Positions 1-64,000 of a stretch of DNA of 64,000 nt are shown here, piece by piece. Within the stretch, counting starts at the first letter, position 1. Every line of letters begins with the position of its first letter. The position numbers were made by a program, and so were the translations under genes. Under the pieces are notes generated by a model. That model saw nothing but the letters and a program-made list of their open reading frames with translations, was not told where the DNA came from and did no database searches. Source of the stretch: Acidothermaceae bacterium (GTDB taxonomy: Bacteria > Actinomycetota > Actinomycetes > Acidothermales > Acidothermaceae); NCBI GenBank assembly GCA_036501485.1, contig DASYAG010000122.1, positions 5,446 through 69,445 on the forward strand, given 5' to 3'.

Positions 1-320
1 AGCTGCGCTGGGCGTTGGCGGTCGGGGTCGCGCCGGTGTTGATCACCAGCGCGCTCGCTCAGGGCATCAGGGCGCTCGCCAAAGTCGCGAGCGCTCCGCG
101 GGGTCTGCGCGGCGCCGACCTCGCTCGCGAATTAGAGATGCCGCCCTGGAAAGTCGATCGGGTGCGAGCTCAACTGCAGGGATGGACGCCCACGGGCGTG
201 GCGACGGCGGTGACGGCGATCGCTCAGGCCGATGAGCAGGTCAAGGGTGGTGGCACCGACGCCGGCTACGCGCTGGAGAAGGCAGTCCTGGCGATCGTGG
301 CGGCTCGCGCAGCGGCATAG
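1..320 (+). CDS. holA: DNA polymerase III subunit delta, C-terminal fragment (5' end outside window)
   Basis: ORF is open to the window edge. The tail ...MPPWKVDRVRAQLQGW...AIAQADEQVKGGG...YALEKAV resembles actinobacterial HolA C-termini as I recall them. holA-rpsT-lepA is the usual actinobacterial neighbourhood. Confidence 0.6.
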   Translation, partial: LRWALAVGVAPVLITSALAQGIRALAKVASAPRGLRGADLARELEMPPWKVDRVRAQLQGWTPTGVATAVTAIAQADEQVKGGGTDAGYALEKAVLAIVAARAAA

Positions 321-370
321 CGGGCCAAACGGCGGTCAAATCTCGCCGCGCAGCGCCGCGGCAAACGGCG

Positions 371-628
371 TTAGGACGAAGCGGCTTGCTTGGCCAGCGC
401 TGACTTGCGGTTGGCGGCCTGGTTGGCGTGGATGACGCCCTTGCTGGCGGCCTTGTCGAGCTGACGGGTGGCGGCGCGCAGCAACTCAGGCGCGTCGGGT
501 GACCCGGCCGCTGCCGCTTCGCGGTAACGGCGGACATGGGTCTTGAGCGAGGACTTCACGGCCTTGTTGCGCAGCCGTGCCTTCTCGTTCGTGCCGATGC
601 GCTTGATCTGGGACTTGATATTCGCCAC
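371..628 (-). CDS. rpsT: 30S ribosomal protein S20
   Basis: [34 protein letters not shown]... is a classic S20 N-terminus. I placed a GTG start at 628 inside the longer ORF 371..787, giving about 85 aa. Confidence 0.9.
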
Positions 629-844
629 GCGGGAAGCCTCATCGAGTTGTTCGGGGTCTGGTTGTTCGGTGCAGCACAGCGCGCAACAGGGTTGCGAGTC
701 GAGCGACCACTCAGAGTACCCAAACGGCAGGTTCGGCGTCCAACCAGGCTGGCCGAGACCGCTCCCGCGAGGCATGCTGGACTCCACCGGTACGGATCGA
801 CGGTCGAGACCCGGCTCCGTCTCCGTTCTGGGATCGGAGAGCTC

Positions 845-2701
845 ATGGTCGGCCTGGTACCAGCATCAGTGCGGCTGCCCGGCATGTTGGAAGGGCACGC
901 GCCCGGCTCCGTCCCGGGCCCGCGCGCACCTGAGCGCGATCCCGCCAAGGCGACCGCCGCGGCCTTGATCGCGGTAGCCGAAGACCTCGCCGGCGAGTTC
1001 TCACTCCGCCCATTACTTGAACGCATCCTGTTGCGCTGCACCGAACTGCTCGGCTGCGACGCAGGCTCGATCTGCAGCGTCGACGAGGCGGCCGGCACCT
1101 ATCGCAAGGAAGCTGACATCGGCGTCCGCTGCCAATCGGGCCAGGTGTTCCCGCTCACCGAAGGCATGACCGGCCTGGTCGTCGCCAACCGCGAGCCCAT
1201 CTGGCTGGCCCGCTACGACGAGGTTCCCGGTGGCCATGTCGCGGCGGCCGACCGCGCGACGCTACGCGGAGTGATCGGCGTCCCGCTGTCGTGGCGAGGT
1301 TCGATCGTCGGCGCGTGCGTCGTATTCAGTCGTGACCCGTCGCGGGTTTTTGGACCGGACGACGCGGAGTTGCTGCAGTTGTTCGCGACGCACGCCGCCG
1401 TCGCGTTGGCCAACGCCCGCATGTACGCAGCCGCCGAAGAACGCGCCAGGACGATCGCCAGTGCATCGGAGCGCGACCGCTTGTTCCGCGAGCTCTACGA
1501 CACGTTGAGCCAGGGCCTTGTCGGGGTGCTCAGCCAACTCGATGCGGCGGAGTCGAAGGACCTGCCGCTCGTGCGCGAGGCACGCAACGCCGCGTCAACT
1601 GCTCTGGTCGAGACCCGCCGCACGATGCTCGGGTTGTCGGCGTCGCCGCTGGAAACGCACAGCATCGAGGACGTGCTGCGGGCCGAAGTCGACTGGGCCC
1701 AGCGCACCGGGCGGCTCGACGGCAGGTTCGTGCTCGCTGGGGTGCCGGTGCTGCTCGAGCGCGATGTGGCCGACGAGATCGTGCGAATCGCGCAAGAGGC
1801 ACTCACCAACATCGTTCAGCACGCGCAGGCGAAGACGGTGCGTCTGGGCATCGCGTATGAGACGCACGGGGTATCGCTTCTCGTGCAGGACGACGGTCAA
1901 GGCTCGGCGTTCTCGACGGCCGCCGACGACGTGCCGTTCGGGTTGCGCGGGATATCGGAGCGGGCGCTGGCCGTCGGCGGCCAACTCGAAGTCGACTCGC
2001 TGCCAGGGTGGGGCACCAGCGTTCGCGTTCGATTCCCGTACAGCCGGCCGGCGGCAGGGCCGAAGTTGCGCGGGCCGCGGGTCATCGTCGTCGCGGCGCA
2101 ACCGCTGGTGCGCTCCGGCGTCGCGCGCCTTTTGTCGATGACCGAGCCCGGCATCGAGGTCGTCGGCGAGGTGGCGACGGCATCGGCGGCTCGCGCGATG
2201 CAGCACAGATTGCAGGCCGACGTCGTGATCGCCACCCTTCGCCTGGATCGCGACGACGACGGCTTGGACGCCGTGGAGTTGACGCGTGAACTCATGGCGC
2301 AGCAGCCATCGGTCGGCGTCCTGGGCCTCTGCGAAACAGGTGACGACGTCGGTGTGACCGCGCTGCTGCGCGCCGGAGCGCGAGGATGCGTCGACGTGAA
2401 TGCCGACGGTCCCACACTTGCGCAGGCAGTCATTGCGGCCGGCCGTGGACAAGCGGTGCTTACCGTCGCGGCGCTTCGGCATCTCTCCGACGGCCTCTCC
2501 GAGGGGGCGCCGTCGTCACTGACACCGCGTGAGCGGCAGGTCCGTTCGCTCGTCGAAGAGGGCCTCTCGGACAAGCTCATAGCGGAGCGGCTCGTCATCT
2601 CGGTCAAGACGGTTGAGAAGCACGTCGGCGCGCTGCTGCGCAAGACCGGCGCGCACAGTCGCACCGAGGTTGCGGCCCGCGGGCGGGTACGGGCGCGCTA
2701 G
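845..2701 (+). CDS. GAF - HisKA_3/HATPase - receiver-like - LuxR HTH fusion protein (degenerate phosphorelay residues)
   Basis: Contains a GAF-like segment ([11 protein letters not shown]...[15 protein letters not shown]) and an H-box-like helix [15 protein letters not shown]. The N-box is [10 protein letters not shown] and the G-boxes are DDGQG and [10 protein letters not shown] receiver-like segment ([14 protein letters not shown]...) is followed by a C-terminal LuxR HTH ([36 protein letters not shown]). Start set at ATG 845 because 536..628 overlaps rpsT on the opposite strand; the start is uncertain. Confidence 0.75.
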
Positions 2702-2720
2702 GTAGGGATTCCCCTACCTA
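2699..2720 (+). terminator. Perfect 9-bp hairpin overlapping the stop codon of the sensor-regulator gene
   Basis: TAGGTAGGG-attc-CCCTACCTA read directly from the sequence. There is no T-tract, which is common in high-GC Actinobacteria. Confidence 0.4.
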
Positions 2721-2793
2721 CAGACGGGGACAACTCCCGATGCTTGCGCCGGGTCACGCGTCTTAGCCTGACGGTGTCCCCGAGGAGTCACGC

Positions 2794-3654
2794 GTGCCCG
2801 TTGTCGCATTGAAGGAGATCGTCGATCGCGCGTTCGCGCAGCGCTACGGGGTAGCTGCGATCAACGTGGTCAACGACCTCACGCTTGAAGCGGTGCTCGC
2901 GGCCGCGGTTGAGCAGCGGGCTCCCGTGATTGTCCAGACGTCCGTGAAGACCGTCCGGATGATCGGGCGAGAAGTGCTGTTCTCCATGTGGACTGCGATG
3001 ACGGCTGGCATCGAGGTGCCCGTCAGCCTGCATCTTGATCACTGTCCCGACCGTCAAGTCATCACCGACTGCCTGCGCACCGGATGGAACTCGGTGCTCT
3101 TTGACGCCTCTTCGTTGCCCGTCGCGGAGAACCTGCGGCAGACGATCGAGGTGGTCGCCGAGGCGCATGCGGTTGGCGCCAACGTCGAGGGCGAGATCGA
3201 AGCGATCACCGGCGTCGAAGACGGCATCGGCAGTGACGAGGAGTCAAAGCACCAGTCTCTGGAGGTTGCGGTCGACTTCATCGAACGCACCGGCGTCGAC
3301 GTTTTCGCGCCCGCCATCGGCAACGCGCACGGCGTTTATCACGCCGAGCCGAAGCTTGACGCTCAGCGCGTCACCGACCTGGTCGAGGCAGCCGGCGTCC
3401 CGATTGCGCTGCACGGCGGCACCGGCATGACGGACGTGCAGTTCGCCGACCTGATTGCGCGTGGGTGCGCGAAGGTCAACATTTCGACCGCGCTGAAGGT
3501 CGTCTACATGAAGTCCAACCTCGAATTCCTCAAAGCCGCCGAGGCGAAGGACAGCTGGGATCCGCCGTCGCTGTTTCGCGATGTGCGCGCCTCGGTGCTC
3601 ACGCTGGCGGCCGATCACATTCGCAAGTTCGGCAGCGTTGGGCGGGCCTGGTGA
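2794..3654 (+). CDS. Class II ketose-bisphosphate aldolase family protein (FbaA/GatY/KbaY-like)
   Basis: GTG start. Motifs YGVAAINVVN, PVIVQTS, SLHLDHC, NVEGEIE and ALHGGTG are typical of the class II aldolase family. Confidence 0.8.
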   Translation: MPVVALKEIVDRAFAQRYGVAAINVVNDLTLEAVLAAAVEQRAPVIVQTSVKTVRMIGREVLFSMWTAMTAGIEVPVSLHLDHCPDRQVITDCLRTGWNSVLFDASSLPVAENLRQTIEVVAEAHAVGANVEGEIEAITGVEDGIGSDEESKHQSLEVAVDFIERTGVDVFAPAIGNAHGVYHAEPKLDAQRVTDLVEAAGVPIALHGGTGMTDVQFADLIARGCAKVNISTALKVVYMKSNLEFLKAAEAKDSWDPPSLFRDVRASVLTLAADHIRKFGSVGRAW

Positions 3655-3659
3655 CGCCG

Positions 3660-4454
3660 ATGAGTGACGGAACCGCGCTCGTTTTCGATTGCGACGGCGT
3701 GCTCGCCGACACCGAGCGCTGCGGGCACCTGCCGGCGTTCAACCAGACGTTCGAGGAGTTCCAACTGCCCGTCGTCTGGAGTGAAGAGGAGTACGGCCAG
3801 AAGCTTCTGATCGGCGGCGGCAAGGAGCGAATGGCGAGTTTGCTCACACCCGACTTCGTGGCCACGGCCGGACTCCCCACTGACCTCGAAGGCCAGGAAG
3901 CAGCCGTCGCTGCGTGGCATCGCCGCAAGACCGAGATCTACACCGAGATGGTCGAGGCTGGGAAGCTGCCGGGTCGCCCGGGCGTCCGGCGGGTCGTCGA
4001 GGAAGCACGCGAGGCGGGCTGGGCACTTGCGGTGGCCTCAACCTCGGCCGAACCGTCGGTGCGTGCGGTGCTCGAGCACGTCGTCGGCATCGACAACGCG
4101 AGCGACTTCTTGGTGCTGGCCGGCGACATCGTGCCGCGCAAGAAGCCCGCGCCGCATATCTATCTGCTCGCACAAGAACGGCTCGGTATGCGTCCGGGCC
4201 AGATCGTTGTCGTGGAGGACTCGCGCAACGGGCTGCGCGCCGCCACTGCGGCCGGCCTCGACTGCGTCGTCACCGTCAACGACTACACGAAGGACGAGAA
4301 CTTCTCGGAGGCCGCACTCGTTGTCTCCAACCTCGGCGACCCCGGCGCAGACCCCATCGTCGTGCTGGCCAATCGAAGCCGCGCGCGACCTGGTGCCTTC
4401 GTGACAGTCGCCGACCTGGCCGCCGTCCTGACTGAAACGAGAAGGGACATCTGA
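3660..4454 (+). CDS. HAD-IA family hydrolase (CbbY-like phosphatase)
   Basis: MSDGTALVFDCDGVLADTE carries the DxDG nucleophile motif; later motifs include VASTS, KKPAPHIY and VEDSRNG. An alternative GTG at 3651 would overlap the aldolase stop codon. Confidence 0.75.
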   Translation: MSDGTALVFDCDGVLADTERCGHLPAFNQTFEEFQLPVVWSEEEYGQKLLIGGGKERMASLLTPDFVATAGLPTDLEGQEAAVAAWHRRKTEIYTEMVEAGKLPGRPGVRRVVEEAREAGWALAVASTSAEPSVRAVLEHVVGIDNASDFLVLAGDIVPRKKPAPHIYLLAQERLGMRPGQIVVVEDSRNGLRAATAAGLDCVVTVNDYTKDENFSEAALVVSNLGDPGADPIVVLANRSRARPGAFVTVADLAAVLTETRRDI

Positions 4455-5101
4455 TGGCATCGCCCGCCTCGTTCGACGACGTCGAAGTCGTGGTTCGCAC
4501 CGTCGCGGAGACCGCGGTAGCGAACGAGAAGTACTTCGGCGACCTCGACTCGGTTGTCGGCGATGGTGACTTCGGCTATTCGATGGCCCGCGGTTTCGAA
4601 ATCGTGGTCAGCGACTGGGACGGCTTTGATCGCAGCGATATCGGCACCTTCCTGAAGAAGGTCGCCGTGGTCATCACGTCGCGAATCGGCGGCACCTCCG
4701 GGCCCATCTGGGGCACCGCGTTTCTGCGAGCCGGTGCTGCGGCGGGCGCAGTGACCGAGCTCGAGCCGGAGCAAGTGATCGCGATGCTGAGGGCGTCGAT
4801 CGAAGGCATCAAGGCGCGCGGCCAAAGCGACGTCGGCGACAAGACACTGCTTGACGCGATCGTGCCGGCCACCGACGCGCTCGAGACGGAATTGAAGAAC
4901 GGCGCGTCGTGGTCGCATGCGCTGCACATCGCCGCAGCAGTCGCACGCGCGTCGGCGGAGCACACCAAATCGATGCAGGCAATGCGCGGCCGCGCGAGCT
5001 ACACGGGCGAGCGCAGCATCGGTTCGCTCGATGCAGGCGCGGTCGCGGTAGCAGTCATGTTCGAGGCACTCGCGGAGAAGTGGCCGGATTCGACCGGCTG
5101 A
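4454..5101 (+). CDS. dhaL: Dihydroxyacetone kinase family, ADP-binding subunit L
   Basis: LDSVVGDGDFGYSMARG and GGTSGPIWGTAFL are DhaL-domain motifs. The start overlaps the stop codon of the upstream HAD gene. Confidence 0.8.
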   Translation: MASPASFDDVEVVVRTVAETAVANEKYFGDLDSVVGDGDFGYSMARGFEIVVSDWDGFDRSDIGTFLKKVAVVITSRIGGTSGPIWGTAFLRAGAAAGAVTELEPEQVIAMLRASIEGIKARGQSDVGDKTLLDAIVPATDALETELKNGASWSHALHIAAAVARASAEHTKSMQAMRGRASYTGERSIGSLDAGAVAVAVMFEALAEKWPDSTG

Positions 5102-5185
5102 CAGACAACGCCGGACGGTCCCGCCCGGCGGCATACACCGATGCAGCTGAACTTCCCAGTCGGCTGTGGGCCTGGAGGTGGCGCG

Positions 5186-6181
5186 TTGAAGAAGTTTGTG
5201 AACGATCCCAAGCAGTTCGTGCCCGAGATGTTGGAAGGCATCGCGCTCGCCAACCCGGACACGCTGAAGTACGTCCCGGCCTACAACCTGATCATGCGAG
5301 TCGATGCGCCACGGCCGGACAAGGTGTCGGTCATGCAGGGCTCGGGCTCCGGCCACGAGCCGGCGCACGTCATGATCGTCGGCAAGGGAATGCTCGACGC
5401 TGCGTGTCCGGGCGATGTGTTCGCCGCACCGCCGATGGACTACGTGCTCGAGACGTCGAAGCTGCTCAACTCGCCCAAGGGCGTACTGCACCTGATCAAC
5501 AACTACACCGGCGACCGGATGGCCTTCGAGATGGGCAAGGAGCTCGCCGAGGCTGAGGGCATCACCATCGGCACGGTGATGGTCGACGACGACGTCGCCG
5601 TCAAAGACTCAACCTGGACAGTCGGACGCCGAGGGGTGGCCGGCAACTTCTTCGTGATCAAGACGATCGGCGCAGCGTCGGAGGACGGCGCGGATCTCGA
5701 CGAGCTGATCAGGATCGGTCAGAAGGTCAACTCGGTCACCCGCACCATGGGCATGGCGCTCACGTCGTGCACCCCGCCCGCCAAGGGATCGCCGCTGTTC
5801 GAGCTCGGCGATGACGAGATGGAGATGGGTGTCGGGATCCACGGCGAGCCGGGTCGTCGTCGCGAGAAGCTCGCGAGCGCCGACGCGATCGTCGACGAAC
5901 TGGTCGAGGCGGTCGCCTCCGACCTGCCGTTCAAGCGGGGCGACAACGTCGCGCTGATGGTCAACGGCCTGGGCGGCACCCCGATCAGCGAGCTGTACAT
6001 CCTCTACCGGCGGGCCCACCAGCAGCTTGCCGACCGCGGGATCACCGTTGGCCGCAACTATGTCGGGGAGTACTGCACCTCCCTCGACATGGCCGGCGCC
6101 TCGGTCACCCTGGTCAAGCTCGACGACGAGATCACCAAGCTCCTCGCCGCGCCCGCGGAGATAGCCGTCCGCACCTTCTAG
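5186..6181 (+). CDS. dhaK: Dihydroxyacetone kinase family, substrate-binding subunit K
   Basis: KKFVNDPKQFVPEMLEG and SGSGHEPAH are DhaK motifs. I prefer TTG 5186 because GGAGGTG lies 5 nt upstream; the tracked ATG 5141 adds an atypical N-terminus. Confidence 0.8.
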   Translation: MKKFVNDPKQFVPEMLEGIALANPDTLKYVPAYNLIMRVDAPRPDKVSVMQGSGSGHEPAHVMIVGKGMLDAACPGDVFAAPPMDYVLETSKLLNSPKGVLHLINNYTGDRMAFEMGKELAEAEGITIGTVMVDDDVAVKDSTWTVGRRGVAGNFFVIKTIGAASEDGADLDELIRIGQKVNSVTRTMGMALTSCTPPAKGSPLFELGDDEMEMGVGIHGEPGRRREKLASADAIVDELVEAVASDLPFKRGDNVALMVNGLGGTPISELYILYRRAHQQLADRGITVGRNYVGEYCTSLDMAGASVTLVKLDDEITKLLAAPAEIAVRTF

Positions 6182-6252
6182 CAGCGCCAACGGGCGGGGG
6201 TGCCTGGCCGACGTGGGATCATGGTCAGGCATCCCCGACTTGAGAGAAGCGC

Positions 6253-8073
6253 GTGCCGCTACAACGCACCGATCCGGCGACGATCCGCAACTTCTGCATC
6301 ATCGCCCACATCGATCACGGCAAGTCGACGCTGGCCGACCGCATGCTGCAACTCACGGGCGTGGTCGACGAGCGCTCGATGCGCGCCCAATACCTCGATC
6401 GGATGGACATCGAGCGCGAGCGCGGCATCACGATCAAGAGCCATGCCGTCCGGCTGCCCTGGAAGGTCGACGGCGCCGGCTACGTGCTGAACATGATCGA
6501 CACGCCGGGCCACGTCGACTTCACCTATGAGGTGTCGCGGTCCCTCGCCGCGTGCGAGGGCGCCGTGCTGCTGGTCGACGCGGCGCAGGGGATCGAGGCC
6601 CAGACGCTGGCCAATCTCTACCTCGCGATCCAGAGTGACCTGCACATCATTCCGGTGCTGAACAAGATCGACCTGCCTGCGGCGCAGCCGGAGCGGTATG
6701 CCGAGGAACTCGCACATGTCATCGGATGCGAGCCAACCGACGTCCTGCGGGTAAGCGCGAAGACCGGCTTCGGAGTTCGCGAGCTACTGGATCACGTCGT
6801 GCAGCAGGTCCCGCCTCCGGTCGGCGACTTCGAGGCGCCGCCGCGTGCGCTTATTTTCGACTCCGTCTACGACGTCTACCGCGGCGTCGTCACCTACGTG
6901 CGGGTCGTCGACGGCTACCTGTCGAGCCGCGAGCGCATCAAGATGCTGTCGACCGGGACGACGCATGAGCTGCTCGAGGTCGGCGTCATTTCACCAGACC
7001 CGATATCGACTGAGGGGCTCGCCGTCGGCGAGGTCGGTTACCTCATCACTGGGGTGAAGGACGTTCGTCAGTCACGCGTGGGCGACACCGTGACGGTGGT
7101 CAGCCGGGCCGCGACCGACCCGCTGGCGGAGTACACGCTGCCCAAGCCGATGGTCTACTCGGGGCTGTATCCGATCGACGGCAGCGACTACCCGCTGCTG
7201 CGCGACGCGCTCGACCGCCTGCAACTCAATGACGCCGCGCTCGCCTACGAACCGGAGACCAGCGCCGCGCTCGGCTTCGGATTCCGCTGCGGCTTCCTCG
7301 GCTTGCTGCACCTCGAGATCGTGCGCGAGCGGCTTGAACGCGAGTTCAACCTCGACCTGATCTCAACTGCGCCCAACGTCGTCTACCGCGTCATTCGCGA
7401 AGACGGCAAGCAGATCACGGTTACGAACCCGAGTGAGTATCCCGAGGGCAAGATCGCCGAGGTCTACGAGCCGGTCGTGCGGGCCACCGTGCTCTCGCCG
7501 AGCGACTATGTCGGCACGATCATGGAGCTCTGCCAAAGCCGGCGCGGCACCCTGCTGGGCATGGATTATCTGTCTGCTGACCGCGTCGAGCTGCGGTACA
7601 CGATGCCGATGGCCGAGATCGCGTTCGACTTCTTCGATCAGCTGAAGTCGCGCACCCGCGGCTACGCCAGCCTCGACTACGAGCCGACCGGCGAGCAGGT
7701 GGGCGACCTCGTCAAGGTCGACATCCTGCTGCAGGGCGAAGCAGTCGACGCGTTCAGCGCGATCGTGCACAAGGACAAGGCCTACGCGTACGGCGTCGAG
7801 ATGACGAAGAAGCTGCGCGAGCTCATCCCGCGTCAGCAGTTCGAGGTGCCGATCCAGGCGGCGATCGGATCGCGCATCATCGCCAGGGAGAGCATTCGGG
7901 CGATCCGCAAGGACGTGCTCGCGAAATGCTATGGCGGTGACATCAGCCGAAAGCGCAAGCTGCTGGAGAAGCAAAAGGAAGGCAAGAAGCGGATGAAGAT
8001 GGTCGGCCGGGTCGAGGTTCCACAGGAGGCATTCATCGCCGCGCTCTCGACAGCTCCGACGGCCAAGGACTGA
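6253..8073 (+). CDS. lepA: Translation elongation factor 4
   Basis: [37 protein letters not shown] and the C-terminal LepA tail are present over the full 606 aa. Confidence 0.95.
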
Positions 8074-8077
8074 CGGC

Positions 8078-8713
8078 GTGACGCAGGCGACGGTCGTGGC
8101 CGTGAACGTCGGACGCGGCAAGGCGATGCCGGGCAAGTCGGGGATGAGCTCGATCGACAAGCGCGGTGCGCAGGGCCGGGTCGCAGTACGCCGGCTGGGG
8201 CTGGACGGCGACTCGCAGATGGATACCGCGAACCATGGCGGCCCCGAGCAAGCTGTGTACGCCTACGCGATGGAAGACCTCGACGACTGGGCGGGTCTGC
8301 TTGATCGCGAACTGCGACCGGGGCAGTTCGGTGAGAATCTGTCGACCCGCGGCATCGACGTCACCGGCGCCTTGATTGGTGAGACGTGGCGTATCGGGAG
8401 CACCTTGCTTCAGGTCTCACGCCCGCGGTTCCCGTGCGTCGTTTTCCAGAACTGGCTCGAAGAGCCGCATTGGGTCAAGCGGTTCACCGACGACGGCCGA
8501 CCGGGCGCCTACTTCCGGGTGCTCGAGGAGGGCGACCTCGGTGCGGGCGACGACATCGTGATCCAGGACAGACCTGATCACGACGTCACTATTGGCCTGG
8601 TCTTTCGGGCGAGGACGACGGATCGCAGCCTGATCCCGCGGATGCTGGCCGCGCCCCAACTTCCGAAGGCCGACTACCAGTTCGCCGTGCGGTACGTCGA
8701 GGAGAACTCCTAG
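8078..8713 (+). CDS. MOSC domain-containing protein (YiiM-like)
   Basis: GLDGDSQMDTANHGGPEQAVYAY, GQFGENL and the RPRFPC cysteine motif are present. Confidence 0.8.
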   Translation: MTQATVVAVNVGRGKAMPGKSGMSSIDKRGAQGRVAVRRLGLDGDSQMDTANHGGPEQAVYAYAMEDLDDWAGLLDRELRPGQFGENLSTRGIDVTGALIGETWRIGSTLLQVSRPRFPCVVFQNWLEEPHWVKRFTDDGRPGAYFRVLEEGDLGAGDDIVIQDRPDHDVTIGLVFRARTTDRSLIPRMLAAPQLPKADYQFAVRYVEENS

Positions 8714-8719
8714 CGAGAC

Positions 8720-9205
8720 TCAGCGCTCCGCCTGCCGACGTCCGCGCAGGACGAGGCCGGCGTCGACGAGCGCTGATTGCATGCGCAGCCGTTCGGCTTC
8801 GCGATCGAGACCGTCGGTGCCCTCGAGGCCCTCAGGAACCTGCAGCGCCCGACAAGCCTCGACGAGCACGCGGTCGTAGGCGTTTGTTGTTGCCATCACC
8901 TTGGTGGCCTTGCCGGGGATGGGCCGAGAATCGGCGTAGCTATCAAGCCATTGCTGGAGTCGGCGCAGACTCTTGGCGATGTCCTCGATGGGCGGTCCGA
9001 CCGGCTCCATCGGTGCAGGCGAGAACCTCCGCCAGACGCGACTGACGGCGTCGGCGAACTTCACGTGGAGCGCAACGCGGTTTGCCGGTAGCAGTGCCGT
9101 TACGCAGATTGCGACCGTCGCCGTAAGCCATAGCGCGAGCCAAAACACCAGCCTGCCGCCTCCTCGGGCACTCCTGATTCTGCTCTTATGACGTGCCAAG
9201 TGCAC
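8720..9205 (-). CDS. Hypothetical single-pass membrane protein
   Basis: 161-aa ORF with high third-position GC by eye and one N-terminal hydrophobic helix (LVFWLALWLTATVAICVTALL). I recognise no family. Confidence 0.5.
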   Translation of the reverse strand: MHLARHKSRIRSARGGGRLVFWLALWLTATVAICVTALLPANRVALHVKFADAVSRVWRRFSPAPMEPVGPPIEDIAKSLRRLQQWLDSYADSRPIPGKATKVMATTNAYDRVLVEACRALQVPEGLEGTDGLDREAERLRMQSALVDAGLVLRGRRQAER

Positions 9206-9232
9206 TAGTGGTTTTCGACCTGTGCGCAGAAT

Positions 9233-10456
9233 GTGACCGTGCCATCGACATTGCCCGACGGCGACCCGCAGCCGGTCGACGGAGCGTTACCCCCCGACGT
9301 CCGCGCGGGTGTTGGATCTGCGCCCTTTAGCGTCTACATCCACGTGCCGTATTGCGCGACCCGCTGCGGCTACTGCGACTTCAATACCTACACGGCCTCC
9401 GAGCTCGGCGGCGGGGCGAGCCAGGCGTCGTACGCGCAGGACGCGATCGCAGAACTGAAGTTTGCCCGCGGCGTGCTTGGCGACGTTGATCTACCCGTGC
9501 AGACCGTGTTCTTCGGCGGTGGCACGCCGACCCTGCTGCCGGTGGCCGATCTCGCGGCGATGCTCACCGCCGTCCGCGACCTCTTTGGTCTTGCGCGTGA
9601 TGCCGAAGTGACCACTGAGGCCAACCCGGAATCTGTTGATGCGCGTTCACTGAACGCGCTCCGCGAGGCTGGCTTCACCCGGATCAGCCTCGGCATGCAG
9701 TCGGCGCGTCCGCACGTGCTCGCGGTTCTTGATCGCGTCCACACGCCAGGCGCGCCGGCGTTGAGAGTCGCCGAAGCCCGAGCGGTTGGTTTCGAGCACG
9801 TCAGCCTTGACCTGATCTACGGCACCCCCGGTGAGTCGGACGACGATTGGCGGGCGTCGCTCGACGCCGCGATCGCCGCCGAACCTGACCACATCAGTGC
9901 CTACTCGTTGATCGTCGAGGACGGCACGCGACTTGCTGGTCGGGTCGCTCGTGGGGAACTTCCCAGACCGGACGACGATGTGCTGGCCGATCGTTATTTG
10001 ATCGCCGACGAGATGCTGTCTCGTGCCGGGTTCGGGTGGTACGAGGTGTCGAACTGGGCGAAGCCGGGTGGCCAGTGCCGGCACAACCTGGCGTACTGGC
10101 GCAGCTTCGATTGGTGGGGCATCGGGCCGGGCGCGCACAGTCACGTCGGGGGAGTGCGGTGGTGGAACGTGAAGCATCCGACGGCCTATGCGGCGCGGGT
10201 GTCTGCCGGTGCGAGCCCGGGCTACGCGCGTGAAGTTCTTGACGCTTCAACGCAGCGGGTCGAGCGGGTGCTGTTGCAGTTGCGACTGGCTGAGGGTCTC
10301 GACTTGCTCGAACTCGACGACACTGGTCGCGCTGTAGCGCTCGCGGAGGTTGCGGCTGGCTTGCTCGACCCCGTGGCGTTCGAGCAAGGGCGCGGGGTGC
10401 TCACCCGTGAGGGTCGGTTACTTGCCGACGGCGTGGTGCGGCGCTTGCTCGGCTAG
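9233..10456 (+). CDS. hemW: Radical SAM heme chaperone HemW (HemN-like)
   Basis: YIHVPYCATRCGYCDFNTY is the CxxxCxxC radical SAM motif, followed by FFGGGTPT. The gene sits between lepA and hrcA as in other Actinobacteria. Confidence 0.9.
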   Translation: MTVPSTLPDGDPQPVDGALPPDVRAGVGSAPFSVYIHVPYCATRCGYCDFNTYTASELGGGASQASYAQDAIAELKFARGVLGDVDLPVQTVFFGGGTPTLLPVADLAAMLTAVRDLFGLARDAEVTTEANPESVDARSLNALREAGFTRISLGMQSARPHVLAVLDRVHTPGAPALRVAEARAVGFEHVSLDLIYGTPGESDDDWRASLDAAIAAEPDHISAYSLIVEDGTRLAGRVARGELPRPDDDVLADRYLIADEMLSRAGFGWYEVSNWAKPGGQCRHNLAYWRSFDWWGIGPGAHSHVGGVRWWNVKHPTAYAARVSAGASPGYAREVLDASTQRVERVLLQLRLAEGLDLLELDDTGRAVALAEVAAGLLDPVAFEQGRGVLTREGRLLADGVVRRLLG

Positions 10457-10466
10457 CTTTCGTCCG

Positions 10467-10488
10467 CCGCAAGGTGCTGCTCTTGCGG
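10467..10488 (+). terminator. Hairpin downstream of hemW
   Basis: CCGCAAG-gtgctgct-CTTGCGG begins 11 nt after the hemW stop codon. No T-tract. Confidence 0.35.
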
Positions 10489-10555
10489 TCCGGACCTGAA
10501 GCGACTACACACCACTCTGAAACGATCACGTGGCAAACAACTTCCGGGGGAAAAC

Positions 10556-12052
10556 ATGCGGATCGCACGCTTGGCAACGTTTGCAGTTGTCCTTGGTCTC
10601 ACCGCGTCGGGCCTCGTCGCGGGTTCGGCGGCTGCGGCGAGCGGCATCACGGTGACCCGTTATCAGGGAGCGGACCGGTACGGCACCAGCGCCGCAATCG
10701 TCGACGCCAACTACTCGCCCGGCGTTCCTGTCGTCTATATCGCGAGTGGTCTTAACTTTCCCGACGCCCTAGCTGGTGGTGCTGCAGCGGCGAATGCGGG
10801 TGGGCCGCTGCTGCTCGTCGAACCCGGCGCGATCCCGCCCGCCGTTGCAACTGAACTGACGCGGCTGACGCCGGCGAGCATCGTTGTCCTCGGCGGCCCA
10901 CCGGCAGTCAGCGATGCGGTCGTAACCGCGTTGCAGAGTTACACGACTGGCACGGTCACCCGGGTAGCCGGCGCGGATCGGTACGCGACCGCGGCTGACC
11001 TGGCTGCGTCATTCCCGTCGGGTAGCCCGGTTTACATTGCGACGGGCCTCAGCTTCCCCGACGCACTCGGCGCTACTGCGGCGGCGACCCTGCAGCACGC
11101 CGCGATCCTGCTCACGGATCCGAACACGCTGCCAGCGTCAACTGCGGCAGCTCTTGCCGCGCTCATGCCGGAAAGCATCACGATTATTGGAGGCGCCACG
11201 GCAGTGTCTGCCGGGGTCGCTGCGTCGCTGGCGGCGTACAGCCCGATGGTGACCCGTATTTCTGGTTCGGATCGGTACGCAACTGCGGCGCAGTTGGCTG
11301 CGAATGCATTCCCCGACGCGACGGGCTTTTTCGTGGCCTCGGGCAGTGGCTTCGCTGATGCGCTGACCGGTGGCCCGGTCGCGGGCAAGCTTGGCGAGCC
11401 CTTGCTGCTCGCGACACCGACCTGCCTGCCGGCGAGTTCGACCGCTGTCGAAGCGGCGGCCCTCAATCCGTCAACGGTGACTCTGCTGGGCGGGACCGCG
11501 AGCCTCGGGGCGGGCGTCGCCGCACTGACCACGTGCCCGACACCGCCGGCGCCGGTTGCGCCGACGCCAGCGAAGATCACATTCGGCAACGGCACACGTC
11601 ACGTCGGCGCGAGCCTGCCAGCGGGGACCTATCGGACCCGCACCAACGCGACAGGCTGCTACTGGGCTCGCCTCAGTGGATTCAGCGGTGATCTGAGCGA
11701 CACCATCGCGAACAACGACTCCGACGCTCACCAGGTTGTCACCATCGCGCCGACCGACGCGGGATTCGAATCGTCGAACTGTTCGACGTGGACGAACGAC
11801 TTGTCGGCCATCACGTCATCAAAGACTGCATCTTTTGGCGACGGCATGTGGATCGTCAACACCGACATTGCACCGGGCACCTGGTCCGCGCCCGGCGGTG
11901 ACGAGTGCTACTGGGCACGACTTAGTGGATTCAGTGGTGATCTCAGCGACACCATCGCCAACGACGACGGCGGGAATACACCCATCGTGACCATCTACTC
12001 CACTGATGTCGGCTTCATCAGCGAAAACTGCGGTCAATGGACGCCGAGTTAG
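10556..12052 (+). CDS. Secreted protein with three cell-wall-binding-repeat-2-like units and a duplicated C-terminal Cys module
   Basis: Has a signal peptide (MRIARLATFAVVLGLTASGLVAGSAAAA). Three units start GADRYGTSAAI, GADRYATAADL and GSDRYATAAQL, each with FPDAL/FADAL and ...GG..A(V/L)S motifs. Two C-terminal copies of CYWARLSGFSGDLSDTIAN...C..WT follow. Confidence 0.7.
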   Translation: MRIARLATFAVVLGLTASGLVAGSAAAASGITVTRYQGADRYGTSAAIVDANYSPGVPVVYIASGLNFPDALAGGAAAANAGGPLLLVEPGAIPPAVATELTRLTPASIVVLGGPPAVSDAVVTALQSYTTGTVTRVAGADRYATAADLAASFPSGSPVYIATGLSFPDALGATAAATLQHAAILLTDPNTLPASTAAALAALMPESITIIGGATAVSAGVAASLAAYSPMVTRISGSDRYATAAQLAANAFPDATGFFVASGSGFADALTGGPVAGKLGEPLLLATPTCLPASSTAVEAAALNPSTVTLLGGTASLGAGVAALTTCPTPPAPVAPTPAKITFGNGTRHVGASLPAGTYRTRTNATGCYWARLSGFSGDLSDTIANNDSDAHQVVTIAPTDAGFESSNCSTWTNDLSAITSSKTASFGDGMWIVNTDIAPGTWSAPGGDECYWARLSGFSGDLSDTIANDDGGNTPIVTIYSTDVGFISENCGQWTPS

Positions 12053-12083
12053 GTCCGGCGGAGAGCTACTACCGCGCCGGGTG

Positions 12084-13541
12084 CTACGGAAGCGGCGTGA
12101 CCTTGAGGAGTTGCGTGAACCTGCTGTAGCCGCTTTCTGACGGTGACTGCAGTTGTTGAAGCAGGAAGTAGTTGCCGGCGAAGAACGCCGCTTGCCCGGG
12201 GATGGTTTGCATCTCTGCCGCCAGTTGGTCCAGCGGCGGCAACTGAGCTTCGACAGTCAGCTTCCCGGTGTTCGGGTCGAGCCGCACCACGTCGAGGTGC
12301 TGGTTGTCAGTCGGAGCCGACGTGTCGCCGAAGGGGGGATCGGGCGTCGTCAACCAGAGTCCGTTTTGCTGGTCGCCGACGACGAAGTTAGTTCCTGCTT
12401 CAAGACTCGGCTCGGGTGTGCGAATCGCGACCGTGGCCCTCGGACCGTCGAAGCGCCACAGGGTCAACAGCGCACTGTTGTTCGGACGGATCGCGGCCCA
12501 GACGTGGCCGGCGTCCGCGACCATCCAGTCGACCGCATCGTTGCGGCTCGGCACCACCGTCGTGACCATGTGTGACCCGGGTGCCACGTGAAACAGCGTG
12601 CCTGCAACTGGCGACCCTTGGATCGAGTCGCCCAGCCAAAGCCCGTCGGCGTTCGCAACCATGATCGGCCGATACAGCTCGGGCGTACGGACCACATCCT
12701 GAATCTGCCCCGAGATTGCCGAGACCTGGATCGCCTCCGGCCCGTTGCTCGTGTCGACGTCATAGACCCACATCGAGCCACCGCCGTACGCCTCCACCGG
12801 ATTGGTGTCTGACGCCTCACTGATCCGCATGATGACCGGGCCTGTCTTGGGCGTCCCCGTCTTGGGATCGGTCACGGTAATCGCGATCGAGGTAGTAAAA
12901 GCGAGGGACCCTCCGTCGGGGTTGATGACATCGATGGCCACCCGTTCACCTGACATCTCCGGGTCGTCGCAACTGCCTGTCGTCACTGCGCCGAGAGCGA
13001 GCGCGGTCGCATCGACCGGACTTCGAACGCACAGCGCATTTGGGTCCGTCGACATAACCGCGCCGTTCAGCAGCAAGGGTCCGGAGTCGGTTGTGAGGCC
13101 GAAGAACGTGTATGTGCTGGGCAGTGCAAGCCTGGACACGTTCGACGGCAAGGTTGCGCTCGCCGGACTTGATGTCGGCGCGACGACAACGGGGACGACC
13201 GAAGTCGGCGACGGCGAGGCTGCGGGTGAGTTCGCAGCCGGTGACGTCGGCGGTGTTGTGCCTGGTGTTGGCACCGCCGTCGCTGGGGCGGTCGCGGGGT
13301 GGCTCGAGTTGACCGCGGGTCCGATCGGCCTGGACGACGTGTCATTGCCAGCGAGCGCAGTGGCCGCAATGGCAATGCCGGCGACGCACACTGCTGCGGT
13401 CGACGCGACCGCGAGGCCACGCCGGTAGGTGCGTCGCCGCATCCGAGCCTGCACACCGACAACCGGGTCACCAGCGGCAACGGGCACTCGGGCACGATCC
13501 CGAAGGACTTCGCGCAACCGTTCTTCCATGTCGTCGGTCAC
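12084..13541 (-). CDS. Membrane-anchored protein coupled to an ECF sigma factor (putative anti-sigma or co-regulated partner)
   Basis: GTG start overlaps the sigma gene stop (GTGA). It has a short cytoplasmic N-terminus, one TM helix (LAVASTAAVCVAGIAIAATALAG), a Pro/Ala/Ser/Thr linker and a large beta-rich extracytoplasmic domain. Confidence 0.6.
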   Translation of the reverse strand: MTDDMEERLREVLRDRARVPVAAGDPVVGVQARMRRRTYRRGLAVASTAAVCVAGIAIAATALAGNDTSSRPIGPAVNSSHPATAPATAVPTPGTTPPTSPAANSPAASPSPTSVVPVVVAPTSSPASATLPSNVSRLALPSTYTFFGLTTDSGPLLLNGAVMSTDPNALCVRSPVDATALALGAVTTGSCDDPEMSGERVAIDVINPDGGSLAFTTSIAITVTDPKTGTPKTGPVIMRISEASDTNPVEAYGGGSMWVYDVDTSNGPEAIQVSAISGQIQDVVRTPELYRPIMVANADGLWLGDSIQGSPVAGTLFHVAPGSHMVTTVVPSRNDAVDWMVADAGHVWAAIRPNNSALLTLWRFDGPRATVAIRTPEPSLEAGTNFVVGDQQNGLWLTTPDPPFGDTSAPTDNQHLDVVRLDPNTGKLTVEAQLPPLDQLAAEMQTIPGQAAFFAGNYFLLQQLQSPSESGYSRFTQLLKVTPLP

Positions 13542-14029
13542 CGCGAATCCTCCGTCCTGATCGTCGGGGCGAGCTCACGCAATCTCGCGAGTCCCTTGGC
13601 GGTCTGGCTTCGCACGGTGCCGACCGTAATCTCCAAGCACTCCGCGATTTCGCTCTCGGTCATGCCTTCGTAGAACCGCAGCACCAGCACGGCCCGCTGC
13701 CGCGGTGCCGTTTCCTGCAACGCCCGCCACACGGCGTCCCGATCTGCGTGTTGGCTTGTGAGGTCCGACGCTGCGGCTTCGGGGACATCCGCCGTCACCT
13801 CCTCGCGAAAGCGTCGCAATCGCGAGCGGCTGATCAAGACGTTGACCATCACGCGATGTACGTACGCATCTGGCTCACTCACCGGCCGCCGCCGCCAGGC
13901 TGCGCAACACCTCGCCAATGCCTCCTGCACCAAGTCCTCAGCGGCGTGCTGGCTGCCCGTCAGCAGATACCCACGGCGGAGCAGCTGCGGATAGCGCGCT
14001 CGCACGAAGTCGGCGAGCTCGTCGTCCAC
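13538..14029 (-). CDS. ECF-type RNA polymerase sigma factor (SigE-family label)
   Basis: Region 2 is DLVQEALARCCAAWRR...PDAYVHRVMVN. Region 4 is RQRAVLVLRFYEGMTESEIAECLEITVGTVRSQTAKGLARLRE. Confidence 0.85.
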   Translation of the reverse strand: MDDELADFVRARYPQLLRRGYLLTGSQHAAEDLVQEALARCCAAWRRRPVSEPDAYVHRVMVNVLISRSRLRRFREEVTADVPEAAASDLTSQHADRDAVWRALQETAPRQRAVLVLRFYEGMTESEIAECLEITVGTVRSQTAKGLARLRELAPTIRTEDSR

Positions 14030-14098
14030 GACACCCCCCTTTACGGACTTAGACGCGTAGGCCCGTCATTTCTATGCCTGAGCGTCCCGCGCCGTACA

Positions 14099-14125
14099 CT
14101 GGCACTCGGGCTAAAGGAGTGCCAG
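14099..14125 (+). promoter_or_regulatory. CIRCE-like operator upstream of hrcA
   Basis: CTGGCACTC-N9-GAGTGCCAG is a perfect 9-bp inverted repeat. It matches the core of the CIRCE consensus TTAGCACTC-N9-GAGTGCTAA and lies 33 nt upstream of the proposed hrcA start. Confidence 0.75.
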
Positions 14126-14157
14126 ACGGGCCCAGACGGTTCAGGGAGGTGGTTCGC

Positions 14158-15177
14158 GTGCTCGACGATCGCAAGCTCGACGTGCTGCGCGCCATCGTCC
14201 AAGACTTCGTGTCGACCAACGAGCCGGTGGGCTCCAAGGCGCTAGTTGAGCGGCACCACCTAGGGGTCTCGCCCGCGACCGTGCGCAACGACATGGCCGC
14301 GCTCGAAGAAGAGGGCTACATCGCCCAGCCGCACACCAGCGCGGGTCGGGTGCCTACCGACAAGGGCTACCGGCTCTTCGTCGACCGGCTGTCGACCGTC
14401 AAGCCGCTGAGCAGTGCTGAGCGTCGCGCGATCGAGCAGTTCCTCGACGGCGCGCTCGACCTCGACGACGTGGTGTCGCGGACCGTCCGATTGCTGGCCC
14501 AACTGACCCGCCACGTGGCCGTCGTCCAGTACCCGATCCTTGACCGATCCTCTGTGCGGCACCTCGAGCTGATCAAGCTGAGTGACACCCGGCTGATGCT
14601 GGTCTTGATCACGGACACCGGCCGGGTCGAGCAGCGGCAGGTCGACCTCCCCGGCTTGATCGACGAGCGCACCGTGAGTGATCTGCGAGCTCGGCTGAAC
14701 CAGCGGATTGCCGGCCGGCCGATTCACGACGTCCCGAATGACTTGGCCGATCTGGCTGAAGCCGAGCCGCCGGCGACTCGAGGCAACGCGTCTGCTGTCG
14801 TGGCGGTGCTTCTCGCGTCGCTGGTTGAGCGGCGGGAAGAGCGCGTTGTCGTGGGTGGGGCGTCGAACCTCACGCGGCTGGCACTCGACTTTCCCGACTC
14901 GGTGCATCCGGTGCTCGAGGCGCTCGAAGAGCAGGTCGTGCTCATCCGGTTGTTGGGTGAGGCGAGCAGGCCGACCGAGGTCACTGTGCGCATCGGTGAC
15001 GAGCACCCATATGAGGGCCTGCGTTCGACCTCGATGGTGAGTGCGACCTACGGCTCTGGCAGTCGAGCACTCGCGAGTCTCGGTGTGCTCGGTCCGATGC
15101 GGATGGATTACCCGGGCACGATGGCGGCCGTCGGCGCGGTCGCACGTTATGTCGGCCGGATTCTCGCCGAGTCCTGA
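14158..15177 (+). CDS. hrcA: Heat-inducible transcription repressor HrcA
   Basis: [30 protein letters not shown] is a typical HrcA N-terminus. GTG 14158 is preceded by GGGAGG; the tracked ATG 14074 would run through the CIRCE element. Confidence 0.9.
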
Positions 15178-15208
15178 ACTACCAGCAAAGCAATAAGGGA
15201 GTCACCTG

Positions 15209-16333
15209 GTGGCGCGCGACCATTACGCGACCCTCGGCGTGCGCAAGGACGCACCGCCCGAGGAGATCAAGCGTGCGTACCGGCGGTTGGCGAGACAGCT
15301 GCACCCCGACGTGAATCCCGATGCGGAAACGCAGGAGCGCTTCAAGGAGATCACCTCGGCGTATGAGGTGTTGTCCGACCCGAGCAAGCGACAGCTGTAC
15401 GACATGGGCGGCGATCCGCTGTCAGCGTCGGGCAATAACCCTTTCAACGCAGGGTTTGGCGGCCTTGGCGACATCATGGACGCGTTCTTCGGCGGCGGTG
15501 CAAGTCGCGGCCCGCGCACGCGTACCCGCAAGGGCAACGATGCACTGATCCACGTCGAGATCGATCTGGTCGAGGCGGTGTTCGGAGCCACTCGCGAGCT
15601 CAACATCGAGACGGCCATCGTCTGCGCGACCTGTGACGGCGCGGGCACCGCATCGGGCACGCATCCCGAAACGTGTCAGGTCTGCAAGGGTCGCGGTGAG
15701 GTCAGCCAGGTGACGCGGTCGTTCCTCGGTCAGGTCATGACGTCACGACCATGCCCGCAGTGCGCCGGCGTCGGCACGGTCATCCGGCATCCATGCCCTG
15801 AGTGCTCCGGTGATGGCCGAGTGCGCGCACGGCGCACCGTCGAGGTCGGAATTCCCGCCGGGGTCGAGCACGGGATGCGGCTGCGGCTGACCGGCGAGGG
15901 CGAGGTCGGCCCGGGTGGCGGCCCACCGGGTGACCTTTACGTCGAGATCGAGGAGCGCAAGCACCCGACCTTCGAACGGCACGGCGTCGACTTGCACGCG
16001 GCCGTGCCGGTGCCGATGACCGCGGCAGCGCTCGGCACCTCGTTGAAGGTCGAGACTCTCGACGGACCCGTCGACATCGACGTGAAGCCCGGCACGCAGT
16101 CGGGCACCGTAATCCCGTTGCGCGGCCGTGGCGTTCCCCGCCTGCGCTCGAACAGCCGCGGCGACCTGCACGTTCACCTCGAGGTCACGACGCCGACGAA
16201 ACTCGATGCCGAACAGGAAGAGTTGGTCCGCAAGCTGGCCAGCCTGCGCGGCGAGGAGGCACCCGACGGCGCGTTCAAGGCCGCGGCTCCGGGCCTCTTC
16301 GGCCGCATCCGCGACGCGTTCAACGGTCGCTGA
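15209..16333 (+). CDS. dnaJ: Molecular chaperone DnaJ
   Basis: Has a J-domain (DHYATLGV...HPDVNP), a G/F region and four CxxCxG zinc motifs (CATCDGAG, CQVCKGRG, CPQCAGVG, CPECSGDG). Confidence 0.95.
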   Translation: MARDHYATLGVRKDAPPEEIKRAYRRLARQLHPDVNPDAETQERFKEITSAYEVLSDPSKRQLYDMGGDPLSASGNNPFNAGFGGLGDIMDAFFGGGASRGPRTRTRKGNDALIHVEIDLVEAVFGATRELNIETAIVCATCDGAGTASGTHPETCQVCKGRGEVSQVTRSFLGQVMTSRPCPQCAGVGTVIRHPCPECSGDGRVRARRTVEVGIPAGVEHGMRLRLTGEGEVGPGGGPPGDLYVEIEERKHPTFERHGVDLHAAVPVPMTAAALGTSLKVETLDGPVDIDVKPGTQSGTVIPLRGRGVPRLRSNSRGDLHVHLEVTTPTKLDAEQEELVRKLASLRGEEAPDGAFKAAAPGLFGRIRDAFNGR

Positions 16334-16339
16334 CCTCTC

Positions 16340-17098
16340 TTGACCGCACCGCTTTTCTTCGCGGACGCCGACCGGCTCGCCGTCGCAGAAATCGGCGACG
16401 TCGTTGAACTCGGCGGCGCCGAGGGTCGCCATGCCGCAACGGTCCGTCGTCTCGTCGCCGGTGAGCGACTCGATCTATCCGACGGCGCGGGGTTGCTGTG
16501 CGTGGCGGAGGTTAGCGCCGTCGTCGGTCAGGTGTTGCACGCCCGCGTGCTCGAATGCGCATCGGTTCCGCAGCCGGCGCCCCGCATCACTGTCGTGCAG
16601 GCCTTGGCCAAGGGTGACCGCGACGAGCGGGCAGTCGAGACCATGACCGAGGTCGGCGTCGACGTCATCGTGCCGTGGCAGGCCGCGCGCTCGATCGTGC
16701 GCTGGGATTCACCGCGTGCACAGAAGGCCGTCACCCGCTGGCGAACGACCGCCCGTGAAGCGGCGAAGCAGGCGCGACGACCCTGGCTGGTCGACGTCCC
16801 GCTACTCGAGACAACGTCCGCGGTGGTGGCTCGGATCGGGTCCGTTGTGCAGGCGGGCGGGGTTGCCGTCGTCCTGCACGAGGTGTCGGATCAGCCGCTG
16901 CGGTCGCTCGCGATTCCGGCTTCCGGTGAAGTCGTGCTGATCGTCGGTCCTGAAGGTGGCATCGCTGACGACGAGGTAGCCGCGTTCGAAGCGGCGGGCG
17001 CCACCGTCCGCCGCCTTGGTCCGACCGTGTTGCGCACCTCGACCGCAGGCACGGTCGCCGCCGCCATCGTGATGGCGAACTCCGGCCGCTGGGGCTGA
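16340..17098 (+). CDS. rsmE: 16S rRNA (uracil1498-N3)-methyltransferase
   Basis: TTG start. The C-terminal LIVGPEGG....E......G...V.LGP.VLRTSTA motif is present, and the gene follows dnaJ as usual. Confidence 0.85.
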   Translation: MTAPLFFADADRLAVAEIGDVVELGGAEGRHAATVRRLVAGERLDLSDGAGLLCVAEVSAVVGQVLHARVLECASVPQPAPRITVVQALAKGDRDERAVETMTEVGVDVIVPWQAARSIVRWDSPRAQKAVTRWRTTAREAAKQARRPWLVDVPLLETTSAVVARIGSVVQAGGVAVVLHEVSDQPLRSLAIPASGEVVLIVGPEGGIADDEVAAFEAAGATVRRLGPTVLRTSTAGTVAAAIVMANSGRWG

Positions 17099-17121
17099 CG
17101 ATTTGGGATCGAGAGACGGGC

Positions 17122-18264
17122 CTACTGGACGGTGAAGGTCTTGTCGTCGAGGAAGGTCACCGAGCCGTCTTTCGCCGAGGTCTCGTAGGCCCGGATCGCG
17201 TATTTCCCCGGCGCGAGGCCCTCGAGTGTGACGCTCCACAGACCACGCTCGGGAGCACCCTTGTCGGCGTTGACACTTCCGGTCTTGAGGACGCCCCCGT
17301 TGCTGCGCAACTGCCACGTGACGGTGCCCTCGAAGACGCTTGCCTCGCCGGTGATGTTGACCGATGATGCGACAGTCGCGTTCTCGACCGGCGCCGTGAT
17401 CCAGACGTGGCCCCACACTTGCCAGGTCGGCAGCGGGCTGACGGTGCCTGGGGCGGTTGTCGTTGGAGACGCGGGCGGGCTGGAGCTAGCAGTCGATCCG
17501 AGCGGGGTCCCCCAGAGGGAGGTCACTGGCACGCCCGCGATCTGCAACTGCAGGCTGTCGATCTTCGGCGCTGCGGCGATGATTGTGTAGAGCAACTGCT
17601 GCGCGCTGATCGCGGCCTCGTTCGCGGGACCGCTGCTCGCCTGGCTCGACAAGTTCACGACGGCCGTCGTGGTGTTCACGATGCTGGCCGATATCAGCGT
17701 GGTGCCGGCCGGCCAGTAGCTGGTGTAGTCGGGATCCTGCGCCGGCGTGGCGAGCATCGCGTCGACCGCGTCTTTGACGAAGGTGTGCTGGGGTGACGAC
17801 GGCCAGGTCGCCTTCTCGCGGAACAGCAGCTGCTGAGGGTCTTTGCGTTCGTCGACGTAGTAGACCCACACCGGGTAGGTGCTGGGCTCCGACGAAGCCG
17901 GCGGGGTCGAGACGGTTGGAGTGGCGGGCGGCACGACCGGTGCCGATGCTGCGGGCGTCGGCGATGAGGGAGCGGCGGCTGTCGCCGCGGGGTGGTTGGG
18001 GGTGCCCGACTTGTTCTGCGCAATGGCAACGCCGATGAACGCTACCGCTGCTGTTGCCAGGCCGGCGCCGCCGATCTGGAACGCGCGCAGCCAATTGCGC
18101 CGCCTCGGACGCTGGGCACGGATCTTCTCGCGGATCATCGACAGTCCATCGGCGGACGGCGTGATGGCTCGGGCTTCGCGCGCCAGCAGTTCGCGCAGGC
18201 GGCGCGCGGCGTCGTCGTCGGTGGATGCGTCGTCGGGGTCGAACGGACCCGGCCGGTCGCTCAT
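17122..18264 (-). CDS. Membrane-anchored GerMN-like plus Gmad2-like Ig-fold protein, coupled to an ECF sigma factor
   Basis: ATGA overlap with the upstream sigma gene. It has an acidic cytoplasmic N-terminus, a TM helix (AFQIGGAGLATAAVAFIGVAIA) and a Pro-rich linker. These are followed by a GerMN-like segment (VWVYYV...FVKDAVDAML...VVNLSS) and a C-terminal Ig-like segment (VNITGEASVFEGTVTWQL...YAIRAYETSAKDGS). Confidence 0.65.
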   Translation of the reverse strand: MSDRPGPFDPDDASTDDDAARRLRELLAREARAITPSADGLSMIREKIRAQRPRRRNWLRAFQIGGAGLATAAVAFIGVAIAQNKSGTPNHPAATAAAPSSPTPAASAPVVPPATPTVSTPPASSEPSTYPVWVYYVDERKDPQQLLFREKATWPSSPQHTFVKDAVDAMLATPAQDPDYTSYWPAGTTLISASIVNTTTAVVNLSSQASSGPANEAAISAQQLLYTIIAAAPKIDSLQLQIAGVPVTSLWGTPLGSTASSSPPASPTTTAPGTVSPLPTWQVWGHVWITAPVENATVASSVNITGEASVFEGTVTWQLRSNGGVLKTGSVNADKGAPERGLWSVTLEGLAPGKYAIRAYETSAKDGSVTFLDDKTFTVQ

Positions 18265-18812
18265 GGCGTGATCTCCAAAACGTTGCGAAGGGCGGCCAGT
18301 CCACGGGATGCGTGGCTCTTGACGGCGCCCTGACTGATGCCGAGGGTGTCGGCTATTTGGGCCTCCGAGAGATCGGAGTAGTACCGCAGCAGGAGGGTTT
18401 CCCGCTGCCGGCGAGGTAATGAGTGGATCGCCCGCATGAGCTGGTCACGTTCGGTTGCGGCTACCGCAAAATGCTCTGCACTCGGGACGTCGGGTGGTGG
18501 CGCCGGCGGATATTTCGCCACCACTGCGCGGTGCCGAAGCGCCGACCGGGAGCGGTTCACAATCGCCTGCCGCAAGTAGGCCAGCGCCTTCTCCGGGTCG
18601 CGCAGGCGGCTCCAGCTGCCGTGCATCGCGACGAAAGCGTCCTGGACGACCTCTTCGGCGGTGCCGACGTCGCCGACCAACATCGCGGAAAGGCGCACCA
18701 GACCGGCGTAGTGAGCGCGGTACAACTCGACGACTGCTTCGTCTGCGGTGGCCGTCTCGAATTGGCCCAGCAAGGTTCGGCTCCCCGGGCGGCTCAAGAG
18801 TGCGGCGGTCAT
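18261..18812 (-). CDS. ECF-type RNA polymerase sigma factor (SigE-family label)
   Basis: Region 2 is AEEVVQDAFVAMHGSWSRLRDPEKALAYLRQAIVN. Region 4 is RQRETLLLRYYSDLSEAQIADTLGISQGAVKSHASRGLAALR. Confidence 0.85.
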   Translation of the reverse strand: MTAALLSRPGSRTLLGQFETATADEAVVELYRAHYAGLVRLSAMLVGDVGTAEEVVQDAFVAMHGSWSRLRDPEKALAYLRQAIVNRSRSALRHRAVVAKYPPAPPPDVPSAEHFAVAATERDQLMRAIHSLPRRQRETLLLRYYSDLSEAQIADTLGISQGAVKSHASRGLAALRNVLEITP

Positions 18813-18951
18813 ACGGATACGACGCGCATCCGGATGGGTCGGTTTACCGGAGAGGTTTACCGCATGGCGGCCCTCCGGCGCGCGGGTACGATGGGGGGGT
18901 CACGTCACCGAGGACCGAAAGCAGGCGCGAGCAGGCCCCACCGGCCGATCC

Positions 18952-20067
18952 ATGCGAGCCGAACCGAGCCAGGCCCACCCCGCTGGCCATTCCACGGGCC
19001 ATCACGCGCCCAGGGCCGCCCATGACGGCGCTGGCTCTACCCCGACACAGACTCCGACGCAGACACCGACGCAGACCCGCATCGTCGTCCCGGGCGCGCA
19101 CTCGATGGTCAGCCTGCTCGGCTCCCGCGACGAGCTCCTGCGCATCATCGAGCGGGCGTTCGACAGCGACATCCACGTTCGCGGCAACGAGATCACCATC
19201 ACCGGCGCTGGCCCCGAGAACGCCGTGGTCGCTCAGCTGTTCGAAGAGCTGATCGCGTTACTCGAGAGCGGTACGACGCTGACGGCTGACGCGGTCGAAC
19301 GCAGCGTGACGATGTTGCGCAGCAAGGACACCGAGCGCCCAGTCGAGGTGCTGACCTTCGACATCGTGTCGTCACGCGGCAAGACGATCCGGCCGAAGTC
19401 GGTCAACCAGAAGCGCTACGTCGAAGCGATCGACAAGCACACGATCGTGTTCTCCATCGGCCCGGCCGGTACCGGCAAGACCTACCTCGCGGTCGCCAAG
19501 GCCGTGCAGGCGCTGCAGGCCAAGCAGGTCAACCGCATCATCTTGACCCGGCCAGCCGTCGAGGCCGGCGAGCGGCTTGGCTTCTTGCCCGGCACGCTCT
19601 ACGAGAAGATCGACCCTTATTTGCGACCGCTCTACGACGCGTTGCACGACATGCTCGAACCCGACTCGATCCCGCGCCTGATGCAAAGCGGCACCATCGA
19701 AGTCGCCCCGCTGGCCTACATGCGCGGCCGCACGCTCAATGACGCCTTCATCATTCTCGACGAGGCGCAGAACACCACGCCCGAGCAGATGAAGATGTTC
19801 CTGACCAGGTTGGGCTTTGGCTCGAAGATGGTCGTGACGGGCGACGTGACGCAGATCGACCTGCCCGGTAACACCCAAAGTGGTCTTCGGGTAGTGCGCG
19901 ACATCCTCGACGGAATCCCCGACGTGCATTTCTCGATGACAGGCAGTGGCGACGTTGTGCGTCACAAGCTGGTCAGCGAGATCGTCGATGCCTACGAGCG
20001 AGCCGACGCGGCGAGCGACTCAGCCGCGCCACGGCCGGTGTCCGCTCGCCGTCGCGGTGGCCGCTGA
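18952..20067 (+). CDS. phoH: PhoH-like ATPase
   Basis: Has Walker [31 protein letters not shown] and ILDEAQNTT. Start set at ATG 18952; the tracked ORF start 18748 overlaps the divergent sigma gene. Confidence 0.9.
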
Positions 20068-20565
20068 GTGAGCGTCGAAGTCGCCAACGAATCCGGCGTC
20101 GCTATCGATGAACTGCGCCTGGTCGCCGTCGCTCGCCACGTGCTCGACGCGATGCGCATTCATCCGCTCGCCGAGCTGTCGATCCTGCTCGTCGATGAGG
20201 GCGAGATGACCGTTCTCCACGAGCGGTGGATGGACGAGCCAGGCCCCACCGACGTGCTCTCTTTTCCGATGGACGAGTTGCGTCCGGGCCGCGACGACCG
20301 TGACATCGAGGAAACAGACGACGCCGGCATGCTCGGCGATGTCGTGCTGTGCCCCGCAGTGGCTGCGAAGCAGGGCAAGGTCGCCGGGCATTCGGTGCAA
20401 GACGAGCTCGAACTCCTGTGCACGCACGGCATCTTGCACCTGCTCGGGTTCGACCACGCCGAACCTGACGACGAAAAAGAGATGTTCGGCCTCCAGCGCG
20501 ACTTGCTGACTGCTTGGCAATCCGCGCGGACTGCTCAGACGCCCGCCGAGAGCGCCGGCGCATGA
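20068..20565 (+). CDS. ybeY: rRNA maturation RNase YbeY
   Basis: Has the zinc motif HGILHLLGFDH and the TDVLSFP motif. The GTG start directly follows the phoH stop codon. Confidence 0.9.
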   Translation: MSVEVANESGVAIDELRLVAVARHVLDAMRIHPLAELSILLVDEGEMTVLHERWMDEPGPTDVLSFPMDELRPGRDDRDIEETDDAGMLGDVVLCPAVAAKQGKVAGHSVQDELELLCTHGILHLLGFDHAEPDDEKEMFGLQRDLLTAWQSARTAQTPAESAGA

Positions 20566-22028
20566 ATCCGGGCGACGTCCTGTGGCCGATCTGCGTGGTC
20601 GTGCTGATCTTTGTGGCCGGCGCGTGCGCCGCCGCCGATGCGGCGCTGTCGCGAGTCTCCCGGGTGCACGTTGATGACTATCTGCGCGACGACCGACGCG
20701 GCGCGGTGGCCCTACGGCGGGTGATCGCGGAGCCGCCGCGCTACCTCAACGTGGTGCTGTTGCTGCGCGTCGCCGCCGAAATGACCGCTGCCGTGATGGT
20801 CGCCGTATGGGCGATCGGCCGGTTCGGCAACAGCTGGGGCACTGTGCTCGCCACCGCTGCGGCCATGGTGGTGGTCAGTTACGTGGTGGTCGGCGTGGCG
20901 CCTCGCACGCTCGGCCGCCAGCACGCTGACGGTGTGGCGCTGTTCGCGGCGCCGTGGGTCGTGCGCCTCGCGGGGATCCTCGGACCGCTGCCGAAGTTCC
21001 TCATCGCCGTCGGCAACGCACTTACTCCCGGTCAAGGTTTTCGCGACGGCCCGTTCACCAGCGAAGCAGAACTGCGCGACATGGTCGACCTTGCCGAGGC
21101 CAGCAAGGTGATCGAGAGCGACGAGCGCCAGATGATCCACTCGGTGTTCGAACTCGGCAACACGATCGTGCGCGAGGTCATGGTTCCGCGCACCGACATG
21201 GTGTTCATCGAGCAGACTAAGACGCTGCGGCAGGCAATGTCACTCGCGTTGCGCAGCGGATTCTCCCGACTACCCGTGGTCGGTGAGAACGAAGACGACG
21301 TCGTTGGCACGGTCTACTTGCGCGACATCACCCGGCGCGTCTTTGAGTACCGCGACTCTGAGTCAACCGAACGCGTCGAATCACTGATGCGGCCAGCGAC
21401 ATTCGTACCTGACAGCAAACCCGCCGACGTGCTACTTCGCGAAATGCAGGCCGAGCGTATTCACCTCGTCATCGTCGTCGACGAGTACGGCGGCACCGCG
21501 GGTCTCGCGACCATCGAGGACATCCTCGAGGAGATCGTGGGTGAGATCACCGACGAGCACGATCGCGAAGGCCCGCGCATCGAGCGACTCCCCGACGGCG
21601 CCGTGCGGGTCACCGCCCGGCTGCCGGTAGACGAACTCGCGGAGTTGTTCGACGTCGAAATCGAGGACGATGACGATGTCGACACCGTGGGCGGCCTGCT
21701 CGCGCAGGCCCTCGGTCGAGTGCCGATCCCCGGCGCGACGGCGACGGTCGCCGGCCTCGAACTGGTCGCCGAGGGTGCGCGCGGACGCCGTAACACGATC
21801 GCCAGTGTCGTCGTCCGGCTCACTGACGAAGAACGCGCGAAGTCGCGTCGACGGCGCGAGGCCATCGATGGGATCCCTGGTGCCGAAGAGCCGGAGCCAC
21901 CGGTCGAGACGGAGGCGCTCCCGATGGCCAGCAGCGCCGCCGAAGCGGCCGGCGCCGCATCGAACGGTTCGGGGCGCACCGCTGCTGCGGCACCGGCGTC
22001 CGATGGATCGCAGCGTGCCGATGCCTGA
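20562..22028 (+). CDS. CNNM (DUF21) - CBS pair - CorC/HlyC family membrane protein
   Basis: ATG 20562 overlaps the ybeY stop (ATGA). N-terminal TM helices are followed by a CBS region (VREVMVPRTDMVF...RLPVV...GTVYLRD) and a CorC_HlyC tail. It occupies the conserved position between ybeY and era. Confidence 0.85.
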   Translation: MNPGDVLWPICVVVLIFVAGACAAADAALSRVSRVHVDDYLRDDRRGAVALRRVIAEPPRYLNVVLLLRVAAEMTAAVMVAVWAIGRFGNSWGTVLATAAAMVVVSYVVVGVAPRTLGRQHADGVALFAAPWVVRLAGILGPLPKFLIAVGNALTPGQGFRDGPFTSEAELRDMVDLAEASKVIESDERQMIHSVFELGNTIVREVMVPRTDMVFIEQTKTLRQAMSLALRSGFSRLPVVGENEDDVVGTVYLRDITRRVFEYRDSESTERVESLMRPATFVPDSKPADVLLREMQAERIHLVIVVDEYGGTAGLATIEDILEEIVGEITDEHDREGPRIERLPDGAVRVTARLPVDELAELFDVEIEDDDDVDTVGGLLAQALGRVPIPGATATVAGLELVAEGARGRRNTIASVVVRLTDEERAKSRRRREAIDGIPGAEEPEPPVETEALPMASSAAEAAGAASNGSGRTAAAAPASDGSQRADA

Positions 22029-22383
22029 GCCGATCGAACTCAAGCCGGACGACGCGAAGCTGGTCACGTTGGCCAGATCGGCGCGCGCCCGCAACAACAC
22101 CGCCGAGGGTGCCGCCGTGCGCGACGACACCGGCCGCACTTATGTGGCGACCACCGTGGAGTTGTCGTCGCTGCCGCTGTCGGCGCTGCAGGCGGCGGTC
22201 GTGATTGCCGTCGCGAGTGGCGCCGATGCGCTCGAGGCGGCCGCAATCGTCGGTGCCGCAGCGACTGCTCGCACGGAGGATCTCGCCGTGGTTGCCGACC
22301 TGTCGCCGGACGCGCCGATCATGCTCGCGGCGCTCGACGGCTCGGTTCATCGTGTCATCGGCTCATTTTCGGGTGGCGGGTGA
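22021..22383 (+). CDS. Cytidine-deaminase-fold-like small protein lacking the canonical zinc-ligand motifs
   Basis: About 120 aa, at the conserved slot between the CNNM gene and era, with overlaps on both sides. I see no H/CxE or PCxxC motif. The start is ambiguous (22003, 22015 or 22021). Confidence 0.55.
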   Translation: MPEPIELKPDDAKLVTLARSARARNNTAEGAAVRDDTGRTYVATTVELSSLPLSALQAAVVIAVASGADALEAAAIVGAAATARTEDLAVVADLSPDAPIMLAALDGSVHRVIGSFSGGG

Positions 22384-23273
22384 CAACGCCTCATCGCTCC
22401 GGCTTCGCTTGCGTCGTCGGTCGTCCGAACGCCGGTAAGTCGACGCTGCTCAACGCGCTTGTCGGCCAGAAGGTGGCCATCACCAGTGACCGGCCGCAGA
22501 CCACCCGCCACGCGGTCCGCGGCATCGTGCATCGGCCCGATGCGCAACTCATCGTCGTCGACACCCCTGGCCTGCATAAGCCGCGCACCTTGCTCGGCGA
22601 GCGACTGAACGACGTCGTGCGCACGACACTTGCCGAGGTCGACGTCATCGTGTTTTGCGTACCTGCGAACGAGAAGGTCGGGCCGGGCGACAAGTTCATC
22701 GCAGCCGAACTGAACCGGATCGAGAAGACGCCGGTCATCGCGGTCGTGACCAAGACCGATGCCGCTCCCAGCAGCGACGTCGCGTCACAGCTGCTCGCAT
22801 TGTCGCGGCTCGGTGAGTGGGCCGAGATCGTGCCCGTCTCTGCAGTTGCCGGCGAGCAGGTCGACTTGCTCGCCGACCTGTTGATCGCCCGACTGCCCGA
22901 AGGCCCGCCGCTCTATCTCGACGGCGAACTGACCGACGAGCCCGAGATGGTGATGATCGCCGAGCTCATTCGCGAAGCCGCGCTCGATGGGGTCCGCGAG
23001 GAGTTGCCGCACAGCCTCGCCGTCGTTGTCGAGGAGATGAAACAGCGCGAGGGCAAGGATTTGATCGACGTCTTCGCCGTCATGTACGTCGAGCGGCCGA
23101 GCCAGAAAGCGATCGTCATCGGCGCAGGCGGGTCACGCCTACGTGAGGTCGGTACGCGCGCACGCATGCAAGCCGAGGCGCTGCTCGGCACCCGCGTCTA
23201 CCTCGACTTGCGGGTGAAGGTCGCCAAAGACTGGCAGCGTGATCCCGCGCAGTTGCGCAAGCTGGGATTCTGA
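22380..23273 (+). CDS. era: GTPase Era
   Basis: G1 is GRPNAGKSTL, G3 is DTPG and G4 is TKTD, with a C-terminal KH domain. The GTGA start overlaps the upstream stop codon. Confidence 0.95.
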   Translation: MTTPHRSGFACVVGRPNAGKSTLLNALVGQKVAITSDRPQTTRHAVRGIVHRPDAQLIVVDTPGLHKPRTLLGERLNDVVRTTLAEVDVIVFCVPANEKVGPGDKFIAAELNRIEKTPVIAVVTKTDAAPSSDVASQLLALSRLGEWAEIVPVSAVAGEQVDLLADLLIARLPEGPPLYLDGELTDEPEMVMIAELIREAALDGVREELPHSLAVVVEEMKQREGKDLIDVFAVMYVERPSQKAIVIGAGGSRLREVGTRARMQAEALLGTRVYLDLRVKVAKDWQRDPAQLRKLGF

Positions 23274-23274
23274 G

Positions 23275-23691
23275 GTGGCCGAGCAGGCCGGTTACTCCGG
23301 CACTCCGCTGGCAAAGAAGCTAGGCATCAAGGACGGCGCGGTGTTGGCGTTGGTCGGTGCGCCGCCGAAGTGGTCGCGAGACCTCCCCGATGGTGTGACG
23401 GTCGTGCGAAAGTCGCGGCAGCGCGCTCGTTTGGTTGATGCCGACGTCGCGCTGGTGTTCTGCCGCACTGCAGCCGACGTGGCCGACGTCCCTTCACTGG
23501 TGGAGTCACTGCCGGAGCAGGGCACACTCTGGGTGGCGTGGCCACGGAAAGCAGGCGGTCACGTGAGTGACATCAGTGACAACTTGCTGCGCGAGGTGTT
23601 GCTCCCCACCGGCGTTGTCGACGTGAAGGTCGCTGCGGTCGACGTCGACTGGTCGGGCCTGAAGTTCGTGTGGCGCAAGGAGAACCGATGA
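23275..23691 (+). CDS. DUF3052-like protein
   Basis: VAEQAGYSGTPLAKKLGIKDG... resembles the DUF3052 family N-terminus as I recall it. GTG 23275 lies 1 nt after the era stop codon. Confidence 0.6.
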   Translation: MAEQAGYSGTPLAKKLGIKDGAVLALVGAPPKWSRDLPDGVTVVRKSRQRARLVDADVALVFCRTAADVADVPSLVESLPEQGTLWVAWPRKAGGHVSDISDNLLREVLLPTGVVDVKVAAVDVDWSGLKFVWRKENR

Positions 23692-24389
23692 CGAAGACGC
23701 CGGCGCTGATCTTCGACTTCGATGGGCTGCTCGTCGATTCCGAGTCGACCGCGCTACTCGCCTGGCGCGAGCAATTCGCCGTCCACGAACTGGATTTTCC
23801 GCTTGAAGTTTGGCATCAGTTCATCGGCTCGCAGGGCAGCCAAGAGGCGATGATGGCCGCCATTCGCGCAGGCGGTATCGAGTTCGACGACGCCGAACTG
23901 CGAGCGGAGTGGCGAGAGCGCCACAACCGAATCGTGAGCACGGAGCCATTGAGGGCCGGCGTCGAAGCATTCCTCGACGAGGCGGCGGCCGCCGGAGCAA
24001 GGTTCGCCGTCGCGTCGAGTGCCACTCGCGACTGGCTTGACCAACAACTCGGCCGCCTCGGCATTCACGATCGGTTCGAGGTGATCTGCGCCAGGGACAA
24101 CGGGCGGGTGAAGCCAGCGCCCGACATCTACCTCGCAGCGATCGCGGCGCTGGGAGTCGAAGCGGCCGATGCCATCGCGTTCGAGGACTCGCCCAACGGG
24201 ATCACCGCGGCCAAAGCGGCCGGCCTCTACTGCGTTGCCGTGCCCAACGCCGTGACGGCGGAACTGCCGCTCGGGCGGGCCGACTTGCGGGTCGAGTCGT
24301 TCACCGAGATTTCCTACTCGGAATTGGTCGATCGTTTGCGCGGCGCTTCGGGGTATGATTCTGCCAATGTCAAAGCTCCTGCTCCTTAG
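23688..24389 (+). CDS. HAD-IA family hydrolase (beta-phosphoglucomutase-like)
   Basis: Motifs ALIFDFDGLLVDSE, VASSA, KPAPDIY and FEDSPNG. ATGA overlap with the upstream gene. Confidence 0.75.
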   Translation: MTKTPALIFDFDGLLVDSESTALLAWREQFAVHELDFPLEVWHQFIGSQGSQEAMMAAIRAGGIEFDDAELRAEWRERHNRIVSTEPLRAGVEAFLDEAAAAGARFAVASSATRDWLDQQLGRLGIHDRFEVICARDNGRVKPAPDIYLAAIAALGVEAADAIAFEDSPNGITAAKAAGLYCVAVPNAVTAELPLGRADLRVESFTEISYSELVDRLRGASGYDSANVKAPAP

Positions 24390-24411
24390 CTGCCGCGGCG
24401 AGACCCTCTAA
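24367..24411 (+). promoter_or_regulatory. Candidate leucine leader peptide MSKLLLLSCRGETL of a leuA attenuator
   Basis: The sequence reads ATG TCA AAG CTC CTG CTC CTT AGC ... TAA, with four consecutive Leu codons 73 nt upstream of leuA. Competing stems follow it (see findings). Confidence 0.55.
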
Positions 24412-26229
<1,818 letters not shown>

Positions 26230-26342
26230 CTCAGCCCCTCGCCGTCCTGCCCGAGTCTTGCTCGGGTGGGACGCGCGGCGCGGAAGGCGAATGGCGGCGG
26301 GTTCAGGGAGAATGACCCGGTGAGCAACGCGGACGGCGAATC

Positions 26343-27074
26343 GTGACCCTCTACCGGGACGACGGAATCGTGCTGCGCGTCCAGAAGCTTGGTGAGGCCG
26401 ACCGCATCGTCAGCCTGCTCACGCGCCGGACCGGGCGAGTGCGGGCGGTCGCGAAGGGTGTTCGGCGCACGAAGTCGAAGTTTGGCGGACGACTCGAGCC
26501 GTTCTCCCACGTCGATGCGCAGTTCTACGTCGGGCGCTCGCTCGACATCGTGACCCAGGTGGAGACCTACACCGCATTCGGCGACCGGTTGGCGGGGGAC
26601 TATCCGCGCTACACGGCCGGCACCGCGATGCTCGAGACCGCCGAGCGGTTGACCGCCGAAGAGCGCGAGCCAGCGCTGCGGCTCTATCTCTTGCTGGTCG
26701 GCGGACTGCGGGCGCTGACCGAAGAGACTCACGACGCGCGTCTTGTGCTCGATGCGTTCGCGCTGCGTGCGCTTGCGGTCTCCGGCTATGCGCCGGCGTT
26801 GGGGGAGTGCGCGCGTTGTGGTGCCGAGGGTCCGCATCGCTGGTTCTCGGTGCAGGGCGGCGGCACGGTGTGCGCCGATTGCCGTCCGGCTGGCTCGGCC
26901 ACCCCGTCGTCCGAGGCATTGCTTCTTCTCGAAGCCTTGCTGGACGGCGATTGGCTGGCCGCCGATGCGAGCGAATCACGGCACCAACGCGAGGCGAGTG
27001 GGCTGACTGCTGCGTATCTGCAGTGGCATCTCGAGCACAGCATCCGCTCGCTGCGACTGGTCGAGCACGCCTGA
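26343..27074 (+). CDS. recO: DNA repair protein RecO
   Basis: [33 protein letters not shown] is a typical RecO OB-fold N-terminus. A CxxC...CxxC zinc motif (CARCG...CADC) is also present. Confidence 0.9.
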
Positions 27075-27874
27075 TGGCTGCGCGGCGCGAGGTCAGTCTT
27101 CCGGCACCGCATCCGTCGGGCGCCCGGCCGCCACTGCTTCCGCCCGAACTCGTGCCACGACACGTGGCGATCGTGATGGATGGGAATGGTCGGTGGGCTC
27201 GGGCTCGCGGCTTGCCCCGCACCGCCGGCCATGAACGCGGCGAGGCAGCGCTACTCGACGTCGTCGAAGGCGCCATCGAAGTCGGCGTGGGCGCGATCTC
27301 GGCGTACGCATTTTCGACGGAGAACTGGAAGCGCTCGCCCGACGAAGTGAAGTTCCTGATGGGCTTCAACCGCGACGTGATTCGCCGCCGTCGTGACTAC
27401 ATGCACTCACTCGGCGTTCGGGTGCGTTGGGCCGGGCGGCGTCCGCGATTGTGGGCGAGCGTCATTCGCGAACTCGAAATCGCCGAGGACTTGACCCGCG
27501 ACAACGACGTGCTCACGTTGACGATGTGCGTGAACTACGGCGGCCGTGCCGAGATTGCTGATGCCGCGCGAGCACTCGCCCTCGACGTCGCGGCGGGCAA
27601 GCTCGACCCGAAACGGGTCGATGAGAAGATCTTCGCGCGCTACCTCGACGAGCCTTCAATGCCGGACGTCGATCTGTTCCTGCGATCGTCAGGTGAACAA
27701 CGCACGTCGAACTTCCTGCCATGGCAATCGGCCTACGCCGAGATGGTGTTTCTCGACACGCTGTGGCCCGATTTCGACCGGCGCGATCTGTGGCGGGCGG
27801 TCGAGATCTACGCCAGTCGCGATCGTCGGTACGGGACTGCGCGACCGAACCTCTCGGCGTCCGGCGGAGATTGA
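27074..27874 (+). CDS. uppS: Isoprenyl (Z-prenyl) diphosphate synthase
   Basis: Motifs [25 protein letters not shown] and [15 protein letters not shown]. The start overlaps the recO stop (TGATG). Confidence 0.9.
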
Positions 27875-27915
27875 TACGCTGGCCGCTCACCGACCGCCAG
27901 CCGGATGGACATTTC

Positions 27916-29316
<1,401 letters not shown>

Positions 29317-29363
29317 CCGTAGCCGCGGTCGGCCGTTCGAGGCTGCGCCAAATCCTGCGCATC

Positions 29364-29384
29364 TACTGCCCTCCAGGGGCAGTA
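29364..29384. terminator. Hairpin between convergent glyS and the immunity gene
   Basis: TACTGCCC-tccag-GGGCAGTA, 48 nt after the glyS stop codon. It could act in both directions. Confidence 0.4.
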
Positions 29385-29496
29385 AGTGCGCAAGATCTCG
29401 GCGTCGGAGTCGTTACCCGACCCTCATCATCCGTACGCCAAGACCGCTGATGCTCTACGCGTCCAAGAACGCGCGCTGACCAACAACACTCCGCAG

Positions 29497-29844
29497 CTAG
29501 TTTCGCCGACGGGTCTCGACGGGTACTGCGGAGTCCGGCTGCGTATTCCGTCCTGCTTCAAGTTCTCTGAGCAAGCCGGTTAGCCAAGCGCGCATGGTGA
29601 CGTTCTCGCGCGATGGATCGTAGTAAAGCGAGTAGTCCTCATCGATCGTTTGATGGAACTCGTCATCCGCCATGGGCTCTTGTACAAGCTCCCTGAGTTC
29701 CTCGATGACCTGATGGATCAGGATTGGATCAGCCGTGTCGAGAAAATCCATAGCGACATCGAGGCGTGACTCTGCGTCGAGCTGCCAGTCGGGATGGAAG
29801 TAGGAAAGGAATAATTCTTGGACGGCGAAGTAGCGGCGCTTCAC
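29497..29844 (-). CDS. CdiI-like immunity protein (family labelled contact-dependent growth inhibition system immunity protein)
   Basis: The GTG start overlaps the toxin stop (GTGA). The motif FLSYFHPDWQLD...YYDP...W resembles the FGAYFHQDW...-type immunity family as I recall it. The protein is acidic, 115 aa, and its gene is visibly lower in GC than its neighbours. Confidence 0.6.
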   Translation of the reverse strand: MKRRYFAVQELFLSYFHPDWQLDAESRLDVAMDFLDTADPILIHQVIEELRELVQEPMADDEFHQTIDEDYSLYYDPSRENVTMRAWLTGLLRELEAGRNTQPDSAVPVETRRRN

Positions 29845-31211
29845 GGGGCAACAAATCCCGTCAACATGTAATAGCCCAGCGGAGCCGAGGGTTGTGCTCG
29901 TAGGACCGCGACGGCGGTGGTGCCGTCGACTGATTCTCCTCTTCCTGCGAAGAGAACCCGGCCCACGGGTCTGTCAAAGGTTGCGGCGAACCTAAACTTC
30001 GCGCCGGCCTTCGCGCCCGCCAGCCAGACCCGGATCTCGCGTCCATTCGCCCATTGTAGATCCGCGAGGGCCTGCTCGGCCGTCGCACGGTCGGTGAAGG
30101 TCGATGCCTCGGTAACGCCCCGTGAAGCGAGACTGTCGTCGCCAACGCCGACATGAGTCAACACATGTCCGCCGAGCGCGTCATTTGCTCCGAGGCCGCC
30201 CGGATACGCGAGCCCGGAGCCTTTTGACGCCTGGAGCGCATGCGCGGCTTCGCCGTTGCTGGCGTGGACGATTGTGCTTGGTTTGATTAGGCGCGATTCG
30301 CGGAGTAGTGGTGCCGCTTTGGTGACGAGCTTGCCTCCTCCGGCTGGTGCGAAGCTCAGCGCGTCGACGCCCACCGAAGTCCACGAACCCTTGCCGGTTG
30401 CAGCAAGCGCAGTGTCGGCCATTCCTGCTGCGACCGAGCTGACCAGCGACACGGTCTCCAGTGCCGCTGCTGCAGCTTCCAGTGGCGGGAATGCGACGCC
30501 AGCGACCGCGAGAATCAGTGCCGCAGCACCGGCCAACGCCGATACAACGGTGCCGATCTTCGACACTTCGCGCAGTGTCTGGGTCCAATGGGTGGATGCC
30601 CAATGACCAACGGAGTGCGTGACGTGGTGGAACCACGACTGGTTGTGGATGCCGACGTGTGACGCCTGCTGCAACGCGGCCGCCGCAATACGCGCGGCCT
30701 GCTGCTGTTGCTCGTGCGCGTCGTCGTTCGATGCGACCGCTCTCTTGAGATCCGCGGCAGCCTCGTCGATGGACGCCTCGTAGCGCGTTGCAGTTAGAGG
30801 CGGTGGAAGTAGTCCGGTTGTGCGCGCGACAGTAGTAGCAGAAGCATCGCGGGCCGCAGCCGCTGCGTGCGCGGCAACAGCGGACGCAAGCTCGGCACTC
30901 GCGCGATCAGCTGCTGCGATTGCAGATGTTGACTGGTCTTGTGCGTCGGCGAGTGTGCGCGCGTAGGAGCCCAGCGCACGTCCTGCTGCCGCATAGGACA
31001 CGTTCGCTTTGTCGAGTGACGGCGGTAGCGACGCGGTGCGGACGTGGGCGGAAACAGCGGCCGCGCCTGTCCACGAGTCATCGCCAGCCGCAAGTGCGCG
31101 TAGTCGGCTCGCAATGTTCGCAACATCCAACGCGATTGACTCGAGTGTGCGACCGGCAGCTGAAACAGCCATTGGATCGCCGGCGATCGGATCGAGAACA
31201 TCAACAGGCAC
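29841..31211 (-). CDS. Polymorphic toxin candidate: WxG helical N-terminal domain, hydrophobic central segment, RNase-A-like (CdiA-CT type) C-terminal domain
   Basis: W47-T-G49 lies in an Ala-rich helical N-terminus. A hydrophobic stretch spans aa 219-272. The C-terminus GGHVLTHVGVGDDSLASR...STFTDRATAEQAL...YYMLTGFVAP resembles the GHT(I/L)xRHVGK...L(T/S)xYP pattern of bacterial RNase-A-like toxin domains. An immunity-like gene follows. Confidence 0.6.
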   Translation of the reverse strand: MPVDVLDPIAGDPMAVSAAGRTLESIALDVANIASRLRALAAGDDSWTGAAAVSAHVRTASLPPSLDKANVSYAAAGRALGSYARTLADAQDQSTSAIAAADRASAELASAVAAHAAAAARDASATTVARTTGLLPPPLTATRYEASIDEAAADLKRAVASNDDAHEQQQQAARIAAAALQQASHVGIHNQSWFHHVTHSVGHWASTHWTQTLREVSKIGTVVSALAGAAALILAVAGVAFPPLEAAAAALETVSLVSSVAAGMADTALAATGKGSWTSVGVDALSFAPAGGGKLVTKAAPLLRESRLIKPSTIVHASNGEAAHALQASKGSGLAYPGGLGANDALGGHVLTHVGVGDDSLASRGVTEASTFTDRATAEQALADLQWANGREIRVWLAGAKAGAKFRFAATFDRPVGRVLFAGRGESVDGTTAVAVLRAQPSAPLGYYMLTGFVAP

Positions 31212-31275
31212 AGCGAGAAGTTAGCTGTTCGTCAACCCCGCAGCTGTTGAAGTGGCCACGCCTGTGGACAACGCA

Positions 31276-31947
31276 TCAGTAGTGCAACTCGAGACTCTGA
31301 GCCATCGTGTCGAACAGTTCGGTCATTATCCGGGCATATGGAGGGCACGTAGAAGTGAACGTCACCACGACATGCGCACCACAGCCGAACAACGGCACGA
31401 TGTATTGCACGACGATCCCGTCGTTCTCGACGCAAAGTCGCACCACCGCGCCGACGAATGGCAGCGTCACGACCCCGGCGTTGGCACCGGTCCAGATGGG
31501 GTCACCGTCAATGACGGCTACTAGCGCGACGCACCGTTCGGCCACAGACGGGTTCCGCTCACCGGGAAATACCACCGTGTCGACCTCACAGATTTGCATC
31601 ACGACGGTTGCGACTAGCGCGCCATACTTGGTGTCCTCGATGACCCTCGACGCGCAGTAGAAAGCGCCGGCGTTGTTGGCGCGAGTGGTTAGGCGATCGA
31701 GCAAGGCGATGAGCGGGATGGCGTCGGGTGCCAATGCCCGCGAGCGGACTATCGCCCGTCGAACTGCACGGCGGATCGACGTGTGCCGAGTGCTGGCATC
31801 GAGGTCGAGCTCGATCCAATTGCCCGGCGTGACGATGCTCGCCTTCGCCAGGGGGCGCGGCGCCAGCGGCCCCAGTAGTTCGATCCTCTGCGCCGGCGGA
31901 TCGGAGGGCTGCCACCCCAACCCCTCGTCGTCCGGACTGATCGTCAT
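31276..31947 (-). CDS. Hypothetical protein of the toxin locus (no recognisable family)
   Basis: 223-aa ORF whose ATGA start overlaps the upstream small gene. It has no TM helix or signal peptide by eye, and looks like a mixed alpha/beta, Val-rich protein. Confidence 0.55.
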   Translation of the reverse strand: MTISPDDEGLGWQPSDPPAQRIELLGPLAPRPLAKASIVTPGNWIELDLDASTRHTSIRRAVRRAIVRSRALAPDAIPLIALLDRLTTRANNAGAFYCASRVIEDTKYGALVATVVMQICEVDTVVFPGERNPSVAERCVALVAVIDGDPIWTGANAGVVTLPFVGAVVRLCVENDGIVVQYIVPLFGCGAHVVVTFTSTCPPYARIMTELFDTMAQSLELHY

Positions 31948-32234
31948 TGCATTGCTGCTGCGAGGTCGCCGTCAGTGGAGCTGTAGATCTGAGACGCCTG
32001 GGTGAGCAGATCCGAGAGCTGCCCGACGTCCGCACAGATTTGAGCCCGACCGTCGTGCCAGCCGGTGACGAAGTGGTGCAAGGCGCCCGCGACCACGTCT
32101 GAACCGAGCGCCGGCCCAACATCGACGCCGAGGTCTGCGGTCAGCGAGAGGTCGTCGCGGACCCGGCCCACGGCACAGGCGAGCAAGGCAAGAGAAGCGG
32201 GCGTGACAACAAATCCCCGCGCGGCGTCCGGCAC
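31944..32234 (-). CDS. Small helical WXG100/EspC-like protein with C-terminal YxxxD motif
   Basis: 96 aa, first gene of the locus. FVVTPASL...HHFVTGW...LLTQASQIYSSTDGDLAAA follows the layout of EspC/DUF2580-type T7SS substrates. Y84-S-S-T-D88 is a YxxxD/E export motif. Confidence 0.5.
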   Translation of the reverse strand: MPDAARGFVVTPASLALLACAVGRVRDDLSLTADLGVDVGPALGSDVVAGALHHFVTGWHDGRAQICADVGQLSDLLTQASQIYSSTDGDLAAAMQ

Positions 32235-32378
32235 GTAAGTCCCCCCAAGAAGTAGGGGCCGACGCTAGCCACAAACAGCCCCGAACGAGCCAAAGAACCG
32301 GCAGCCTGTGGACAACTGGGCGATCGGTAGGATCAGAACCGCCGACCACACGAATTTCACCCGCGAGGAGCGTTCCCA

Positions 32379-35069
32379 GTGCCGAAGTATGTGTACGACT
32401 TCAGCGAAGGCAACCGAGACATGAAGGACCTTCTCGGCGGCAAGGGCGCGAACCTCGCCGAGATGACCAACATCGGGCTTCCGGTGCCTCCCGGCTTCAT
32501 CATCACGACGCAGGCGTGCCGCACCTATCTCGAGAGCGGCGATGCGCCGGTCGAGATGGAAGACGAGATCAGCGAGCACCTCGCCAGCCTCGAGAAGGCC
32601 ATGGGCAAGACCCTCGGCGACGCCGACGATCCGCTGCTCGTCTCGGTGCGATCCGGCGCGAAGTTCTCGATGCCCGGAATGATGGACACCGTCCTGAACA
32701 TCGGCCTGAACGACCAGAGCGTGAACGGCCTTGCGAAGCAGGGCGGCAACGACCGGTTCGCCTGGGACTCTTACCGCCGGTTGCTCTCGATGTTCGGCAA
32801 GACAGTGCTCGGGGCCGACGGCGAGTTGTTCGAGCACGCGCTCGACGAACTGAAGACGAGCCGCAACACCAAGAACGACCTCGACCTCGACGCCGCCGAC
32901 TTCCAGGCGTTGGTCGAGACCTACAAAGGCATCATCCGCGACCACGCCGGCCGCGAGTTCCCGCAAGACTCCCGCGAGCAGCTCGATCTCGCCGTCCGCG
33001 CCGTTTTTGATTCCTGGAACGGCGATCGCGCCCGCCTTTACCGTCGCCAGGAGCGCATTCCGGCCGACCTCGGCACCGCCGTCAACATCGTCGCGATGGT
33101 GTTCGGCAACATCAGCGCCGAGTCGGGCACCGGTGTCGCCTTCACCCGCGACCCCGGATCGGGCGATCAGGGCATCTACGGCGACTACCTCGAGAACGCT
33201 CAGGGCGAAGACGTCGTCGCCGGGATCCGCAACACCGTGCCGCTGGCCGACCTCGAGACGATCGACAAGCCCGCCTACGACGAGTTGCTCGGCATCATGA
33301 GCAAGCTCGAGAAGCACTACAAGGACCTCTGCGACATCGAGTTCACCATCGAGAACAACAAGCTCTGGATGCTGCAGACCCGCGTCGGCAAGCGCACAGC
33401 GGGCGCAGCTTTCCGTATCGCGACGCAGCTTGTCGACGAGGGCCTGATCGACATGAACGAGGCACTCCAGCGGGTTACGGGCGCGCAACTCGCGCAGCTG
33501 ATGTTCCCGAAGTTCGACGAAGACGCGAAGAAGATGAAGATCACCAAGGCCGTCAACGCGTCACCCGGTGCGGCGGTCGGCAAGGTCGTGTTCGACTCGG
33601 TCGTCGCGGCAGAGTGGGCCGCCAAGGGCGAGGACGTCATCCTCGTCCGTCGCGAGACCAACCCCGATGACCTGCCGGGCATGATCGCCGCCAAGGGCAT
33701 CTTGACCGAGCGCGGGGGCAAGACGTCGCACGCGGCCGTCGTCGCACGCGGCATGGGCAAGACCTGCGTATCGGGCGCCGAGCAGATCAGCGTCGACCTC
33801 AAGACCCGTCAGTTCACCGGCCCGAATGGCGAGGTCGTCAAGGAAGGCGACGTCATCTCGATCGATGGCACCTCGGGCATGGTCTACCTCGGTGAGGTTC
33901 CGGTCGTTCCTAGCCCGGTCGTGCAGTACTTCGAAGGCACCATCAGGGCGGACGCCGACCCGCTGGTCGCCGCGGTCCACCGCATCCTCGTACACGCAGA
34001 CTCAAAGCGGCGCCTCGGCGTCGAAGCGAACGCCGACACCCCCGAGGACGCCGAGCGCGCGCGTCGTTTCGGCGGCGAAGGCATTGGCCTGTGTCGTACC
34101 GAGCACATGTTCCTCGGTGAGCGTCGCAAGAACGTCGAGCGACTGATCCTGGCTAACGGCGAAGAGGAGCAGAAGGCAGCACTGGCCGAACTGCTTCCGT
34201 TGCAGCGCACCGACTTCATCGGCATCTTCGACGCGATGGACGGCTTGCCTGTAACGGTCCGCCTTATCGACCCGCCGCTGCACGAGTTCTTGCCCGACAT
34301 CACCGAGCTCACCGTCAAGATCGCCGTCGCCGAGGCGAAGGGCGAGAAGGTCGCTGACAAGGATCGGGTGCTGCTCGAGGCGGTGCGTCGACTGCACGAG
34401 CAGAACCCGATGCTCGGGCTTCGCGGCGTCCGCCTCGGGCTTGTCATTCCTGGGCTCTTTGCCTTGCAGGTAAGGGCAATTGCCGAAGCGGCCGCGCATC
34501 TGAAGAAGCTCGGCAAGAACCCGGTTCCGGAGATCATGGTTCCGCTGGTTGGTGCGGTGCAGGAGCTCGAGATCATTCGCGAGGAAGCGTTGGGCATTCT
34601 GGCTGACGTCGCGAAAGAGACCGGCGTCGAGGTGCACACGCTGATCGGCACGATGATCGAAGTGCCGCGCGCGGCGTTGACCGCCGGCCAGATTGCCGAA
34701 GCTGCTGACTTCTTCAGCTTCGGCACCAACGACCTCACGCAGATGGGCTGGGGCTTCTCGCGCGACGACGTCGAAGGCGCATTCTTCGGTCGCTACATGG
34801 ACCTCGGCATCTTCGGAGTCTCACCGTTCGAGACCCTAGACCGTGACGGCATCGGCCGGTTGGTGCGCATCGCCGTCGAGGAGGGTCGCGCGAGCAACCC
34901 GAACCTGCGGATCGGGATCTGCGGTGAGCACGGCGGCGACCCCGACTCAATCCACTTCTGCGACGAGGTCGGGCTCGACTACGTCTCGTGCTCGCCGTTC
35001 CGGATCCCGGTCGCCCGCCTCGAAGCCGGTCGCGCCGCTCTAGAGACGGCGGGTTCCGACACGCGCTGA
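32379..35069 (+). CDS. ppdK: Pyruvate, phosphate dikinase
   Basis: GGKGANLAEM, the phosphohistidine motif GGKTSHAAVVARGMG and the C-terminal FFSFGTNDLTQM...CGEHGGDP are present over the full 896 aa. The GTG start is preceded by GAGGAG. Confidence 0.95.
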   Translation: MPKYVYDFSEGNRDMKDLLGGKGANLAEMTNIGLPVPPGFIITTQACRTYLESGDAPVEMEDEISEHLASLEKAMGKTLGDADDPLLVSVRSGAKFSMPGMMDTVLNIGLNDQSVNGLAKQGGNDRFAWDSYRRLLSMFGKTVLGADGELFEHALDELKTSRNTKNDLDLDAADFQALVETYKGIIRDHAGREFPQDSREQLDLAVRAVFDSWNGDRARLYRRQERIPADLGTAVNIVAMVFGNISAESGTGVAFTRDPGSGDQGIYGDYLENAQGEDVVAGIRNTVPLADLETIDKPAYDELLGIMSKLEKHYKDLCDIEFTIENNKLWMLQTRVGKRTAGAAFRIATQLVDEGLIDMNEALQRVTGAQLAQLMFPKFDEDAKKMKITKAVNASPGAAVGKVVFDSVVAAEWAAKGEDVILVRRETNPDDLPGMIAAKGILTERGGKTSHAAVVARGMGKTCVSGAEQISVDLKTRQFTGPNGEVVKEGDVISIDGTSGMVYLGEVPVVPSPVVQYFEGTIRADADPLVAAVHRILVHADSKRRLGVEANADTPEDAERARRFGGEGIGLCRTEHMFLGERRKNVERLILANGEEEQKAALAELLPLQRTDFIGIFDAMDGLPVTVRLIDPPLHEFLPDITELTVKIAVAEAKGEKVADKDRVLLEAVRRLHEQNPMLGLRGVRLGLVIPGLFALQVRAIAEAAAHLKKLGKNPVPEIMVPLVGAVQELEIIREEALGILADVAKETGVEVHTLIGTMIEVPRAALTAGQIAEAADFFSFGTNDLTQMGWGFSRDDVEGAFFGRYMDLGIFGVSPFETLDRDGIGRLVRIAVEEGRASNPNLRIGICGEHGGDPDSIHFCDEVGLDYVSCSPFRIPVARLEAGRAALETAGSDTR

Positions 35070-35129
35070 GACCAGCCCGGACGCCGAGGGGTGGCCGCCC
35101 GTACGGCCGACGCGGGATACTGGCGAGCT

Positions 35130-35810
35130 ATGGGAGACGTTCCGAATTTCCTTCCCAGTGCGCAGGGACTCCACTACGCCAACTCGTGGCCGTCCGCGCC
35201 GGTCGTCGAGGTTCCGACCCCGTTCGGCAACGTCGATATCGGCGATGCCAAGCATGGTCTGTGCGGCGGCATGGCCTACGCCGTCCGCGATCTGTTCGAA
35301 GCACATGCCGACCCGCCGCCGCAGACCGCCAATCCGCTGCCAACATCGCCCGCATTTCACTTCATCACCACACGATTGATCGACAGTTTCGACCTGCCCG
35401 ACGGCGTCGCGAAGTACTACGAGTGGATGAACTTGCCGACCGGCGACGAGTTCTTCGTGCATGGCACGTCGCGGCGAACCATCGAAGTTTCGATGCCTTT
35501 CATCCGTGCGACGATCGATGCCGGACACCCGTGTCCGCTGGGCGTTGTGTGCGTACATTCGGCCAACCCGCAGGACCTCGGCGAGAATCACCAGGTGCTC
35601 GCGTACGGCTATGCAGATACGACCTCGACAACCACTCTGCGGCTCTACGACTGCAATCATCCAGACGACGACGGCGTGACGATCGCGTTCGATCACACGA
35701 GCCCGCACCACTCGACGAAGTTCAACTACTCCTACGACGACCACACCGTGATTGGATTCTTCCCGAGCCAGTACACGCCAAAGGATCCGTCGCCGCTCTT
35801 CCAGCTGTGA
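35130..35810 (+). CDS. Papain-fold-like hypothetical protein (candidate Cys-His-Asp/Asn triad)
   Basis: GLCGGMAYAV (candidate nucleophile), NHQVLAYGY (candidate His) and LYDCNHPDDD are spaced as in C39/BtrH-like cysteine peptidases or amidases. I see no signal peptide. Confidence 0.5.
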   Translation: MGDVPNFLPSAQGLHYANSWPSAPVVEVPTPFGNVDIGDAKHGLCGGMAYAVRDLFEAHADPPPQTANPLPTSPAFHFITTRLIDSFDLPDGVAKYYEWMNLPTGDEFFVHGTSRRTIEVSMPFIRATIDAGHPCPLGVVCVHSANPQDLGENHQVLAYGYADTTSTTTLRLYDCNHPDDDGVTIAFDHTSPHHSTKFNYSYDDHTVIGFFPSQYTPKDPSPLFQL

Positions 35811-35875
35811 CGCCGCGGAACTGAACGGGGGACCTCATCGCACTCGTACTGGTCACCGGCCCCGCCACGACCACG

Positions 35876-36133
35876 GTGTTTGCTGTCGCTTCGGCGAGCC
35901 CCTCGCCGTCCGGCCCGGTATCGACGTCCGTACCGGTTGGGTCGCCGTCATTGATCGGGCCCCCGTCACCGATCAGTGCTGCACCGGCGACTTCGGAACT
36001 CACGGTCTTCCCAACGTCTTCCGCGCACCCGGATTTCGTTACTGGCGCCATTTTCGTCGTGATCTTCGCGCTGCTACTCACGTTCGCCTACGCCATCCGC
36101 GTGCTGCGGCGTCGGCGGCACCGATGGGACTGA
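35876..36133 (+). CDS. Possible small Pro/Ser-rich tail-anchored membrane protein
   Basis: 85 aa, GTG start, with a C-terminal TM helix (AIFVVIFALLLTFAYAI) followed by RVLRRRRHRWD. Third-position GC is moderate. A competing minus-strand ORF 35722..36081 looks less protein-like. Confidence 0.3.
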   Translation: MFAVASASPSPSGPVSTSVPVGSPSLIGPPSPISAAPATSELTVFPTSSAHPDFVTGAIFVVIFALLLTFAYAIRVLRRRRHRWD

Positions 36134-36167
36134 AGCGGACGACGGTGGGCCGGGGTAGCGTCGAGAC

Positions 36168-37415
36168 GTGAACGACTCTGTTGCCAGGTACGACGATGGT
36201 GCACGCGCGCGCTGGGTGAACGAGCCGCCGAAGCGACCCGGGCGCAGCGCCTTCGAACGCGACCGGGCTCGGGTGGTGCACAGTTCGGCGTTGCGGCGGC
36301 TTGGCGCGAAGACTCAGGTCGTCGGGCCCGCGGAGGCCGAGAGCGACTTCCCACGCACTCGGCTGACGCACTCGCTCGAGTGCGCGCAGGTCGGCCGCGA
36401 ACTCGGCGCAACACTTGGTTGCGACCCCGACCTCGTAGAAACCGCCTGTCTGGCGCACGATCTCGGTCACCCGCCATTTGGCCACAACGGCGAAGCCGCA
36501 CTCGACCAAGCGGCCCAAGCGATCGGCGGGTTCGAAGGCAATGCTCAGTCGTTTCGGCTCCTGACTCGCCTTGAGGCGAAGACTGTTGCCGACGACGGTC
36601 GCAGTGCCGGGCTCAACCTAACTCGCGCGAGCCTCGATGCGGCGACGAAGTATCCGTGGCCAAAGCGCGATGGCAACAGCAAATTCGGTGTCTACGACGA
36701 CGACCTCGAGGTCTTCAACTGGGTGCGCGAAGCTGCCCCAAACGACCGAAGATGCATCGAGGCCCAAGTCATGGATTGGGCCGACGACGTCGCGTACTCG
36801 GTGCACGACTTGGAAGACGGCGTCGAAGCCGGCCTGGTGAAGCTCGACCATTTGAGTGAAGTTGATGGTTGGGGAGATGTGTTGCCGGTAGTGGTTGAGT
36901 TCTACCTGCCCGACGCGGAGCAAGTGGAATTGGAAGCAGGCATCCGCAGCCTGACCGGCTTGCAGTGTTGGCCGGCTGCGCATGACGGCAGTCTAAATTC
37001 CTTGGCAGCATTGAAGAATCTCACGAGCATGCTAATCGGTCGCTTCTGCCAGGCCGCTGAGGCTGCGACCCGTGAGGCCTACGGTCGTGCACCGTTGACT
37101 CGCTACGACGCCGACCTCATCGTCGCGCGCGCGAGCCGCATCGAGTGCGCGCTGCTGAAGGGCGTGACAGCGCACTACGTGATGAATCGCGAAGGTGTCG
37201 CCGCTGTTCACGACAGGCAGCGCGTGCTCCTTCTCGAGCTTGTCGATCAGCTGAGCGCGTCCGACGGTCAGGCACTCGAACCACTGTTCCAGACGGCGTG
37301 GGCGGCCGCCGCCGATGACGGTACGCGGTTGAGGGTTGCCGTCGATCAAGTCGCCTCGCTGACCGATACTTCGGCGGTGATCTGGCATCGACGAGCCTCG
37401 GGAGGGGGGTCGTAA
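36168..37415 (+). CDS. dgt: dGTP triphosphohydrolase-like HD-domain protein
   Basis: Motifs FERDRARVVHSSALRRL, RTRLTHSLE and HDLGHPPFGH. The gene lies upstream of dnaG, as is typical in Actinobacteria. Confidence 0.9.
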   Translation: MNDSVARYDDGARARWVNEPPKRPGRSAFERDRARVVHSSALRRLGAKTQVVGPAEAESDFPRTRLTHSLECAQVGRELGATLGCDPDLVETACLAHDLGHPPFGHNGEAALDQAAQAIGGFEGNAQSFRLLTRLEAKTVADDGRSAGLNLTRASLDAATKYPWPKRDGNSKFGVYDDDLEVFNWVREAAPNDRRCIEAQVMDWADDVAYSVHDLEDGVEAGLVKLDHLSEVDGWGDVLPVVVEFYLPDAEQVELEAGIRSLTGLQCWPAAHDGSLNSLAALKNLTSMLIGRFCQAAEAATREAYGRAPLTRYDADLIVARASRIECALLKGVTAHYVMNREGVAAVHDRQRVLLLELVDQLSASDGQALEPLFQTAWAAAADDGTRLRVAVDQVASLTDTSAVIWHRRASGGGS

Positions 37416-37419
37416 CGAG

Positions 37420-37938
37420 ATGAGTAGCAGCGACCAGTTGACCGACGGTAACGACGACGAGGTGACAGACGGAGTTCCGCGGCCCGCCTCGATCGACGTC
37501 GAGTTCGTGAAGCCGCTGGTCCTTCACGCACTGCGCCGCCAAGTCCTACGCCCGGGGCAGCCATGGAGCAGCGTCGTCCATGACTACGACTCGTGGCCCG
37601 AGACGTTCCACGTCGCCGCATTCGGCCCACGCGGAGAAGTCGCCGCCTGCGCGAGCTTCCATCCCGACGCGGCACCGCACCGGCTAGACGCAGACCCCGG
37701 CAAGACTTGGCGCCTTCGTGCGATGGCCTCGTTGCCCGAGGTGCGTGGCCAGGGCTACGGTGCTGCGGCCCTGCGTTACGGCATCGCGGAAATACGCAGG
37801 CGCGGCGGCACCCTGCTGTGGTGCAATGCGAGATCGGGCGCCGTTGGCTTCTACGAAAGGCTCGGATTTTCCACGGTGGGTGATGAATTCGAGATCGCGC
37901 CGATCGGGCCGCACTACGTGATGGAGATCGAGGTGTGA
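37420..37938 (+). CDS. GNAT family N-acetyltransferase
   Basis: The acetyl-CoA motif VRGQGYGAAALRYG...ARSGAVGFYERLGF is present. Confidence 0.8.
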   Translation: MSSSDQLTDGNDDEVTDGVPRPASIDVEFVKPLVLHALRRQVLRPGQPWSSVVHDYDSWPETFHVAAFGPRGEVAACASFHPDAAPHRLDADPGKTWRLRAMASLPEVRGQGYGAAALRYGIAEIRRRGGTLLWCNARSGAVGFYERLGFSTVGDEFEIAPIGPHYVMEIEV

Positions 37939-38792
37939 ATGTCGAGATCTTGCGCTACAGCGCATTCACTCAGACCCCGGCGGGTGGCAACCCGGCCGGC
38001 ATCGTGCTTGACGCGACTGGTCTCGACGAACTGAGGATGCAGGCGATTGCCACCGAGGTCGGTTACTCCGAGACGGCATTTCTGACCCCTGCCGGCAACG
38101 ACGCTCGCGAGTTCCACGTCCGCTACTTCGCGCCGTCCATCGAAATTCCGTTTTGTGGCCACGCGACCATCGCGACCGGCGTCGCACTCGCCGAGCGCCT
38201 GGGCGAAGGCGTCTTCCTGCTCCACACCAACGTCGGCGATGTTCCGGTCGACGTCGAACGCGATGCCGACGGTCTGCTTAAAGCGACATTGACCAGCGTC
38301 GAGCCCAAGCTCGACGAACTCGACCCGGGCGATTTGGCTGAGCTTCTCGATGCGTTGCGCTGGAGCCATGACGACCTCGATCCCGAGCTACTGCCGAAGG
38401 TCGCGTTCGGCGGGGCTCGGCACCCAGTGCTGGCGGCTGCGTCCCGGGCCAGGCTTGCCGATCTTGACTATGACTTCGCCGCATTGCGCGAGCTGATGTT
38501 GCGGCGCGGGTGGACGACGATCCACCTTGTCTGGCGCGAATCGCCCACCGTGTTTCAGGTGCGCGACCCGTTTGCGGCCGGGGGAGTCGTCGAAGACCCG
38601 GCGACCGGCGGAGCGGCCGTCGCTTTCGGTCACTATCTGCGTGAAATGAAACTGATCGAACCGCCCGTCACGCTCACGCTGCATCAGGGCGTCGACATGG
38701 GCCGACCGAGCCTGTTGATCGTGGATGTGGATGACGTGGATCAGCACATCAGGGTCGGTGGGCACGCCGTGCCGATCCCGCAAGACACCTAG
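37935..38792 (+). CDS. PhzF family isomerase-like protein
   Basis: FTQTPAGGNPAGIV, GYSETAFL and RYFAPSIEIPFCGHATIA are PhzF-family motifs. Confidence 0.85.
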   Translation: MNVEILRYSAFTQTPAGGNPAGIVLDATGLDELRMQAIATEVGYSETAFLTPAGNDAREFHVRYFAPSIEIPFCGHATIATGVALAERLGEGVFLLHTNVGDVPVDVERDADGLLKATLTSVEPKLDELDPGDLAELLDALRWSHDDLDPELLPKVAFGGARHPVLAAASRARLADLDYDFAALRELMLRRGWTTIHLVWRESPTVFQVRDPFAAGGVVEDPATGGAAVAFGHYLREMKLIEPPVTLTLHQGVDMGRPSLLIVDVDDVDQHIRVGGHAVPIPQDT

Positions 38793-38803
38793 ACTCGGGG
38801 ATC

Positions 38804-40648
38804 GTGGCCGGCCGGATTCCTGACAGTGACATCGCACGAGTGCGAGAGCTGTCGCCGGTCGCCGACGTGATCAGCGAGCACGTCACGCTCAAGAGCGCTG
38901 GCGGCGGCTCGCTCAAGGGCCTCTGCCCGTTCCACGATGAGCGCTCGCCGTCGTTCAACGTGACTCCCGCCCGCGGCTTTTGGCACTGCTTCGGCTGCGG
39001 CGAGGGCGGCGACGTCATCAGCTTCGTCCAGAAGATCGACGTCCTGTCGTTCAGCGAGGCGGTCGAACACCTCGCGGCCCGGGCGAACTACGAGCTGCAC
39101 TACGAGCAGGGCGGATCTGCCCCGCGCGCCCAGCAGGGCCAACGAGCGCGGCTCGTCGAGGCGCACAAGGCCGCGGCCGAGTACTTCGCTGAGCAACTGG
39201 CCAGCGCAGAGGCGGTGATCGGCCGGACATTCCTGACCGAGCGCGGGTTCGACGGCGCCGCGGCAGCCCACTTCGGCGTCGGGTACGCGCCTAACGGCTG
39301 GGAGTTCCTGGTCAAGCACCTGCGTGGCCGCGGGTTCACCGACGAAGAACTGGCGACCGGCGGCTTGGCCAGCCGCGGGCAGCGCGGTCTCATCGACCGG
39401 TTCCGCGGCCGACTGATGTGGCCGATCCGCGACGTCACGGGCGATGTGGTCGGATTCGGTGCACGAAAGCTCCGAGAAGACGATGACGGGCCGAAGTATC
39501 TGAATACGCCCGAGAGCCCGTTGTACAAGAAGAGCCAGGTTCTGTACGGCATAGACCTCGCCCGCCGCGAGATGGCGAAGGCCGGCCAGGCCGTGGTGGT
39601 CGAGGGCTATACAGACGTCATGGCGTGCCACCTCGCCGGCGTCACCACGGCCGTTGCCACCTGTGGCACGGCATTCGGCGACGAGCACGTTCGGATCCTG
39701 CGGCGGCTGCTGCTCGATTCCGCTGAGTACGCCGGTGAGGTGATCTTCACCTTCGACGGCGACGCCGCAGGCCAGAAGGCGGCGCTTCGGGCTTTCGAGA
39801 GTGACCAGAAGTTCGTCACGCACACATTCGTGGCGATCAGCCCCGACAACATGGACCCCTGCGAGCTGCGGATCGCCAAGGGTGACGCCGCGGTTCGCGA
39901 CCTGGTCGCCCGCCGCCAGCCGCTCTTCGAGTTCGCAGTCCGCAGCGTGCTCGCGGGCTTCAACCTGGAAACCTCAGAGGGCCGGGTCGCCGCCCTGGAG
40001 CGCACGATGCCGCTGGTGGCGTCGATCAAAGACACTTCACTGCGCGACGAGTACGCGCGCCGGCTCGCCGGATGGGTGGGCGCCCCTGACGAGCTCGCGG
40101 TCCTCGAGCGTGTTCGTCGTATAGCGGGGACGACGAGTGGTGGGCGTAGTCGAAGCGTTGCAGCGCCAGATCCGCGCGACCCAACGCTGCAGGTCGAGCG
40201 CGAGGCGCTGAAGGTCGCGGTGCAGCGACCCGCCCTGCTCGGGCCGGCCTTCGACCAGCTCGACCCGCTCGCGTTCACCCACCTTGCTTACGGCGAGATC
40301 CGGGACGCCGTCGCGAAGGCAGGAGGCACCGGGTCAACTGCGGGCGGCGACGCTTGGGTCAACGCCGTCCTGGAGGCTGCCAACGATGACCGGGTGCGCG
40401 CGCTTATCACCGAGCTGGTCGTTGAGCCCATCCTCGCGGCGACCGAACCCGACGAGCGTTACGCACGTGCGCAACTCGCGCAGTTGCGGGTGCGCGCCGT
40501 CGACCGGCAGATCGCCGACGTCAAATCTCGTCTCCAACGGCTGAACCCGATCGAGGTCGCCCCGGAGTACAACCGTCTCTTCGGGGATCTCGTGACGTTG
40601 GAGAAACGGCGCCGCGACGATTTGGAAGGAACGCTGGGCGTCAGCTGA
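38804..40648 (+). CDS. dnaG: DNA primase
   Basis: Has the zinc finger CPFHDERSPSFNV....FWHCFGCGEGGD, the Toprim EGYTDV motif and FDGDAAGQKAA. Confidence 0.95.
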   Translation: MAGRIPDSDIARVRELSPVADVISEHVTLKSAGGGSLKGLCPFHDERSPSFNVTPARGFWHCFGCGEGGDVISFVQKIDVLSFSEAVEHLAARANYELHYEQGGSAPRAQQGQRARLVEAHKAAAEYFAEQLASAEAVIGRTFLTERGFDGAAAAHFGVGYAPNGWEFLVKHLRGRGFTDEELATGGLASRGQRGLIDRFRGRLMWPIRDVTGDVVGFGARKLREDDDGPKYLNTPESPLYKKSQVLYGIDLARREMAKAGQAVVVEGYTDVMACHLAGVTTAVATCGTAFGDEHVRILRRLLLDSAEYAGEVIFTFDGDAAGQKAALRAFESDQKFVTHTFVAISPDNMDPCELRIAKGDAAVRDLVARRQPLFEFAVRSVLAGFNLETSEGRVAALERTMPLVASIKDTSLRDEYARRLAGWVGAPDELAVLERVRRIAGTTSGGRSRSVAAPDPRDPTLQVEREALKVAVQRPALLGPAFDQLDPLAFTHLAYGEIRDAVAKAGGTGSTAGGDAWVNAVLEAANDDRVRALITELVVEPILAATEPDERYARAQLAQLRVRAVDRQIADVKSRLQRLNPIEVAPEYNRLFGDLVTLEKRRRDDLEGTLGVS

Positions 40649-40754
40649 ACGGCGTCCGCGACGTGGAACTAGTGTCGATTTCGGCCGACTTGGCATAGTC
40701 CTGTCCACGGATTTTCCGGAGTAGCCTCGCGCAGCCCGCTACCCCGGCACACTT

Positions 40755-41945
40755 ATGCACGTGGGGATGCTTGCGGCCACTGAGCCGCTCCAGTTCATTG
40801 CACACCTTCCGCATCAGCGGCCCGGTGGCTCGCTCGAGGTTGTCGTCGATGTCGACCGCCTCGAGATTGTCGAGACTCCGGACGTCGCCGTCGCCGTCGC
40901 CGTTGCCGAGGTGGCAGTGGCCGCAGTCGATGAGGCTGAGGACGTCGACGATGTCGAGGCCGAGGTCGCGAAACCCGTCGGTGACGACGATGAAGCCGAG
41001 TTGCCCGGGCAACGCGACGCCGTGGTGGGCTGGGCGCCGTCCGCGGACCCGGTCCGCACTTATCTCAAAGAGATTGGCCGCGTCCCGCTGCTGACGGCCG
41101 AACAAGAGGTCGATCTCGCAAAGCGCATCGAGGCAGGACTCTTCGCCGGTGAGAAACTCGTCAGCGGCGTCGCGATGTCGAGCCAGTTGCGGCGCGAGCT
41201 TGAACTCGTCGAGTGCGACGGCCGCATTGCAAAGCGCGGACTTATCGAAGCCAACCTTAGGCTCGTCGTCTCGATCGCAAAGCGGTACACCGGTCGGGGC
41301 ATGTTGTTCCTGGATCTCATCCAGGAAGGAAATCTTGGCCTTATCCGCGCAGTCGAGAAGTTCGACTACACACGTGGTTACAAGTTTTCGACCTATGCGA
41401 TCTGGTGGATTCGCCAAGCCATCACCCGCTCGATGGCTGATCAGGGGCGCACCATTCGGGTGCCGGCCCACATGATCGATGCGATCAACAAAATGATCCG
41501 TACGCAACGCACGTTCGTGCAGCTCAACGGCCGCGAAGCAACGCCGATCGAACTCGCCACCGAACTTGATCTCACTGTCGAACGTGTGCGCGAGATTCAG
41601 GCCATCGCGCAGGAGCCGATCTCGTTTCAGTCACCGATCGGCGAGGACAGCGCGACGCTCGGCGACCTCATCGAAGACGTCGATGCGGTCGCACCAGCCG
41701 AGGCTGCGACGTACACGATGATGCTTCAGCAGTTGGCTGATGTACTTGCCACGTTGGGGGAGCGTGAGCAGCAGGTCATCACGATGCGCTACGGCCTCAC
41801 CGACGGTTTCTCGCACACGCTCGAAGAAGTCGGCCAGCGGTTTGGTGTGACGCGCGAACGGATCCGGCAGATCGAGACGAAGACGCTCGCGAAACTACGT
41901 CAGCCGCCGTGCGCAACGCGGTTGCGCGACTTCCTCATCGATTAG
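40755..41945 (+). CDS. Sigma-70 family RNA polymerase sigma factor (group 1/2-like) with acidic N-terminal extension
   Basis: Motifs [69 protein letters not shown] and the region 4.2 segment [19 protein letters not shown]. The start is uncertain (40755, 40761 or 40767); third-position GC is high from the first codons. Confidence 0.85.
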
Positions 41946-41951
41946 CAAACC

Positions 41952-42260
41952 TCAGGTCATCGACCCGTTCGCGTACGTGTGGTCGGCGTCGAGGTTGATC
42001 TCGTGGCTACCGAACCGGCTCGTCACCTTGCCGACCAGGTCGGAACCGACCGAACCGGCCTTCTCCTGCACGACACGGCGCGCACGATCACTGAGATGCA
42101 GTGCCTGGGCCTGCACCTTGTCGGCGGCCTGCTGAACCGCGGGGTTCTTCTTGACCGTCTGTGTGAGCCGCTTGATCTGCTCGTAGCGCTGCCGTCCGGC
42201 GCGTGCGCCAAGGACGTAACCCGCGGCAATGCCGATGACGAGAGTGGCCTTGTATCGCAT
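41952..42260 (-). CDS. YtxH-like small membrane-associated protein
   Basis: An N-terminal helix KATLVIGIAAGYVLGARAGRQRYEQI is followed by charged helices, as in YtxH/DUF948-type proteins. Confidence 0.6.
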   Translation of the reverse strand: MRYKATLVIGIAAGYVLGARAGRQRYEQIKRLTQTVKKNPAVQQAADKVQAQALHLSDRARRVVQEKAGSVGSDLVGKVTSRFGSHEINLDADHTYANGSMT

Positions 42261-42469
42261 GCGCGCTCCTCGGATGTAGGACGTCTCTGAACCGGTCGGA
42301 TCGCCTGACAGGCGGTCGGGTCGGTGCCGATCTGGACTTTAACTACCCGCGACAACCGACGTTATCCTCAACGTTCCCTGCCGGTCGAGTACCGCCGCGA
42401 GGCCCTCAGGCGGTGCTGGCTGGTGCGATACCCTACGGAGGCACCAAAGGCCGGTCCGCCGGCCAGCAT

Positions 42470-42542
42470 TCCTGCGTAGCTCAATTGGCAGAGCAGCCGG
42501 CTGTTAACCGGCAGGTTATAGGTTCGAGTCCTATCGCAGGAG
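42470..42542 (+). tRNA. tRNA-Asn (anticodon GTT)
   Basis: Acceptor stem TCCTGCG/CGCAGGA, D-arm AGCTCAATTGGCAGAGC, anticodon loop CTGTTAA and T-arm GGTTCGAGTCC. CCA is not encoded. Confidence 0.9.
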
Positions 42543-43050
42543 CAAATCCGCAGGTCAGGCCCCATCCGGCCGACCGACCAAGGGCGTTTCGCCCGACCGC
42601 ACACGCCTCTCAGCGCCGACATCGCAGACGTAGCAAGTGGCACCCATCGAAGCCGCCGCGATCGTTGGCGCGTGGTTCGCATCCTTCCTCGGAATGCGCA
42701 AGCTGACGCAGGCACCGATCGCGCCGACTGCCAATGCGACCATGTGCTCTCTGCCGGCAAGATCGGGATGAAGTGCGAACGCGCCAACCACGGCGGCAAT
42801 CAGCAGCCCACCCAACCGCGGGCAGCGCATCGCTATGGCGATGTAGATCGCCAGACCACACGTCGCAGCAGATGGGCCAGTATCAACCGCACGCGCTGAA
42901 TGCGGACTGGCAAGGATCGACTCCCCTTAACGAATTCTTCATGTAATCCGGGGAACATGCAGGCGACTGTCATGTGCGACGCGGCCGCAGGCTCGGTGGG
43001 CTCAGCGCGTGCGCAGGGCCTGTGAACGTGCCGGAGTCGAGGTGGTCGAC

Positions 43051-43152
43051 ATGAAGGCGCTCGGCTACGTGGCGGCGGGTGCGGTGGCGTTGTTCGGATT
43101 GCTTGAGGCGAGCCTCGCTGTCACGGCCATACTGACGATGCGGGTCTACTGA
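43051..43152 (+). CDS. Possible 33-aa hydrophobic peptide MKALGYVAAGAVALFGLLEASLAVTAILTMRVY
   Basis: The ATG is preceded by GAGGTGG at about 5 nt, and the stop lies 8 nt before the next ORF. It has a single TM-like helix. Too short to score statistically by eye. Confidence 0.25.
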   Translation: MKALGYVAAGAVALFGLLEASLAVTAILTMRVY

Positions 43153-43160
43153 GGGGCGAG

Positions 43161-43652
43161 ATGGCTGCCCACTTTCGGATGTCGCGACGCCGAGGCTCCG
43201 CCGCCACGCCGCTCGTTGTCACATCCTTGTTGCTCGCCGCGGCGCTTCTGGTTGGCGTTGGCCAGATCAAGAATGCATCCATCGAGCGTGGCTATCGGCA
43301 CACTCAATATGCCGCCGCATCTGTGGTCAGTGTGGGTGCCAACCGGATCGCGAAAGTTCGATACCTGTGGGGAGGCGCGCCGCGAACCGGCCAGCTCGAC
43401 GTCACTGCTACTTCGGGCGTCGACCGCGGCGACCATCTCGCGTTGCGAGTCTCCGATGGCGGGCATCGTTTGCAGCTCGAGACGCCGTTCTACGGCGCGG
43501 TTTATCCGTGGACTGCCGTCACCTTGATGCTCATAGCGCTGTTCGTCGCGATATCGTCGCGGCGATCGCCGGCAGGGCTCAGTCGGCATAAGCCATGGCT
43601 GCCTGCGGAACTTAGGCGTCCGCGCCGGCGCCATCGGGTCGGTCACGCGTGA
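43161..43652 (+). CDS. Hypothetical membrane protein with DUF3592-like topology
   Basis: An N-terminal TM helix (LVVTSLLLAAALLVGV) and a beta-rich middle are followed by a C-terminal TM helix (WTAVTLMLIALFVAI) and a basic tail. Confidence 0.5.
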   Translation: MAAHFRMSRRRGSAATPLVVTSLLLAAALLVGVGQIKNASIERGYRHTQYAAASVVSVGANRIAKVRYLWGGAPRTGQLDVTATSGVDRGDHLALRVSDGGHRLQLETPFYGAVYPWTAVTLMLIALFVAISSRRSPAGLSRHKPWLPAELRRPRRRHRVGHA

Positions 43653-43706
43653 CCAGCTTCGCTCCGCTGCGCGTTGAACCTTTCGCTAACGCATTTCGGC
43701 AACGCA

Positions 43707-45203
43707 CTACGGCGCGCACGTAAGGTCGGGTGCTGCAATCGCCGTGGTCGTTGCTGGAGCCGCGGCGGTGCTGATGGCGGTGAAGTCGGTGCCTAGGGTC
43801 AGCACTACGCCAGCCGTTGTTGACGAGACGAGCGCTGCTTGCGGCACGTGGGTTTGTAGCAATTGGGCAGCTGCGAGATCGGCGTCGTCGTAACGGATTG
43901 TCGTGACCGGGGTGCTTGTCGCGTCGCCGACCGTGCCGACGTGAAAACCGAGTACCTGCAACGCAACCGCTGTCGTGCGCGCGAGCCCTGATCGCCCAGT
44001 GCCGTTTTCGACGTTAATAAGAACATCGGGCGGGGACGCCGGGGGCGCTGATGCTGAGGCCGACGCTGACGTTGAGCTGTCATTCTCGAAAGTCGCGAAA
44101 AGTGCGGCCATCGCGGAGGGGTCGAGCTCGACGTTGTCTTGGGGTTGATTGCCGTAAACACTGCTTGTTGCCGAGTAGTTCGAATTCAGGATCGGTGCTG
44201 TGAGAAAGCTGACGTGGCTGGCGTCGAGGTGGCTGAACCGGGACGCAAGTTTGCGCATGTCACCTAACGAAAGGCCGGAGTCGACTGTCAGCGATTTCGT
44301 CGCCTGATTGAGGAATTCGGTGAGCTTCAACGGATTAACCAGAGTGCCGGCTGAGAGAACCTTCTGCAGCATCACCGACAGGAAGTACTCCTGGTCCTTG
44401 ATCCGCTCGAGGTCCTGGTTCGGGAAGGATTCGCGGTCGCGCACCAGAGCCAGTGCTTGGACGCCGTTGATGTGATGCTCACCAGCCGTGAGAAAGTCTC
44501 CAGAGTTGGTGTCGTGACGAGTGGTCGCGACGCAAACGTCGATACCGCCCAGGGCGTTGACCATTCCCTGGAAGCCAGGAAAGTTCACTGAGGCGAAATG
44601 GTCGATGTGCAGGCCAGTCAGCTGTTCCATGGTGGCCACAAGCAGGGGTGCGCCGCCAATCGAGAACGCGGCATTAAGTTTGGCGTAGACCGCCGCGTGC
44701 GACACGTTCTTGGCGTCAATGTAGGCGGGTAGCTGAACCCACGAATCACGTGGGAACGACACGACCGTCGCCTTGGCCGTCCCGGCCGGGATATGCACCA
44801 GCATCACGACGTCCGACCGTTGGCCTGTGACGAACGCCGAGCTGCCCGGAGCGACGTTGTACGCCTGGCCGCCGGCGAAGTCGCGGCTATCCGAGCCCAT
44901 CAGCAAGAAGTTCTCCGAACCGGGCACAGGTGTTGGCGCGGCAGTAGGAGTAGCCGTCGACGATGCTGTGGCGGCGCTGGTGCCGACGTTGGCTGAGGGT
45001 GACGGCGTCGCAGCGAAACGGATGTTGACGCGATGAATCTGATGGAAGAGCAGCGAGCCGGTAACAACGACGCCCACGATCACCACGACGCAAAGCACTG
45101 CGACAATGGAAAGTGCTTGCCGCCACCGAAGCCGACGCCACCATCGACCCGCAGCACTCGCTACGGACCCGGTTGATGGAGGCCCGGCAGGTGGAACCGT
45201 CAT
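43707..45203 (-). CDS. LCP (LytR-CpsA-Psr) family protein with LytR_C-like tail
   Basis: Motifs NFLLMGSDSR, RSDVVMLVHIP, VSFPRD, INAAFS-type segment and a C-terminal LytR_C-like domain. Start set at ATG 45203 (GGAGGA 9 nt upstream); the 45204..45344 extension has low third-position GC. Confidence 0.85.
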   Translation of the reverse strand: MTVPPAGPPSTGSVASAAGRWWRRLRWRQALSIVAVLCVVVIVGVVVTGSLLFHQIHRVNIRFAATPSPSANVGTSAATASSTATPTAAPTPVPGSENFLLMGSDSRDFAGGQAYNVAPGSSAFVTGQRSDVVMLVHIPAGTAKATVVSFPRDSWVQLPAYIDAKNVSHAAVYAKLNAAFSIGGAPLLVATMEQLTGLHIDHFASVNFPGFQGMVNALGGIDVCVATTRHDTNSGDFLTAGEHHINGVQALALVRDRESFPNQDLERIKDQEYFLSVMLQKVLSAGTLVNPLKLTEFLNQATKSLTVDSGLSLGDMRKLASRFSHLDASHVSFLTAPILNSNYSATSSVYGNQPQDNVELDPSAMAALFATFENDSSTSASASASAPPASPPDVLINVENGTGRSGLARTTAVALQVLGFHVGTVGDATSTPVTTIRYDDADLAAAQLLQTHVPQAALVSSTTAGVVLTLGTDFTAISTAAAPATTTAIAAPDLTCAP

Positions 45204-45603
45204 CGAAGCTACGTCCTCCAAACCACTCTTTGTAGGCGCGGCCCATTGCTTCGGTCTGGAGGAGTCTCGCAGGCAGACCTTACGTAGGGCTGTCGGTGCG
45301 CGAGGACGTCGATGCCGTCGTACCAAAGGATGCGGTCGTGCCAATGTATGGATAGACAGGATCGCCTAACTGCATGGAGATACTAGTGACGCCGTCGCCT
45401 GAGGTCGCCTACGGGTTGGTATTCGCTGCGTTGCGTCAAGGCCGTGGCTGGGAAGTATCAAGTGATGTAAATCAGCGCCTCACACAGACGTGACGGACTT
45501 GAGGCCCCGCGATTTAGCACCCCAAGTAGCTGACGATTTCATGACAGAGAAACAGGTCCCGGTACGTGTAACGCTATCCGTGTGAGTCGCGTAGGTTCGA
45601 CGC

Positions 45604-46566
45604 ATGGACGGCGACGAGCTCCGAAGGGGGGACCCGCGGAGCATCGACCGGCGTACCGTCCTCAGGGCTGGCGTTGCGGCCGCAGTTGCCGGCATAGCGG
45701 GCGGCAGTCTGGTCAGTTGTACGGCGAGTGCTAAGCGGGCCACTCGCGCGACCGCGGATCCCAACGCTGCCGACGCCTCGGCTATCGCGGTACCGACCGC
45801 CGCGGCCACCAGTGCGACGGGTCGTGCTGTGCCGAGCGCGCCGCCGTCAACGCCGGGCGCGGCGCAGTTAGCCTCGCCGTCAACGCCACAGTTGGCTTCG
45901 TTGGCACCGAGTCAGTCTGCGTCAACGCAGGCGGCGGCTTCTGAGGTCCGACCTGGCGCTCCCGCCGTGGAGATCACTCACGGGCCAATAACTGCGCACG
46001 GCGTAGCTCTGACGTTCCATGGCGCGGGCGATGTGACGCTCGCGACCCGGCTGCTGGCGGAACTCGAGACGGCAGGCGCGCGCGCGACCATTTTGGCCGT
46101 CGGGCAGTGGCTCGATCAGGAGCCGGCGATGGCGAAGCGAATCCTTGCCGGCGGTCATGAACTGGGCAACCACACCTACCGTCATCTGACCATGCCCCCA
46201 TTGTCGGAGGCGGTCGATGAGTCGGAGATCACTCGCTGCGCAGATGTTCTGCGCCGGTTGACGGGTTCAGCGGGCCGTTGGTTTCGGCCGTCGGGCACAG
46301 TGCACGCAACTGCGGCAATTCTCGAGGCGGCAGGTCGTGCCGGGTATGCGACGAGTTTGTCCTATGACGTCGACCCTTCGGACTACGCCGATCCTGGATC
46401 GACGGCGGTTACCACGCGAGTGTTAACGGCCACGCGGCCTGGTTCAATCGTGTCGCTGCATTTGGGTCACCTCGGTACCGTGCAGGCGATGCCCGCGATA
46501 CTTGACGGCCTTCGCTCACGTGGTTTGGCTGCGGTGACGATGTCGGACTTGATGGTTGAGAGTTGA
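45604..46566 (+). CDS. Polysaccharide deacetylase (NodB-type), Tat-signal lipoprotein
   Basis: Has a twin-arginine motif DRRTVLRAG and the lipobox LVSC. NodB motifs are LTFHGAG, ATILAVGQW and GHELGNHTYRH. Confidence 0.8.
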   Translation: MDGDELRRGDPRSIDRRTVLRAGVAAAVAGIAGGSLVSCTASAKRATRATADPNAADASAIAVPTAAATSATGRAVPSAPPSTPGAAQLASPSTPQLASLAPSQSASTQAAASEVRPGAPAVEITHGPITAHGVALTFHGAGDVTLATRLLAELETAGARATILAVGQWLDQEPAMAKRILAGGHELGNHTYRHLTMPPLSEAVDESEITRCADVLRRLTGSAGRWFRPSGTVHATAAILEAAGRAGYATSLSYDVDPSDYADPGSTAVTTRVLTATRPGSIVSLHLGHLGTVQAMPAILDGLRSRGLAAVTMSDLMVES

Positions 46567-46579
46567 TGTGCTCGGCGAG

Positions 46580-47905
46580 ATGCGGATGAGGTCTCACGGA
46601 TCCAGAGCAGTTGCTGCGCTGTGCGTTATCGCGGCGCTCGGATTGTCCGGCTGCACGGCGCGCGACCACGACGGCTTCGCTCCTCGCATCGGTGCGGGAC
46701 CCATAGCAGCGCACACGACCGCAGGCGTCCCGGACGCTGCATCCTCGAGCATGACGCCTGAGGGCGCCACCTCCCCAGCGGCCGATCCGGTAGCCTCCGG
46801 CACGCGCACAGACACAATGCCCGAATCAAGTCCGCTGGTAATATCGACGTCTACCTCGCCCATGCCGGCCGTCGCAAATCCATTGCCGGGGATGCCCGTG
46901 GCGGACGACGCCGCGAACATTTACAACCATGACGGCGCCAACATGCTCAGCCCGGTGGTCGCTGGGTTCCCGAACCTCGTCTACGTGCCGAACAGCAATA
47001 GCAACACCGTCGACGTCATCAACCCGGTGACGGGCGCGATCGTCGAGCATTTCGCGGTGCCGACGCAGCCGCAGCACGTGGTTCCGTCGTACAACTTGAA
47101 GACACTATGGGTGAACAGCGACGTCGGTAACGCGCTGACACCGATCAATCCCGCCACTGGGCTGCCAGGCAAACCGATCGCGGTCGCTGACCCGTACAAC
47201 CTCTACTTCACGCCCGACGGTAAATATGCGCTCGTGATGGCCGAGCGGTTGCACCGCATCGACTGGCTCGACCCGACAACGATGGTGTTGATTCACACCA
47301 CCCCTGTTCCGTGTTCCGGGGTTAACCACGCCGACTTCTCCGCAGACGGCCGTTACTTCATCGTCAGCTGCGAGTTCGACGGTCGGGTGTTGAAGATCGA
47401 CACGCTGACCAAGCAGATAGTCGGTGTCATGCGTTTGACGCCAGATGCGATGCCGCAAGACGTGAAGGTTTCACCTGACGGGAAAGTGTTCTACATCGCC
47501 GACATGCAAAGCAACGGCGTGTGGGAGATCGACGGCGACACGTTCAAGAAGATCGGCTTCTTGCCGACCGGAAAGGGCGCCCACGGCCTTTACATCAGTC
47601 GGGACGCATCCGTGATGTACGTCACCAACCGCGGCGAGGGGTCAATCTCACTTGTCGACCTGGCAACTCGAACGGTCGAGACCACGTGGAAGATTCCTGG
47701 TGGCGGGTCGCCCGACATGGGTGGCCTTTCGGTCGATGGCATGCAGTTGTGGGTGTCAGGTCGATACAACGGGGTGGTCTACGAGATAAGTACGGTGGAC
47801 GGCCACTTGATCAAGGAGATCAGCGTTGGTAGCGGACCACACGGACTTTGCGTGTACCCCCAACCAGGCCGGTATTCGTTGGGTCACACTGGCGTTTTCC
47901 GCTAG
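46580..47905 (+). CDS. YVTN-family beta-propeller lipoprotein (YncE-like)
   Basis: Lipoprotein signal MRMRSHGSRAVAALCVIAALGLSGC. Repeated ...VYV.N..SNTV.VI....... and ...P.G..FYIAD-type blades follow. The start is ambiguous (46556, 46580 or 46586). Confidence 0.75.
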   Translation: MRMRSHGSRAVAALCVIAALGLSGCTARDHDGFAPRIGAGPIAAHTTAGVPDAASSSMTPEGATSPAADPVASGTRTDTMPESSPLVISTSTSPMPAVANPLPGMPVADDAANIYNHDGANMLSPVVAGFPNLVYVPNSNSNTVDVINPVTGAIVEHFAVPTQPQHVVPSYNLKTLWVNSDVGNALTPINPATGLPGKPIAVADPYNLYFTPDGKYALVMAERLHRIDWLDPTTMVLIHTTPVPCSGVNHADFSADGRYFIVSCEFDGRVLKIDTLTKQIVGVMRLTPDAMPQDVKVSPDGKVFYIADMQSNGVWEIDGDTFKKIGFLPTGKGAHGLYISRDASVMYVTNRGEGSISLVDLATRTVETTWKIPGGGSPDMGGLSVDGMQLWVSGRYNGVVYEISTVDGHLIKEISVGSGPHGLCVYPQPGRYSLGHTGVFR

Positions 47906-47928
47906 CCCGCCTCGGAATTGCTGCAGCG

Positions 47929-48909
47929 ATGACTCGGCGGGGCCTGCAGATAACCCTCGGCGTCTTGTGGCTGGTCGATGCCAGTCTGCAGTTCCAGCCC
48001 GCCATGTTCGGTGGGCGGTTGGTGACCGAGGTACTTAGCCCTGCGGGCGACGGCCAAGCATCATTCGTCTCGAGGCCGGTCGAGCACGTCGCGCATCTGG
48101 TCAGCGGGCACCCGGCTTTATTCAATGCCGCGTTTGCTTCCGTGCAACTCGCGATCGGAGTTGGTCTGCTACTGCGCCGCCCCGTGGTCCTTGCGCTCTT
48201 CGCTTCAATCGTCTGGGCACTTGCAGTGTGGTACTTGGGCGAAGGGCTCGGCGGCTTGACTGGGCCGAACGCCGCGTTACTGACGGGCGCACCGGGTGCC
48301 GCCCTGTTGTACGCGGCGTTGGCAGCAGGTGCGTGGCCTCGTGCGGCGTCGGACCACCCCGAACCGCCACCCGCGGCCTGGCTGGCATTCGTGTGGGCTG
48401 CCTACTGGGTCGGTGGGGCGATCTTGCAGCTGTGGCATGGGCCGCGTACTGGGCCGGACTTGGCTGCCACCATTGGGGAGAGTGCCAACGGCGCCCCCGG
48501 CTGGCTCAGTCGTTTCGACTTCACCATCGCGCGAAACGCCGGGCATGTCGGTGCCGCGGTTCTCGACGGTTTCGTTGCGCTGCAAGTACTGACCGGGCTC
48601 GCCGTCTTCGCGCCCGCGCAGTTCCGCAAAAGTGCCGCAGCTGTCGGGACGTTGATCAGCTGCGGGTTCTGGATCATCGGCGGCGGATTCAGCCAACTGT
48701 TAAGCGGCCACGCCACCGACCCGGGCACGGCACCTCTGGTCATCGTCCTTGCCCTTGCGATTTCCACGCGACACGCAGCGAAAACGGGAACTCCCATCGG
48801 AGCCGGTCGACCCCCTCAGCGAGTACTCAGTAACCGGCCTTCGCGCCTAAGACCTGGGCCGTTGTATCGTCCGCGGAGAATCTCACGCACAGTTCGACGC
48901 ACGAGGTAG
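47929..48909 (+). CDS. Polytopic membrane protein of unknown family
   Basis: Several TM helices are visible (ITLGVLWLVDASL, AIGVGLLLRRPVVLALFASIVWALAVWYLG, LAFVWAAYWVGGAIL, and others). It ends 4 nt before the DyP start codon. Confidence 0.55.
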   Translation: MTRRGLQITLGVLWLVDASLQFQPAMFGGRLVTEVLSPAGDGQASFVSRPVEHVAHLVSGHPALFNAAFASVQLAIGVGLLLRRPVVLALFASIVWALAVWYLGEGLGGLTGPNAALLTGAPGAALLYAALAAGAWPRAASDHPEPPPAAWLAFVWAAYWVGGAILQLWHGPRTGPDLAATIGESANGAPGWLSRFDFTIARNAGHVGAAVLDGFVALQVLTGLAVFAPAQFRKSAAAVGTLISCGFWIIGGGFSQLLSGHATDPGTAPLVIVLALAISTRHAAKTGTPIGAGRPPQRVLSNRPSRLRPGPLYRPRRISRTVRRTR

Positions 48910-48913
48910 GTCC

Positions 48914-49957
48914 GTGACTGCATCTTCGCAGGACGTCTTGGCGCGGCCGGCTGCCGCGGCGATCTTCCTCGTTGTCACCGTCGACGCCGGAGCGGAGGAC
49001 GGCGTCCGCGACTTGCTTGCCGACGCGGCGGGGCTCGCGCGGTCGGTCGGATTCAGGCGTCCGGACTCGGACCTGAGCTGCGTCGTGGGAATCGGATCTG
49101 CCCTATGGAATCGGCTCTTCGCCGGGCCTAGGCCGACGGGTCTCCATCCATTCGTCGAATTGCGTGGTTCCCGGCACACCGCGGTCGCGACGCCGGGAGA
49201 CCTGCTGTTCCACCTGCGGGCGCGTCGCCTCGACGTCTGTTTCGAACTCGCCCGGCTGCTGGCGAACCGGTTCGCGGGCTACGCGCACATCGTCGACGAG
49301 GTGCATGGGTTCAAGTACTTCGATGAGCGCGACCTGATGGGGTTTGTTGACGGTACGGAGAACCCCAACGGCGTTGCAGCGGTCACTGCCGCCATCGTCG
49401 GTGCCGAGGAGCCGGATTTTGCCGGCGGCAGCTACGTCATCGTGCAGAAGTACCTGCACGACCTGACCCGCTGGGAGACGCTGCCCGTTGAGGAGCAACA
49501 GCGGGTCGTAGGAAGAACGAAGTTGGACGACGTGGAGTTGGCCGATGACGTCAAGCCGACGAACTCGCACGTGGCGCTCAACACGATTAATGACCCAACG
49601 GGCGCGGAGCGGCAGATCTTTCGGAGCAACATGCCTTTCGGCAGCCTCGGTGACGCCGAGTTCGGCACATATTTCATCGGCTACTCGGCCACGCCCGACG
49701 TGACCGAAGAGATGCTTCGCAATATGTTCATCGGCAAGCCGCCCGGGAACTACGACCGGATACTCGACTTCTCGACCGCAGTAACCGGCAATCTTTTCTT
49801 CGTGCCAAGTGCCGACTTCCTCGACAACCTTCCCGATCCACCGGGACGCGGCAGCGCTGCCGCACCCGCCACGATTGACGTCACTACATCCAGAGTCGAA
49901 GACGCGCATAACGGTTCGCTGTACATCGGAAGCCTGAAAGGGATGCCATCGCTATGA
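48914..49957 (+). CDS. Dye-decolorizing (DyP-type) peroxidase with encapsulin-targeting tail
   Basis: The DyP motif GFVDGTENP is present. The C-terminus ...NGSLYIGSLKGMPSL matches the SLxIGSLKG cargo-loading peptide. Confidence 0.9.
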   Translation: MTASSQDVLARPAAAAIFLVVTVDAGAEDGVRDLLADAAGLARSVGFRRPDSDLSCVVGIGSALWNRLFAGPRPTGLHPFVELRGSRHTAVATPGDLLFHLRARRLDVCFELARLLANRFAGYAHIVDEVHGFKYFDERDLMGFVDGTENPNGVAAVTAAIVGAEEPDFAGGSYVIVQKYLHDLTRWETLPVEEQQRVVGRTKLDDVELADDVKPTNSHVALNTINDPTGAERQIFRSNMPFGSLGDAEFGTYFIGYSATPDVTEEMLRNMFIGKPPGNYDRILDFSTAVTGNLFFVPSADFLDNLPDPPGRGSAAAPATIDVTTSRVEDAHNGSLYIGSLKGMPSL

Positions 49958-50754
49958 ACAATCTGTACCGCGAACTCGCGCCGATCTCGGGCGTTGCCTG
50001 GGCTGACATCGAGGCCGAGGCACATCGCACCTTTGTCAGGCACGTCGCGGCCCGCCGGGTGGTCGATCTCATCGGACCGTCCGGCACCAAGCTCGCAGGC
50101 GTTGGCACCGGCCATTTGAAAACCCTTGATCCTCCGGCTGACGGCGTTCTTGCGCGCAGTCGCGAGTTGCAACCCGTCGTCGAGTTTCGGGTGCCATTCG
50201 TGGTTGATCGGCAGGCCGTCGATGACGTCGAGCGCGGCGCAAAAGACTCCGACTGGCAATCGGTCAAGGACGCCGCGAAGGAGATCGCGTTCGCTGAGGA
50301 TCGCGCGATATTCGGCGGGTACGAGGCGGCCGGCATCGCCGGTATTCGCGCAAGCAACTCGAACACACCGGTCGCGCTACCCGACGACGTCCGCGAATAC
50401 CCGACTGCGGTGGCGCAGGCGCTCAGTGCGCTGCGCCTCGCCGGGGTCGACGGTCCTTACAGCCTGCTGCTCCCCGCTGACGCCTACACGGCAGTGGCCG
50501 AAACCACCGACCACGGGTATCCGATCCGTGAGCACATCGCCCGTGTCGTCAAGGGCGGCGACATCATCTGGGCACCGGCGTTCGACGACGGCCTGCTGCT
50601 CACGACGCGTGGCGGCGATTACGAACTGCACCTCGGCCAGGACGTGTCGATCGGTTATTTGTCGCACAACGCCACGCAGATCGAGTTGTACTTCCAGGAG
50701 TCGATGACGTTCTTCGTCCAGACCAGCGAGGCCGGAGTCACTCTGACCGTGTAA
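49954..50754 (+). CDS. Family 1 encapsulin shell protein (linocin M18-like)
   Basis: MNNLYRELAPISGVAWADIEAEA... and the 266-aa length are typical of this family. The ATGA start overlaps the DyP stop codon. Confidence 0.9.
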   Translation: MNNLYRELAPISGVAWADIEAEAHRTFVRHVAARRVVDLIGPSGTKLAGVGTGHLKTLDPPADGVLARSRELQPVVEFRVPFVVDRQAVDDVERGAKDSDWQSVKDAAKEIAFAEDRAIFGGYEAAGIAGIRASNSNTPVALPDDVREYPTAVAQALSALRLAGVDGPYSLLLPADAYTAVAETTDHGYPIREHIARVVKGGDIIWAPAFDDGLLLTTRGGDYELHLGQDVSIGYLSHNATQIELYFQESMTFFVQTSEAGVTLTV

Positions 50755-50760
50755 GCCGGA

Positions 50761-50964
50761 CTAGTGCCTCATCGGGCCGTACGGGAAGACCGTACAGAGA
50801 CCGGTGCCGTCCGCGTGCTTCGACTGTGGGTGGTGACACCAATAGCACTCACCACTGGGCCGATGTGGTGGCGGCGACGCATAGCCGCGACAGACGCATC
50901 GACCCTCGACGCTGGCCGCAGCTATCTCCCGCGAGGCCTGGTTGTTCTCGGCGAAGTTGCCCAC
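50761..50964 (-). CDS. Small Cys/His-rich protein (possible zinc ribbon)
   Basis: 67 aa. The GTG start is preceded by GAGGAGG at 7 nt. Cys/His clusters are CVCRG....CYWCHHPQSKH...C. Confidence 0.45.
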   Translation of the reverse strand: MGNFAENNQASREIAAASVEGRCVCRGYASPPPHRPSGECYWCHHPQSKHADGTGLCTVFPYGPMRH

Positions 50965-51071
50965 CAGGCAACCTCCTCGGGGCCAGAAGAGAGATCGGGC
51001 TAATCACCCGTTGTACCGCCGTCCGCGCCATTTGTGGAGGAACTTTGCCAAATCCATACGCCTGCGGGTAA

Positions 51072-51560
51072 CTAGGACGACTCGTCGCGTATCGATTGCC
51101 AGAAATTCAATACCCGCTCGGGTGGCTGGTGGATCTCGACGGCGTGGCCGAACAACGGGCCGCTGGAGAACCAGCTTGCAACCGTGCCGCCAACTGACGT
51201 GGTCAGCAGCGCGCAGCCCGCATCGGCCATGTGCATGCCCTCCGCCTCGAGATCGTCGGTCGTCCACGACACATGACTGACAGCGCCGTGCTTGATCCCG
51301 AGCGCCTCGCGCAACTCCGGCGGCTCGACCACGTGCACCTGGTTGAGCTCGAGCAGGACTGGTCCCCACGCCGTGAACGCGGCCGAGTGGTCGAGGACGG
51401 CAGCGCTGGAGCCGAGGAACCGGAAATCGCCGAGGTCGATGTGTTCGAGCACTTTGAACGGGCCGACGCCCAACAGTCGCTGCGCATCGGCCATTGCAAC
51501 GTCGAGATCGTCGACCCAATAGCCGATGTGATGCAGCCCGCGCCGTCTTGTCTCGGTCAT
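51072..51560 (-). CDS. VOC (glyoxalase/dioxygenase) family protein
   Basis: GLHHIGYWVDDLDVAMADAQ is a VOC beta-alpha-beta-beta-beta N-terminus. Start set at the Met of MTETRRRGLHH. Confidence 0.7.
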   Translation of the reverse strand: MTETRRRGLHHIGYWVDDLDVAMADAQRLLGVGPFKVLEHIDLGDFRFLGSSAAVLDHSAAFTAWGPVLLELNQVHVVEPPELREALGIKHGAVSHVSWTTDDLEAEGMHMADAGCALLTTSVGGTVASWFSSGPLFGHAVEIHQPPERVLNFWQSIRDESS

Positions 51561-51653
51561 CCGCGACCTCCTGTGGGGCTCAATCTTGTCCCGAGGCATT
51601 CTCGCTTGATAAAATCCACTTCCGCAATACGGAATGGCTCGACCGGAGGTCTC

Positions 51654-52421
51654 ATGGGTCGACTGAGCGGCAAGGTCGCACTAGTCACCGGTACCGGGGG
51701 TGGCATCGGCCGCGCGATTGCCCTGACGTTCGCCCGGGAGGGCGCGCGCGTCGTGGGCTGTGATCTCGACCCCGAGGGCTCGGCGGAGACCGTCGCGATG
51801 GCCCGCGTGATCGGTGGAGATATGACGGCGATGGCGCCGGTCGACATCGCCACCGAGCAGGGCGCCGATGACTGGGTCGCCCAGGCGGTCGCGGTCTACG
51901 GAGGCGTCGATGTACTAGTGAACAACGCCTCGGCGATCAAGTTCGGGCCCATCTCGGAGCTCTCGGTCGCGGATTGGTCGTTCACGATCCGCAATGAACT
52001 CGACATCGTGTTCCTCGTGACTCGTGCAGTGTGGCCGCACCTCGTCAACCGCGGCGGTGGCTCGATCGTGAATATCGCCTCCATCTCGGCGACCCGCGGC
52101 GCGTTCTTCATGCCACAGAACGCGCATGGTGCTGCAAAGGGCGGCGTTCTGTCTCTCACTTTGCAGCTGGTGACGGAGGGTGGTCCGCACAAGATCAGAG
52201 TCAACGCGGTAAGTCCTGCCATGACCGCCACACCGCACACGGCGCCCCTGCTTACCGACCCGAACAGCCTGTTCGCTGGACAGGTTGAGCGCATCCCGAT
52301 GGGCCGAGTGGGCCAGCCGGAAGACGTTGCGAACGCGGTACTTTTCCTTGCCTCCGATGAGGCGGCACATGTGACCGGGGCGAACATTCCGGTCGACGGC
52401 GGCGCGGCGGCGATCGGATGA
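51654..52421 (+). CDS. SDR family oxidoreductase
   Basis: Motifs GKVALVTGTGGGIGRA and NNAS; the active-site region is atypical (HGAAK rather than YxxxK). Start at ATG 51654. Confidence 0.85.
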   Translation: MGRLSGKVALVTGTGGGIGRAIALTFAREGARVVGCDLDPEGSAETVAMARVIGGDMTAMAPVDIATEQGADDWVAQAVAVYGGVDVLVNNASAIKFGPISELSVADWSFTIRNELDIVFLVTRAVWPHLVNRGGGSIVNIASISATRGAFFMPQNAHGAAKGGVLSLTLQLVTEGGPHKIRVNAVSPAMTATPHTAPLLTDPNSLFAGQVERIPMGRVGQPEDVANAVLFLASDEAAHVTGANIPVDGGAAAIG

Positions 52422-52434
52422 TGGACGACAACAC

Positions 52435-53829
52435 GTGAGCCGCGACGTCGGGAGAAACGAGTTTCGCGGCAAGTTATGGCGCCGCGGCGACGACGGCTAC
52501 GAGCGAGCCAGGGTCGGCGGCGTCTTCAATGCCCGTCGCCCAGACAGGTTTCCAACCGCGATCCTGCAAGCCGCCAATGACGATGATGTCGTGGCCGGCG
52601 TGCGACTGGCGCGCGATGAACACCAACAGGTCGCGGTTCGGTCCGGCGGTCACTCATGGGCGGCATGGAGTGTCCGTGACGACAGCCTGCTGATCGATCT
52701 CAGCGCGATGCGCGAGATGTCTTATGACGCCACCACGCATATCGCGACGGTCAACCCAGCCGTGCGCGGCGGCACCGAGTTTGCACCCTTCCTCGAGTTG
52801 CACGGGCGAGCATTTCCCGGCGGCCACTGCGAGTCGGTCGGCCTCGGTGGCTTCCTGCTCCAGGGCGGGCAGGGCTGGAACAGCCGTAATTGGGGTTGGG
52901 CGTGCGAGAACGTGCTCGCCGTCGACGTCGTCACTGCCGACGGAGACTTGGTGCGCGCCGACGAGTACGAGAACAGCGACCTGTACTGGGCTGCGCGCGG
53001 CGCCGGGCCCGGATTTCCAGGCGTCGTCACGCGCTTTTACCTGAACACCTACGAGCTGCCTAGCGTCATGGTCCAGGACACCTGGACGTTTCGACTCGAC
53101 GACGCCGAGCGGCTACTCATCTGGTTGCACGACGTACTGCCGACCTTGCACATCACCGTCGAGCCAGTCATCGCGGCGACCCGCTTGCCCGACGTCCCGC
53201 TTGATGAGGGAAAGGTGCGACCCGAGGGCACCGTTCTGTTGTTGCATACGACGGTGATGGGCGACTCGGTCGAGGAAATCGACCGGCTGCTGCAACCTCT
53301 CGACGGTTGTCCGCTGAAGAACCAACGACTGGGCCACGTGCGCGGGCAGACCACGATCGCCGCCGAGAATGTGGCGCAGGCCGTGCAAAATCCGACCAAC
53401 CACCGTTACGCCGTCGACTGCACATGGACGAACGCAACGGCCCAGCAGCTCGCGCCGGTACTAGTCCGATTGTGGAAAGAACTGCCGACAGAGCACTCGT
53501 TTTCGATCTGGTACGGATGGGCGCCGACGCGCCCGTTGCCTGACATGGCGTTCTCGGTGGAGGCGAACGTCTACCTCGCTACCTACGTCATCTACAAAGA
53601 CGAGGCGGACGACGCGAGGTACCGCAGGTGGGTGCACGACCGCACGTCAGAGCTGGCTCGGCTCGGCGAGGGTGTGTATCTCGGCGACACCGACTTCACG
53701 GCACGAGGTGATCGCTTCATGTCGGACTCGAATTACCGCCAGCTGCAAGAAATCCGCGCCAGCCGCGACCCGAGTGGCTTGTTCTGCTCTTACCTGGCCG
53801 ACCCGAACATGCAGCTCAACCGGCACTAA
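52435..53829 (+). CDS. FAD-binding (PCMH/BBE-like) oxidoreductase
   Basis: The FAD_binding_4 region is VAVRSGGHSWAAWS...GGHCESVGLGGFLLQGGQG. The C-terminus is BBE-like (RASRDPSGLF). Confidence 0.8.
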   Translation: MSRDVGRNEFRGKLWRRGDDGYERARVGGVFNARRPDRFPTAILQAANDDDVVAGVRLARDEHQQVAVRSGGHSWAAWSVRDDSLLIDLSAMREMSYDATTHIATVNPAVRGGTEFAPFLELHGRAFPGGHCESVGLGGFLLQGGQGWNSRNWGWACENVLAVDVVTADGDLVRADEYENSDLYWAARGAGPGFPGVVTRFYLNTYELPSVMVQDTWTFRLDDAERLLIWLHDVLPTLHITVEPVIAATRLPDVPLDEGKVRPEGTVLLLHTTVMGDSVEEIDRLLQPLDGCPLKNQRLGHVRGQTTIAAENVAQAVQNPTNHRYAVDCTWTNATAQQLAPVLVRLWKELPTEHSFSIWYGWAPTRPLPDMAFSVEANVYLATYVIYKDEADDARYRRWVHDRTSELARLGEGVYLGDTDFTARGDRFMSDSNYRQLQEIRASRDPSGLFCSYLADPNMQLNRH

Positions 53830-54677
53830 CGAACGCTGGGTGTCAGGGGTTCTGCGCCGTCAAGAGGAAGTGGCAAGCGGTGTCGCGTCCGCCATCGGTC
53901 GAGCAGCGCATGCCAGCCAGTCCGGACACCGAACACCGACCAGGCGCACGCGCACAAGATCATGGCCGCGACGATGCCGTCGAGCCAGAAGTGGTTACCC
54001 GTCGCGACGACGAAGAAGACCGTGAGCACCGTGTGCAGCGGCCCGATGTAGCGCCAGCGGCCTTTGCCGATCTTCCACGTGTAGTAGCCGACCAGGCATG
54101 CCCAGGCGACATGGACCGACGGCATCGTTGACAGCTGATCGACCGCGAGGCCGTGCTGGTAGACGGACTGGTTGTACAGCTTGCCGGTATCGACGATGCC
54201 AGGCAGGAAACGCGGCGGCGCGACTGGGACGAGTTGCACGATCAAGCAGACCAGCGTCGTCCAGCCAAGTACCTGCCGCACCGGCCGGTACTGATCGCGG
54301 TGCCACCAGAACAACCAGATCAAGAACACGAACATCATCGGGAAGTGCATCGCCGCGTAGTAGAGATTCGCGACCTGCACGATGAGCGGATGACCGAGGA
54401 TCAGGTTCTGCACGCTGCGTTCTGACGGCAGGAAGATGTCGTGCTCGAAGTGTTCGATCCATCGCGCCCGTACGTAGGCGTCCTTGTTGCTGAAACCGGC
54501 GATCCGGCCAGCCAACTCCCACAGCGCGTACAGCACGCCGATGACGGCAACCTCACGGGCGAAGGCTCCGACGGCCTTGACCCGCTTGTCCTTCGACGCC
54601 GCCATCGCGCCGCCGACGGCGACCAGGACGGCAGCGGTCTCGAAGCAGTGCTGCCAACTGACCGACACCGTCCGCAT
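53826..54677 (-). CDS. PAP2-superfamily membrane protein (PAP2_3/sphingomyelin-synthase-like)
   Basis: Polytopic, with the motifs MPSVHVAWA and ATGNHFWLDG characteristic of this PAP2 branch. Confidence 0.7.
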   Translation of the reverse strand: MRTVSVSWQHCFETAAVLVAVGGAMAASKDKRVKAVGAFAREVAVIGVLYALWELAGRIAGFSNKDAYVRARWIEHFEHDIFLPSERSVQNLILGHPLIVQVANLYYAAMHFPMMFVFLIWLFWWHRDQYRPVRQVLGWTTLVCLIVQLVPVAPPRFLPGIVDTGKLYNQSVYQHGLAVDQLSTMPSVHVAWACLVGYYTWKIGKGRWRYIGPLHTVLTVFFVVATGNHFWLDGIVAAMILCACAWSVFGVRTGWHALLDRWRTRHRLPLPLDGAEPLTPSVR

Positions 54678-54700
54678 CCAGACAAATTAGTGGAGGCCGG

Positions 54701-55387
54701 TCAGCGCAACGCGAGGCCCCCGTCGACGCACAGGGTCTGGCCGGTCAACGCAGCGCCCGCCTCCGAGGCGAGAAACGCGACCGTCGCAGCGACGTCATCG
54801 GGCACGAGCGTGCGTGGCAGCGCCTGGCGCCGCAACACCTCCTCGAAGGCGGCGGGCGGCAGATCTCGTTGCGCTGTGGGCGTTGCGGTCAATCCGGGCG
54901 CGACGCAGGTCACCGAGATGCCGTCCTCGCCCAGCGCCATCGCGAGGGTGCGGGCGAGTCCGACGAGCGCGGCCTTGCTCGTGACGTAGGCCAGCAGATC
55001 GGACGACGGCGGTGACCAGATGGTGTCGGAGACGACGAAGATGATGCGTCCGAAGCCGTTGGTCGCCATCGACGGCGCGAACGCCTGAGCAAGTAGCAAT
55101 GCAGCCTCGACGTTCACTGCCTGTACGCGGCGCCAGGTCGTCAGGTCGATCGCGGCGAGGTCGGCCCGGTCAAATGCCGCGGCCGCGTGGACGAACACGT
55201 CGCAACGTCCGGCCGTTGCCAGAATGCGGGCCGCGGCGGCTCGAACATCGTCGGCCAGCGCGAGGTCGACCGGGTCAGGCCCGTGCTGGTCGAGTGACAC
55301 GACCTGATGCCCAGACGCTCCCAGTGCTGCGCAGATCGCACCACCGATGGCGCCTGCGCCGCCGGTGACCACCGCAGTTCGCTGCAT
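54701..55387 (-). CDS. SDR family oxidoreductase
   Basis: Has the TAVVTGGAGAIGGA Rossmann motif and a YVTSKAA catalytic motif. Confidence 0.8.
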   Translation of the reverse strand: MQRTAVVTGGAGAIGGAICAALGASGHQVVSLDQHGPDPVDLALADDVRAAAARILATAGRCDVFVHAAAAFDRADLAAIDLTTWRRVQAVNVEAALLLAQAFAPSMATNGFGRIIFVVSDTIWSPPSSDLLAYVTSKAALVGLARTLAMALGEDGISVTCVAPGLTATPTAQRDLPPAAFEEVLRRQALPRTLVPDDVAATVAFLASEAGAALTGQTLCVDGGLALR

Positions 55388-55388
55388 C

Positions 55389-56804
55389 TCAACCCGCCCT
55401 CGTCATGCCGACCGCCTCAGCACCCGCGATACGGCCGAACACGATCGCGTTGGTGAGGCCGCCGCCGTGGTCGATGAGGTGGCCCCACACCATGCTGACG
55501 GCGCCCGCTGCGTAGAGCCCTGGGACCGCCGAGCCGTCCGGTCGCAGCACGCGCGCCCGCTCGTCATGGCGGGGTCCGCCGGTCGTGCCGGCAATGCCGG
55601 GCCAGGTCTTGATCGCATACAGCTGGGCGGTGTCGAGCGGCACGAGGGTGTCGGCGGACCGGCCGAATCGATCGTCGCGGCCAGCAGTGGCGGATGCGTT
55701 GTACTCGGCAATCGTGGCGGCGAGCACCGCGGAATCGATGCCCGTCTCGTGAGCAAGTTCCTCGACGCTGTCGGCTGCGACTATCCAGCCACGCGCGACC
55801 TCGGCGGTGTTGTCGACGCTCCACCGGTAGTCATTCGGCGTGCCAAGAAGGCCGTTGAGTGGGCCGGCCAGCCGCGCGCTCTCGTCGAAGATCGCCCAGC
55901 TCGGCAGCGCCGGGCGATTGGCGTTGAGGGGGAGGTAGGTCAGCAGCGCGCGGAGCCGGTCGTGCACCTCGTAACCGGTCTCGTCGGCGAACCTGCGGCC
56001 GTCTGCGTCGACAAAGATGTGGCCGGCACCGAAGAAGTCGATCGCGAACGGGGCGGCGAACTCCGGCGTGCGAAACGCGAACCAGCCGAAGAATCCGTAC
56101 ATGTGCCACAGCGCAGCTCCGGCCGACTGGGCCATCAACAGGCCGCGCCCGGTGTTGGCTGCCTGGCCGACCGGCGACGTGTGGCCGAGCGGTAAGTAGG
56201 CCTCGGCCAGCCCTGGGTCGCCTTCGAACCCACCGCAGGCGAGCACGACCCCGCCGTCGGAGCCGATCGTCGAACGAGTTCCGTCGTGGTCGACGACGAG
56301 GCCCACCACCCCGTCGTCCGACATGACGAGCTCGCAGGCCAAAGTCGAGAACTGCACCGGGATCGAGCGATCGCGCACGGCGGCATCGAGGAGCGACCAC
56401 AGCGCCTTACCACGGCGGCCGTCGCCGCCGACGACCACGCGATAGCTGATGTGCCGGCCGGCCTCTGAGTGTGGCCAGGACGGAAAGGGCGCGGGTAGTC
56501 GCATCGGAGGCGGTTCGAACGCGGCGGTGCTGCCGCCGAGCGAGATCAGCCAGCGGTCGATGTCGTGCAGACCCTGGGCGTACGCCTCGAGGACCGCGCG
56601 GTCGGTGCGGCCGAAGCAGAGCGCCTCGAGGTGATCGAGCGTGTGCTCGTCGGGGAGGTCGAACAGGAAACCTCCGCTGTAGAGCGCGTTTCCGCCGCCG
56701 CGGGTGGTGGCCTCGACGATGACGACTGAGTGCCCGGCATCGTGCGCTGCGATAGCGGCCGATGCACCGGCCGGCCCGTAGCCCACGACGACAACGTCTG
56801 GCAT
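55389..56804 (-). CDS. FAD-dependent oxidoreductase (FAD_binding_2; KstD/fumarate-reductase flavoprotein-like)
   Basis: N-terminal VVVVGYGPAGASAAIAA dinucleotide-binding motif and the C-terminal GLYAAG...G motif. Confidence 0.8.
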   Translation of the reverse strand: MPDVVVVGYGPAGASAAIAAHDAGHSVVIVEATTRGGGNALYSGGFLFDLPDEHTLDHLEALCFGRTDRAVLEAYAQGLHDIDRWLISLGGSTAAFEPPPMRLPAPFPSWPHSEAGRHISYRVVVGGDGRRGKALWSLLDAAVRDRSIPVQFSTLACELVMSDDGVVGLVVDHDGTRSTIGSDGGVVLACGGFEGDPGLAEAYLPLGHTSPVGQAANTGRGLLMAQSAGAALWHMYGFFGWFAFRTPEFAAPFAIDFFGAGHIFVDADGRRFADETGYEVHDRLRALLTYLPLNANRPALPSWAIFDESARLAGPLNGLLGTPNDYRWSVDNTAEVARGWIVAADSVEELAHETGIDSAVLAATIAEYNASATAGRDDRFGRSADTLVPLDTAQLYAIKTWPGIAGTTGGPRHDERARVLRPDGSAVPGLYAAGAVSMVWGHLIDHGGGLTNAIVFGRIAGAEAVGMTRAG

Positions 56805-57217
56805 CAGCGGGCCGGGTTGCGCTCGACGAGCTCGACGAGGTTGCCCTCGAGGTCGGTCAAGTACGACATCCGGACGCCGGGTTCGGGGGATTGCTGCGGG
56901 ACCATCACCTCGCGGGCGCCAAGCGTGACGAGCCGCGCGTGAGTGGCCTCAAGATCGGCAACGTCGAACGCGATGTGCGTGTAGCACTCTGACAACGCGG
57001 CAATGGCCGGGTTCGACGCTCGCAACCCAAGCGCCGAGCCGGGTCGATGCAGGAGTTCGACCCGGTGGCCGAACTCGGCGTTGCGCAACATGACGATGTC
57101 GAGGTCGATCGCGTCGACTCGCAGTTCGACTTCGCGCTCCAGTTCGAAAGCGGCGCAGTACCAATCGGCTGCAGCCGCGAGGTCGGCGACCTGCACGCCG
57201 ACGTGGTCAAGCCTCAT
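56804..57217 (-). CDS. VOC (glyoxalase) family protein
   Basis: MRLDHVGVQVADLAAAADWY and HIAFDVADLEATHARL are present; 137 aa. Confidence 0.75.
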   Translation of the reverse strand: MRLDHVGVQVADLAAAADWYCAAFELEREVELRVDAIDLDIVMLRNAEFGHRVELLHRPGSALGLRASNPAIAALSECYTHIAFDVADLEATHARLVTLGAREVMVPQQSPEPGVRMSYLTDLEGNLVELVERNPAR

Positions 57218-57405
57218 GATCCGGCAGCGTAGTGGAGCGTTCGGAGGCCGTTCTCACTAGGCGAAAGTTCCGGCGTTGAGCTGTAATCGAAACGATGCCT
57301 GTTTGGACTGGACACTGCCGCCCAACACTCTTATCGTGACAATCACTTTCTCCTAGCGAAAGCGCCAGCCACGATGCCAGCCGAGACGCCACGCTCCAAT
57401 TTGCG

Positions 57406-58164
57406 ATGAGCCAGCTCCTCGAGGTCACCGACCTCCGCGTGACCTACGGCAACGTCGTCGCAGTCAACGACGTGTCGCTTTCGGTTGCGCAAGGCGAAGT
57501 CGTGGGTCTGATCGGGCCTAATGGTGCAGGTAAGTCGTCGTTCATCGATGCGTTGACTGGTTACCACCCCAGTAGAGGTGGCCACGTCACCTTCGAAGGC
57601 TCATCTTTGGATGGACGGCCCGCGCACGACGTGGCCCGCCGCGGCCTCGTGCGCACGTTCCAGTCGGTCGAGCTGTTCGACGACCTCACCGTTGAGGAGA
57701 ACCTGCTCGTCGCCGCCGAGCACCCGACGATCTGGAGTGCCTTGCGCGATCTGGTCGTGCCGTCGCGACCGCAAGGTGTCGACGACGTTGCCTGGGCTCG
57801 CGGCCTCTGCGATCTGGACGCCGTCGCACACCGTTACCCGCGCGAGCTGTCGCACGGTCAGCGCAAGCTCGTCGGCGTTGCACGCGCACTCGCACAACGG
57901 CCGCGTCTCGTGTTGATGGATGAGCCGGCGGCAGGCCTCGACACTGACGAGAGCGTCACGTTTGGTGCGCGCGTGCGTTCGCTGCCGGGTCACGGCGTGA
58001 GCGTGCTGCTGGTCGACCACGACATGGGGTTGGTCCTGGGGGTCTGCGATCGCATTGTCGTGATCGATTTCGGGAGCGTTATCGCTTCGGGCACGCCCGA
58101 CCAGATCCGGGCCGACCCGAGGGTGATTGAGGCTTACCTCGGGAGCCACGATGCCCATGCCTGA
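57406..58164 (+). CDS. livG: Branched-chain amino acid-type ABC transporter ATP-binding protein (LivG-like)
   Basis: Walker A GPNGAGKSS, signature LSHGQRK and Walker B LVLMDEPAAG, with a LivG-type C-terminus. Confidence 0.85.
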   Translation: MSQLLEVTDLRVTYGNVVAVNDVSLSVAQGEVVGLIGPNGAGKSSFIDALTGYHPSRGGHVTFEGSSLDGRPAHDVARRGLVRTFQSVELFDDLTVEENLLVAAEHPTIWSALRDLVVPSRPQGVDDVAWARGLCDLDAVAHRYPRELSHGQRKLVGVARALAQRPRLVLMDEPAAGLDTDESVTFGARVRSLPGHGVSVLLVDHDMGLVLGVCDRIVVIDFGSVIASGTPDQIRADPRVIEAYLGSHDAHA

Positions 58165-58987
58165 ACAGCGCCCGGACACCGGACAGGGCCGATCGGCGGT
58201 CGCCATGGCCGCCCGCCCAATGCTTGCTGTGTCGGGCATGTCGGCGGGCTACAACGGCATCGCCGTCGTCCGTGATCTTGATCTCACCGTCGCCGCGGGT
58301 GAAGTTGTCGCGCTGCTTGGGTCGAACGGCGCGGGCAAGACCACCACGCTGTCGGCGATCGCCGGACTCATCAAACCGCTTGCCGGCAGCATCACCTTCG
58401 AAGGCGACGAGATCGGTGGCGAATCGGCGCACCGGGTCGCTCGGCGCGGCATTGCGCTGGTCCCTGAAGACCGCGCGCTGTTTCACGATCTGACCACCCG
58501 CGAGAACCTGCGCGTTGCGCGTGGCCGTGATTCGGCGAGCGACGACGAGGTGCTCGACCTCTTGCCCGAACTGCGCAAGTGCCTGGGTCGCAAGGTTGGC
58601 CTGTTGTCAGGCGGTGAGCAGCAGATGCTCGCCGTAGGTCGTGCGTTGGTCGGCAAGCCGCGGATGCTGATCGTTGACGAGATGAGTCTTGGACTCGCGC
58701 CGGTCGTCGTCGAACGGTTGCTGCCAGTGCTGCGCGCGGCCGCTAACACGTTCGGTTCGGGCGTGCTCGTCGTCGAGCAGCACGTATCTCTCGCGCTGGA
58801 CGTCGCGGAGCGGGCGTATGTGCTCGCGCATGGACGTCTCGTTGTGCAAGGCCGCACTGCAGCCCTTCGTTCGCGCCGCGATCTGTTGATGGCGTGCTAC
58901 CTCGGAGATCTCGACGCCGCGGCGGCACTGTCTGCCGGAATTGATGACTCAGCTGGGGAGGCGGGCGTCCACACCAGCAGTGAATAA
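58151..58987 (+). CDS. livF: Branched-chain amino acid-type ABC transporter ATP-binding protein (LivF-like)
   Basis: Walker A GSNGAGKTT, signature LSGGEQQ and Walker B MLIVDEMSLG. The start is ambiguous (58151, 58157, 58205 or 58220). Confidence 0.85.
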   Translation: MPMPEQRPDTGQGRSAVAMAARPMLAVSGMSAGYNGIAVVRDLDLTVAAGEVVALLGSNGAGKTTTLSAIAGLIKPLAGSITFEGDEIGGESAHRVARRGIALVPEDRALFHDLTTRENLRVARGRDSASDDEVLDLLPELRKCLGRKVGLLSGGEQQMLAVGRALVGKPRMLIVDEMSLGLAPVVVERLLPVLRAAANTFGSGVLVVEQHVSLALDVAERAYVLAHGRLVVQGRTAALRSRRDLLMACYLGDLDAAAALSAGIDDSAGEAGVHTSSE

Positions 58988-59036
58988 GCCACGACAACGT
59001 CACCCTGCAAGGCACCCCTTTTTCAAAGGAGAAAAA

Positions 59037-60431
59037 ATGCGAGCAATGGTCAGACGGCGGTCTACCGCCCTGCTGGTTGCGACGGCGGCAGTCAGCCTGG
59101 TCGCCGCCGGTTGTTCCAGCAGCAAGAAGAGCACTGCGGCATCGTCGTCGCCGGCTCCGGCCACCTCAGCGGCAGCGTCCGTCGCCGCTCCTTCATCGTC
59201 TGCTCCGGCTCCGGCATCGTCGGCACCCGCACCTGCGTCGTCCGCCCCGGCTCCGGCATCGTCGGCACCTGCACCTGCCTCGTCAGCGGCGGCGCCGGCT
59301 GATCCGTTCGCGACGCCGAACGCAGCTTCCGGTTCGCCCGTGGTGTTCGGTGTGCTGAACATCCAGTCGGGTCCGGTGACCTTCCCCGAGACGCTTCAGG
59401 CCGAGCAGGCAGCGGTTAGTTACGTCAACGCCTACAAGGGCGGTATTGGCGGGCACCCGATCAAACTCGTGTCGTGCATCACCGACGGTCAGCCGTCGAC
59501 GTCCCAGCGCTGCGCGAACCAGCTGCTGTCCGACAAGCCGGTCGCGATCATGGGTGGCGCCGACACCGGTGCGCCTGGTGCAATCCCGGTTTGGCAGCGT
59601 GCGGGTCTCGCCTACCTCGGCGGTGTCCCGTTCACGCCGGCCGAGCAGACCTACGCGAACGCGGTGATCTTCTCGAGCATCTCGACCGCCGACAACGCTG
59701 CGGCATCGGTCTACGCGGCACAGACGCTGGGCGTGAAGAGCGCCGCGGTCATCGCCACGTCTGACACGCAGGGCACCAGTGTGATGAACAACGTCATCAT
59801 CCCGACGATGAAGGCCGCGGGCATCACCAAGGTCACCCCGATCCTGCTGCCGCCGACGTCGTCCGACGTCTCCTCGGCCGTGGCGACCGCACTTGGTGCG
59901 CACCCCGATCTCATCTACATCAACGCGCCGGCCGCCTGCCCGAACATCCTCGCGTCGCTCAAGCAACTTGGAAACACCGCGAAGATCATGGGCATCGACC
60001 CGTGCACGTCGCCTCCTGCTTTGAAGGGTGCGAACGGCGGGGCGAACGGTCTCTACTTCGCCAGCCCGGTGTTCGATCCGGGATCGGGCACGCCCGACTC
60101 CGACGAGTACCTGGCCATCGTGAAGAAGTACCAGCCCAACCTCGTGCTCGACTCACCGGCGGCCATCGGCTTCCAGACCGTGATCGACGTGCAGGCAGCG
60201 CTGGCCAGCTTCACCACCGCCGACCTGACGACAGCCAAGATCCTGGCCGCTTTCAGGACGGGTCAGTCGACCCCGAACTTCATGGGTCATCCTTACCTGT
60301 GTGACGGCAAGCAGTTGGCGGGCGCTCCCGCGATCTGCAACGCGTACGAGCAGATCCGGCAGGTGCAGGGCACCTCGATCGTGGTCGCCTCGAAGGACTT
60401 CGTCACGCCGGGCACGTTCTACAAGGGATAG
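59037..60431 (+). CDS. ABC transporter substrate-binding lipoprotein (LivK/Peripla_BP_6-like)
   Basis: Lipoprotein signal ...LVAAGCSS, a Ser/Ala/Pro linker, then a type I periplasmic binding fold (VFGVLN...GGIGGHPIKLV.CITDG). Confidence 0.85.
   Translation: MRAMVRRRSTALLVATAAVSLVAAGCSSSKKSTAASSSPAPATSAAASVAAPSSSAPAPASSAPAPASSAPAPASSAPAPASSAAAPADPFATPNAASGSPVVFGVLNIQSGPVTFPETLQAEQAAVSYVNAYKGGIGGHPIKLVSCITDGQPSTSQRCANQLLSDKPVAIMGGADTGAPGAIPVWQRAGLAYLGGVPFTPAEQTYANAVIFSSISTADNAAASVYAAQTLGVKSAAVIATSDTQGTSVMNNVIIPTMKAAGITKVTPILLPPTSSDVSSAVATALGAHPDLIYINAPAACPNILASLKQLGNTAKIMGIDPCTSPPALKGANGGANGLYFASPVFDPGSGTPDSDEYLAIVKKYQPNLVLDSPAAIGFQTVIDVQAALASFTTADLTTAKILAAFRTGQSTPNFMGHPYLCDGKQLAGAPAICNAYEQIRQVQGTSIVVASKDFVTPGTFYKG
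59199..59282 (+). repeat. Four tandem 21-nt units encoding (SAPAPAS)4 in the binding-protein linker
   Basis: Read directly from the sequence: tctgctccggctccggcatcg / tcggcacccgcacctgcgtcg / tccgccccggctccggcatcg / tcggcacctgcacctgcctcg. Confidence 0.7.
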
Positions 60432-60472
60432 AAAACCCGGCGAGGGCTGCGGTTTGGTCTGACGTTTTGCGG

Positions 60473-60504
60473 CGGGGGTCTGCGCGTATTGACGCGCAGG
60501 CCCC
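60473..60504 (+). terminator. Strong intercistronic hairpin between the binding-protein and permease genes
   Basis: GGGGGTCTGCGCG-tattga-CGCGCAGGCCCCC forms a 13-bp stem with one G-U pair. Confidence 0.45.
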
Positions 60505-60544
60505 CGTACCGGCGCAATAGAGAAGCAACGAGGGAGTTCAGGGT

Positions 60545-62587
60545 TTGAGCACGTACCTGCTTTTCCTGATGCTCGGGCTCGGCGCCGGGTCGGTGTACGC
60601 GCTGCTCGGGCTCGGGATGGTGCTGAAGTACCGCAGCACCGGCGTGGTCGACTTCGCTCAGGGTGCGGTCGCGATGTTCGGCGCCTACGTCTTCTTGAAG
60701 CTGCGTACCACCGGTGAGTTGCAGCTGCCGTGGGTGGCGCTGAAGCATCAGGTGCCGCTGTCGTCACACGGCATATCGTTATGGCCCGCGCTATTGATCA
60801 CCTTGGTCTACGGCACTTTGCTCGGGCTGCTCATCTTCGTGCTGGTCTACCGCCCGTTGCTGCGCGCCGCACCGCTCACGAAAGTCTGCGCATCGGTCGG
60901 CGTAATGCTCGCACTGACCGCGATTGCAGTCCTCGACTTCGGCACTACTGCCATCTCAGCGCCGCCGATCCTGCCGAGTCGCAGCATCAAGATCGCCGAT
61001 GTGCAGGTGCCGTCCGATCGGCTCTACCTGGCTGGCATCGTCATTGTCGTCGCGGTTGCATTGTCGATGACCTATCGCTTTACGCACTTCGGCTTGGCCA
61101 CGCGGGCCGGTGCCGAGAACGAAACCGGCGCGGCACTCATCGGCATCTCGGGCCCGTCGATCGCGGCCCGCAACTGGATGATCGCGACGCTGCTCGCGAC
61201 CCTGTCGGGCGTGCTGATCACACCGATCTCATCGCTCGACCCGACGTCGTACACGCTGTTTGTAGTGCCGGCACTTGGTGCGGTGTTGATCGGTAGGTTC
61301 CAGTCATTCTGGATCACCGCTGTCGCCGGGCTTGGGCTCGGCGTCGTGCAGTCCGAGCTGATCAAGTTGCAGACGGTGTGGAGTTGGTTGCCGAAGCAGG
61401 GACTCTCCGACGGCGTGCCATTCCTCATCATCTTGGTCACCATGACGCTGTCGGCGCGCCGCATCGGCGCTCGCGGTTCGACCGGCGCGCTCCGCAATCC
61501 ATCGCTCGGCCGACCCACCCGCCCCGTCGCGACTTCCCTCATCATGTTCGTGCTTGGGTTCGTCGTGCTTGTCTCGCTGCACGGATTCTTGCGGGCTGCC
61601 TTCATGGCGTCGCTGGTCACGATGTGTATCGCGTTCTCGCTTGTCGTGCTGACTGGTTACGTCGGTCAGGTATCGCTGGCGCAGATGTCGTTTGCCGGCA
61701 TCGGTGCGTTCACGTTGACGCACTACGCCAATGAATACGGGATTCCGTTCCCGATTTCGCTCATCATGGCCGCACTCACCGTGGTGCCGATCGGCATCCT
61801 CATCGGATTGCCGGCGCTGCGCGTGCGAGGAGTCAACCTCGCGGTCGTGACGCTGGCCGCGGCGGCCGCAATGGATGCGCTGGTCTTCAGCAACGTCGGC
61901 TTCACGGGCGGGCTTGGCGGCCGGTCGATCGGGTCGCCGCATCTGTTCGGCTTCAATCTCGGCATCTCCGAGGGGCACAACTATCCGCGCGTCGTGTTCG
62001 GCGTCCTGCTGCTTGTGATCGTGACGTTCGTGGGTTACTGCGTCGCCCGATTGCGGACGTCGGCGACCGGGCGAATGCTCGTCGCTGTCCGCTCGAACGA
62101 ACGAGCGGCCTCCGCGGTCGGGATCCGCGTTGCTCCGGTCAAGCTTTACGTCTTCGCCCTCTCGGCATTCATCGCCGGCATCGGCGGTTCGCTGCTCGCC
62201 TACGAACAAGGGACCGTGTCATCAGCATCGTTCAACGTGCAAACTTCGCTGGCGTTGCTCGCCGTCGCCTACGTGGCCGGTATCGGCCGCATCGCAGGTG
62301 CGGTCATTGCCGGCTTGATGTTCGCCTCTGACGGGCTGTTCGTGTCGTTCCTCGACAAGGAACTGCACATCGGCCAGTACCAGACGATCGTCGCAGGTGT
62401 TGCTTTGGCGTTCACGGCCATCAAGAACCCGGACGGCGTCGCCAGTGAGGTGGCCGGTGAGAAGGGACCCGCACCCCGCGTCGTTCGGCTACGCGACCGC
62501 CTGTTGCCGCACACGACCCGCACACACGCCGCGACGCATGCGGCAGCGGAGCTGGAAACCACGCCGACGCCTGCCAGCCGCGTCTGA
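60545..62587 (+). CDS. Fused LivH-LivM type branched-chain amino acid ABC permease
   Basis: TTG start. The N-terminal half is LivH-like (GSVYALLGLGMVLKYRSTGVVDFAQG). The C-terminal half is LivM-like (LVVLTGYVGQVSLAQMSFAGIGAF). Both lie in one 680-aa ORF. Confidence 0.85.
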   Translation: MSTYLLFLMLGLGAGSVYALLGLGMVLKYRSTGVVDFAQGAVAMFGAYVFLKLRTTGELQLPWVALKHQVPLSSHGISLWPALLITLVYGTLLGLLIFVLVYRPLLRAAPLTKVCASVGVMLALTAIAVLDFGTTAISAPPILPSRSIKIADVQVPSDRLYLAGIVIVVAVALSMTYRFTHFGLATRAGAENETGAALIGISGPSIAARNWMIATLLATLSGVLITPISSLDPTSYTLFVVPALGAVLIGRFQSFWITAVAGLGLGVVQSELIKLQTVWSWLPKQGLSDGVPFLIILVTMTLSARRIGARGSTGALRNPSLGRPTRPVATSLIMFVLGFVVLVSLHGFLRAAFMASLVTMCIAFSLVVLTGYVGQVSLAQMSFAGIGAFTLTHYANEYGIPFPISLIMAALTVVPIGILIGLPALRVRGVNLAVVTLAAAAAMDALVFSNVGFTGGLGGRSIGSPHLFGFNLGISEGHNYPRVVFGVLLLVIVTFVGYCVARLRTSATGRMLVAVRSNERAASAVGIRVAPVKLYVFALSAFIAGIGGSLLAYEQGTVSSASFNVQTSLALLAVAYVAGIGRIAGAVIAGLMFASDGLFVSFLDKELHIGQYQTIVAGVALAFTAIKNPDGVASEVAGEKGPAPRVVRLRDRLLPHTTRTHAATHAAAELETTPTPASRV

Positions 62588-62588
62588 C

Positions 62589-63427
62589 GTGGAGAACGTC
62601 AAGGCCGGTGCGGGTCCCATCCGTTACGGCAACCCGCCTGATGCGGCCGCGCTCCTGCAGCGCCGGCTGTGGGGAAGCGATCCCGTCGGCTGGGCGCTAT
62701 TTGCCGAGCCGCACAACGCACTGCTGTTCGAGGCTGTGCTCGCCGCTGCCGGGGTAGGGCCTGGAACCAACTTGCTCGACGTCGGCTGCGGTACCGGCGC
62801 CGCCATGCGGTTGGCGCACGACCGCGGCGCAAGTGTGGCTGGCGTTGACGTGACGCCGGGGCTGCTTGCGATTGCGGCGCAGCGGCTGCCCGATGCCGAG
62901 CTGTGGTGTGGCGATCTGAGTGAGCTGCCGTTCCCGGACGGCGGCTTCGACGCGGTTGTCGGCATCAACGCCTTTCAGTTCGCGGGCGATCCGAGGGCCG
63001 CGTTGGTCGAAGCTGCGCGCGTCACCAAACCGGCGGCGTCGTAGCTGTCGGCATGTTCGCCGAACCGCAACGGTGCGAGTCGACGGCGATCCACCTCGCG
63101 ATGGCAGCGCTGAGCCCTCCTGCGCGCGACGCCGACCATGCGCCTTACGCGCTCTCGGCGCCAGGCAACCTCGAGGCGGCTATGACCGCCGCCGGCCTGG
63201 AGTTGTCAGGGGCGGGGGAGGTGCCGTTGTCATGGCACTACGCGACCGTTGCCGACGCCGTGCGCGGGCTGCTCAGCTCGGCGGGCGCCACTCGGGCGGT
63301 CGAAGACGTCGGAGAGCAGGCGGTGCGCGCGACCGTCGAAGGCGCACTCGCGCCGTTCGCTGCAGTAGACGGCTCGGTCACTATGCGCAACGTCTTCCGA
63401 TGGGTCGCCGCCCGCCGACTCCGCTAG
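62589..63427 (+). pseudogene. Class I SAM-dependent methyltransferase interrupted by a 1-nt frameshift
   Basis: Motif I LLDVGCGTGAAM lies in frame A, which ends at TAG 63042..63044. Frame B continues upstream of ATG 63053 as GGVVAVGMFAEP. Restoring one G in the CCGG run near 63030..63033 would give ...RVTKPGGVVAVGMF..., the canonical post-II motif. Confidence 0.6.
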
Positions 63428-63600
63428 GTGCGTACGGCAGCCCGCCAACCCGGCGTCCCGACTCTTCGCAGTGCCGCGGACTCAACTTCACATCCGGTGT
63501 GGCTGTTCGAACCGTGCAAATCGGGCGCGAACACGACCACATGGGATGTGAAGTCGAGATGGCAAGCGGACGGCGGGGTGGCGCGCGTCGCGTCGCAGCG

Positions 63601-64000
63601 TCAGACGAAGGTCTGGCGGATCTCGCCGATCTGGTCGATCGTGCTCAGCAGCGTTTCGCCGGGTTGCAGGTAGCGCGGCGGGGTGCGTCGGTTGCCGACT
63701 CCGGCCGGTGTGCCGGTGAAGATGAGATCGCCCGGGAAGAGTTCGCACACCGCCGAGAGCCGCGCCACCAGGTCATCGACGGAAAAGATCATCTCTGAGG
63801 TGCGGCCGCGTTGCATCTGCTCTCCGTCCAGCGTGCAGGCGAAGCCGATGTCATCGCGGTCGGCGAACTCGTCTGGGGTGACTGCGACCGGTCCGGTTGG
63901 ACCGAAGCCGGCATGCGACTTGCCGAGCGAGAACTGTGGCGGCTTGCCGGTACTTTGCAGCACGCGCTCCGACAGGTCTTGCCCGATCGTGAGACCGGCC
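63601..64000 (-). CDS. Fumarylacetoacetate hydrolase (FAH) family protein, C-terminal part (5' end outside window)
   Basis: ...GKS..GFGPTGPV..., MIFSVDDLVARLS and LFPGDLIFTGTPAGVG are FAH-family motifs. The reading frame stays open to the window edge. Confidence 0.8.
   Translation of the reverse strand, partial: AGLTIGQDLSERVLQSTGKPPQFSLGKSHAGFGPTGPVAVTPDEFADRDDIGFACTLDGEQMQRGRTSEMIFSVDDLVARLSAVCELFPGDLIFTGTPAGVGNRRTPPRYLQPGETLLSTIDQIGEIRQTFV

Follow-up and report, generated by a model that had tools for sequence, protein, structure and literature searches.

Loci in which an RNase toxin is exported with a small partner protein and is accompanied by its antidote are already known. RNase A-like domains on WXG100-type T7SS effectors were noted by Batot in 2017 (PMC5435912), and loci in which toxins with diverse payloads are associated with Tap proteins are reported to be widespread across Actinomycetota (PMC13444075). 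Chaperones of the Eag group have likewise been described (PMC12881460), as have the phage-encoded ESX-secreted toxins, or PEST (PMC10654092). The original prediction for the DNA analysed here, which knew of no characterised actinobacterial equivalent, has been overtaken by the WXG100-RNase A effectors, by the PEST cassettes and by the EatA/TapA1/TapA2/EatI locus (PMC13444075).

The locus described in the present work lies in a 64-kb stretch of DNA (the window). Its best explanation, to which we assign a probability of roughly 0.72, is a polymorphic toxin-immunity locus, chromosomal in location and adapted to type VII secretion, in which the second gene would encode a chaperone or adaptor and expression would be driven from two promoters.

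Four genes between glyS and ppdK

Four minus-strand genes, A-B-C-D, occupy the 3062-nt interval between the end of glyS (29316) and the start of ppdK (32379), and their open reading frames reproduce exactly the coordinates, lengths, 64-nt gap and two 4-nt overlaps originally predicted:

31944..32234, minus strand: gene A, open reading frame of 96 aa
31944-31947: overlap of A and B, 4 nt
31276..31947, minus strand: gene B, open reading frame of 223 aa
31212-31275: gap between B and C, 64 nt
29841..31211, minus strand: gene C (toxin), open reading frame of 456 aa
29841-29844: overlap of C and D, 4 nt
29497..29844, minus strand: gene D (immunity), open reading frame of 115 aa

The overlaps couple A and B translationally, and D to the toxin gene. 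Pfam profile searches, which the original prediction had proposed, returned toxin, immunity and T7SS_signal matches, all of them exceeding the Pfam cut-offs and supporting the predicted toxin-immunity module of type VII secretion style. The profiles found in C are PF21725 T7SS_signal (E 6e-9; residues 9-178) and PF18431 RNAse_A_bac (E 9e-16; 59.2 bits against a cut-off of 27), while D matches PF18593 CdiI_2 (E 2.5e-14; 54.2 bits against a cut-off of 26.7). C is a polymorphic toxin whose N-terminal T7SS targeting domain is followed by a hydrophobic hairpin, then by a linker and finally by an RNase A-like toxin domain, and the NCBI name of an identical protein is "RNase A-like domain-containing protein". 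By its profile match, D is the corresponding CdiI_2-family immunity protein of the RNase payload; a direct sequence search of D against the 5e3e immunity chain gave no match. The features of A and of the toxin are as follows:

32046..32063, minus strand: GWHDGR motif, A residues 58-63, at the predicted hairpin turn
31971..31985, minus strand: YSSTD (YxxxD export motif), A residues 84-88
30642..31211, minus strand: targeting domain, C residues 1-190, elongated, helical and PPE-like
31065..31073, minus strand: WxG (W47-T48-G49), turn between toxin helices 1 and 2
30405..30587, minus strand: hydrophobic hairpin, C residues 209-269, two helices joined by a PPLE turn (242-245)
29844..30251, minus strand: exchangeable payload, C residues 321-456, with the conserved-to-variable junction at about residue 320
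29853..30164, minus strand: bacterial RNase A-like domain (PF18431), C residues 350-453

Gene A is predicted to encode a PE/EspC-like helical-hairpin partner that bears the YxxxD half of a bipartite T7SS signal. Of its 56 homologues, 52 touch PF10824 T7SS_ESX_EspC (best E 5e-6), 25 touch WXG100 and 4 touch PE, and the family profile aligns over its full length to PE25 (4w4k, E 0.02) with YxxxD/E in register. Across the same 56 homologues Y84 is invariant and D88 is kept in at least 90%, and in the GWHDGR motif W59, D61, G62 and R63 are invariant and G58 is found in at least 90%. The WxG of the toxin lies in the sequence SWTG (residues 46-49), of which W47 and G49 do not vary across an alignment of 53 toxins, so that both motifs of the original prediction, YxxxD in the 96-aa protein and WxG in the toxin, are present and conserved in their families.

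The helices of the targeting domain (13-42, 50-132 and 141-186) are modelled by AF2 with pLDDT >90, and the best meaningful structural match of the modelled domain is PPE4 in the PE5-PPE4-EspG3 complex (6uuj_E, prob 1.00, TM 0.59 target-normalised). The hairpin is the most conserved block of the toxin (0.82-0.86 identity), its PPLE turn is invariant, and its 19-residue Kyte-Doolittle mean reaches 2.39 over residues 216-251; its two helices (209-239 and 245-269) are modelled at low confidence. A hydrophobic hairpin is also present in the related loci L005, L018, L020 and L021, and this segment is a candidate membrane-insertion or translocation hairpin.

The RNase domain aligns end to end, over all 114 residues, with the Yersinia kristensenii CdiA-CT 5e3e_B (E 6e-8), and H353, R364 and T451 correspond to His175, Arg186 and Thr276 of this reference RNase. 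The activity-relevant Tyr278 is replaced by F453, which raises the question of whether the allele is weakened or inactive and the locus a decaying or repurposed copy, since the Tyr278Ala mutant of the reference enzyme is nearly inactive and a role in proton transfer has been proposed for this residue (PMC5435912). We consider this unlikely, because the histidine, arginine and threonine are conserved, the domain scores well over its Pfam cut-off, the reading frame is intact, and the immunity gene is retained and translationally coupled; moreover, the one C-terminus compared from a related RNase-type toxin (P0158) has the same T-G-F ending, which points to a variant tolerated within the family rather than to decay.

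Accessory protein B, regulation and the proposed route of export

The 223-aa protein, originally taken for an orphan, belongs to a family of 342 clusters, with 90 close homologues. Profile searches gave it no Pfam or NCBIfam match, DUF1795 and EspG (PF14011) among the Pfam families, and B founds an unannotated family. Its AF2 model (pLDDT 85, pTM 0.79; residues 1-26 disordered) is confident and shows a PsbP/Mog1-like alpha/beta fold resembling that of the T6SS Eag chaperones. The Foldseek matches, a coherent group of PsbP/Mog1-fold proteins, comprise 3lyd, PsbP, Mog1, EagT6 (6xrf), DcrB, Mtc28, LpqN, Tsi3 and SciW, with the EagT6-Tse6 and SciW-Rhs1 TMD complexes among them, and are weak in absolute terms (TM 0.31-0.55, E 5e-4 to 2e-2); no EspG chain occurs among the top 50. 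This fold also serves the immunity protein Tsi3 and envelope lipoproteins.

From the modelled fold and the analogy with Eag proteins, we propose that B is a chaperone or adaptor for the conserved N-module of the toxin. The association of B with the N-module and not with the type of payload (rho 0.33 versus 0.05) speaks for this proposal. B-family genes adjoin T7SS_signal proteins in three divergent arrangements, those of the Acidothermaceae clade, of L005, where B is coupled to both A and the toxin, and of L015, where two B genes have a partner that lacks a strong hydrophobic segment. In L020 and L021 the hairpin-bearing toxins have neither A nor B within 11-15 kb, and these two loci together with the hairpin-poor partner in L015 indicate that B is not tied one-to-one to the hairpin. 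The rapid evolution of B, compared with the near invariance of the hairpin that is its proposed target, is an observation that counts against the chaperone proposal.

It is conceivable, although improbable, that B is not a chaperone, and instead provides immunity against a membrane-damaging hairpin module or has an unrelated role and merely shares the operon. Such a role would be compatible with the same association of B with the N-module rather than with the payload type, with the inclusion of Tsi3 in its fold family, with the hairpin toxins that occur without an adjacent B, and with a fast rate of change, which is seen in conflict proteins more than in chaperones with housekeeping functions, B being about 60% identical between genomes whose glyS is 99% identical (dN 0.23-0.27, omega 0.24). 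However, known immunity proteins against membrane-acting toxins carry a signal peptide or membrane segment, and B carries neither; gene B comes before the toxin gene and is translationally coupled to that of the export partner A, in contrast to the immunity genes of this family, which come after the toxin; and its top partner-bound structural matches are chaperone-TMD complexes.

The chaperone or adaptor proposal for B forms part of a mechanism in which A, through its YxxxD motif, would pair with the PPE-like helical domain and WxG of the toxin, so that the pair would present a bipartite signal to an EccC-type T7SS ATPase. The cytoplasmic B would most likely act like the Eag chaperones of T6SS effectors and shield the hairpin (residues 209-269) until its export, or alternatively would hold the helical domain of the toxin, as EspG does with PPE proteins. 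After export, the hairpin would enter the membrane of a competitor and help the RNase into the cytoplasm, where it would degrade the competitor's RNA, with D protecting sibling cells.

No T7SS core gene (EccC, EccB, EccD or MycP) occurs in the window or in the other loci retrieved, and the case for T7SS export therefore depends on the features of the substrate alone. This result, the word "putative" in the Pfam name of the T7SS signal, and the membrane-like hairpin of the toxin would all fit a system that makes no use of T7SS, in which the WXG/YxxxD-like helices are a structural scaffold only and the toxin stays in the producer membrane or acts intracellularly, in the manner of toxin-antitoxin or abortive infection systems. 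We regard such a system as doubtful, given that an invariant WxG and YxxxD on a PE/PPE-like pair are the defining bipartite T7SS signal, that payload polymorphism and orphan immunity genes are a hallmark of exported competition toxins, that T7SSa is described as widespread in Actinomycetota (PMC11217815), and that analogous actinobacterial toxins are ESX-4 dependent (PMC13444075).

The candidate regulatory elements of the two promoters are as follows:

32304..32316, minus strand: copy 1 of the 13-mer GTTGTCCACAGGC, upstream of A, candidate regulator site of P_A
32262..32267, minus strand: TAGCGT, candidate -10 (TANNNT type) of P_A, followed by a 27-nt leader with a GGGGGG ribosome-binding site
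31260..31272, minus strand: copy 2 of GTTGTCCACAGGC, in the B-C gap 3 nt past the B stop, candidate regulator site of P_C
31218..31223, minus strand: TAACTT, candidate -10 of P_C, ending 6 nt before the GTG start of the toxin

Even with 2 mismatches allowed, the two copies are the only matches in the window, and both are exact. Upstream of A the 13-mer is conserved in all 10 loci and lies 48-50 nt before the -10 candidate. In the B-C gap it recurs in 8 of the 10 aligned loci, 49-51 nt before the -10 candidate, in some cases with 1-nt variants at the last two positions; the toxin genes of L020 and L021 have a variant, GTTTTCCACAG, upstream. We infer that TAGCGT, which falls within the block GGCTAGCGT conserved in the 10-locus alignment, is the -10 element of P_A. 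The distance from the P_C candidate to the GTG is 6 nt in all 8 loci that have the element, and 6-7 nt in L020 and L021. Because so few nucleotides separate this candidate from the start codon, the toxin-immunity mRNA is probably leaderless, and no Shine-Dalgarno sequence was found in the 64-nt gap. One promoter would thus serve A-B and the other a leaderless C-D transcript, and since both share an upstream GTTGTCCACAGG site, we propose that the system is co-regulated.

Residence at the junction and exchange of the payload

Every one of the 9 distinct related genome loci that have flanks carries the A-B-toxin cassette between ppdK and glyS, even in lineages with housekeeping proteins of just 81-93% identity. 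The original prediction had interpreted the four genes as an insertion, and had named synteny of the genes in relatives as evidence to the contrary; the glyS-ppdK junctions compared are syntenic, and the locus is an old fixture of a soil actinobacterial lineage, long resident beside glyS in Acidothermaceae-like Actinomycetes, and not a recent insertion. The recent change consists only of exchange of the payload/immunity tail, that is, the last ~136 residues of the toxin and the downstream gene. Identity to the window toxin drops from 0.66-0.86 to 0.15-0.23 past residue 320, and at least 10 unrelated C-termini are found on one N-module among 53 toxins, so that the toxin is a conserved 320-residue delivery module with an exchangeable C-terminal payload. 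Related genomes retain A, B and the N-module with differing payload/immunity pairs, as in the deaminase payload and SUKH-3 immunity gene of L020, and sometimes with leftover orphan immunity genes: CdiI_2 homologues of D follow an RNase-type toxin in L003 and are orphans in L009 and L010. The dN of the cassette (0.07-0.27) is well above that of the flanks (0.006-0.018), as expected for a conflict locus.

The predicted drop in GC is real but local, since it is found in D (0.557, in the lowest 0.1% of same-size windows of the 64 kb) and in a second dip at 31.05-31.5 kb (0.587), whereas the interval as a whole (0.632, against 0.6545 for the window) stands merely at the 13th percentile. GC3 is the sharper measure of composition here. 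It is 0.65 for C and 0.66 for D, compared with 0.815 +/- 0.04 for 23 reference genes (about -4 sd), and near normal for A (0.75) and B (0.78); the CAI of C (0.516) and of D (0.509) is under the reference minimum of 0.570. The toxin genes of relatives have a GC3 of 0.62-0.68, and low GC3 is therefore a trait of the toxin gene family. That the four genes arrived recently as an island of foreign composition within a housekeeping run, as their lack of a housekeeping role, the low GC3 and CAI of C and D, and a GC in D that is the lowest in its size class might suggest, is very improbable, given that all 9 flanked junctions are occupied, that the toxin remains beside glyS even in L020 and L021, that A and B are near normal in GC3, and that toxin genes of relatives are low in GC3 too.

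Comparison with described systems

The PEST cassettes of M. abscessus-chelonae prophages (PMC10654092) and the present locus have in common a predicted PE25/PPE41-like heterodimer between the partner and the toxin N-domain, and recombination of payloads. Those cassettes are prophage-borne, have no B-like gene and are described without a hydrophobic hairpin, whereas the present locus belongs to the chromosome of Acidothermaceae-like MAGs, where it occupies a fixed housekeeping junction; a search of 50,697 phage records returned no sequence relative of B or of the toxin N-module. The EatA-TapA1/TapA2-EatI locus of M. abscessus (PMC13444075), which encodes an ESX-4-secreted arabinanase, likewise has small helical accessory gene(s) upstream, an inhibitor downstream, and an elongated helical N-domain with T7SS motifs in the toxin. 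It differs in that EatA is a cell-wall enzyme and not a cytoplasm-acting RNase, EatI is a lipoprotein while the present immunity protein is cytoplasmic, two small Tap proteins stand in place of one small partner and a 223-aa alpha/beta protein, and the internal hydrophobic hairpin is a feature of the present toxin.

The parallel originally drawn with the LXG toxin-Lap1/Lap2 loci of Bacillota T7SSb (PMC10801868, PMC9600955) is fair in functional logic, as helical partners there complete the export signal of a polymorphic toxin whose immunity gene lies downstream. Membership of the locus in the LXG/Lap group was rejected, because profile search gave no LXG, DUF3130 or DUF3958 match; the present partner is PE/EspC-like, the N-domain is of the PPE-like Pfam T7SS_signal type, and the phylum, and presumably the T7SS subtype, differ. 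The mycobacterial PE-PPE-EspG complexes of ESX systems (6uuj, 4w4k) are approached in the alignment of A with PE25, in the closeness of the toxin N-domain model to PPE4, and in the third operon gene for a proposed non-secreted chaperone, which parallels EspG; B is not an EspG homologue, however, the PE/PPE sequence motifs are absent, and the PPE-like domain is fused to a toxin.

CdiA-CT/CdiI of Yersinia kristensenii (5e3e; PMC5435912) is homologous over the full length of the toxin domain, with His175, Arg186 and Thr276 kept, and the Pfam family of D is built on CdiI(Ykris), but delivery there is by the CdiA filament instead of a T7SS-type N-module, and Tyr278 is Phe here. The Eag (DUF1795) chaperones of T6SS prePAAR effectors (EagT6-Tse6, SciW-Rhs1; PMC12881460) belong to the Mog1/PsbP-like fold class predicted for B, and are similarly encoded as cytoplasmic, non-secreted accessory proteins beside an effector with hydrophobic helices and a cytoplasm-acting toxin domain. 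B differs from them in having no DUF1795 sequence match, a length of 223 aa as opposed to about 140, and an extra helical hairpin; the secretion system and phylum are other, no PAAR/prePAAR is present, and the hydrophobic hairpin of the toxin, whose binding by B is putative, is internal and not N-terminal. What is new in the present locus, relative to these systems, is the B family, the conserved hydrophobic hairpin of the toxin, and a 13-nt motif common to two promoters, with a toxin mRNA that is probably leaderless.

The four-gene locus and its predicted toxin-immunity pair

The arrangement of four minus-strand genes proposed in the original prediction is borne out exactly, with the ORF coordinates, the overlaps and the gap all matching. 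The cluster lies between the end of glyS at 29316 and the start of ppdK at 32379, within a run of housekeeping genes (leuA, recO, uppS and glyS on one side; ppdK, dgt and dnaG on the other), and is made up of the following features.

Genes of the cluster between glyS and ppdK
31944-32234, minus strand: gene A, partner protein of 96 aa
31276-31947, minus strand: gene B, accessory protein of 223 aa, overlapping A by 4 nt
Between B and C: a gap of 64 nt
29841-31211, minus strand: gene C, toxin of 456 aa
29497-29844, minus strand: gene D, immunity protein of 115 aa, its start overlapping the stop codon of C by 4 nt

The drop in GC content that had been noted for the cluster is real but local. Gene D, with a GC content of 0.557, falls in the lowest 0.1% among windows of the same size, and there is a second dip, to 0.587, at 31.05-31.5 kb, but the interval as a whole (0.632, compared with 0.6545 for the window) reaches only the 13th percentile. 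The third-position GC content (GC3) is 0.65 in C and 0.66 in D compared with 0.815 +/- 0.04 in 23 reference genes, and the codon adaptation index of both genes lies under the reference-gene minimum; GC3 is near normal in A (0.75) and B (0.78).

The interpretation of C and D as a toxin-immunity pair in the style of type VII secretion systems (T7SS) is supported by domain matches which all exceed their cut-offs. Residues 9-178 of C match PF21725, a putative T7SS secretion signal domain (E 6e-9, above the curated cut-off), residues 350-453 match PF18431 RNAse_A_bac, the bacterial CdiA-CT RNase A family (E 9e-16; 59.2 bits, cut-off 27), and D, which adjoins this RNase A-like toxin, matches the immunity family PF18593 CdiI_2 (E 2.5e-14; 54.2 bits, cut-off 26.7; profile positions 2-89 of 91). 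The NCBI name for a protein identical to C is “RNase A-like domain-containing protein”, and RNase A-like domains on WXG100-type putative T7SS effectors were already noted in 2017 (PMC5435912). The C-terminal 110 residues of the toxin align with all 114 residues of the Yersinia kristensenii CdiA domain 5e3e_B (E 6e-8); when D was searched against the PDB sequences, the immunity chain of 5e3e was not among the hits. The activity of the Y. kristensenii RNase toxin involves His175, Arg186, Thr276 and Tyr278 (PMC5435912), and when the mutagenesis primers of that study are placed onto the 5e3e_B alignment, the first three residues map to conserved counterparts (H353, R364 and T451, respectively) and Tyr278 maps to F453. 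The same T-G-F end is found in P0158, the sole related RNase-type toxin with a printed C-terminus. The phenylalanine at the Tyr278 position is a genuine caveat for the predicted catalytic competence of the toxin.

A search with toxin residues 1-331 returned 96 proteins of 392-456 aa, whose N-terminal parts are 84-93% identical to the window toxin and whose C-terminal annotations differ. When 53 toxins are aligned, their identity to that of the window lies at 0.66-0.86 as far as residue 320 and drops to 0.15-0.23 beyond it, so that a sharp junction separates the shared N-module from a C-terminal payload, residues 321-456 in the window toxin, which falls into at least 10 unrelated clusters. The RNase A payload is carried by 8 of the 53 toxins and the commonest payload type by 22; a Pfam scan of representatives of seven other clusters, the commonest type included, gave no payload match. 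The counterparts of window positions 29844-30251 compared here lie in proteins P0159-P0248, and they form a reservoir of uncharacterised toxin domains. The immunity gene changes with the payload: CdiI_2 accompanies RNase A in the window as it does in related locus L003, a YwqJ-type deaminase is followed by a SUKH-3 immunity gene in L020, and other payload types have different small ORFs next in line downstream. The L009 toxin, which is of the commonest type, has its own 95-aa ORF (10101-10388) behind it and then an orphan CdiI_2 gene (10385-10732) whose product is 65% identical to D, and L010, likewise with a non-RNase payload, has an orphan CdiI_2 58% identical to D; the window itself contains no orphan immunity gene. 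These orphans are leftovers of payload replacement, the standard footprint of displacement by recombination. A shared N-module with unrelated tails, an immunity gene that changes with the tail and orphan immunity genes are, as far as sequence comparison can tell, the marks of a polymorphic toxin system.

The 95-aa ORF that follows the commonest payload starts with MYECPVCKF and has no Pfam match; it may encode a zinc-ribbon-like immunity protein.

Protein A by itself gives only a weak match to DUF6278 (E 0.029), an identity which was set aside in favour of the signal from the family as a whole. Among 56 homologues of A, 52 touch PF10824 EspC (best E 5e-6), 25 WXG100 and 4 PE, matches which are all below the Pfam cut-offs yet consistent, and the family profile can be aligned end to end with PE25 (4w4k, E 0.02), the YxxxD/E motif falling in register. 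This motif is YSSTD at residues 84-88 of A, in which Y84 never varies and D88 is kept by at least 90% of the 56 homologues; a GWxDGR turn motif is likewise invariant. Residues 1-190 of the toxin are modelled with pLDDT above 90 as helices at 13-42, 50-132 (very long) and 141-186, the first two of which are joined by a WxG turn with invariant W47 and G49. The sole specific structural match of this domain is PPE4 in the PE5-PPE4-EspG3 complex (prob 1.00, TM 0.59 normalised to PPE4), the remaining matches being generic long-helix BAR domains. As in PE-PPE pairs, the small partner carries YxxxD and the large one WxG, and A and the toxin are predicted to form a heterodimer.

Because no T7SS core gene was found in the 64-kb window or in any fetched locus, the putative T7SS export of the toxin is read from its substrate features. 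The ORFs of the window are all at most 896 aa, the large ones being regulators, transporters and enzymes, and a 1417-aa ORF suspected to be EccC, which lies beside the B genes of locus L015, is in fact a Kelch/CarboxypepD_reg protein. T7SSa is described as widespread in Actinomycetota (PMC11217815); a search for literature on T7SS specific to Acidothermales found nothing.

Age and evolutionary rate of the cassette

The four genes are not a recent insertion, and the insertion reading of the original prediction does not survive comparison with related genomes, since the cassette occupies the ppdK/glyS junction in 9 of 9 distinct related loci with flanks (L001/L006, L002, L003/L011, L007, L009, L010, L012/L019, L013 and L014; L018 is a near-identical extra copy of L012/L019 from another assembly). 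The gene order in all of these loci is ppdK, A, B, toxin N-module, variable tail and glyS, and in some of the syntenic lineages the housekeeping proteins are just 81-93% identical to those of the window. In two more distant loci, L020 and L021, in which the toxin N-module is 53% identical, the toxin gene is located 2-3 kb from glyS with an isochorismatase gene upstream, HMM searches found neither A nor B within 11-15 kb, and ppdK is absent among the called genes. The low GC3 of the toxin gene recurs in relatives as well (0.68 in L001 and 0.62 in L002, compared with about 0.8 in their neighbours), and low GC3 as a mark of recent foreign origin was therefore rejected. The synteny of the nine loci, the arrangement in L020 and L021 and the recurrence of low GC3 together point to the toxin gene beside glyS as the oldest element and to the cassette tail as the only part that has recently been exchanged; the A-B adjacency is typical of a large clade.

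The N-module toxins near glyS at L020 4289-6072 and L021 5305-6555 both lie downstream of MarR, MFS and isochorismatase genes.

Substitution rates (Nei-Gojobori) against four clean close loci, L001, L007, L009 and L010
Flanks leuA, recO, glyS and ppdK: dN 0.006-0.025, dS 0.28-0.53, omega 0.01-0.05
A: dN 0.08-0.13, dS 0.64-0.81, omega 0.11-0.20
B, residues 35-223: dN 0.23-0.27, dS 0.95-1.11, omega about 0.24
Toxin N-module, residues 14-320: dN 0.065-0.079, dS 0.69-0.82, omega about 0.10

The cassette has evolved far faster than its flanks in these four comparisons. B is the fastest-evolving conserved gene of the locus, with a dN about 20 times that of the flanks at an omega of 0.24; between genomes that share 98-99% identity in glyS and ppdK, identity in B is down to about 60-67%. 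Such rates would fit a conflict locus shaped by deep allelic divergence or by exchange among relatives.

In M. tuberculosis, PPE38-40, plcABC and esxO/esxP lie between glyS (Rv2357c) and dgt (Rv2344c), and on the basis of this gene content the glyS-dgt interval, which corresponds to 29317-36167 in the window, may have housed genes for T7SS substrates repeatedly among the Actinomycetota.

Several features elsewhere in the window were recorded in the course of the analysis.

Further features of the window
536-2701, plus strand: fusion protein of 721 aa with GAF, histidine-kinase ATPase, receiver and LuxR (GerE) DNA-binding domains
35091-35810, plus strand: ORF of 239 aa directly after ppdK, containing GLCGGMAY, with no Pfam or NCBIfam match
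42470-42543, plus strand: tRNA-Asn
43707-45344, minus strand: LytR-CpsA-Psr protein
45604-46566: polysaccharide deacetylase
46556-47905: YNCE-like beta-propeller protein

Every related locus has the 239-aa ORF in this place (identity 75-93%, omega about 0.1), a degree of conservation which identifies it as a real gene. The tRNA-Asn gene is followed at 43-48 kb by a stretch of lower GC content (0.58-0.60) with few high-GC3 ORFs, which encodes cell-envelope proteins and may be an island integrated at the tRNA. The 721-aa fusion is an unusual all-in-one sensor-regulator architecture.

The accessory protein, the toxin hairpin and the shared candidate promoter motif

The 223-aa protein B had been called an orphan, a label that fails in view of its 90 close homologues and of the 342 clusters (E <= 1e-3), mostly full-length at 200-230 aa, recovered by a profile search. 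B itself has no Pfam match (E <= 1) and no NCBIfam match, ten distant members of its family that were tested contain no Pfam domain, and a search of the B profile against PDB sequences returned nothing meaningful. B is 100% identical to the hypothetical protein VGL75_17140 of an Acidothermaceae bacterium MAG, and soil metagenomes and MAGs are the source of nearly all homologues. Across 22 contig-paired loci, B identity follows that of the N-module (rho 0.33, p 5e-7) and not the payload type (rho 0.05, p 0.42), which indicates that B belongs to the delivery part of the system and is not a payload-specific immunity protein. Genes of the B family stand beside T7SS_signal-type proteins in three divergent layouts: that of the Acidothermaceae clade; that of L005, where the order is a WXG100 gene, an A-like gene, B and the toxin, with A-B and B-toxin overlaps of 4 nt each; and that of L015 (a Pseudonocardiales MAG, 5062-8558), where an A-like gene and a gene for a 445-aa WXG100/T7SS_signal protein accompany two tandem B genes. 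The neighbourhoods of distant B members are mostly contigs of 1-3 kb which end beside B.

The A-like protein of L015 has 269 aa with a long Gly-rich tail, and the 445-aa protein has a Pro-rich middle and no recognisable toxin domain.

The AlphaFold2 model of B (pLDDT 85, pTM 0.79), in which the N-terminal 26 residues are disordered, retrieves with Foldseek a coherent Mog1/PsbP-like set made up of 3lyd, an uncharacterised Jonesia protein (E 5.5e-4), PsbP/CyanoP, Mog1, DcrB, Mtc28, LpqN, Tsi3 and the T6SS chaperones EagT6, with the bound Tse6 transmembrane domain (E 3e-3, prob 1.0, TM 0.31/0.44), and SciW (E 2e-2). Since the TM-scores are modest (0.3-0.55), the match is a predicted fold-class assignment and not homology to any single family, and neither B nor the ten distant members belong to DUF1795 by sequence.

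The most conserved block of the toxin is a hydrophobic hairpin. The Kyte-Doolittle mean reaches 2.39 within residues 216-251, a weaker second segment spans 246-265, and an invariant PPLE turn connects the predicted helices (209-239 and 245-269); the hairpin is also present in L005, L018, L020 and L021. We know of no entry route into the target cell for T7SS toxins that act in the cytoplasm. In type VI secretion, Eag chaperones shield the transmembrane segments of effectors that act in the prey cytoplasm, and the shielded segments are proposed to take the toxin through the prey membrane (PMC12881460). By analogy, an RNase payload would meet the same topological problem as these effectors, and this problem, together with the Eag precedent, is the reason for preferring the reading in which the hairpin is kept shielded by B until export and afterwards serves as the means of entry into the target cell. 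In the boldest version, B would found a previously unrecognised family of actinobacterial chaperones for T7SS effectors, structurally Eag-like, which keeps the toxin hairpin soluble, and the hairpin would be the long-sought device that takes cytoplasm-acting toxins delivered by T7SS across the recipient membrane. A probability of roughly one in four is assigned to this boldest version; if it is true, two unrelated secretion systems have reached the same solution of a chaperone combined with a transmembrane domain.

A strict link between B and the hairpin is made less likely by the L015 protein that partners the two B genes, which lacks a strong hydrophobic segment, by the hairpin toxins of L020 and L021, which have no A or B nearby, and by the fast evolution of B compared with the nearly invariant hairpin. 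The alternative is that B holds the helical domain of the toxin in an EspG-like grip. A comparison of which toxin segment co-varies best with B, the helical tip or the hairpin, does not discriminate, as all segments give rho values of 0.27-0.51, which is consistent with shared descent. B itself has no match to the EspG family PF14011, and EspG chains are absent from its top 50 structural matches, although many such chains are present in the PDB.

A further feature of the locus is a candidate regulator-site sequence, GTTGTCCACAGG. Within the 64 kb of the window, the exact 13-mer GTTGTCCACAGGC is found only at 32304-32316 and at 31260-31272, each time on the operon strand, and allowing up to 2 mismatches yields no further match. 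By our own arithmetic, chance alone would give a 13-mer about 0.002 exact matches in the 128 kb that the two strands make up. The first copy is upstream of A, and the second begins 3 nt past the B stop codon, inside the 64-nt gap. The motif is found upstream of A in 10 of 10 aligned loci and in the B-C gap in 8 of the 10, with single-base variants in some, and it starts 48-51 nt before a TANNNT-type -10 candidate in every locus.

Candidate -10 elements
32262-32267: TAGCGT before A, followed by a leader of 22-45 nt (27 in the window) with a GGGGGG ribosome-binding site
31218-31223: before the toxin gene, TAACTT or TAGCTT across loci

The -10 candidate of the toxin gene ends exactly 6 nt before the GTG start codon in 8 of 8 loci, and no Shine-Dalgarno sequence precedes the gene; in L020 and L021 there is a variant, GTTTTCCACAG, with TAGCGT 6-7 nt ahead of the GTG. 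This arrangement would make the toxin-immunity transcript probably leaderless. The two copies of the motif suggest a shared regulator and, by extension, two co-regulated promoters, both of which are probably activator-dependent, because there is no conserved -35 element. A scan with the sigma-70 consensus found no promoter, terminator matches were at chance level, and no Rfam family was found in the interval.

Comparison with known systems

Antibacterial toxins of T7SS have been studied in depth in Bacillota; for Actinomycetota, to our knowledge, the first demonstration dates from 2026 and concerns mycobacteria only. The parallel drawn in the original prediction with the LXG-Lap loci of Firmicutes is fair as a functional analogy, but membership in that class fails, as none of the four proteins has a match to LXG (PF04740), DUF3130 or DUF3958 at E <= 1. 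The locus is an ordinary WXG-type polymorphic RNase toxin system, and the claims of insertion and novelty are not supported.

The interest of the locus is that one delivery module combined with at least 10 payloads in uncultured soil Acidothermaceae can be mined for new toxin and immunity folds. The conserved hairpin and the unannotated accessory family of 342 clusters provide a concrete hypothesis for toxin handling and entry, and the promoter motif that the two gene pairs share, being so sharply delimited, could reveal which regulator controls such systems. Should none of the inferred parts hold, the locus is still a new, if ordinary, representative of the WXG-type polymorphic toxins.

The suggestion that there is no characterised actinobacterial equivalent is contradicted by two systems, the cassettes for phage-encoded ESX-secreted toxins (PEST; PMC10654092) and the EatA locus (PMC13444075). 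PEST cassettes, found in Mycobacterium prophages, combine the gene of a polymorphic toxin with those of its WXG100 partner and its immunity protein, and toxicity and immunity have both been shown experimentally (PMC10654092). The gene logic is shared with the present locus, but PEST cassettes are prophage-borne, whereas the window locus is situated at a conserved chromosomal housekeeping junction; searches by tblastn with B and the toxin N-module against phage and plasmid collections found no relatives. EatA, which is secreted by ESX-4 and is encoded with TapA1/TapA2 and EatI, was reported in 2026, and Tap-associated toxin loci are stated to be widespread in Actinomycetota (PMC13444075). Neither account mentions an accessory protein resembling B or a toxin with a membrane hairpin, and the notable features of the conserved delivery module are the B family, the hydrophobic hairpin, and the shared promoter motif with its probably leaderless toxin mRNA.

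Follow-up and report, generated by a model that had tools for sequence, protein, structure and literature searches.

In an Acidothermaceae genome, four genes of the minus strand form an operon that runs from position 32234 to position 29497 of the 64-kb stretch of DNA analysed here (hereafter, the window) and that probably specifies an antibacterial, polymorphic toxin system belonging to the type VII (ESX-like) systems of actinobacteria. The organization of the operon can be read directly: a small partner protein of 96 aa, an accessory protein of 223 aa, the toxin and an immunity protein. The whole lies between ppdK and glyS, and the neighbours of the toxin locus are housekeeping genes. The host is indeed an actinobacterium, as the preliminary description had supposed, but it is an Acidothermaceae MAG and not a Mycolicibacterium. 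A Mycolicibacterium strain, put forward for toxicity assays, would thus be only a surrogate. The source is an uncultured soil lineage.

The toxin gene (29841..31211, stop codon included) begins with a GTG codon and encodes 456 aa. An open reading frame of this length had been noted at these positions; it is present, but on the minus strand, the plus strand of the same interval being riddled with stop codons. It does not result from chance, since an identical protein is on record in NCBI and a database search returned 85 homologues. Many of these homologues begin at M14. Residues 4-13 (xLxPIxGDP) are kept even in relatives with 46-54% identity, and the GTG start at 31211 was therefore retained.

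The locus is a textbook case of a polymorphic toxin locus. About 60 of the 85 homologues are alike from aa 1 to approximately 320, where identity is 62-90%, and differ from there on. For the close relatives found in other Acidothermaceae soil MAGs, identity over aa 1-323 is 85-90%. The constant module ends with the junction motif (L/I)KPxT(V/I)VHAS(N)G (toxin aa 310-320; 30252..30284, minus strand), and DNA homology to alleles carrying another tail stops at about 30243, that is, at codon 323. Past the shared junction, the C-terminal domains belong to six unrelated classes, hence at least five besides the RNase; representatives of the five other classes gave no match in Pfam. At one and the same site of the chromosome, three tail classes are each followed by a gene of their own, the syntenic pairs being the RNase with CdiI_2, the class-1 tail with a small ORF and the class-2 tail with a DUF2283 protein. 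Comparison by blastn with loci L002, L006 and L007 placed breakpoints at 30243 and at about 29320. These breakpoints delimit an exchangeable module (29317..30243, minus strand) that comprises the C-terminal toxin domain, its immunity gene and a brief stretch of spacer. In other strains, unrelated sequence fills this site, which extends from the constant module to where glyS ends. In L006, an intact orphan CdiI_2-like gene follows another toxin-immunity pair; a C-terminal remnant of a CdiI_2 gene persists in L007.

The C-terminal domain of the toxin (aa 347-456; 29844..30173, minus strand) had been proposed to resemble the RNase A-fold domain of CdiA-CT toxins, and three lines of evidence now favor this assignment. 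The tail, GGHVLTHVG...LTGFVAP, matches the Pfam profile RNAse_A_bac (PF18431) with 59.2 bits for a cut-off of 27, the match covering aa 350-453 and positions 3-112 of the 113 of the profile. It also matches directly the solved toxin of Yersinia kristensenii (CdiA-CT, PDB 5E3E chain B) over its full length (chain residues 1-114, E 4.4e-7). Finally, the catalytic residues are conserved. Mutagenesis has shown that His175, Arg186 and Thr276 matter in the Yersinia kristensenii toxin, and Phe is a frequent substitute for Tyr278 among its homologues (PMC5435912). The first three residues correspond to H353, R364 and T451, invariant in the 11 homologues with the same tail, and Tyr278 corresponds to position 453, where either F or Y is found in these sequences. 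H353, R364, T451 and F453 would therefore form the predicted active site. An RNase A fold is suggested by homology to 5E3E chain B; the pLDDT of the AlphaFold2 model is below 50 over aa 219-456 because only about 10 sequences cover the tail. Searching the PDB with a profile of the toxin family returned nothing useful. The tail would have RNase activity, which the immunity protein would neutralize. It should be noted that NCBI already labels the toxin 'RNase A-like domain-containing protein', and that RNase A-like domains on WXG-type T7SS effectors of Gram-positive bacteria have been described (Batot et al. 2017, PMC5435912). Thus, the novelty implied by the preliminary description was overstated.

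The gene located downstream of the toxin (29497..29844, minus strand) had been regarded as a possible source of neutralization. It encodes a putative cognate immunity protein of 115 aa, devoid of a signal peptide and assigned by its sequence to the CdiI_2 family (Pfam PF18593, 54.2 bits for a cut-off of 26.7). Its GTG start codon overlaps the stop codon of the toxin (GTGA). The pairing of an RNase tail with CdiI_2 is repeated in locus L001. A phmmer comparison of the immunity protein with the sequences of the PDB failed to retrieve the CdiI chain of 5E3E.

At the other end of the toxin, aa 1-190 (30642..31211, minus strand) form a helical T7SS targeting domain with a PPE-like predicted fold. 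Pfam T7SS_signal (PF21725) matches aa 9-178 with 36.5 bits, above the cut-off of 27. A literature search for PF21725 or T7SS_signal found no paper. In the AlphaFold2 model, W47-x-G49 is located in a loop between a first helix (aa 13-42) and a second one (aa 50-132), followed by a third helix (aa 141-186), and the N-terminal helices have pLDDT values of 83-97. W47 and G49 are each at least 90% conserved in 59 homologues. The Foldseek comparison of this head with PPE4 from the PE5-PPE4-EspG3 complex (6UUJ) gave a probability of 1.00 and a target TM-score of 0.64, the match being statistically weak (E 0.05, 19-20% identity). The rest of the Foldseek list obtained with the whole toxin consists of BAR-domain long-helix matches. 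An LXG toxin of the firmicute T7SSb was also considered and rejected: no LXG domain of Pfam matches the toxin at E <= 1, and the best structural match is PPE4 and not an LXG complex. Following the head, and just ahead of the hydrophobic hairpin, comes a His/Trp-rich stretch, HNQSWFHHVTHSVGHWASTHW (aa 189-209; 30585..30647, minus strand). Within it, W193 and W209 never vary, and conservation reaches at least 90% for N190, S192, H203, W204 and A205. The composition of this stretch suggests an interfacial segment. A similar G-I-H/R-N...W...W stretch occurs in a Streptomyces relative and in one metagenomic relative. The W47-T-G49 motif within a helical N-terminus, the His/Trp-rich stretch and a delivery domain of the T7SS type, all put forward previously, are thus retained.

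The first gene of the operon (31944..32234, minus strand) encodes the small helical partner of 96 aa, which is EspC/PE/WXG100-like. The stop codon of this gene and the start codon of the gene for the 223-aa protein overlap (ATGA). The partner family has two invariant elements, a W59xDGR turn and a Y84-x-x-x-D88 export motif. Of 36 family members, 34 match PF10824 (T7SS_ESX_EspC; best E 5e-6) and 19 match WXG100. Searched against the PDB, the family profile retrieves PE25 (E 0.014), with Y84 and D88 aligned with the YxxxE motif of PE25. The position of the partner gene is kept in 13 of 16 independent related loci, L004 having been left out of this count as a duplicate of the L002 contig. It may be proposed that this protein and the toxin form a pair.

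What links the cassette to a secretion system comes from distant relatives. T7SS core genes are absent from the 64-kb window and from the 10-kb flanks of the 18 loci of the Acidothermaceae type; a T7SS is therefore assumed to exist in the Acidothermaceae genome. In the three distant relatives examined, Streptomyces sp. R39 and two metagenomic contigs, an eccC-like gene is present in each case within 10 kb of the homologous module. There, triads made of the small partner, the accessory protein and the hairpin scaffold stand beside an eccC-like FtsK_SpoIIIE ATPase and WXG100 genes. Secretion of the toxin would be EccC-dependent. A TNT-like tail was envisaged for the scaffold of L021 but was set aside, Pfam giving it no support.

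Between the targeting domain and the junction lies an Ala/Gly-rich hydrophobic helical hairpin (aa 219-272; 30396..30557, minus strand) with its turn at F241-P-P-L-E245. Two membrane helices had been anticipated in this region. The first one, aa 219-241, is hydrophobic enough to be membrane-competent, with a Kyte-Doolittle maximum of 2.39 and a summed Hessa dG of about 0 kcal/mol. The expectation does not hold for the second taken alone: aa 244-272 are weakly hydrophobic, contain E245, E252 and D266 and have dG values of +5 to +8.7 kcal/mol, so that this segment is not a stand-alone transmembrane helix. It could nevertheless make up one arm of a hairpin, with the invariant P242-P243 as the turn. 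The hairpin is the most conserved part of the toxin family, with S224, A227, A231, G238, P242, P243, L244, E245 and A248 invariant in 59 homologues. In the AlphaFold2 model its helices have low confidence, the pLDDT being below 50 beyond aa 198. Ala/Gly-rich helices with such dG values are commoner in toxin hairpins that insert conditionally than in permanent anchors.

The hydrophobic segment had led to the idea that the toxin might need a chaperone. A candidate does exist, namely the 223-aa protein encoded upstream (31276..31947, minus strand), which has an Eag-like predicted fold and might serve the constant part of the toxin as an adaptor or a chaperone. This protein belongs to an unannotated family and gave no match in Pfam, NCBIfam or PADLOC. 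Its AlphaFold2 model (pLDDT 86.9, pTM 0.81) is a Mog1/PsbP-like alpha-beta sandwich, for which Foldseek returned PsbP, DcrB, LpqN, Mtc28, 3LYD, EagT6 (6XRF), SciW (6XRR) and Tsi3, with probabilities of 0.9-1.0 and E values no better than 1e-3. The TM-scores of the Eag/PsbP/LpqN group are weak (0.3-0.5; for EagT6, E 2.8e-3 and target TM-score 0.46). The Mog1/PsbP fold is also found in immunity proteins, such as Tsi3 and LpqN-like Imm. Membership in the DUF1795 family was checked on 60 members of the accessory family, none of which matches a relevant Pfam family, and a profile of the accessory family found nothing among PDB sequences. An EspG-like chaperone was rejected, no EspG being present among the best 50 Foldseek matches. 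The accessory family comprises 324 clusters at E <= 1e-3. Its gene stays beside the toxin whatever C-terminal domain the toxin carries, and has a hairpin-bearing toxin as its neighbour in 13 of 16 independent loci of the Acidothermaceae type as well as in L019 and L021. The protein, considered cytoplasmic, has neither a signal peptide nor a membrane segment.

Considering the properties of the four proteins, the following mechanism may be envisaged. The 96-aa protein, with its YxxxD motif, would pair with the PPE-like head of the toxin and its WxG, and the two together would constitute a composite export signal for an EccC-type ATPase, the gene of which would lie in another part of the genome. 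Before export, the 223-aa protein would probably hold the constant region in a soluble state, especially the Ala/Gly-rich hairpin. Once the toxin is exported, the hairpin would probably help it to enter or cross the membrane of a neighbouring cell. In the cytoplasm of the neighbour, the RNase A-like domain would degrade RNA by means of an active site formed by His353, Arg364, Thr451 and Phe453. In the producer and its siblings, the cytoplasmic CdiI_2 protein would block the RNase. Toxin tail and immunity gene would be swapped as a unit, through recombination at the VVHAS junction.

Other readings of the same features have to be weighed against this export model, and the hairpin is the point on which they turn. 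In one of them, the exported toxin would remain anchored by its hairpin in the membrane or envelope of the producer, giving a CdiA-like display with delivery on contact, the 223-aa protein then serving as a T7SS adaptor and not as chaperone of the hydrophobic segment. A hairpin does put both ends of the protein on one side of a membrane, the adjacent His/Trp-rich segment looks interfacial, and T7SS antagonism has been described as contact-dependent in other bacteria. The Ala/Gly-rich helices with dG values near 0 and between +5 and +8.7 kcal/mol speak against a stable anchor, however, and no release protease or cleavage motif has been identified, although the data cannot separate this reading from export. 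Anchoring is considered unlikely. It is still harder to credit that the hairpin would exert a second, membrane-damaging activity, to which the 223-aa protein would confer immunity instead of being a chaperone. This idea draws on the fold of the 223-aa protein, common to the immunity proteins Tsi3 and LpqN-like Imm of the M. abscessus prophage cassettes, on its faster divergence between strains (45-70% identity, as compared with 85-90% for the constant module) and on the existence of membrane-depolarising T7SS toxins (TspA). However, a protein lacking both signal peptide and membrane segment cannot guard the membrane from outside. In addition, its gene precedes that of the toxin and is coupled in translation to the gene for the partner, whereas immunity genes lie downstream, and the hairpin is nearly invariant where an arms race would predict variation in both toxin and immunity.

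The least probable reading, for which the chances appear slight, dispenses with export altogether. The toxin would be an integral membrane protein of the producer, its hairpin inserted by SRP/YidC and not by a T7SS, with both ends in the cytoplasm, and the RNase and CdiI_2 would form an intracellular toxin-antitoxin or abortive-infection module. Such an arrangement would accommodate the membrane-competent helix at aa 219-241, a toxin without a Sec signal peptide, a cytoplasmic immunity protein and a neighbourhood of the toxin devoid of T7SS genes in the Acidothermaceae genome. It would also suit the pairing of the class-2 tail with DUF2283, a family that is also an antitoxin partner of DUF4258 toxins. 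But none of the four proteins of the operon matches the PADLOC defence models, the toxin has a T7SS_signal/PPE-like head with WxG and a YxxxD partner in its operon, and the module family repeatedly adjoins eccC. Moreover, tail swapping and orphan immunity at a fixed site are a signature of conflict between strains and not of addiction.

As compared with known systems, the export model combines elements found separately elsewhere. CdiA-CT of Yersinia kristensenii is the founding bacterial RNase A-like toxin of PF18431 (PMC5435912). With the CdiA-CT/CdiI pair of strain ATCC 33638 (5E3E; PMC5435912), the window locus shares a toxin domain homologous over its full length, in which His, Arg and Thr are kept, and an immunity gene directly downstream, here of the Pfam CdiI_2 family. 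The resemblance is limited to these two domains. Unlike CdiA, the window toxin has neither CdiB nor filamentous haemagglutinin repeats nor VENN, Tyr278 is replaced by Phe and the host is an actinobacterium. Membership in the CDI (type V) group was consequently rejected, as there are no TPS/FHA Pfam domains and the junction is VVHAS instead of VENN.

The logic of the locus is the same as in the eat-like loci (EatA/TapA1/TapA2/EatI) of Mycobacterium and other Actinomycetota (Benedict et al. 2026, PMC13444075), with one or more small helical Tap-like genes upstream, a toxin with an elongated helical N-terminus and an immunity gene downstream. According to that study, export depends on ESX-4 (T7SSa), and WxG and YxxxD/E have a PE/PPE-like arrangement (PMC13444075). 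The payloads differ: EatA is an arabinanase acting outside the cytoplasm and countered by a lipoprotein inhibitor (PMC13444075), whereas the payload in the window is RNase-like. Furthermore, the eat locus has two small partners and the window locus one, and the searched text of the eat study speaks of no hydrophobic hairpin inside the toxin and of no accessory gene of the Mog1/PsbP type (PMC13444075). In Mycobacterium abscessus, polymorphic prophage cassettes (Dedrick et al. 2021, PMC8092301) likewise encode a toxin, which has a size of about 50 kDa, a WXG motif near its N-terminus and a C-terminus that varies; it is accompanied by an immunity gene and by a gene for a small partner resembling ESAT-6, and the cassettes were predicted to use the T7SS of the host (PMC8092301). 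These cassettes lie at prophage ends, in contrast with the window locus, which occupies the fixed ppdK/glyS site in a window free of phage genes. PE-PPE heterodimers of mycobacterial ESX systems (PE25-PPE41-EspG5, PE5-PPE4-EspG3) also associate a small hairpin partner carrying YxxxD/E with a larger WxG partner. Here, however, PE/PPE signature motifs are absent, no EspG-like chaperone was found among the Foldseek matches listed for the accessory protein and the larger partner ends in a toxin domain.

A similar logic is also encountered outside T7SSs, in the T6SS prePAAR-TMD effectors and their Eag (DUF1795) proteins, such as Tse6-EagT6 and Rhs1-SciW (Ahmad et al. 2020, PMC7773334). The hydrophobic helices of these effectors, toxins that act in the cytoplasm, have been implicated in the crossing of the target membrane, and the adjacent Eag protein, small, alpha-beta and of the same general fold as that predicted for the 223-aa protein, shields them before export (PMC7773334). 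The secretion system and the phylum are different, and the hydrophobic segment is internal here but N-terminal there. The 223-aa protein resembles DUF1795 neither in sequence nor in Pfam, and its putative chaperone function is proposed by analogy.

The toxin is a further polymorphic T7SS effector, whose RNase warhead and immunity family were already known; the hydrophobic hairpin with its putative chaperone is possibly the only new aspect. It is tempting to imagine, though the odds are somewhat against it, that the cassette represents an undescribed subclass of actinobacterial T7SS effectors, in which the His/Trp segment and the hairpin would carry cytoplasmic warheads across the target membrane, with a Mog1/PsbP-fold family as chaperone. 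Should the proposal hold, the cassette would be an independently arisen T7SS counterpart of the T6SS prePAAR-TMD/Eag pairs and would provide a concrete answer as to how T7SS nuclease toxins enter the cytoplasm of Gram-positive targets. The constant module deserves to be pursued, as its near-invariant hairpin travels with an accessory protein of Eag-like fold, beside eccC in other actinobacteria. The Acidothermaceae locus is also of value as a clean and well-delimited example, in which the swap point, the orphan immunity gene and at least five unannotated warheads can be read from natural alleles. The homologues of Streptomyces sp. R39, for their part, offer a culturable system in which to address export, chaperoning and entry.

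The toxin gene occupies the minus strand at 29841-31211 and encodes, from a GTG start, the 456-aa protein noted in the preliminary description; stop codons occur throughout the plus-strand translation of this interval. All the features read from the sequence at that stage were recovered in the protein. W47-T-G49 is present, with W47 and G49 at least 90% conserved in 59 homologues, the His/Trp-rich stretch corresponds to aa 189-209, where W193 and W209 are invariant, and the tail reads GGHVLTHVG...LTGFVAP. The Pfam family T7SS_signal (PF21725) covers aa 9-178 (36.5 bits for a cut-off of 27), and AlphaFold2 models aa ~10-190 with confidence (pLDDT 83-97). This part of the model is matched by PPE4 of the PE5-PPE4-EspG3 complex (probability 1.00, target TM-score 0.64, 19-20% identity, E 0.05). 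The hydrophobic middle had been considered sufficient for two membrane helices. This holds for aa 219-241, which are membrane-competent (Kyte-Doolittle maximum 2.39, summed Hessa dG about 0 kcal/mol), but aa 244-272 do not form a classical transmembrane helix: E245, E252 and D266 lie inside this segment and its Hessa dG is +5 to +8.7 kcal/mol. Thus, the region would contain one membrane-competent helix and a weakly hydrophobic partner; the two segments are linked by an invariant F-P-P-L-E turn. The start of the gene is ambiguous (31172-31211), an ATG at M14 being used for many database homologues, and neither candidate start is preceded by an obvious Shine-Dalgarno sequence. The conservation of residues 4-13 in distant relatives favours the GTG at 31211 as the true start.

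The bacterial CdiA-CT RNase A domain (PF18431) is recognized at aa 350-453 (59.2 bits for a cut-off of 27). In a plain sequence search, the sole PDB match to the toxin is Yersinia kristensenii CdiA-CT (5E3E chain B), from first to last residue (E 4.4e-7). The activity of this CdiA-CT was shown by mutagenesis to depend on His175, Arg186, Thr276 and Tyr278 (PMC5435912). Using the primer sequences of that study and the alignment of the toxin with 5E3E chain B, these residues were mapped to H353, R364, T451 and F453. All 11 homologues sharing the RNase tail retain the first three and have Phe or Tyr at position 453; Tyr278 was itself found to be frequently Phe in homologues (PMC5435912). Directly downstream, on the minus strand at 29497-29844, lies a 115-aa immunity gene, whose GTG start overlaps the TGA stop of the toxin as GTGA. 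Its product matches the CdiI_2 family (54.2 bits for a cut-off of 26.7). No signal peptide is found in its sequence, as expected, since its toxin would act in the cytoplasm. The Pfam domains, the 5E3E match, the conserved active-site residues and the downstream CdiI_2 gene thus bear out the overall interpretation first proposed, and the 456-aa protein is very probably a polymorphic RNase toxin with its cognate immunity protein.

Comparison with related loci shows that the tail is exchangeable. The identical NCBI protein is annotated 'MAG TPA: RNase A-like domain-containing protein [Acidothermaceae bacterium]'. The whole sequence is common to 10 of 85 homologues (62-86% identity); about 60 of the 85 match aa 1 to ~320 only, the closest with 85-90% identity, and diverge completely beyond. 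The divergence point is preceded by a conserved motif, (L/I)KPxT(V/I)VHAS(N)G, after which six unrelated tail classes occur, the RNase class included. Three syntenic loci share one arrangement: from ppdK to glyS they carry a 96-aa gene, a ~226-aa gene, the toxin and a small gene, the last of which varies with the tail. The RNase tail is followed by the CdiI_2 gene, the class-2 tail by a DUF2283 gene and the class-1 tail by a 69-aa ORF, whose counterpart in the related loci L006 and L007 has 95-97 aa and is Cys-rich. With class-1-tail alleles, DNA homology is unbroken from ppdK to ~30243 (codon 323) and does not return until ~29320, where glyS ends. In L006, it returns earlier, at 29843. There, an intact orphan CdiI_2-like gene homologous to 29497-29844 (L006:11531-11950) follows a toxin with another tail and the 95-aa Cys-rich protein belonging to that tail. 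Of the orphan gene, L007 retains only a remnant, the last ~25 codons (11617-11757). Third-position GC, compared between 29497-31211 and the stretches 27721-29316 and 32379-35069, is 0.64-0.67 for the toxin and 0.66 for the immunity gene versus 0.82 for glyS and 0.86 for ppdK, with intermediate values (0.75-0.78) for the 96-aa and 223-aa genes. The low values suggest that the toxin and immunity genes are of foreign origin or turn over fast. Taken together, the tail swaps with matched small genes, the DNA breakpoints, the orphan and remnant immunity genes and the low third-position GC are the usual marks of inter-strain conflict at a polymorphic toxin locus.

The other five tail classes are borne by the same scaffold, with their partners (homologues P0010-P0084; L003:11176-11403; L006:11319-11606), and their representatives have no Pfam match. 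These tails and their small partners may represent toxin and immunity families not yet described. The commonest, in 38 of 74 aligned homologues, is accompanied by a small Zn-ribbon-like CxxC...CxxC protein, and an 87-aa tail class pairs with DUF2283. Several 'MFD' MAG assemblies (L008, L010, L011, L018) have toxin genes broken by frameshifts, which may reflect either misassembly or true pseudogenes.

The 96-aa partner gene (31944-32234) overlaps the next gene at ATGA. The Pfam match of its product is negligible by itself, and 34 of 36 family members match the EspC family (PF10824) and 19 of 36 WXG100. The family profile retrieves PE25 from the PDB (E 0.014), the invariant Y84 and D88 aligning with the YxxxE of PE25. 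According to one study (PMC13444075), the composite export signal in mycobacterial type VII secretion (T7SS) consists of WxG on one partner and YxxxD/E on the other. Here, the toxin carries WxG and the 96-aa protein YxxxD, a division with which the PPE4 match of the toxin head is consistent.

No EccC-type gene was found in the 64-kb window, the rest of which is housekeeping (lepA, hrcA, dnaJ, phoH, era, leuA, recO, uppS, glyS, ppdK, dgt, dnaG), or in the flanks of related Acidothermaceae loci. In a scan of species-representative genomes, all 15 loci with the exact scaffold are in Acidothermaceae-type soil MAGs. The link to secretion comes from more distant relatives. For all three distant accessory-family members examined, a protein of 1461-1526 aa with FtsK_SpoIIIE domains is encoded no more than 10 kb away, beside small WXG100 or EspC-like (Esx-type) helical proteins. 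In Streptomyces sp. R39 (L019, CP163441.1:6007074-6027781), three paralogous modules adjoin eccC-like ATPase and WXG100 genes. In each, a small EspC-like gene precedes the gene for a T7SS_signal protein with the His/Trp segment and hydrophobic hairpin; accessory homologues accompany two of the three modules. Accessory paralogues of 230 and 187 aa are recognized there by profile matches, and a 199-aa neighbour shares only an N-terminal motif; no recognizable toxin domain is present in the C-terminal parts of the scaffolds. In a metagenomic contig (L021), the order is a WXG100 gene, the partner (YxxxD), the accessory, the hairpin scaffold, two further genes and eccC on the opposite strand. These associations thus lend good support to T7SS export of the module family, the existence of a T7SS in this particular genome being assumed, and the toxin is probably a T7SS substrate. 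In some genomes (L012, L014, L017; MAGs with DASVDW and CAVVEX accessions), a second scaffold copy lies at another chromosomal site; it is more divergent (46-53% identity) and has neither the 96-aa nor the 223-aa gene beside it. The longest ORF in L014 and L017 has 808-815 aa, with an uncertain true start.

The 223-aa accessory gene (31276-31947) is kept whatever tail the toxin carries, and so belongs to the constant module. Its product has no match in Pfam, NCBIfam or PADLOC. Among 1.84 billion representatives, 324 clusters belong to its family at E <= 1e-3, some of them containing Streptomyces proteins that are annotated as hypothetical. All Foldseek matches of its AlphaFold2 model (pLDDT 86.9, pTM 0.81) fall in the Mog1/PsbP-like alpha-beta sandwich group (probability 0.9-1.0, best E 1.3e-3, TM-scores 0.3-0.5): PsbP, DcrB, LpqN, Mtc28, 3LYD, Tsi3 and the T6SS chaperones EagT6 and SciW, EspG being absent from the list. 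Crystal structures show EagT6 and SciW holding effector transmembrane helices. A function as chaperone or adaptor has moderate support, possibly with the hydrophobic hairpin as client, and would be analogous to that of the Eag chaperones of T6SS effectors with transmembrane domains (PMC7773334). We can only infer a chaperone role, since immunity proteins of other systems have this fold too; that the accessory chaperones a membrane-entry hairpin is a tentative proposal, somewhat short of an even chance.

The locus shares with CDI systems its toxin and immunity domains alone, and assignment to CDI was rejected on this ground; the 456-aa protein is not an LXG toxin either. The novelty implied by the preliminary description was overstated, as comparable WXG-headed T7SS toxins and cassettes had been described. 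RNase A-like homologues of the Yersinia kristensenii toxin had been listed on WXG100-type T7SS effectors from Gram-positive bacteria (Batot et al., 2017; PMC5435912). A catalogue of WXG-headed T7SS toxins exists for actinobacteria (Zhang et al., 2012), and M. abscessus prophages carry cassettes of WXG-100 toxin, partner and immunity genes (Dedrick et al., 2021; PMC8092301). In Benedict et al. (2026; PMC13444075), antibacterial toxin export in mycobacteria is shown to be ESX-4-dependent and similar loci are catalogued across Actinomycetota. In the available literature, no description was found of the conserved internal hydrophobic hairpin or of the Mog1/PsbP-like accessory family.

Elsewhere in the window, a conserved 239-aa ORF without annotation, with conserved Cys and His residues, directly follows ppdK (35091-35810, plus strand); its counterpart in L001-L003 has 226 aa and no Pfam match. 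Germane and Gmad2 domains are associated with sporulation and germination. The genes at 10556-12052 (plus strand) and 17122-18264 (minus strand) encode one protein with three CWB2 cell-wall-binding repeats and another with Germane and Gmad2 domains, envelope proteins that look unusual for this lineage.
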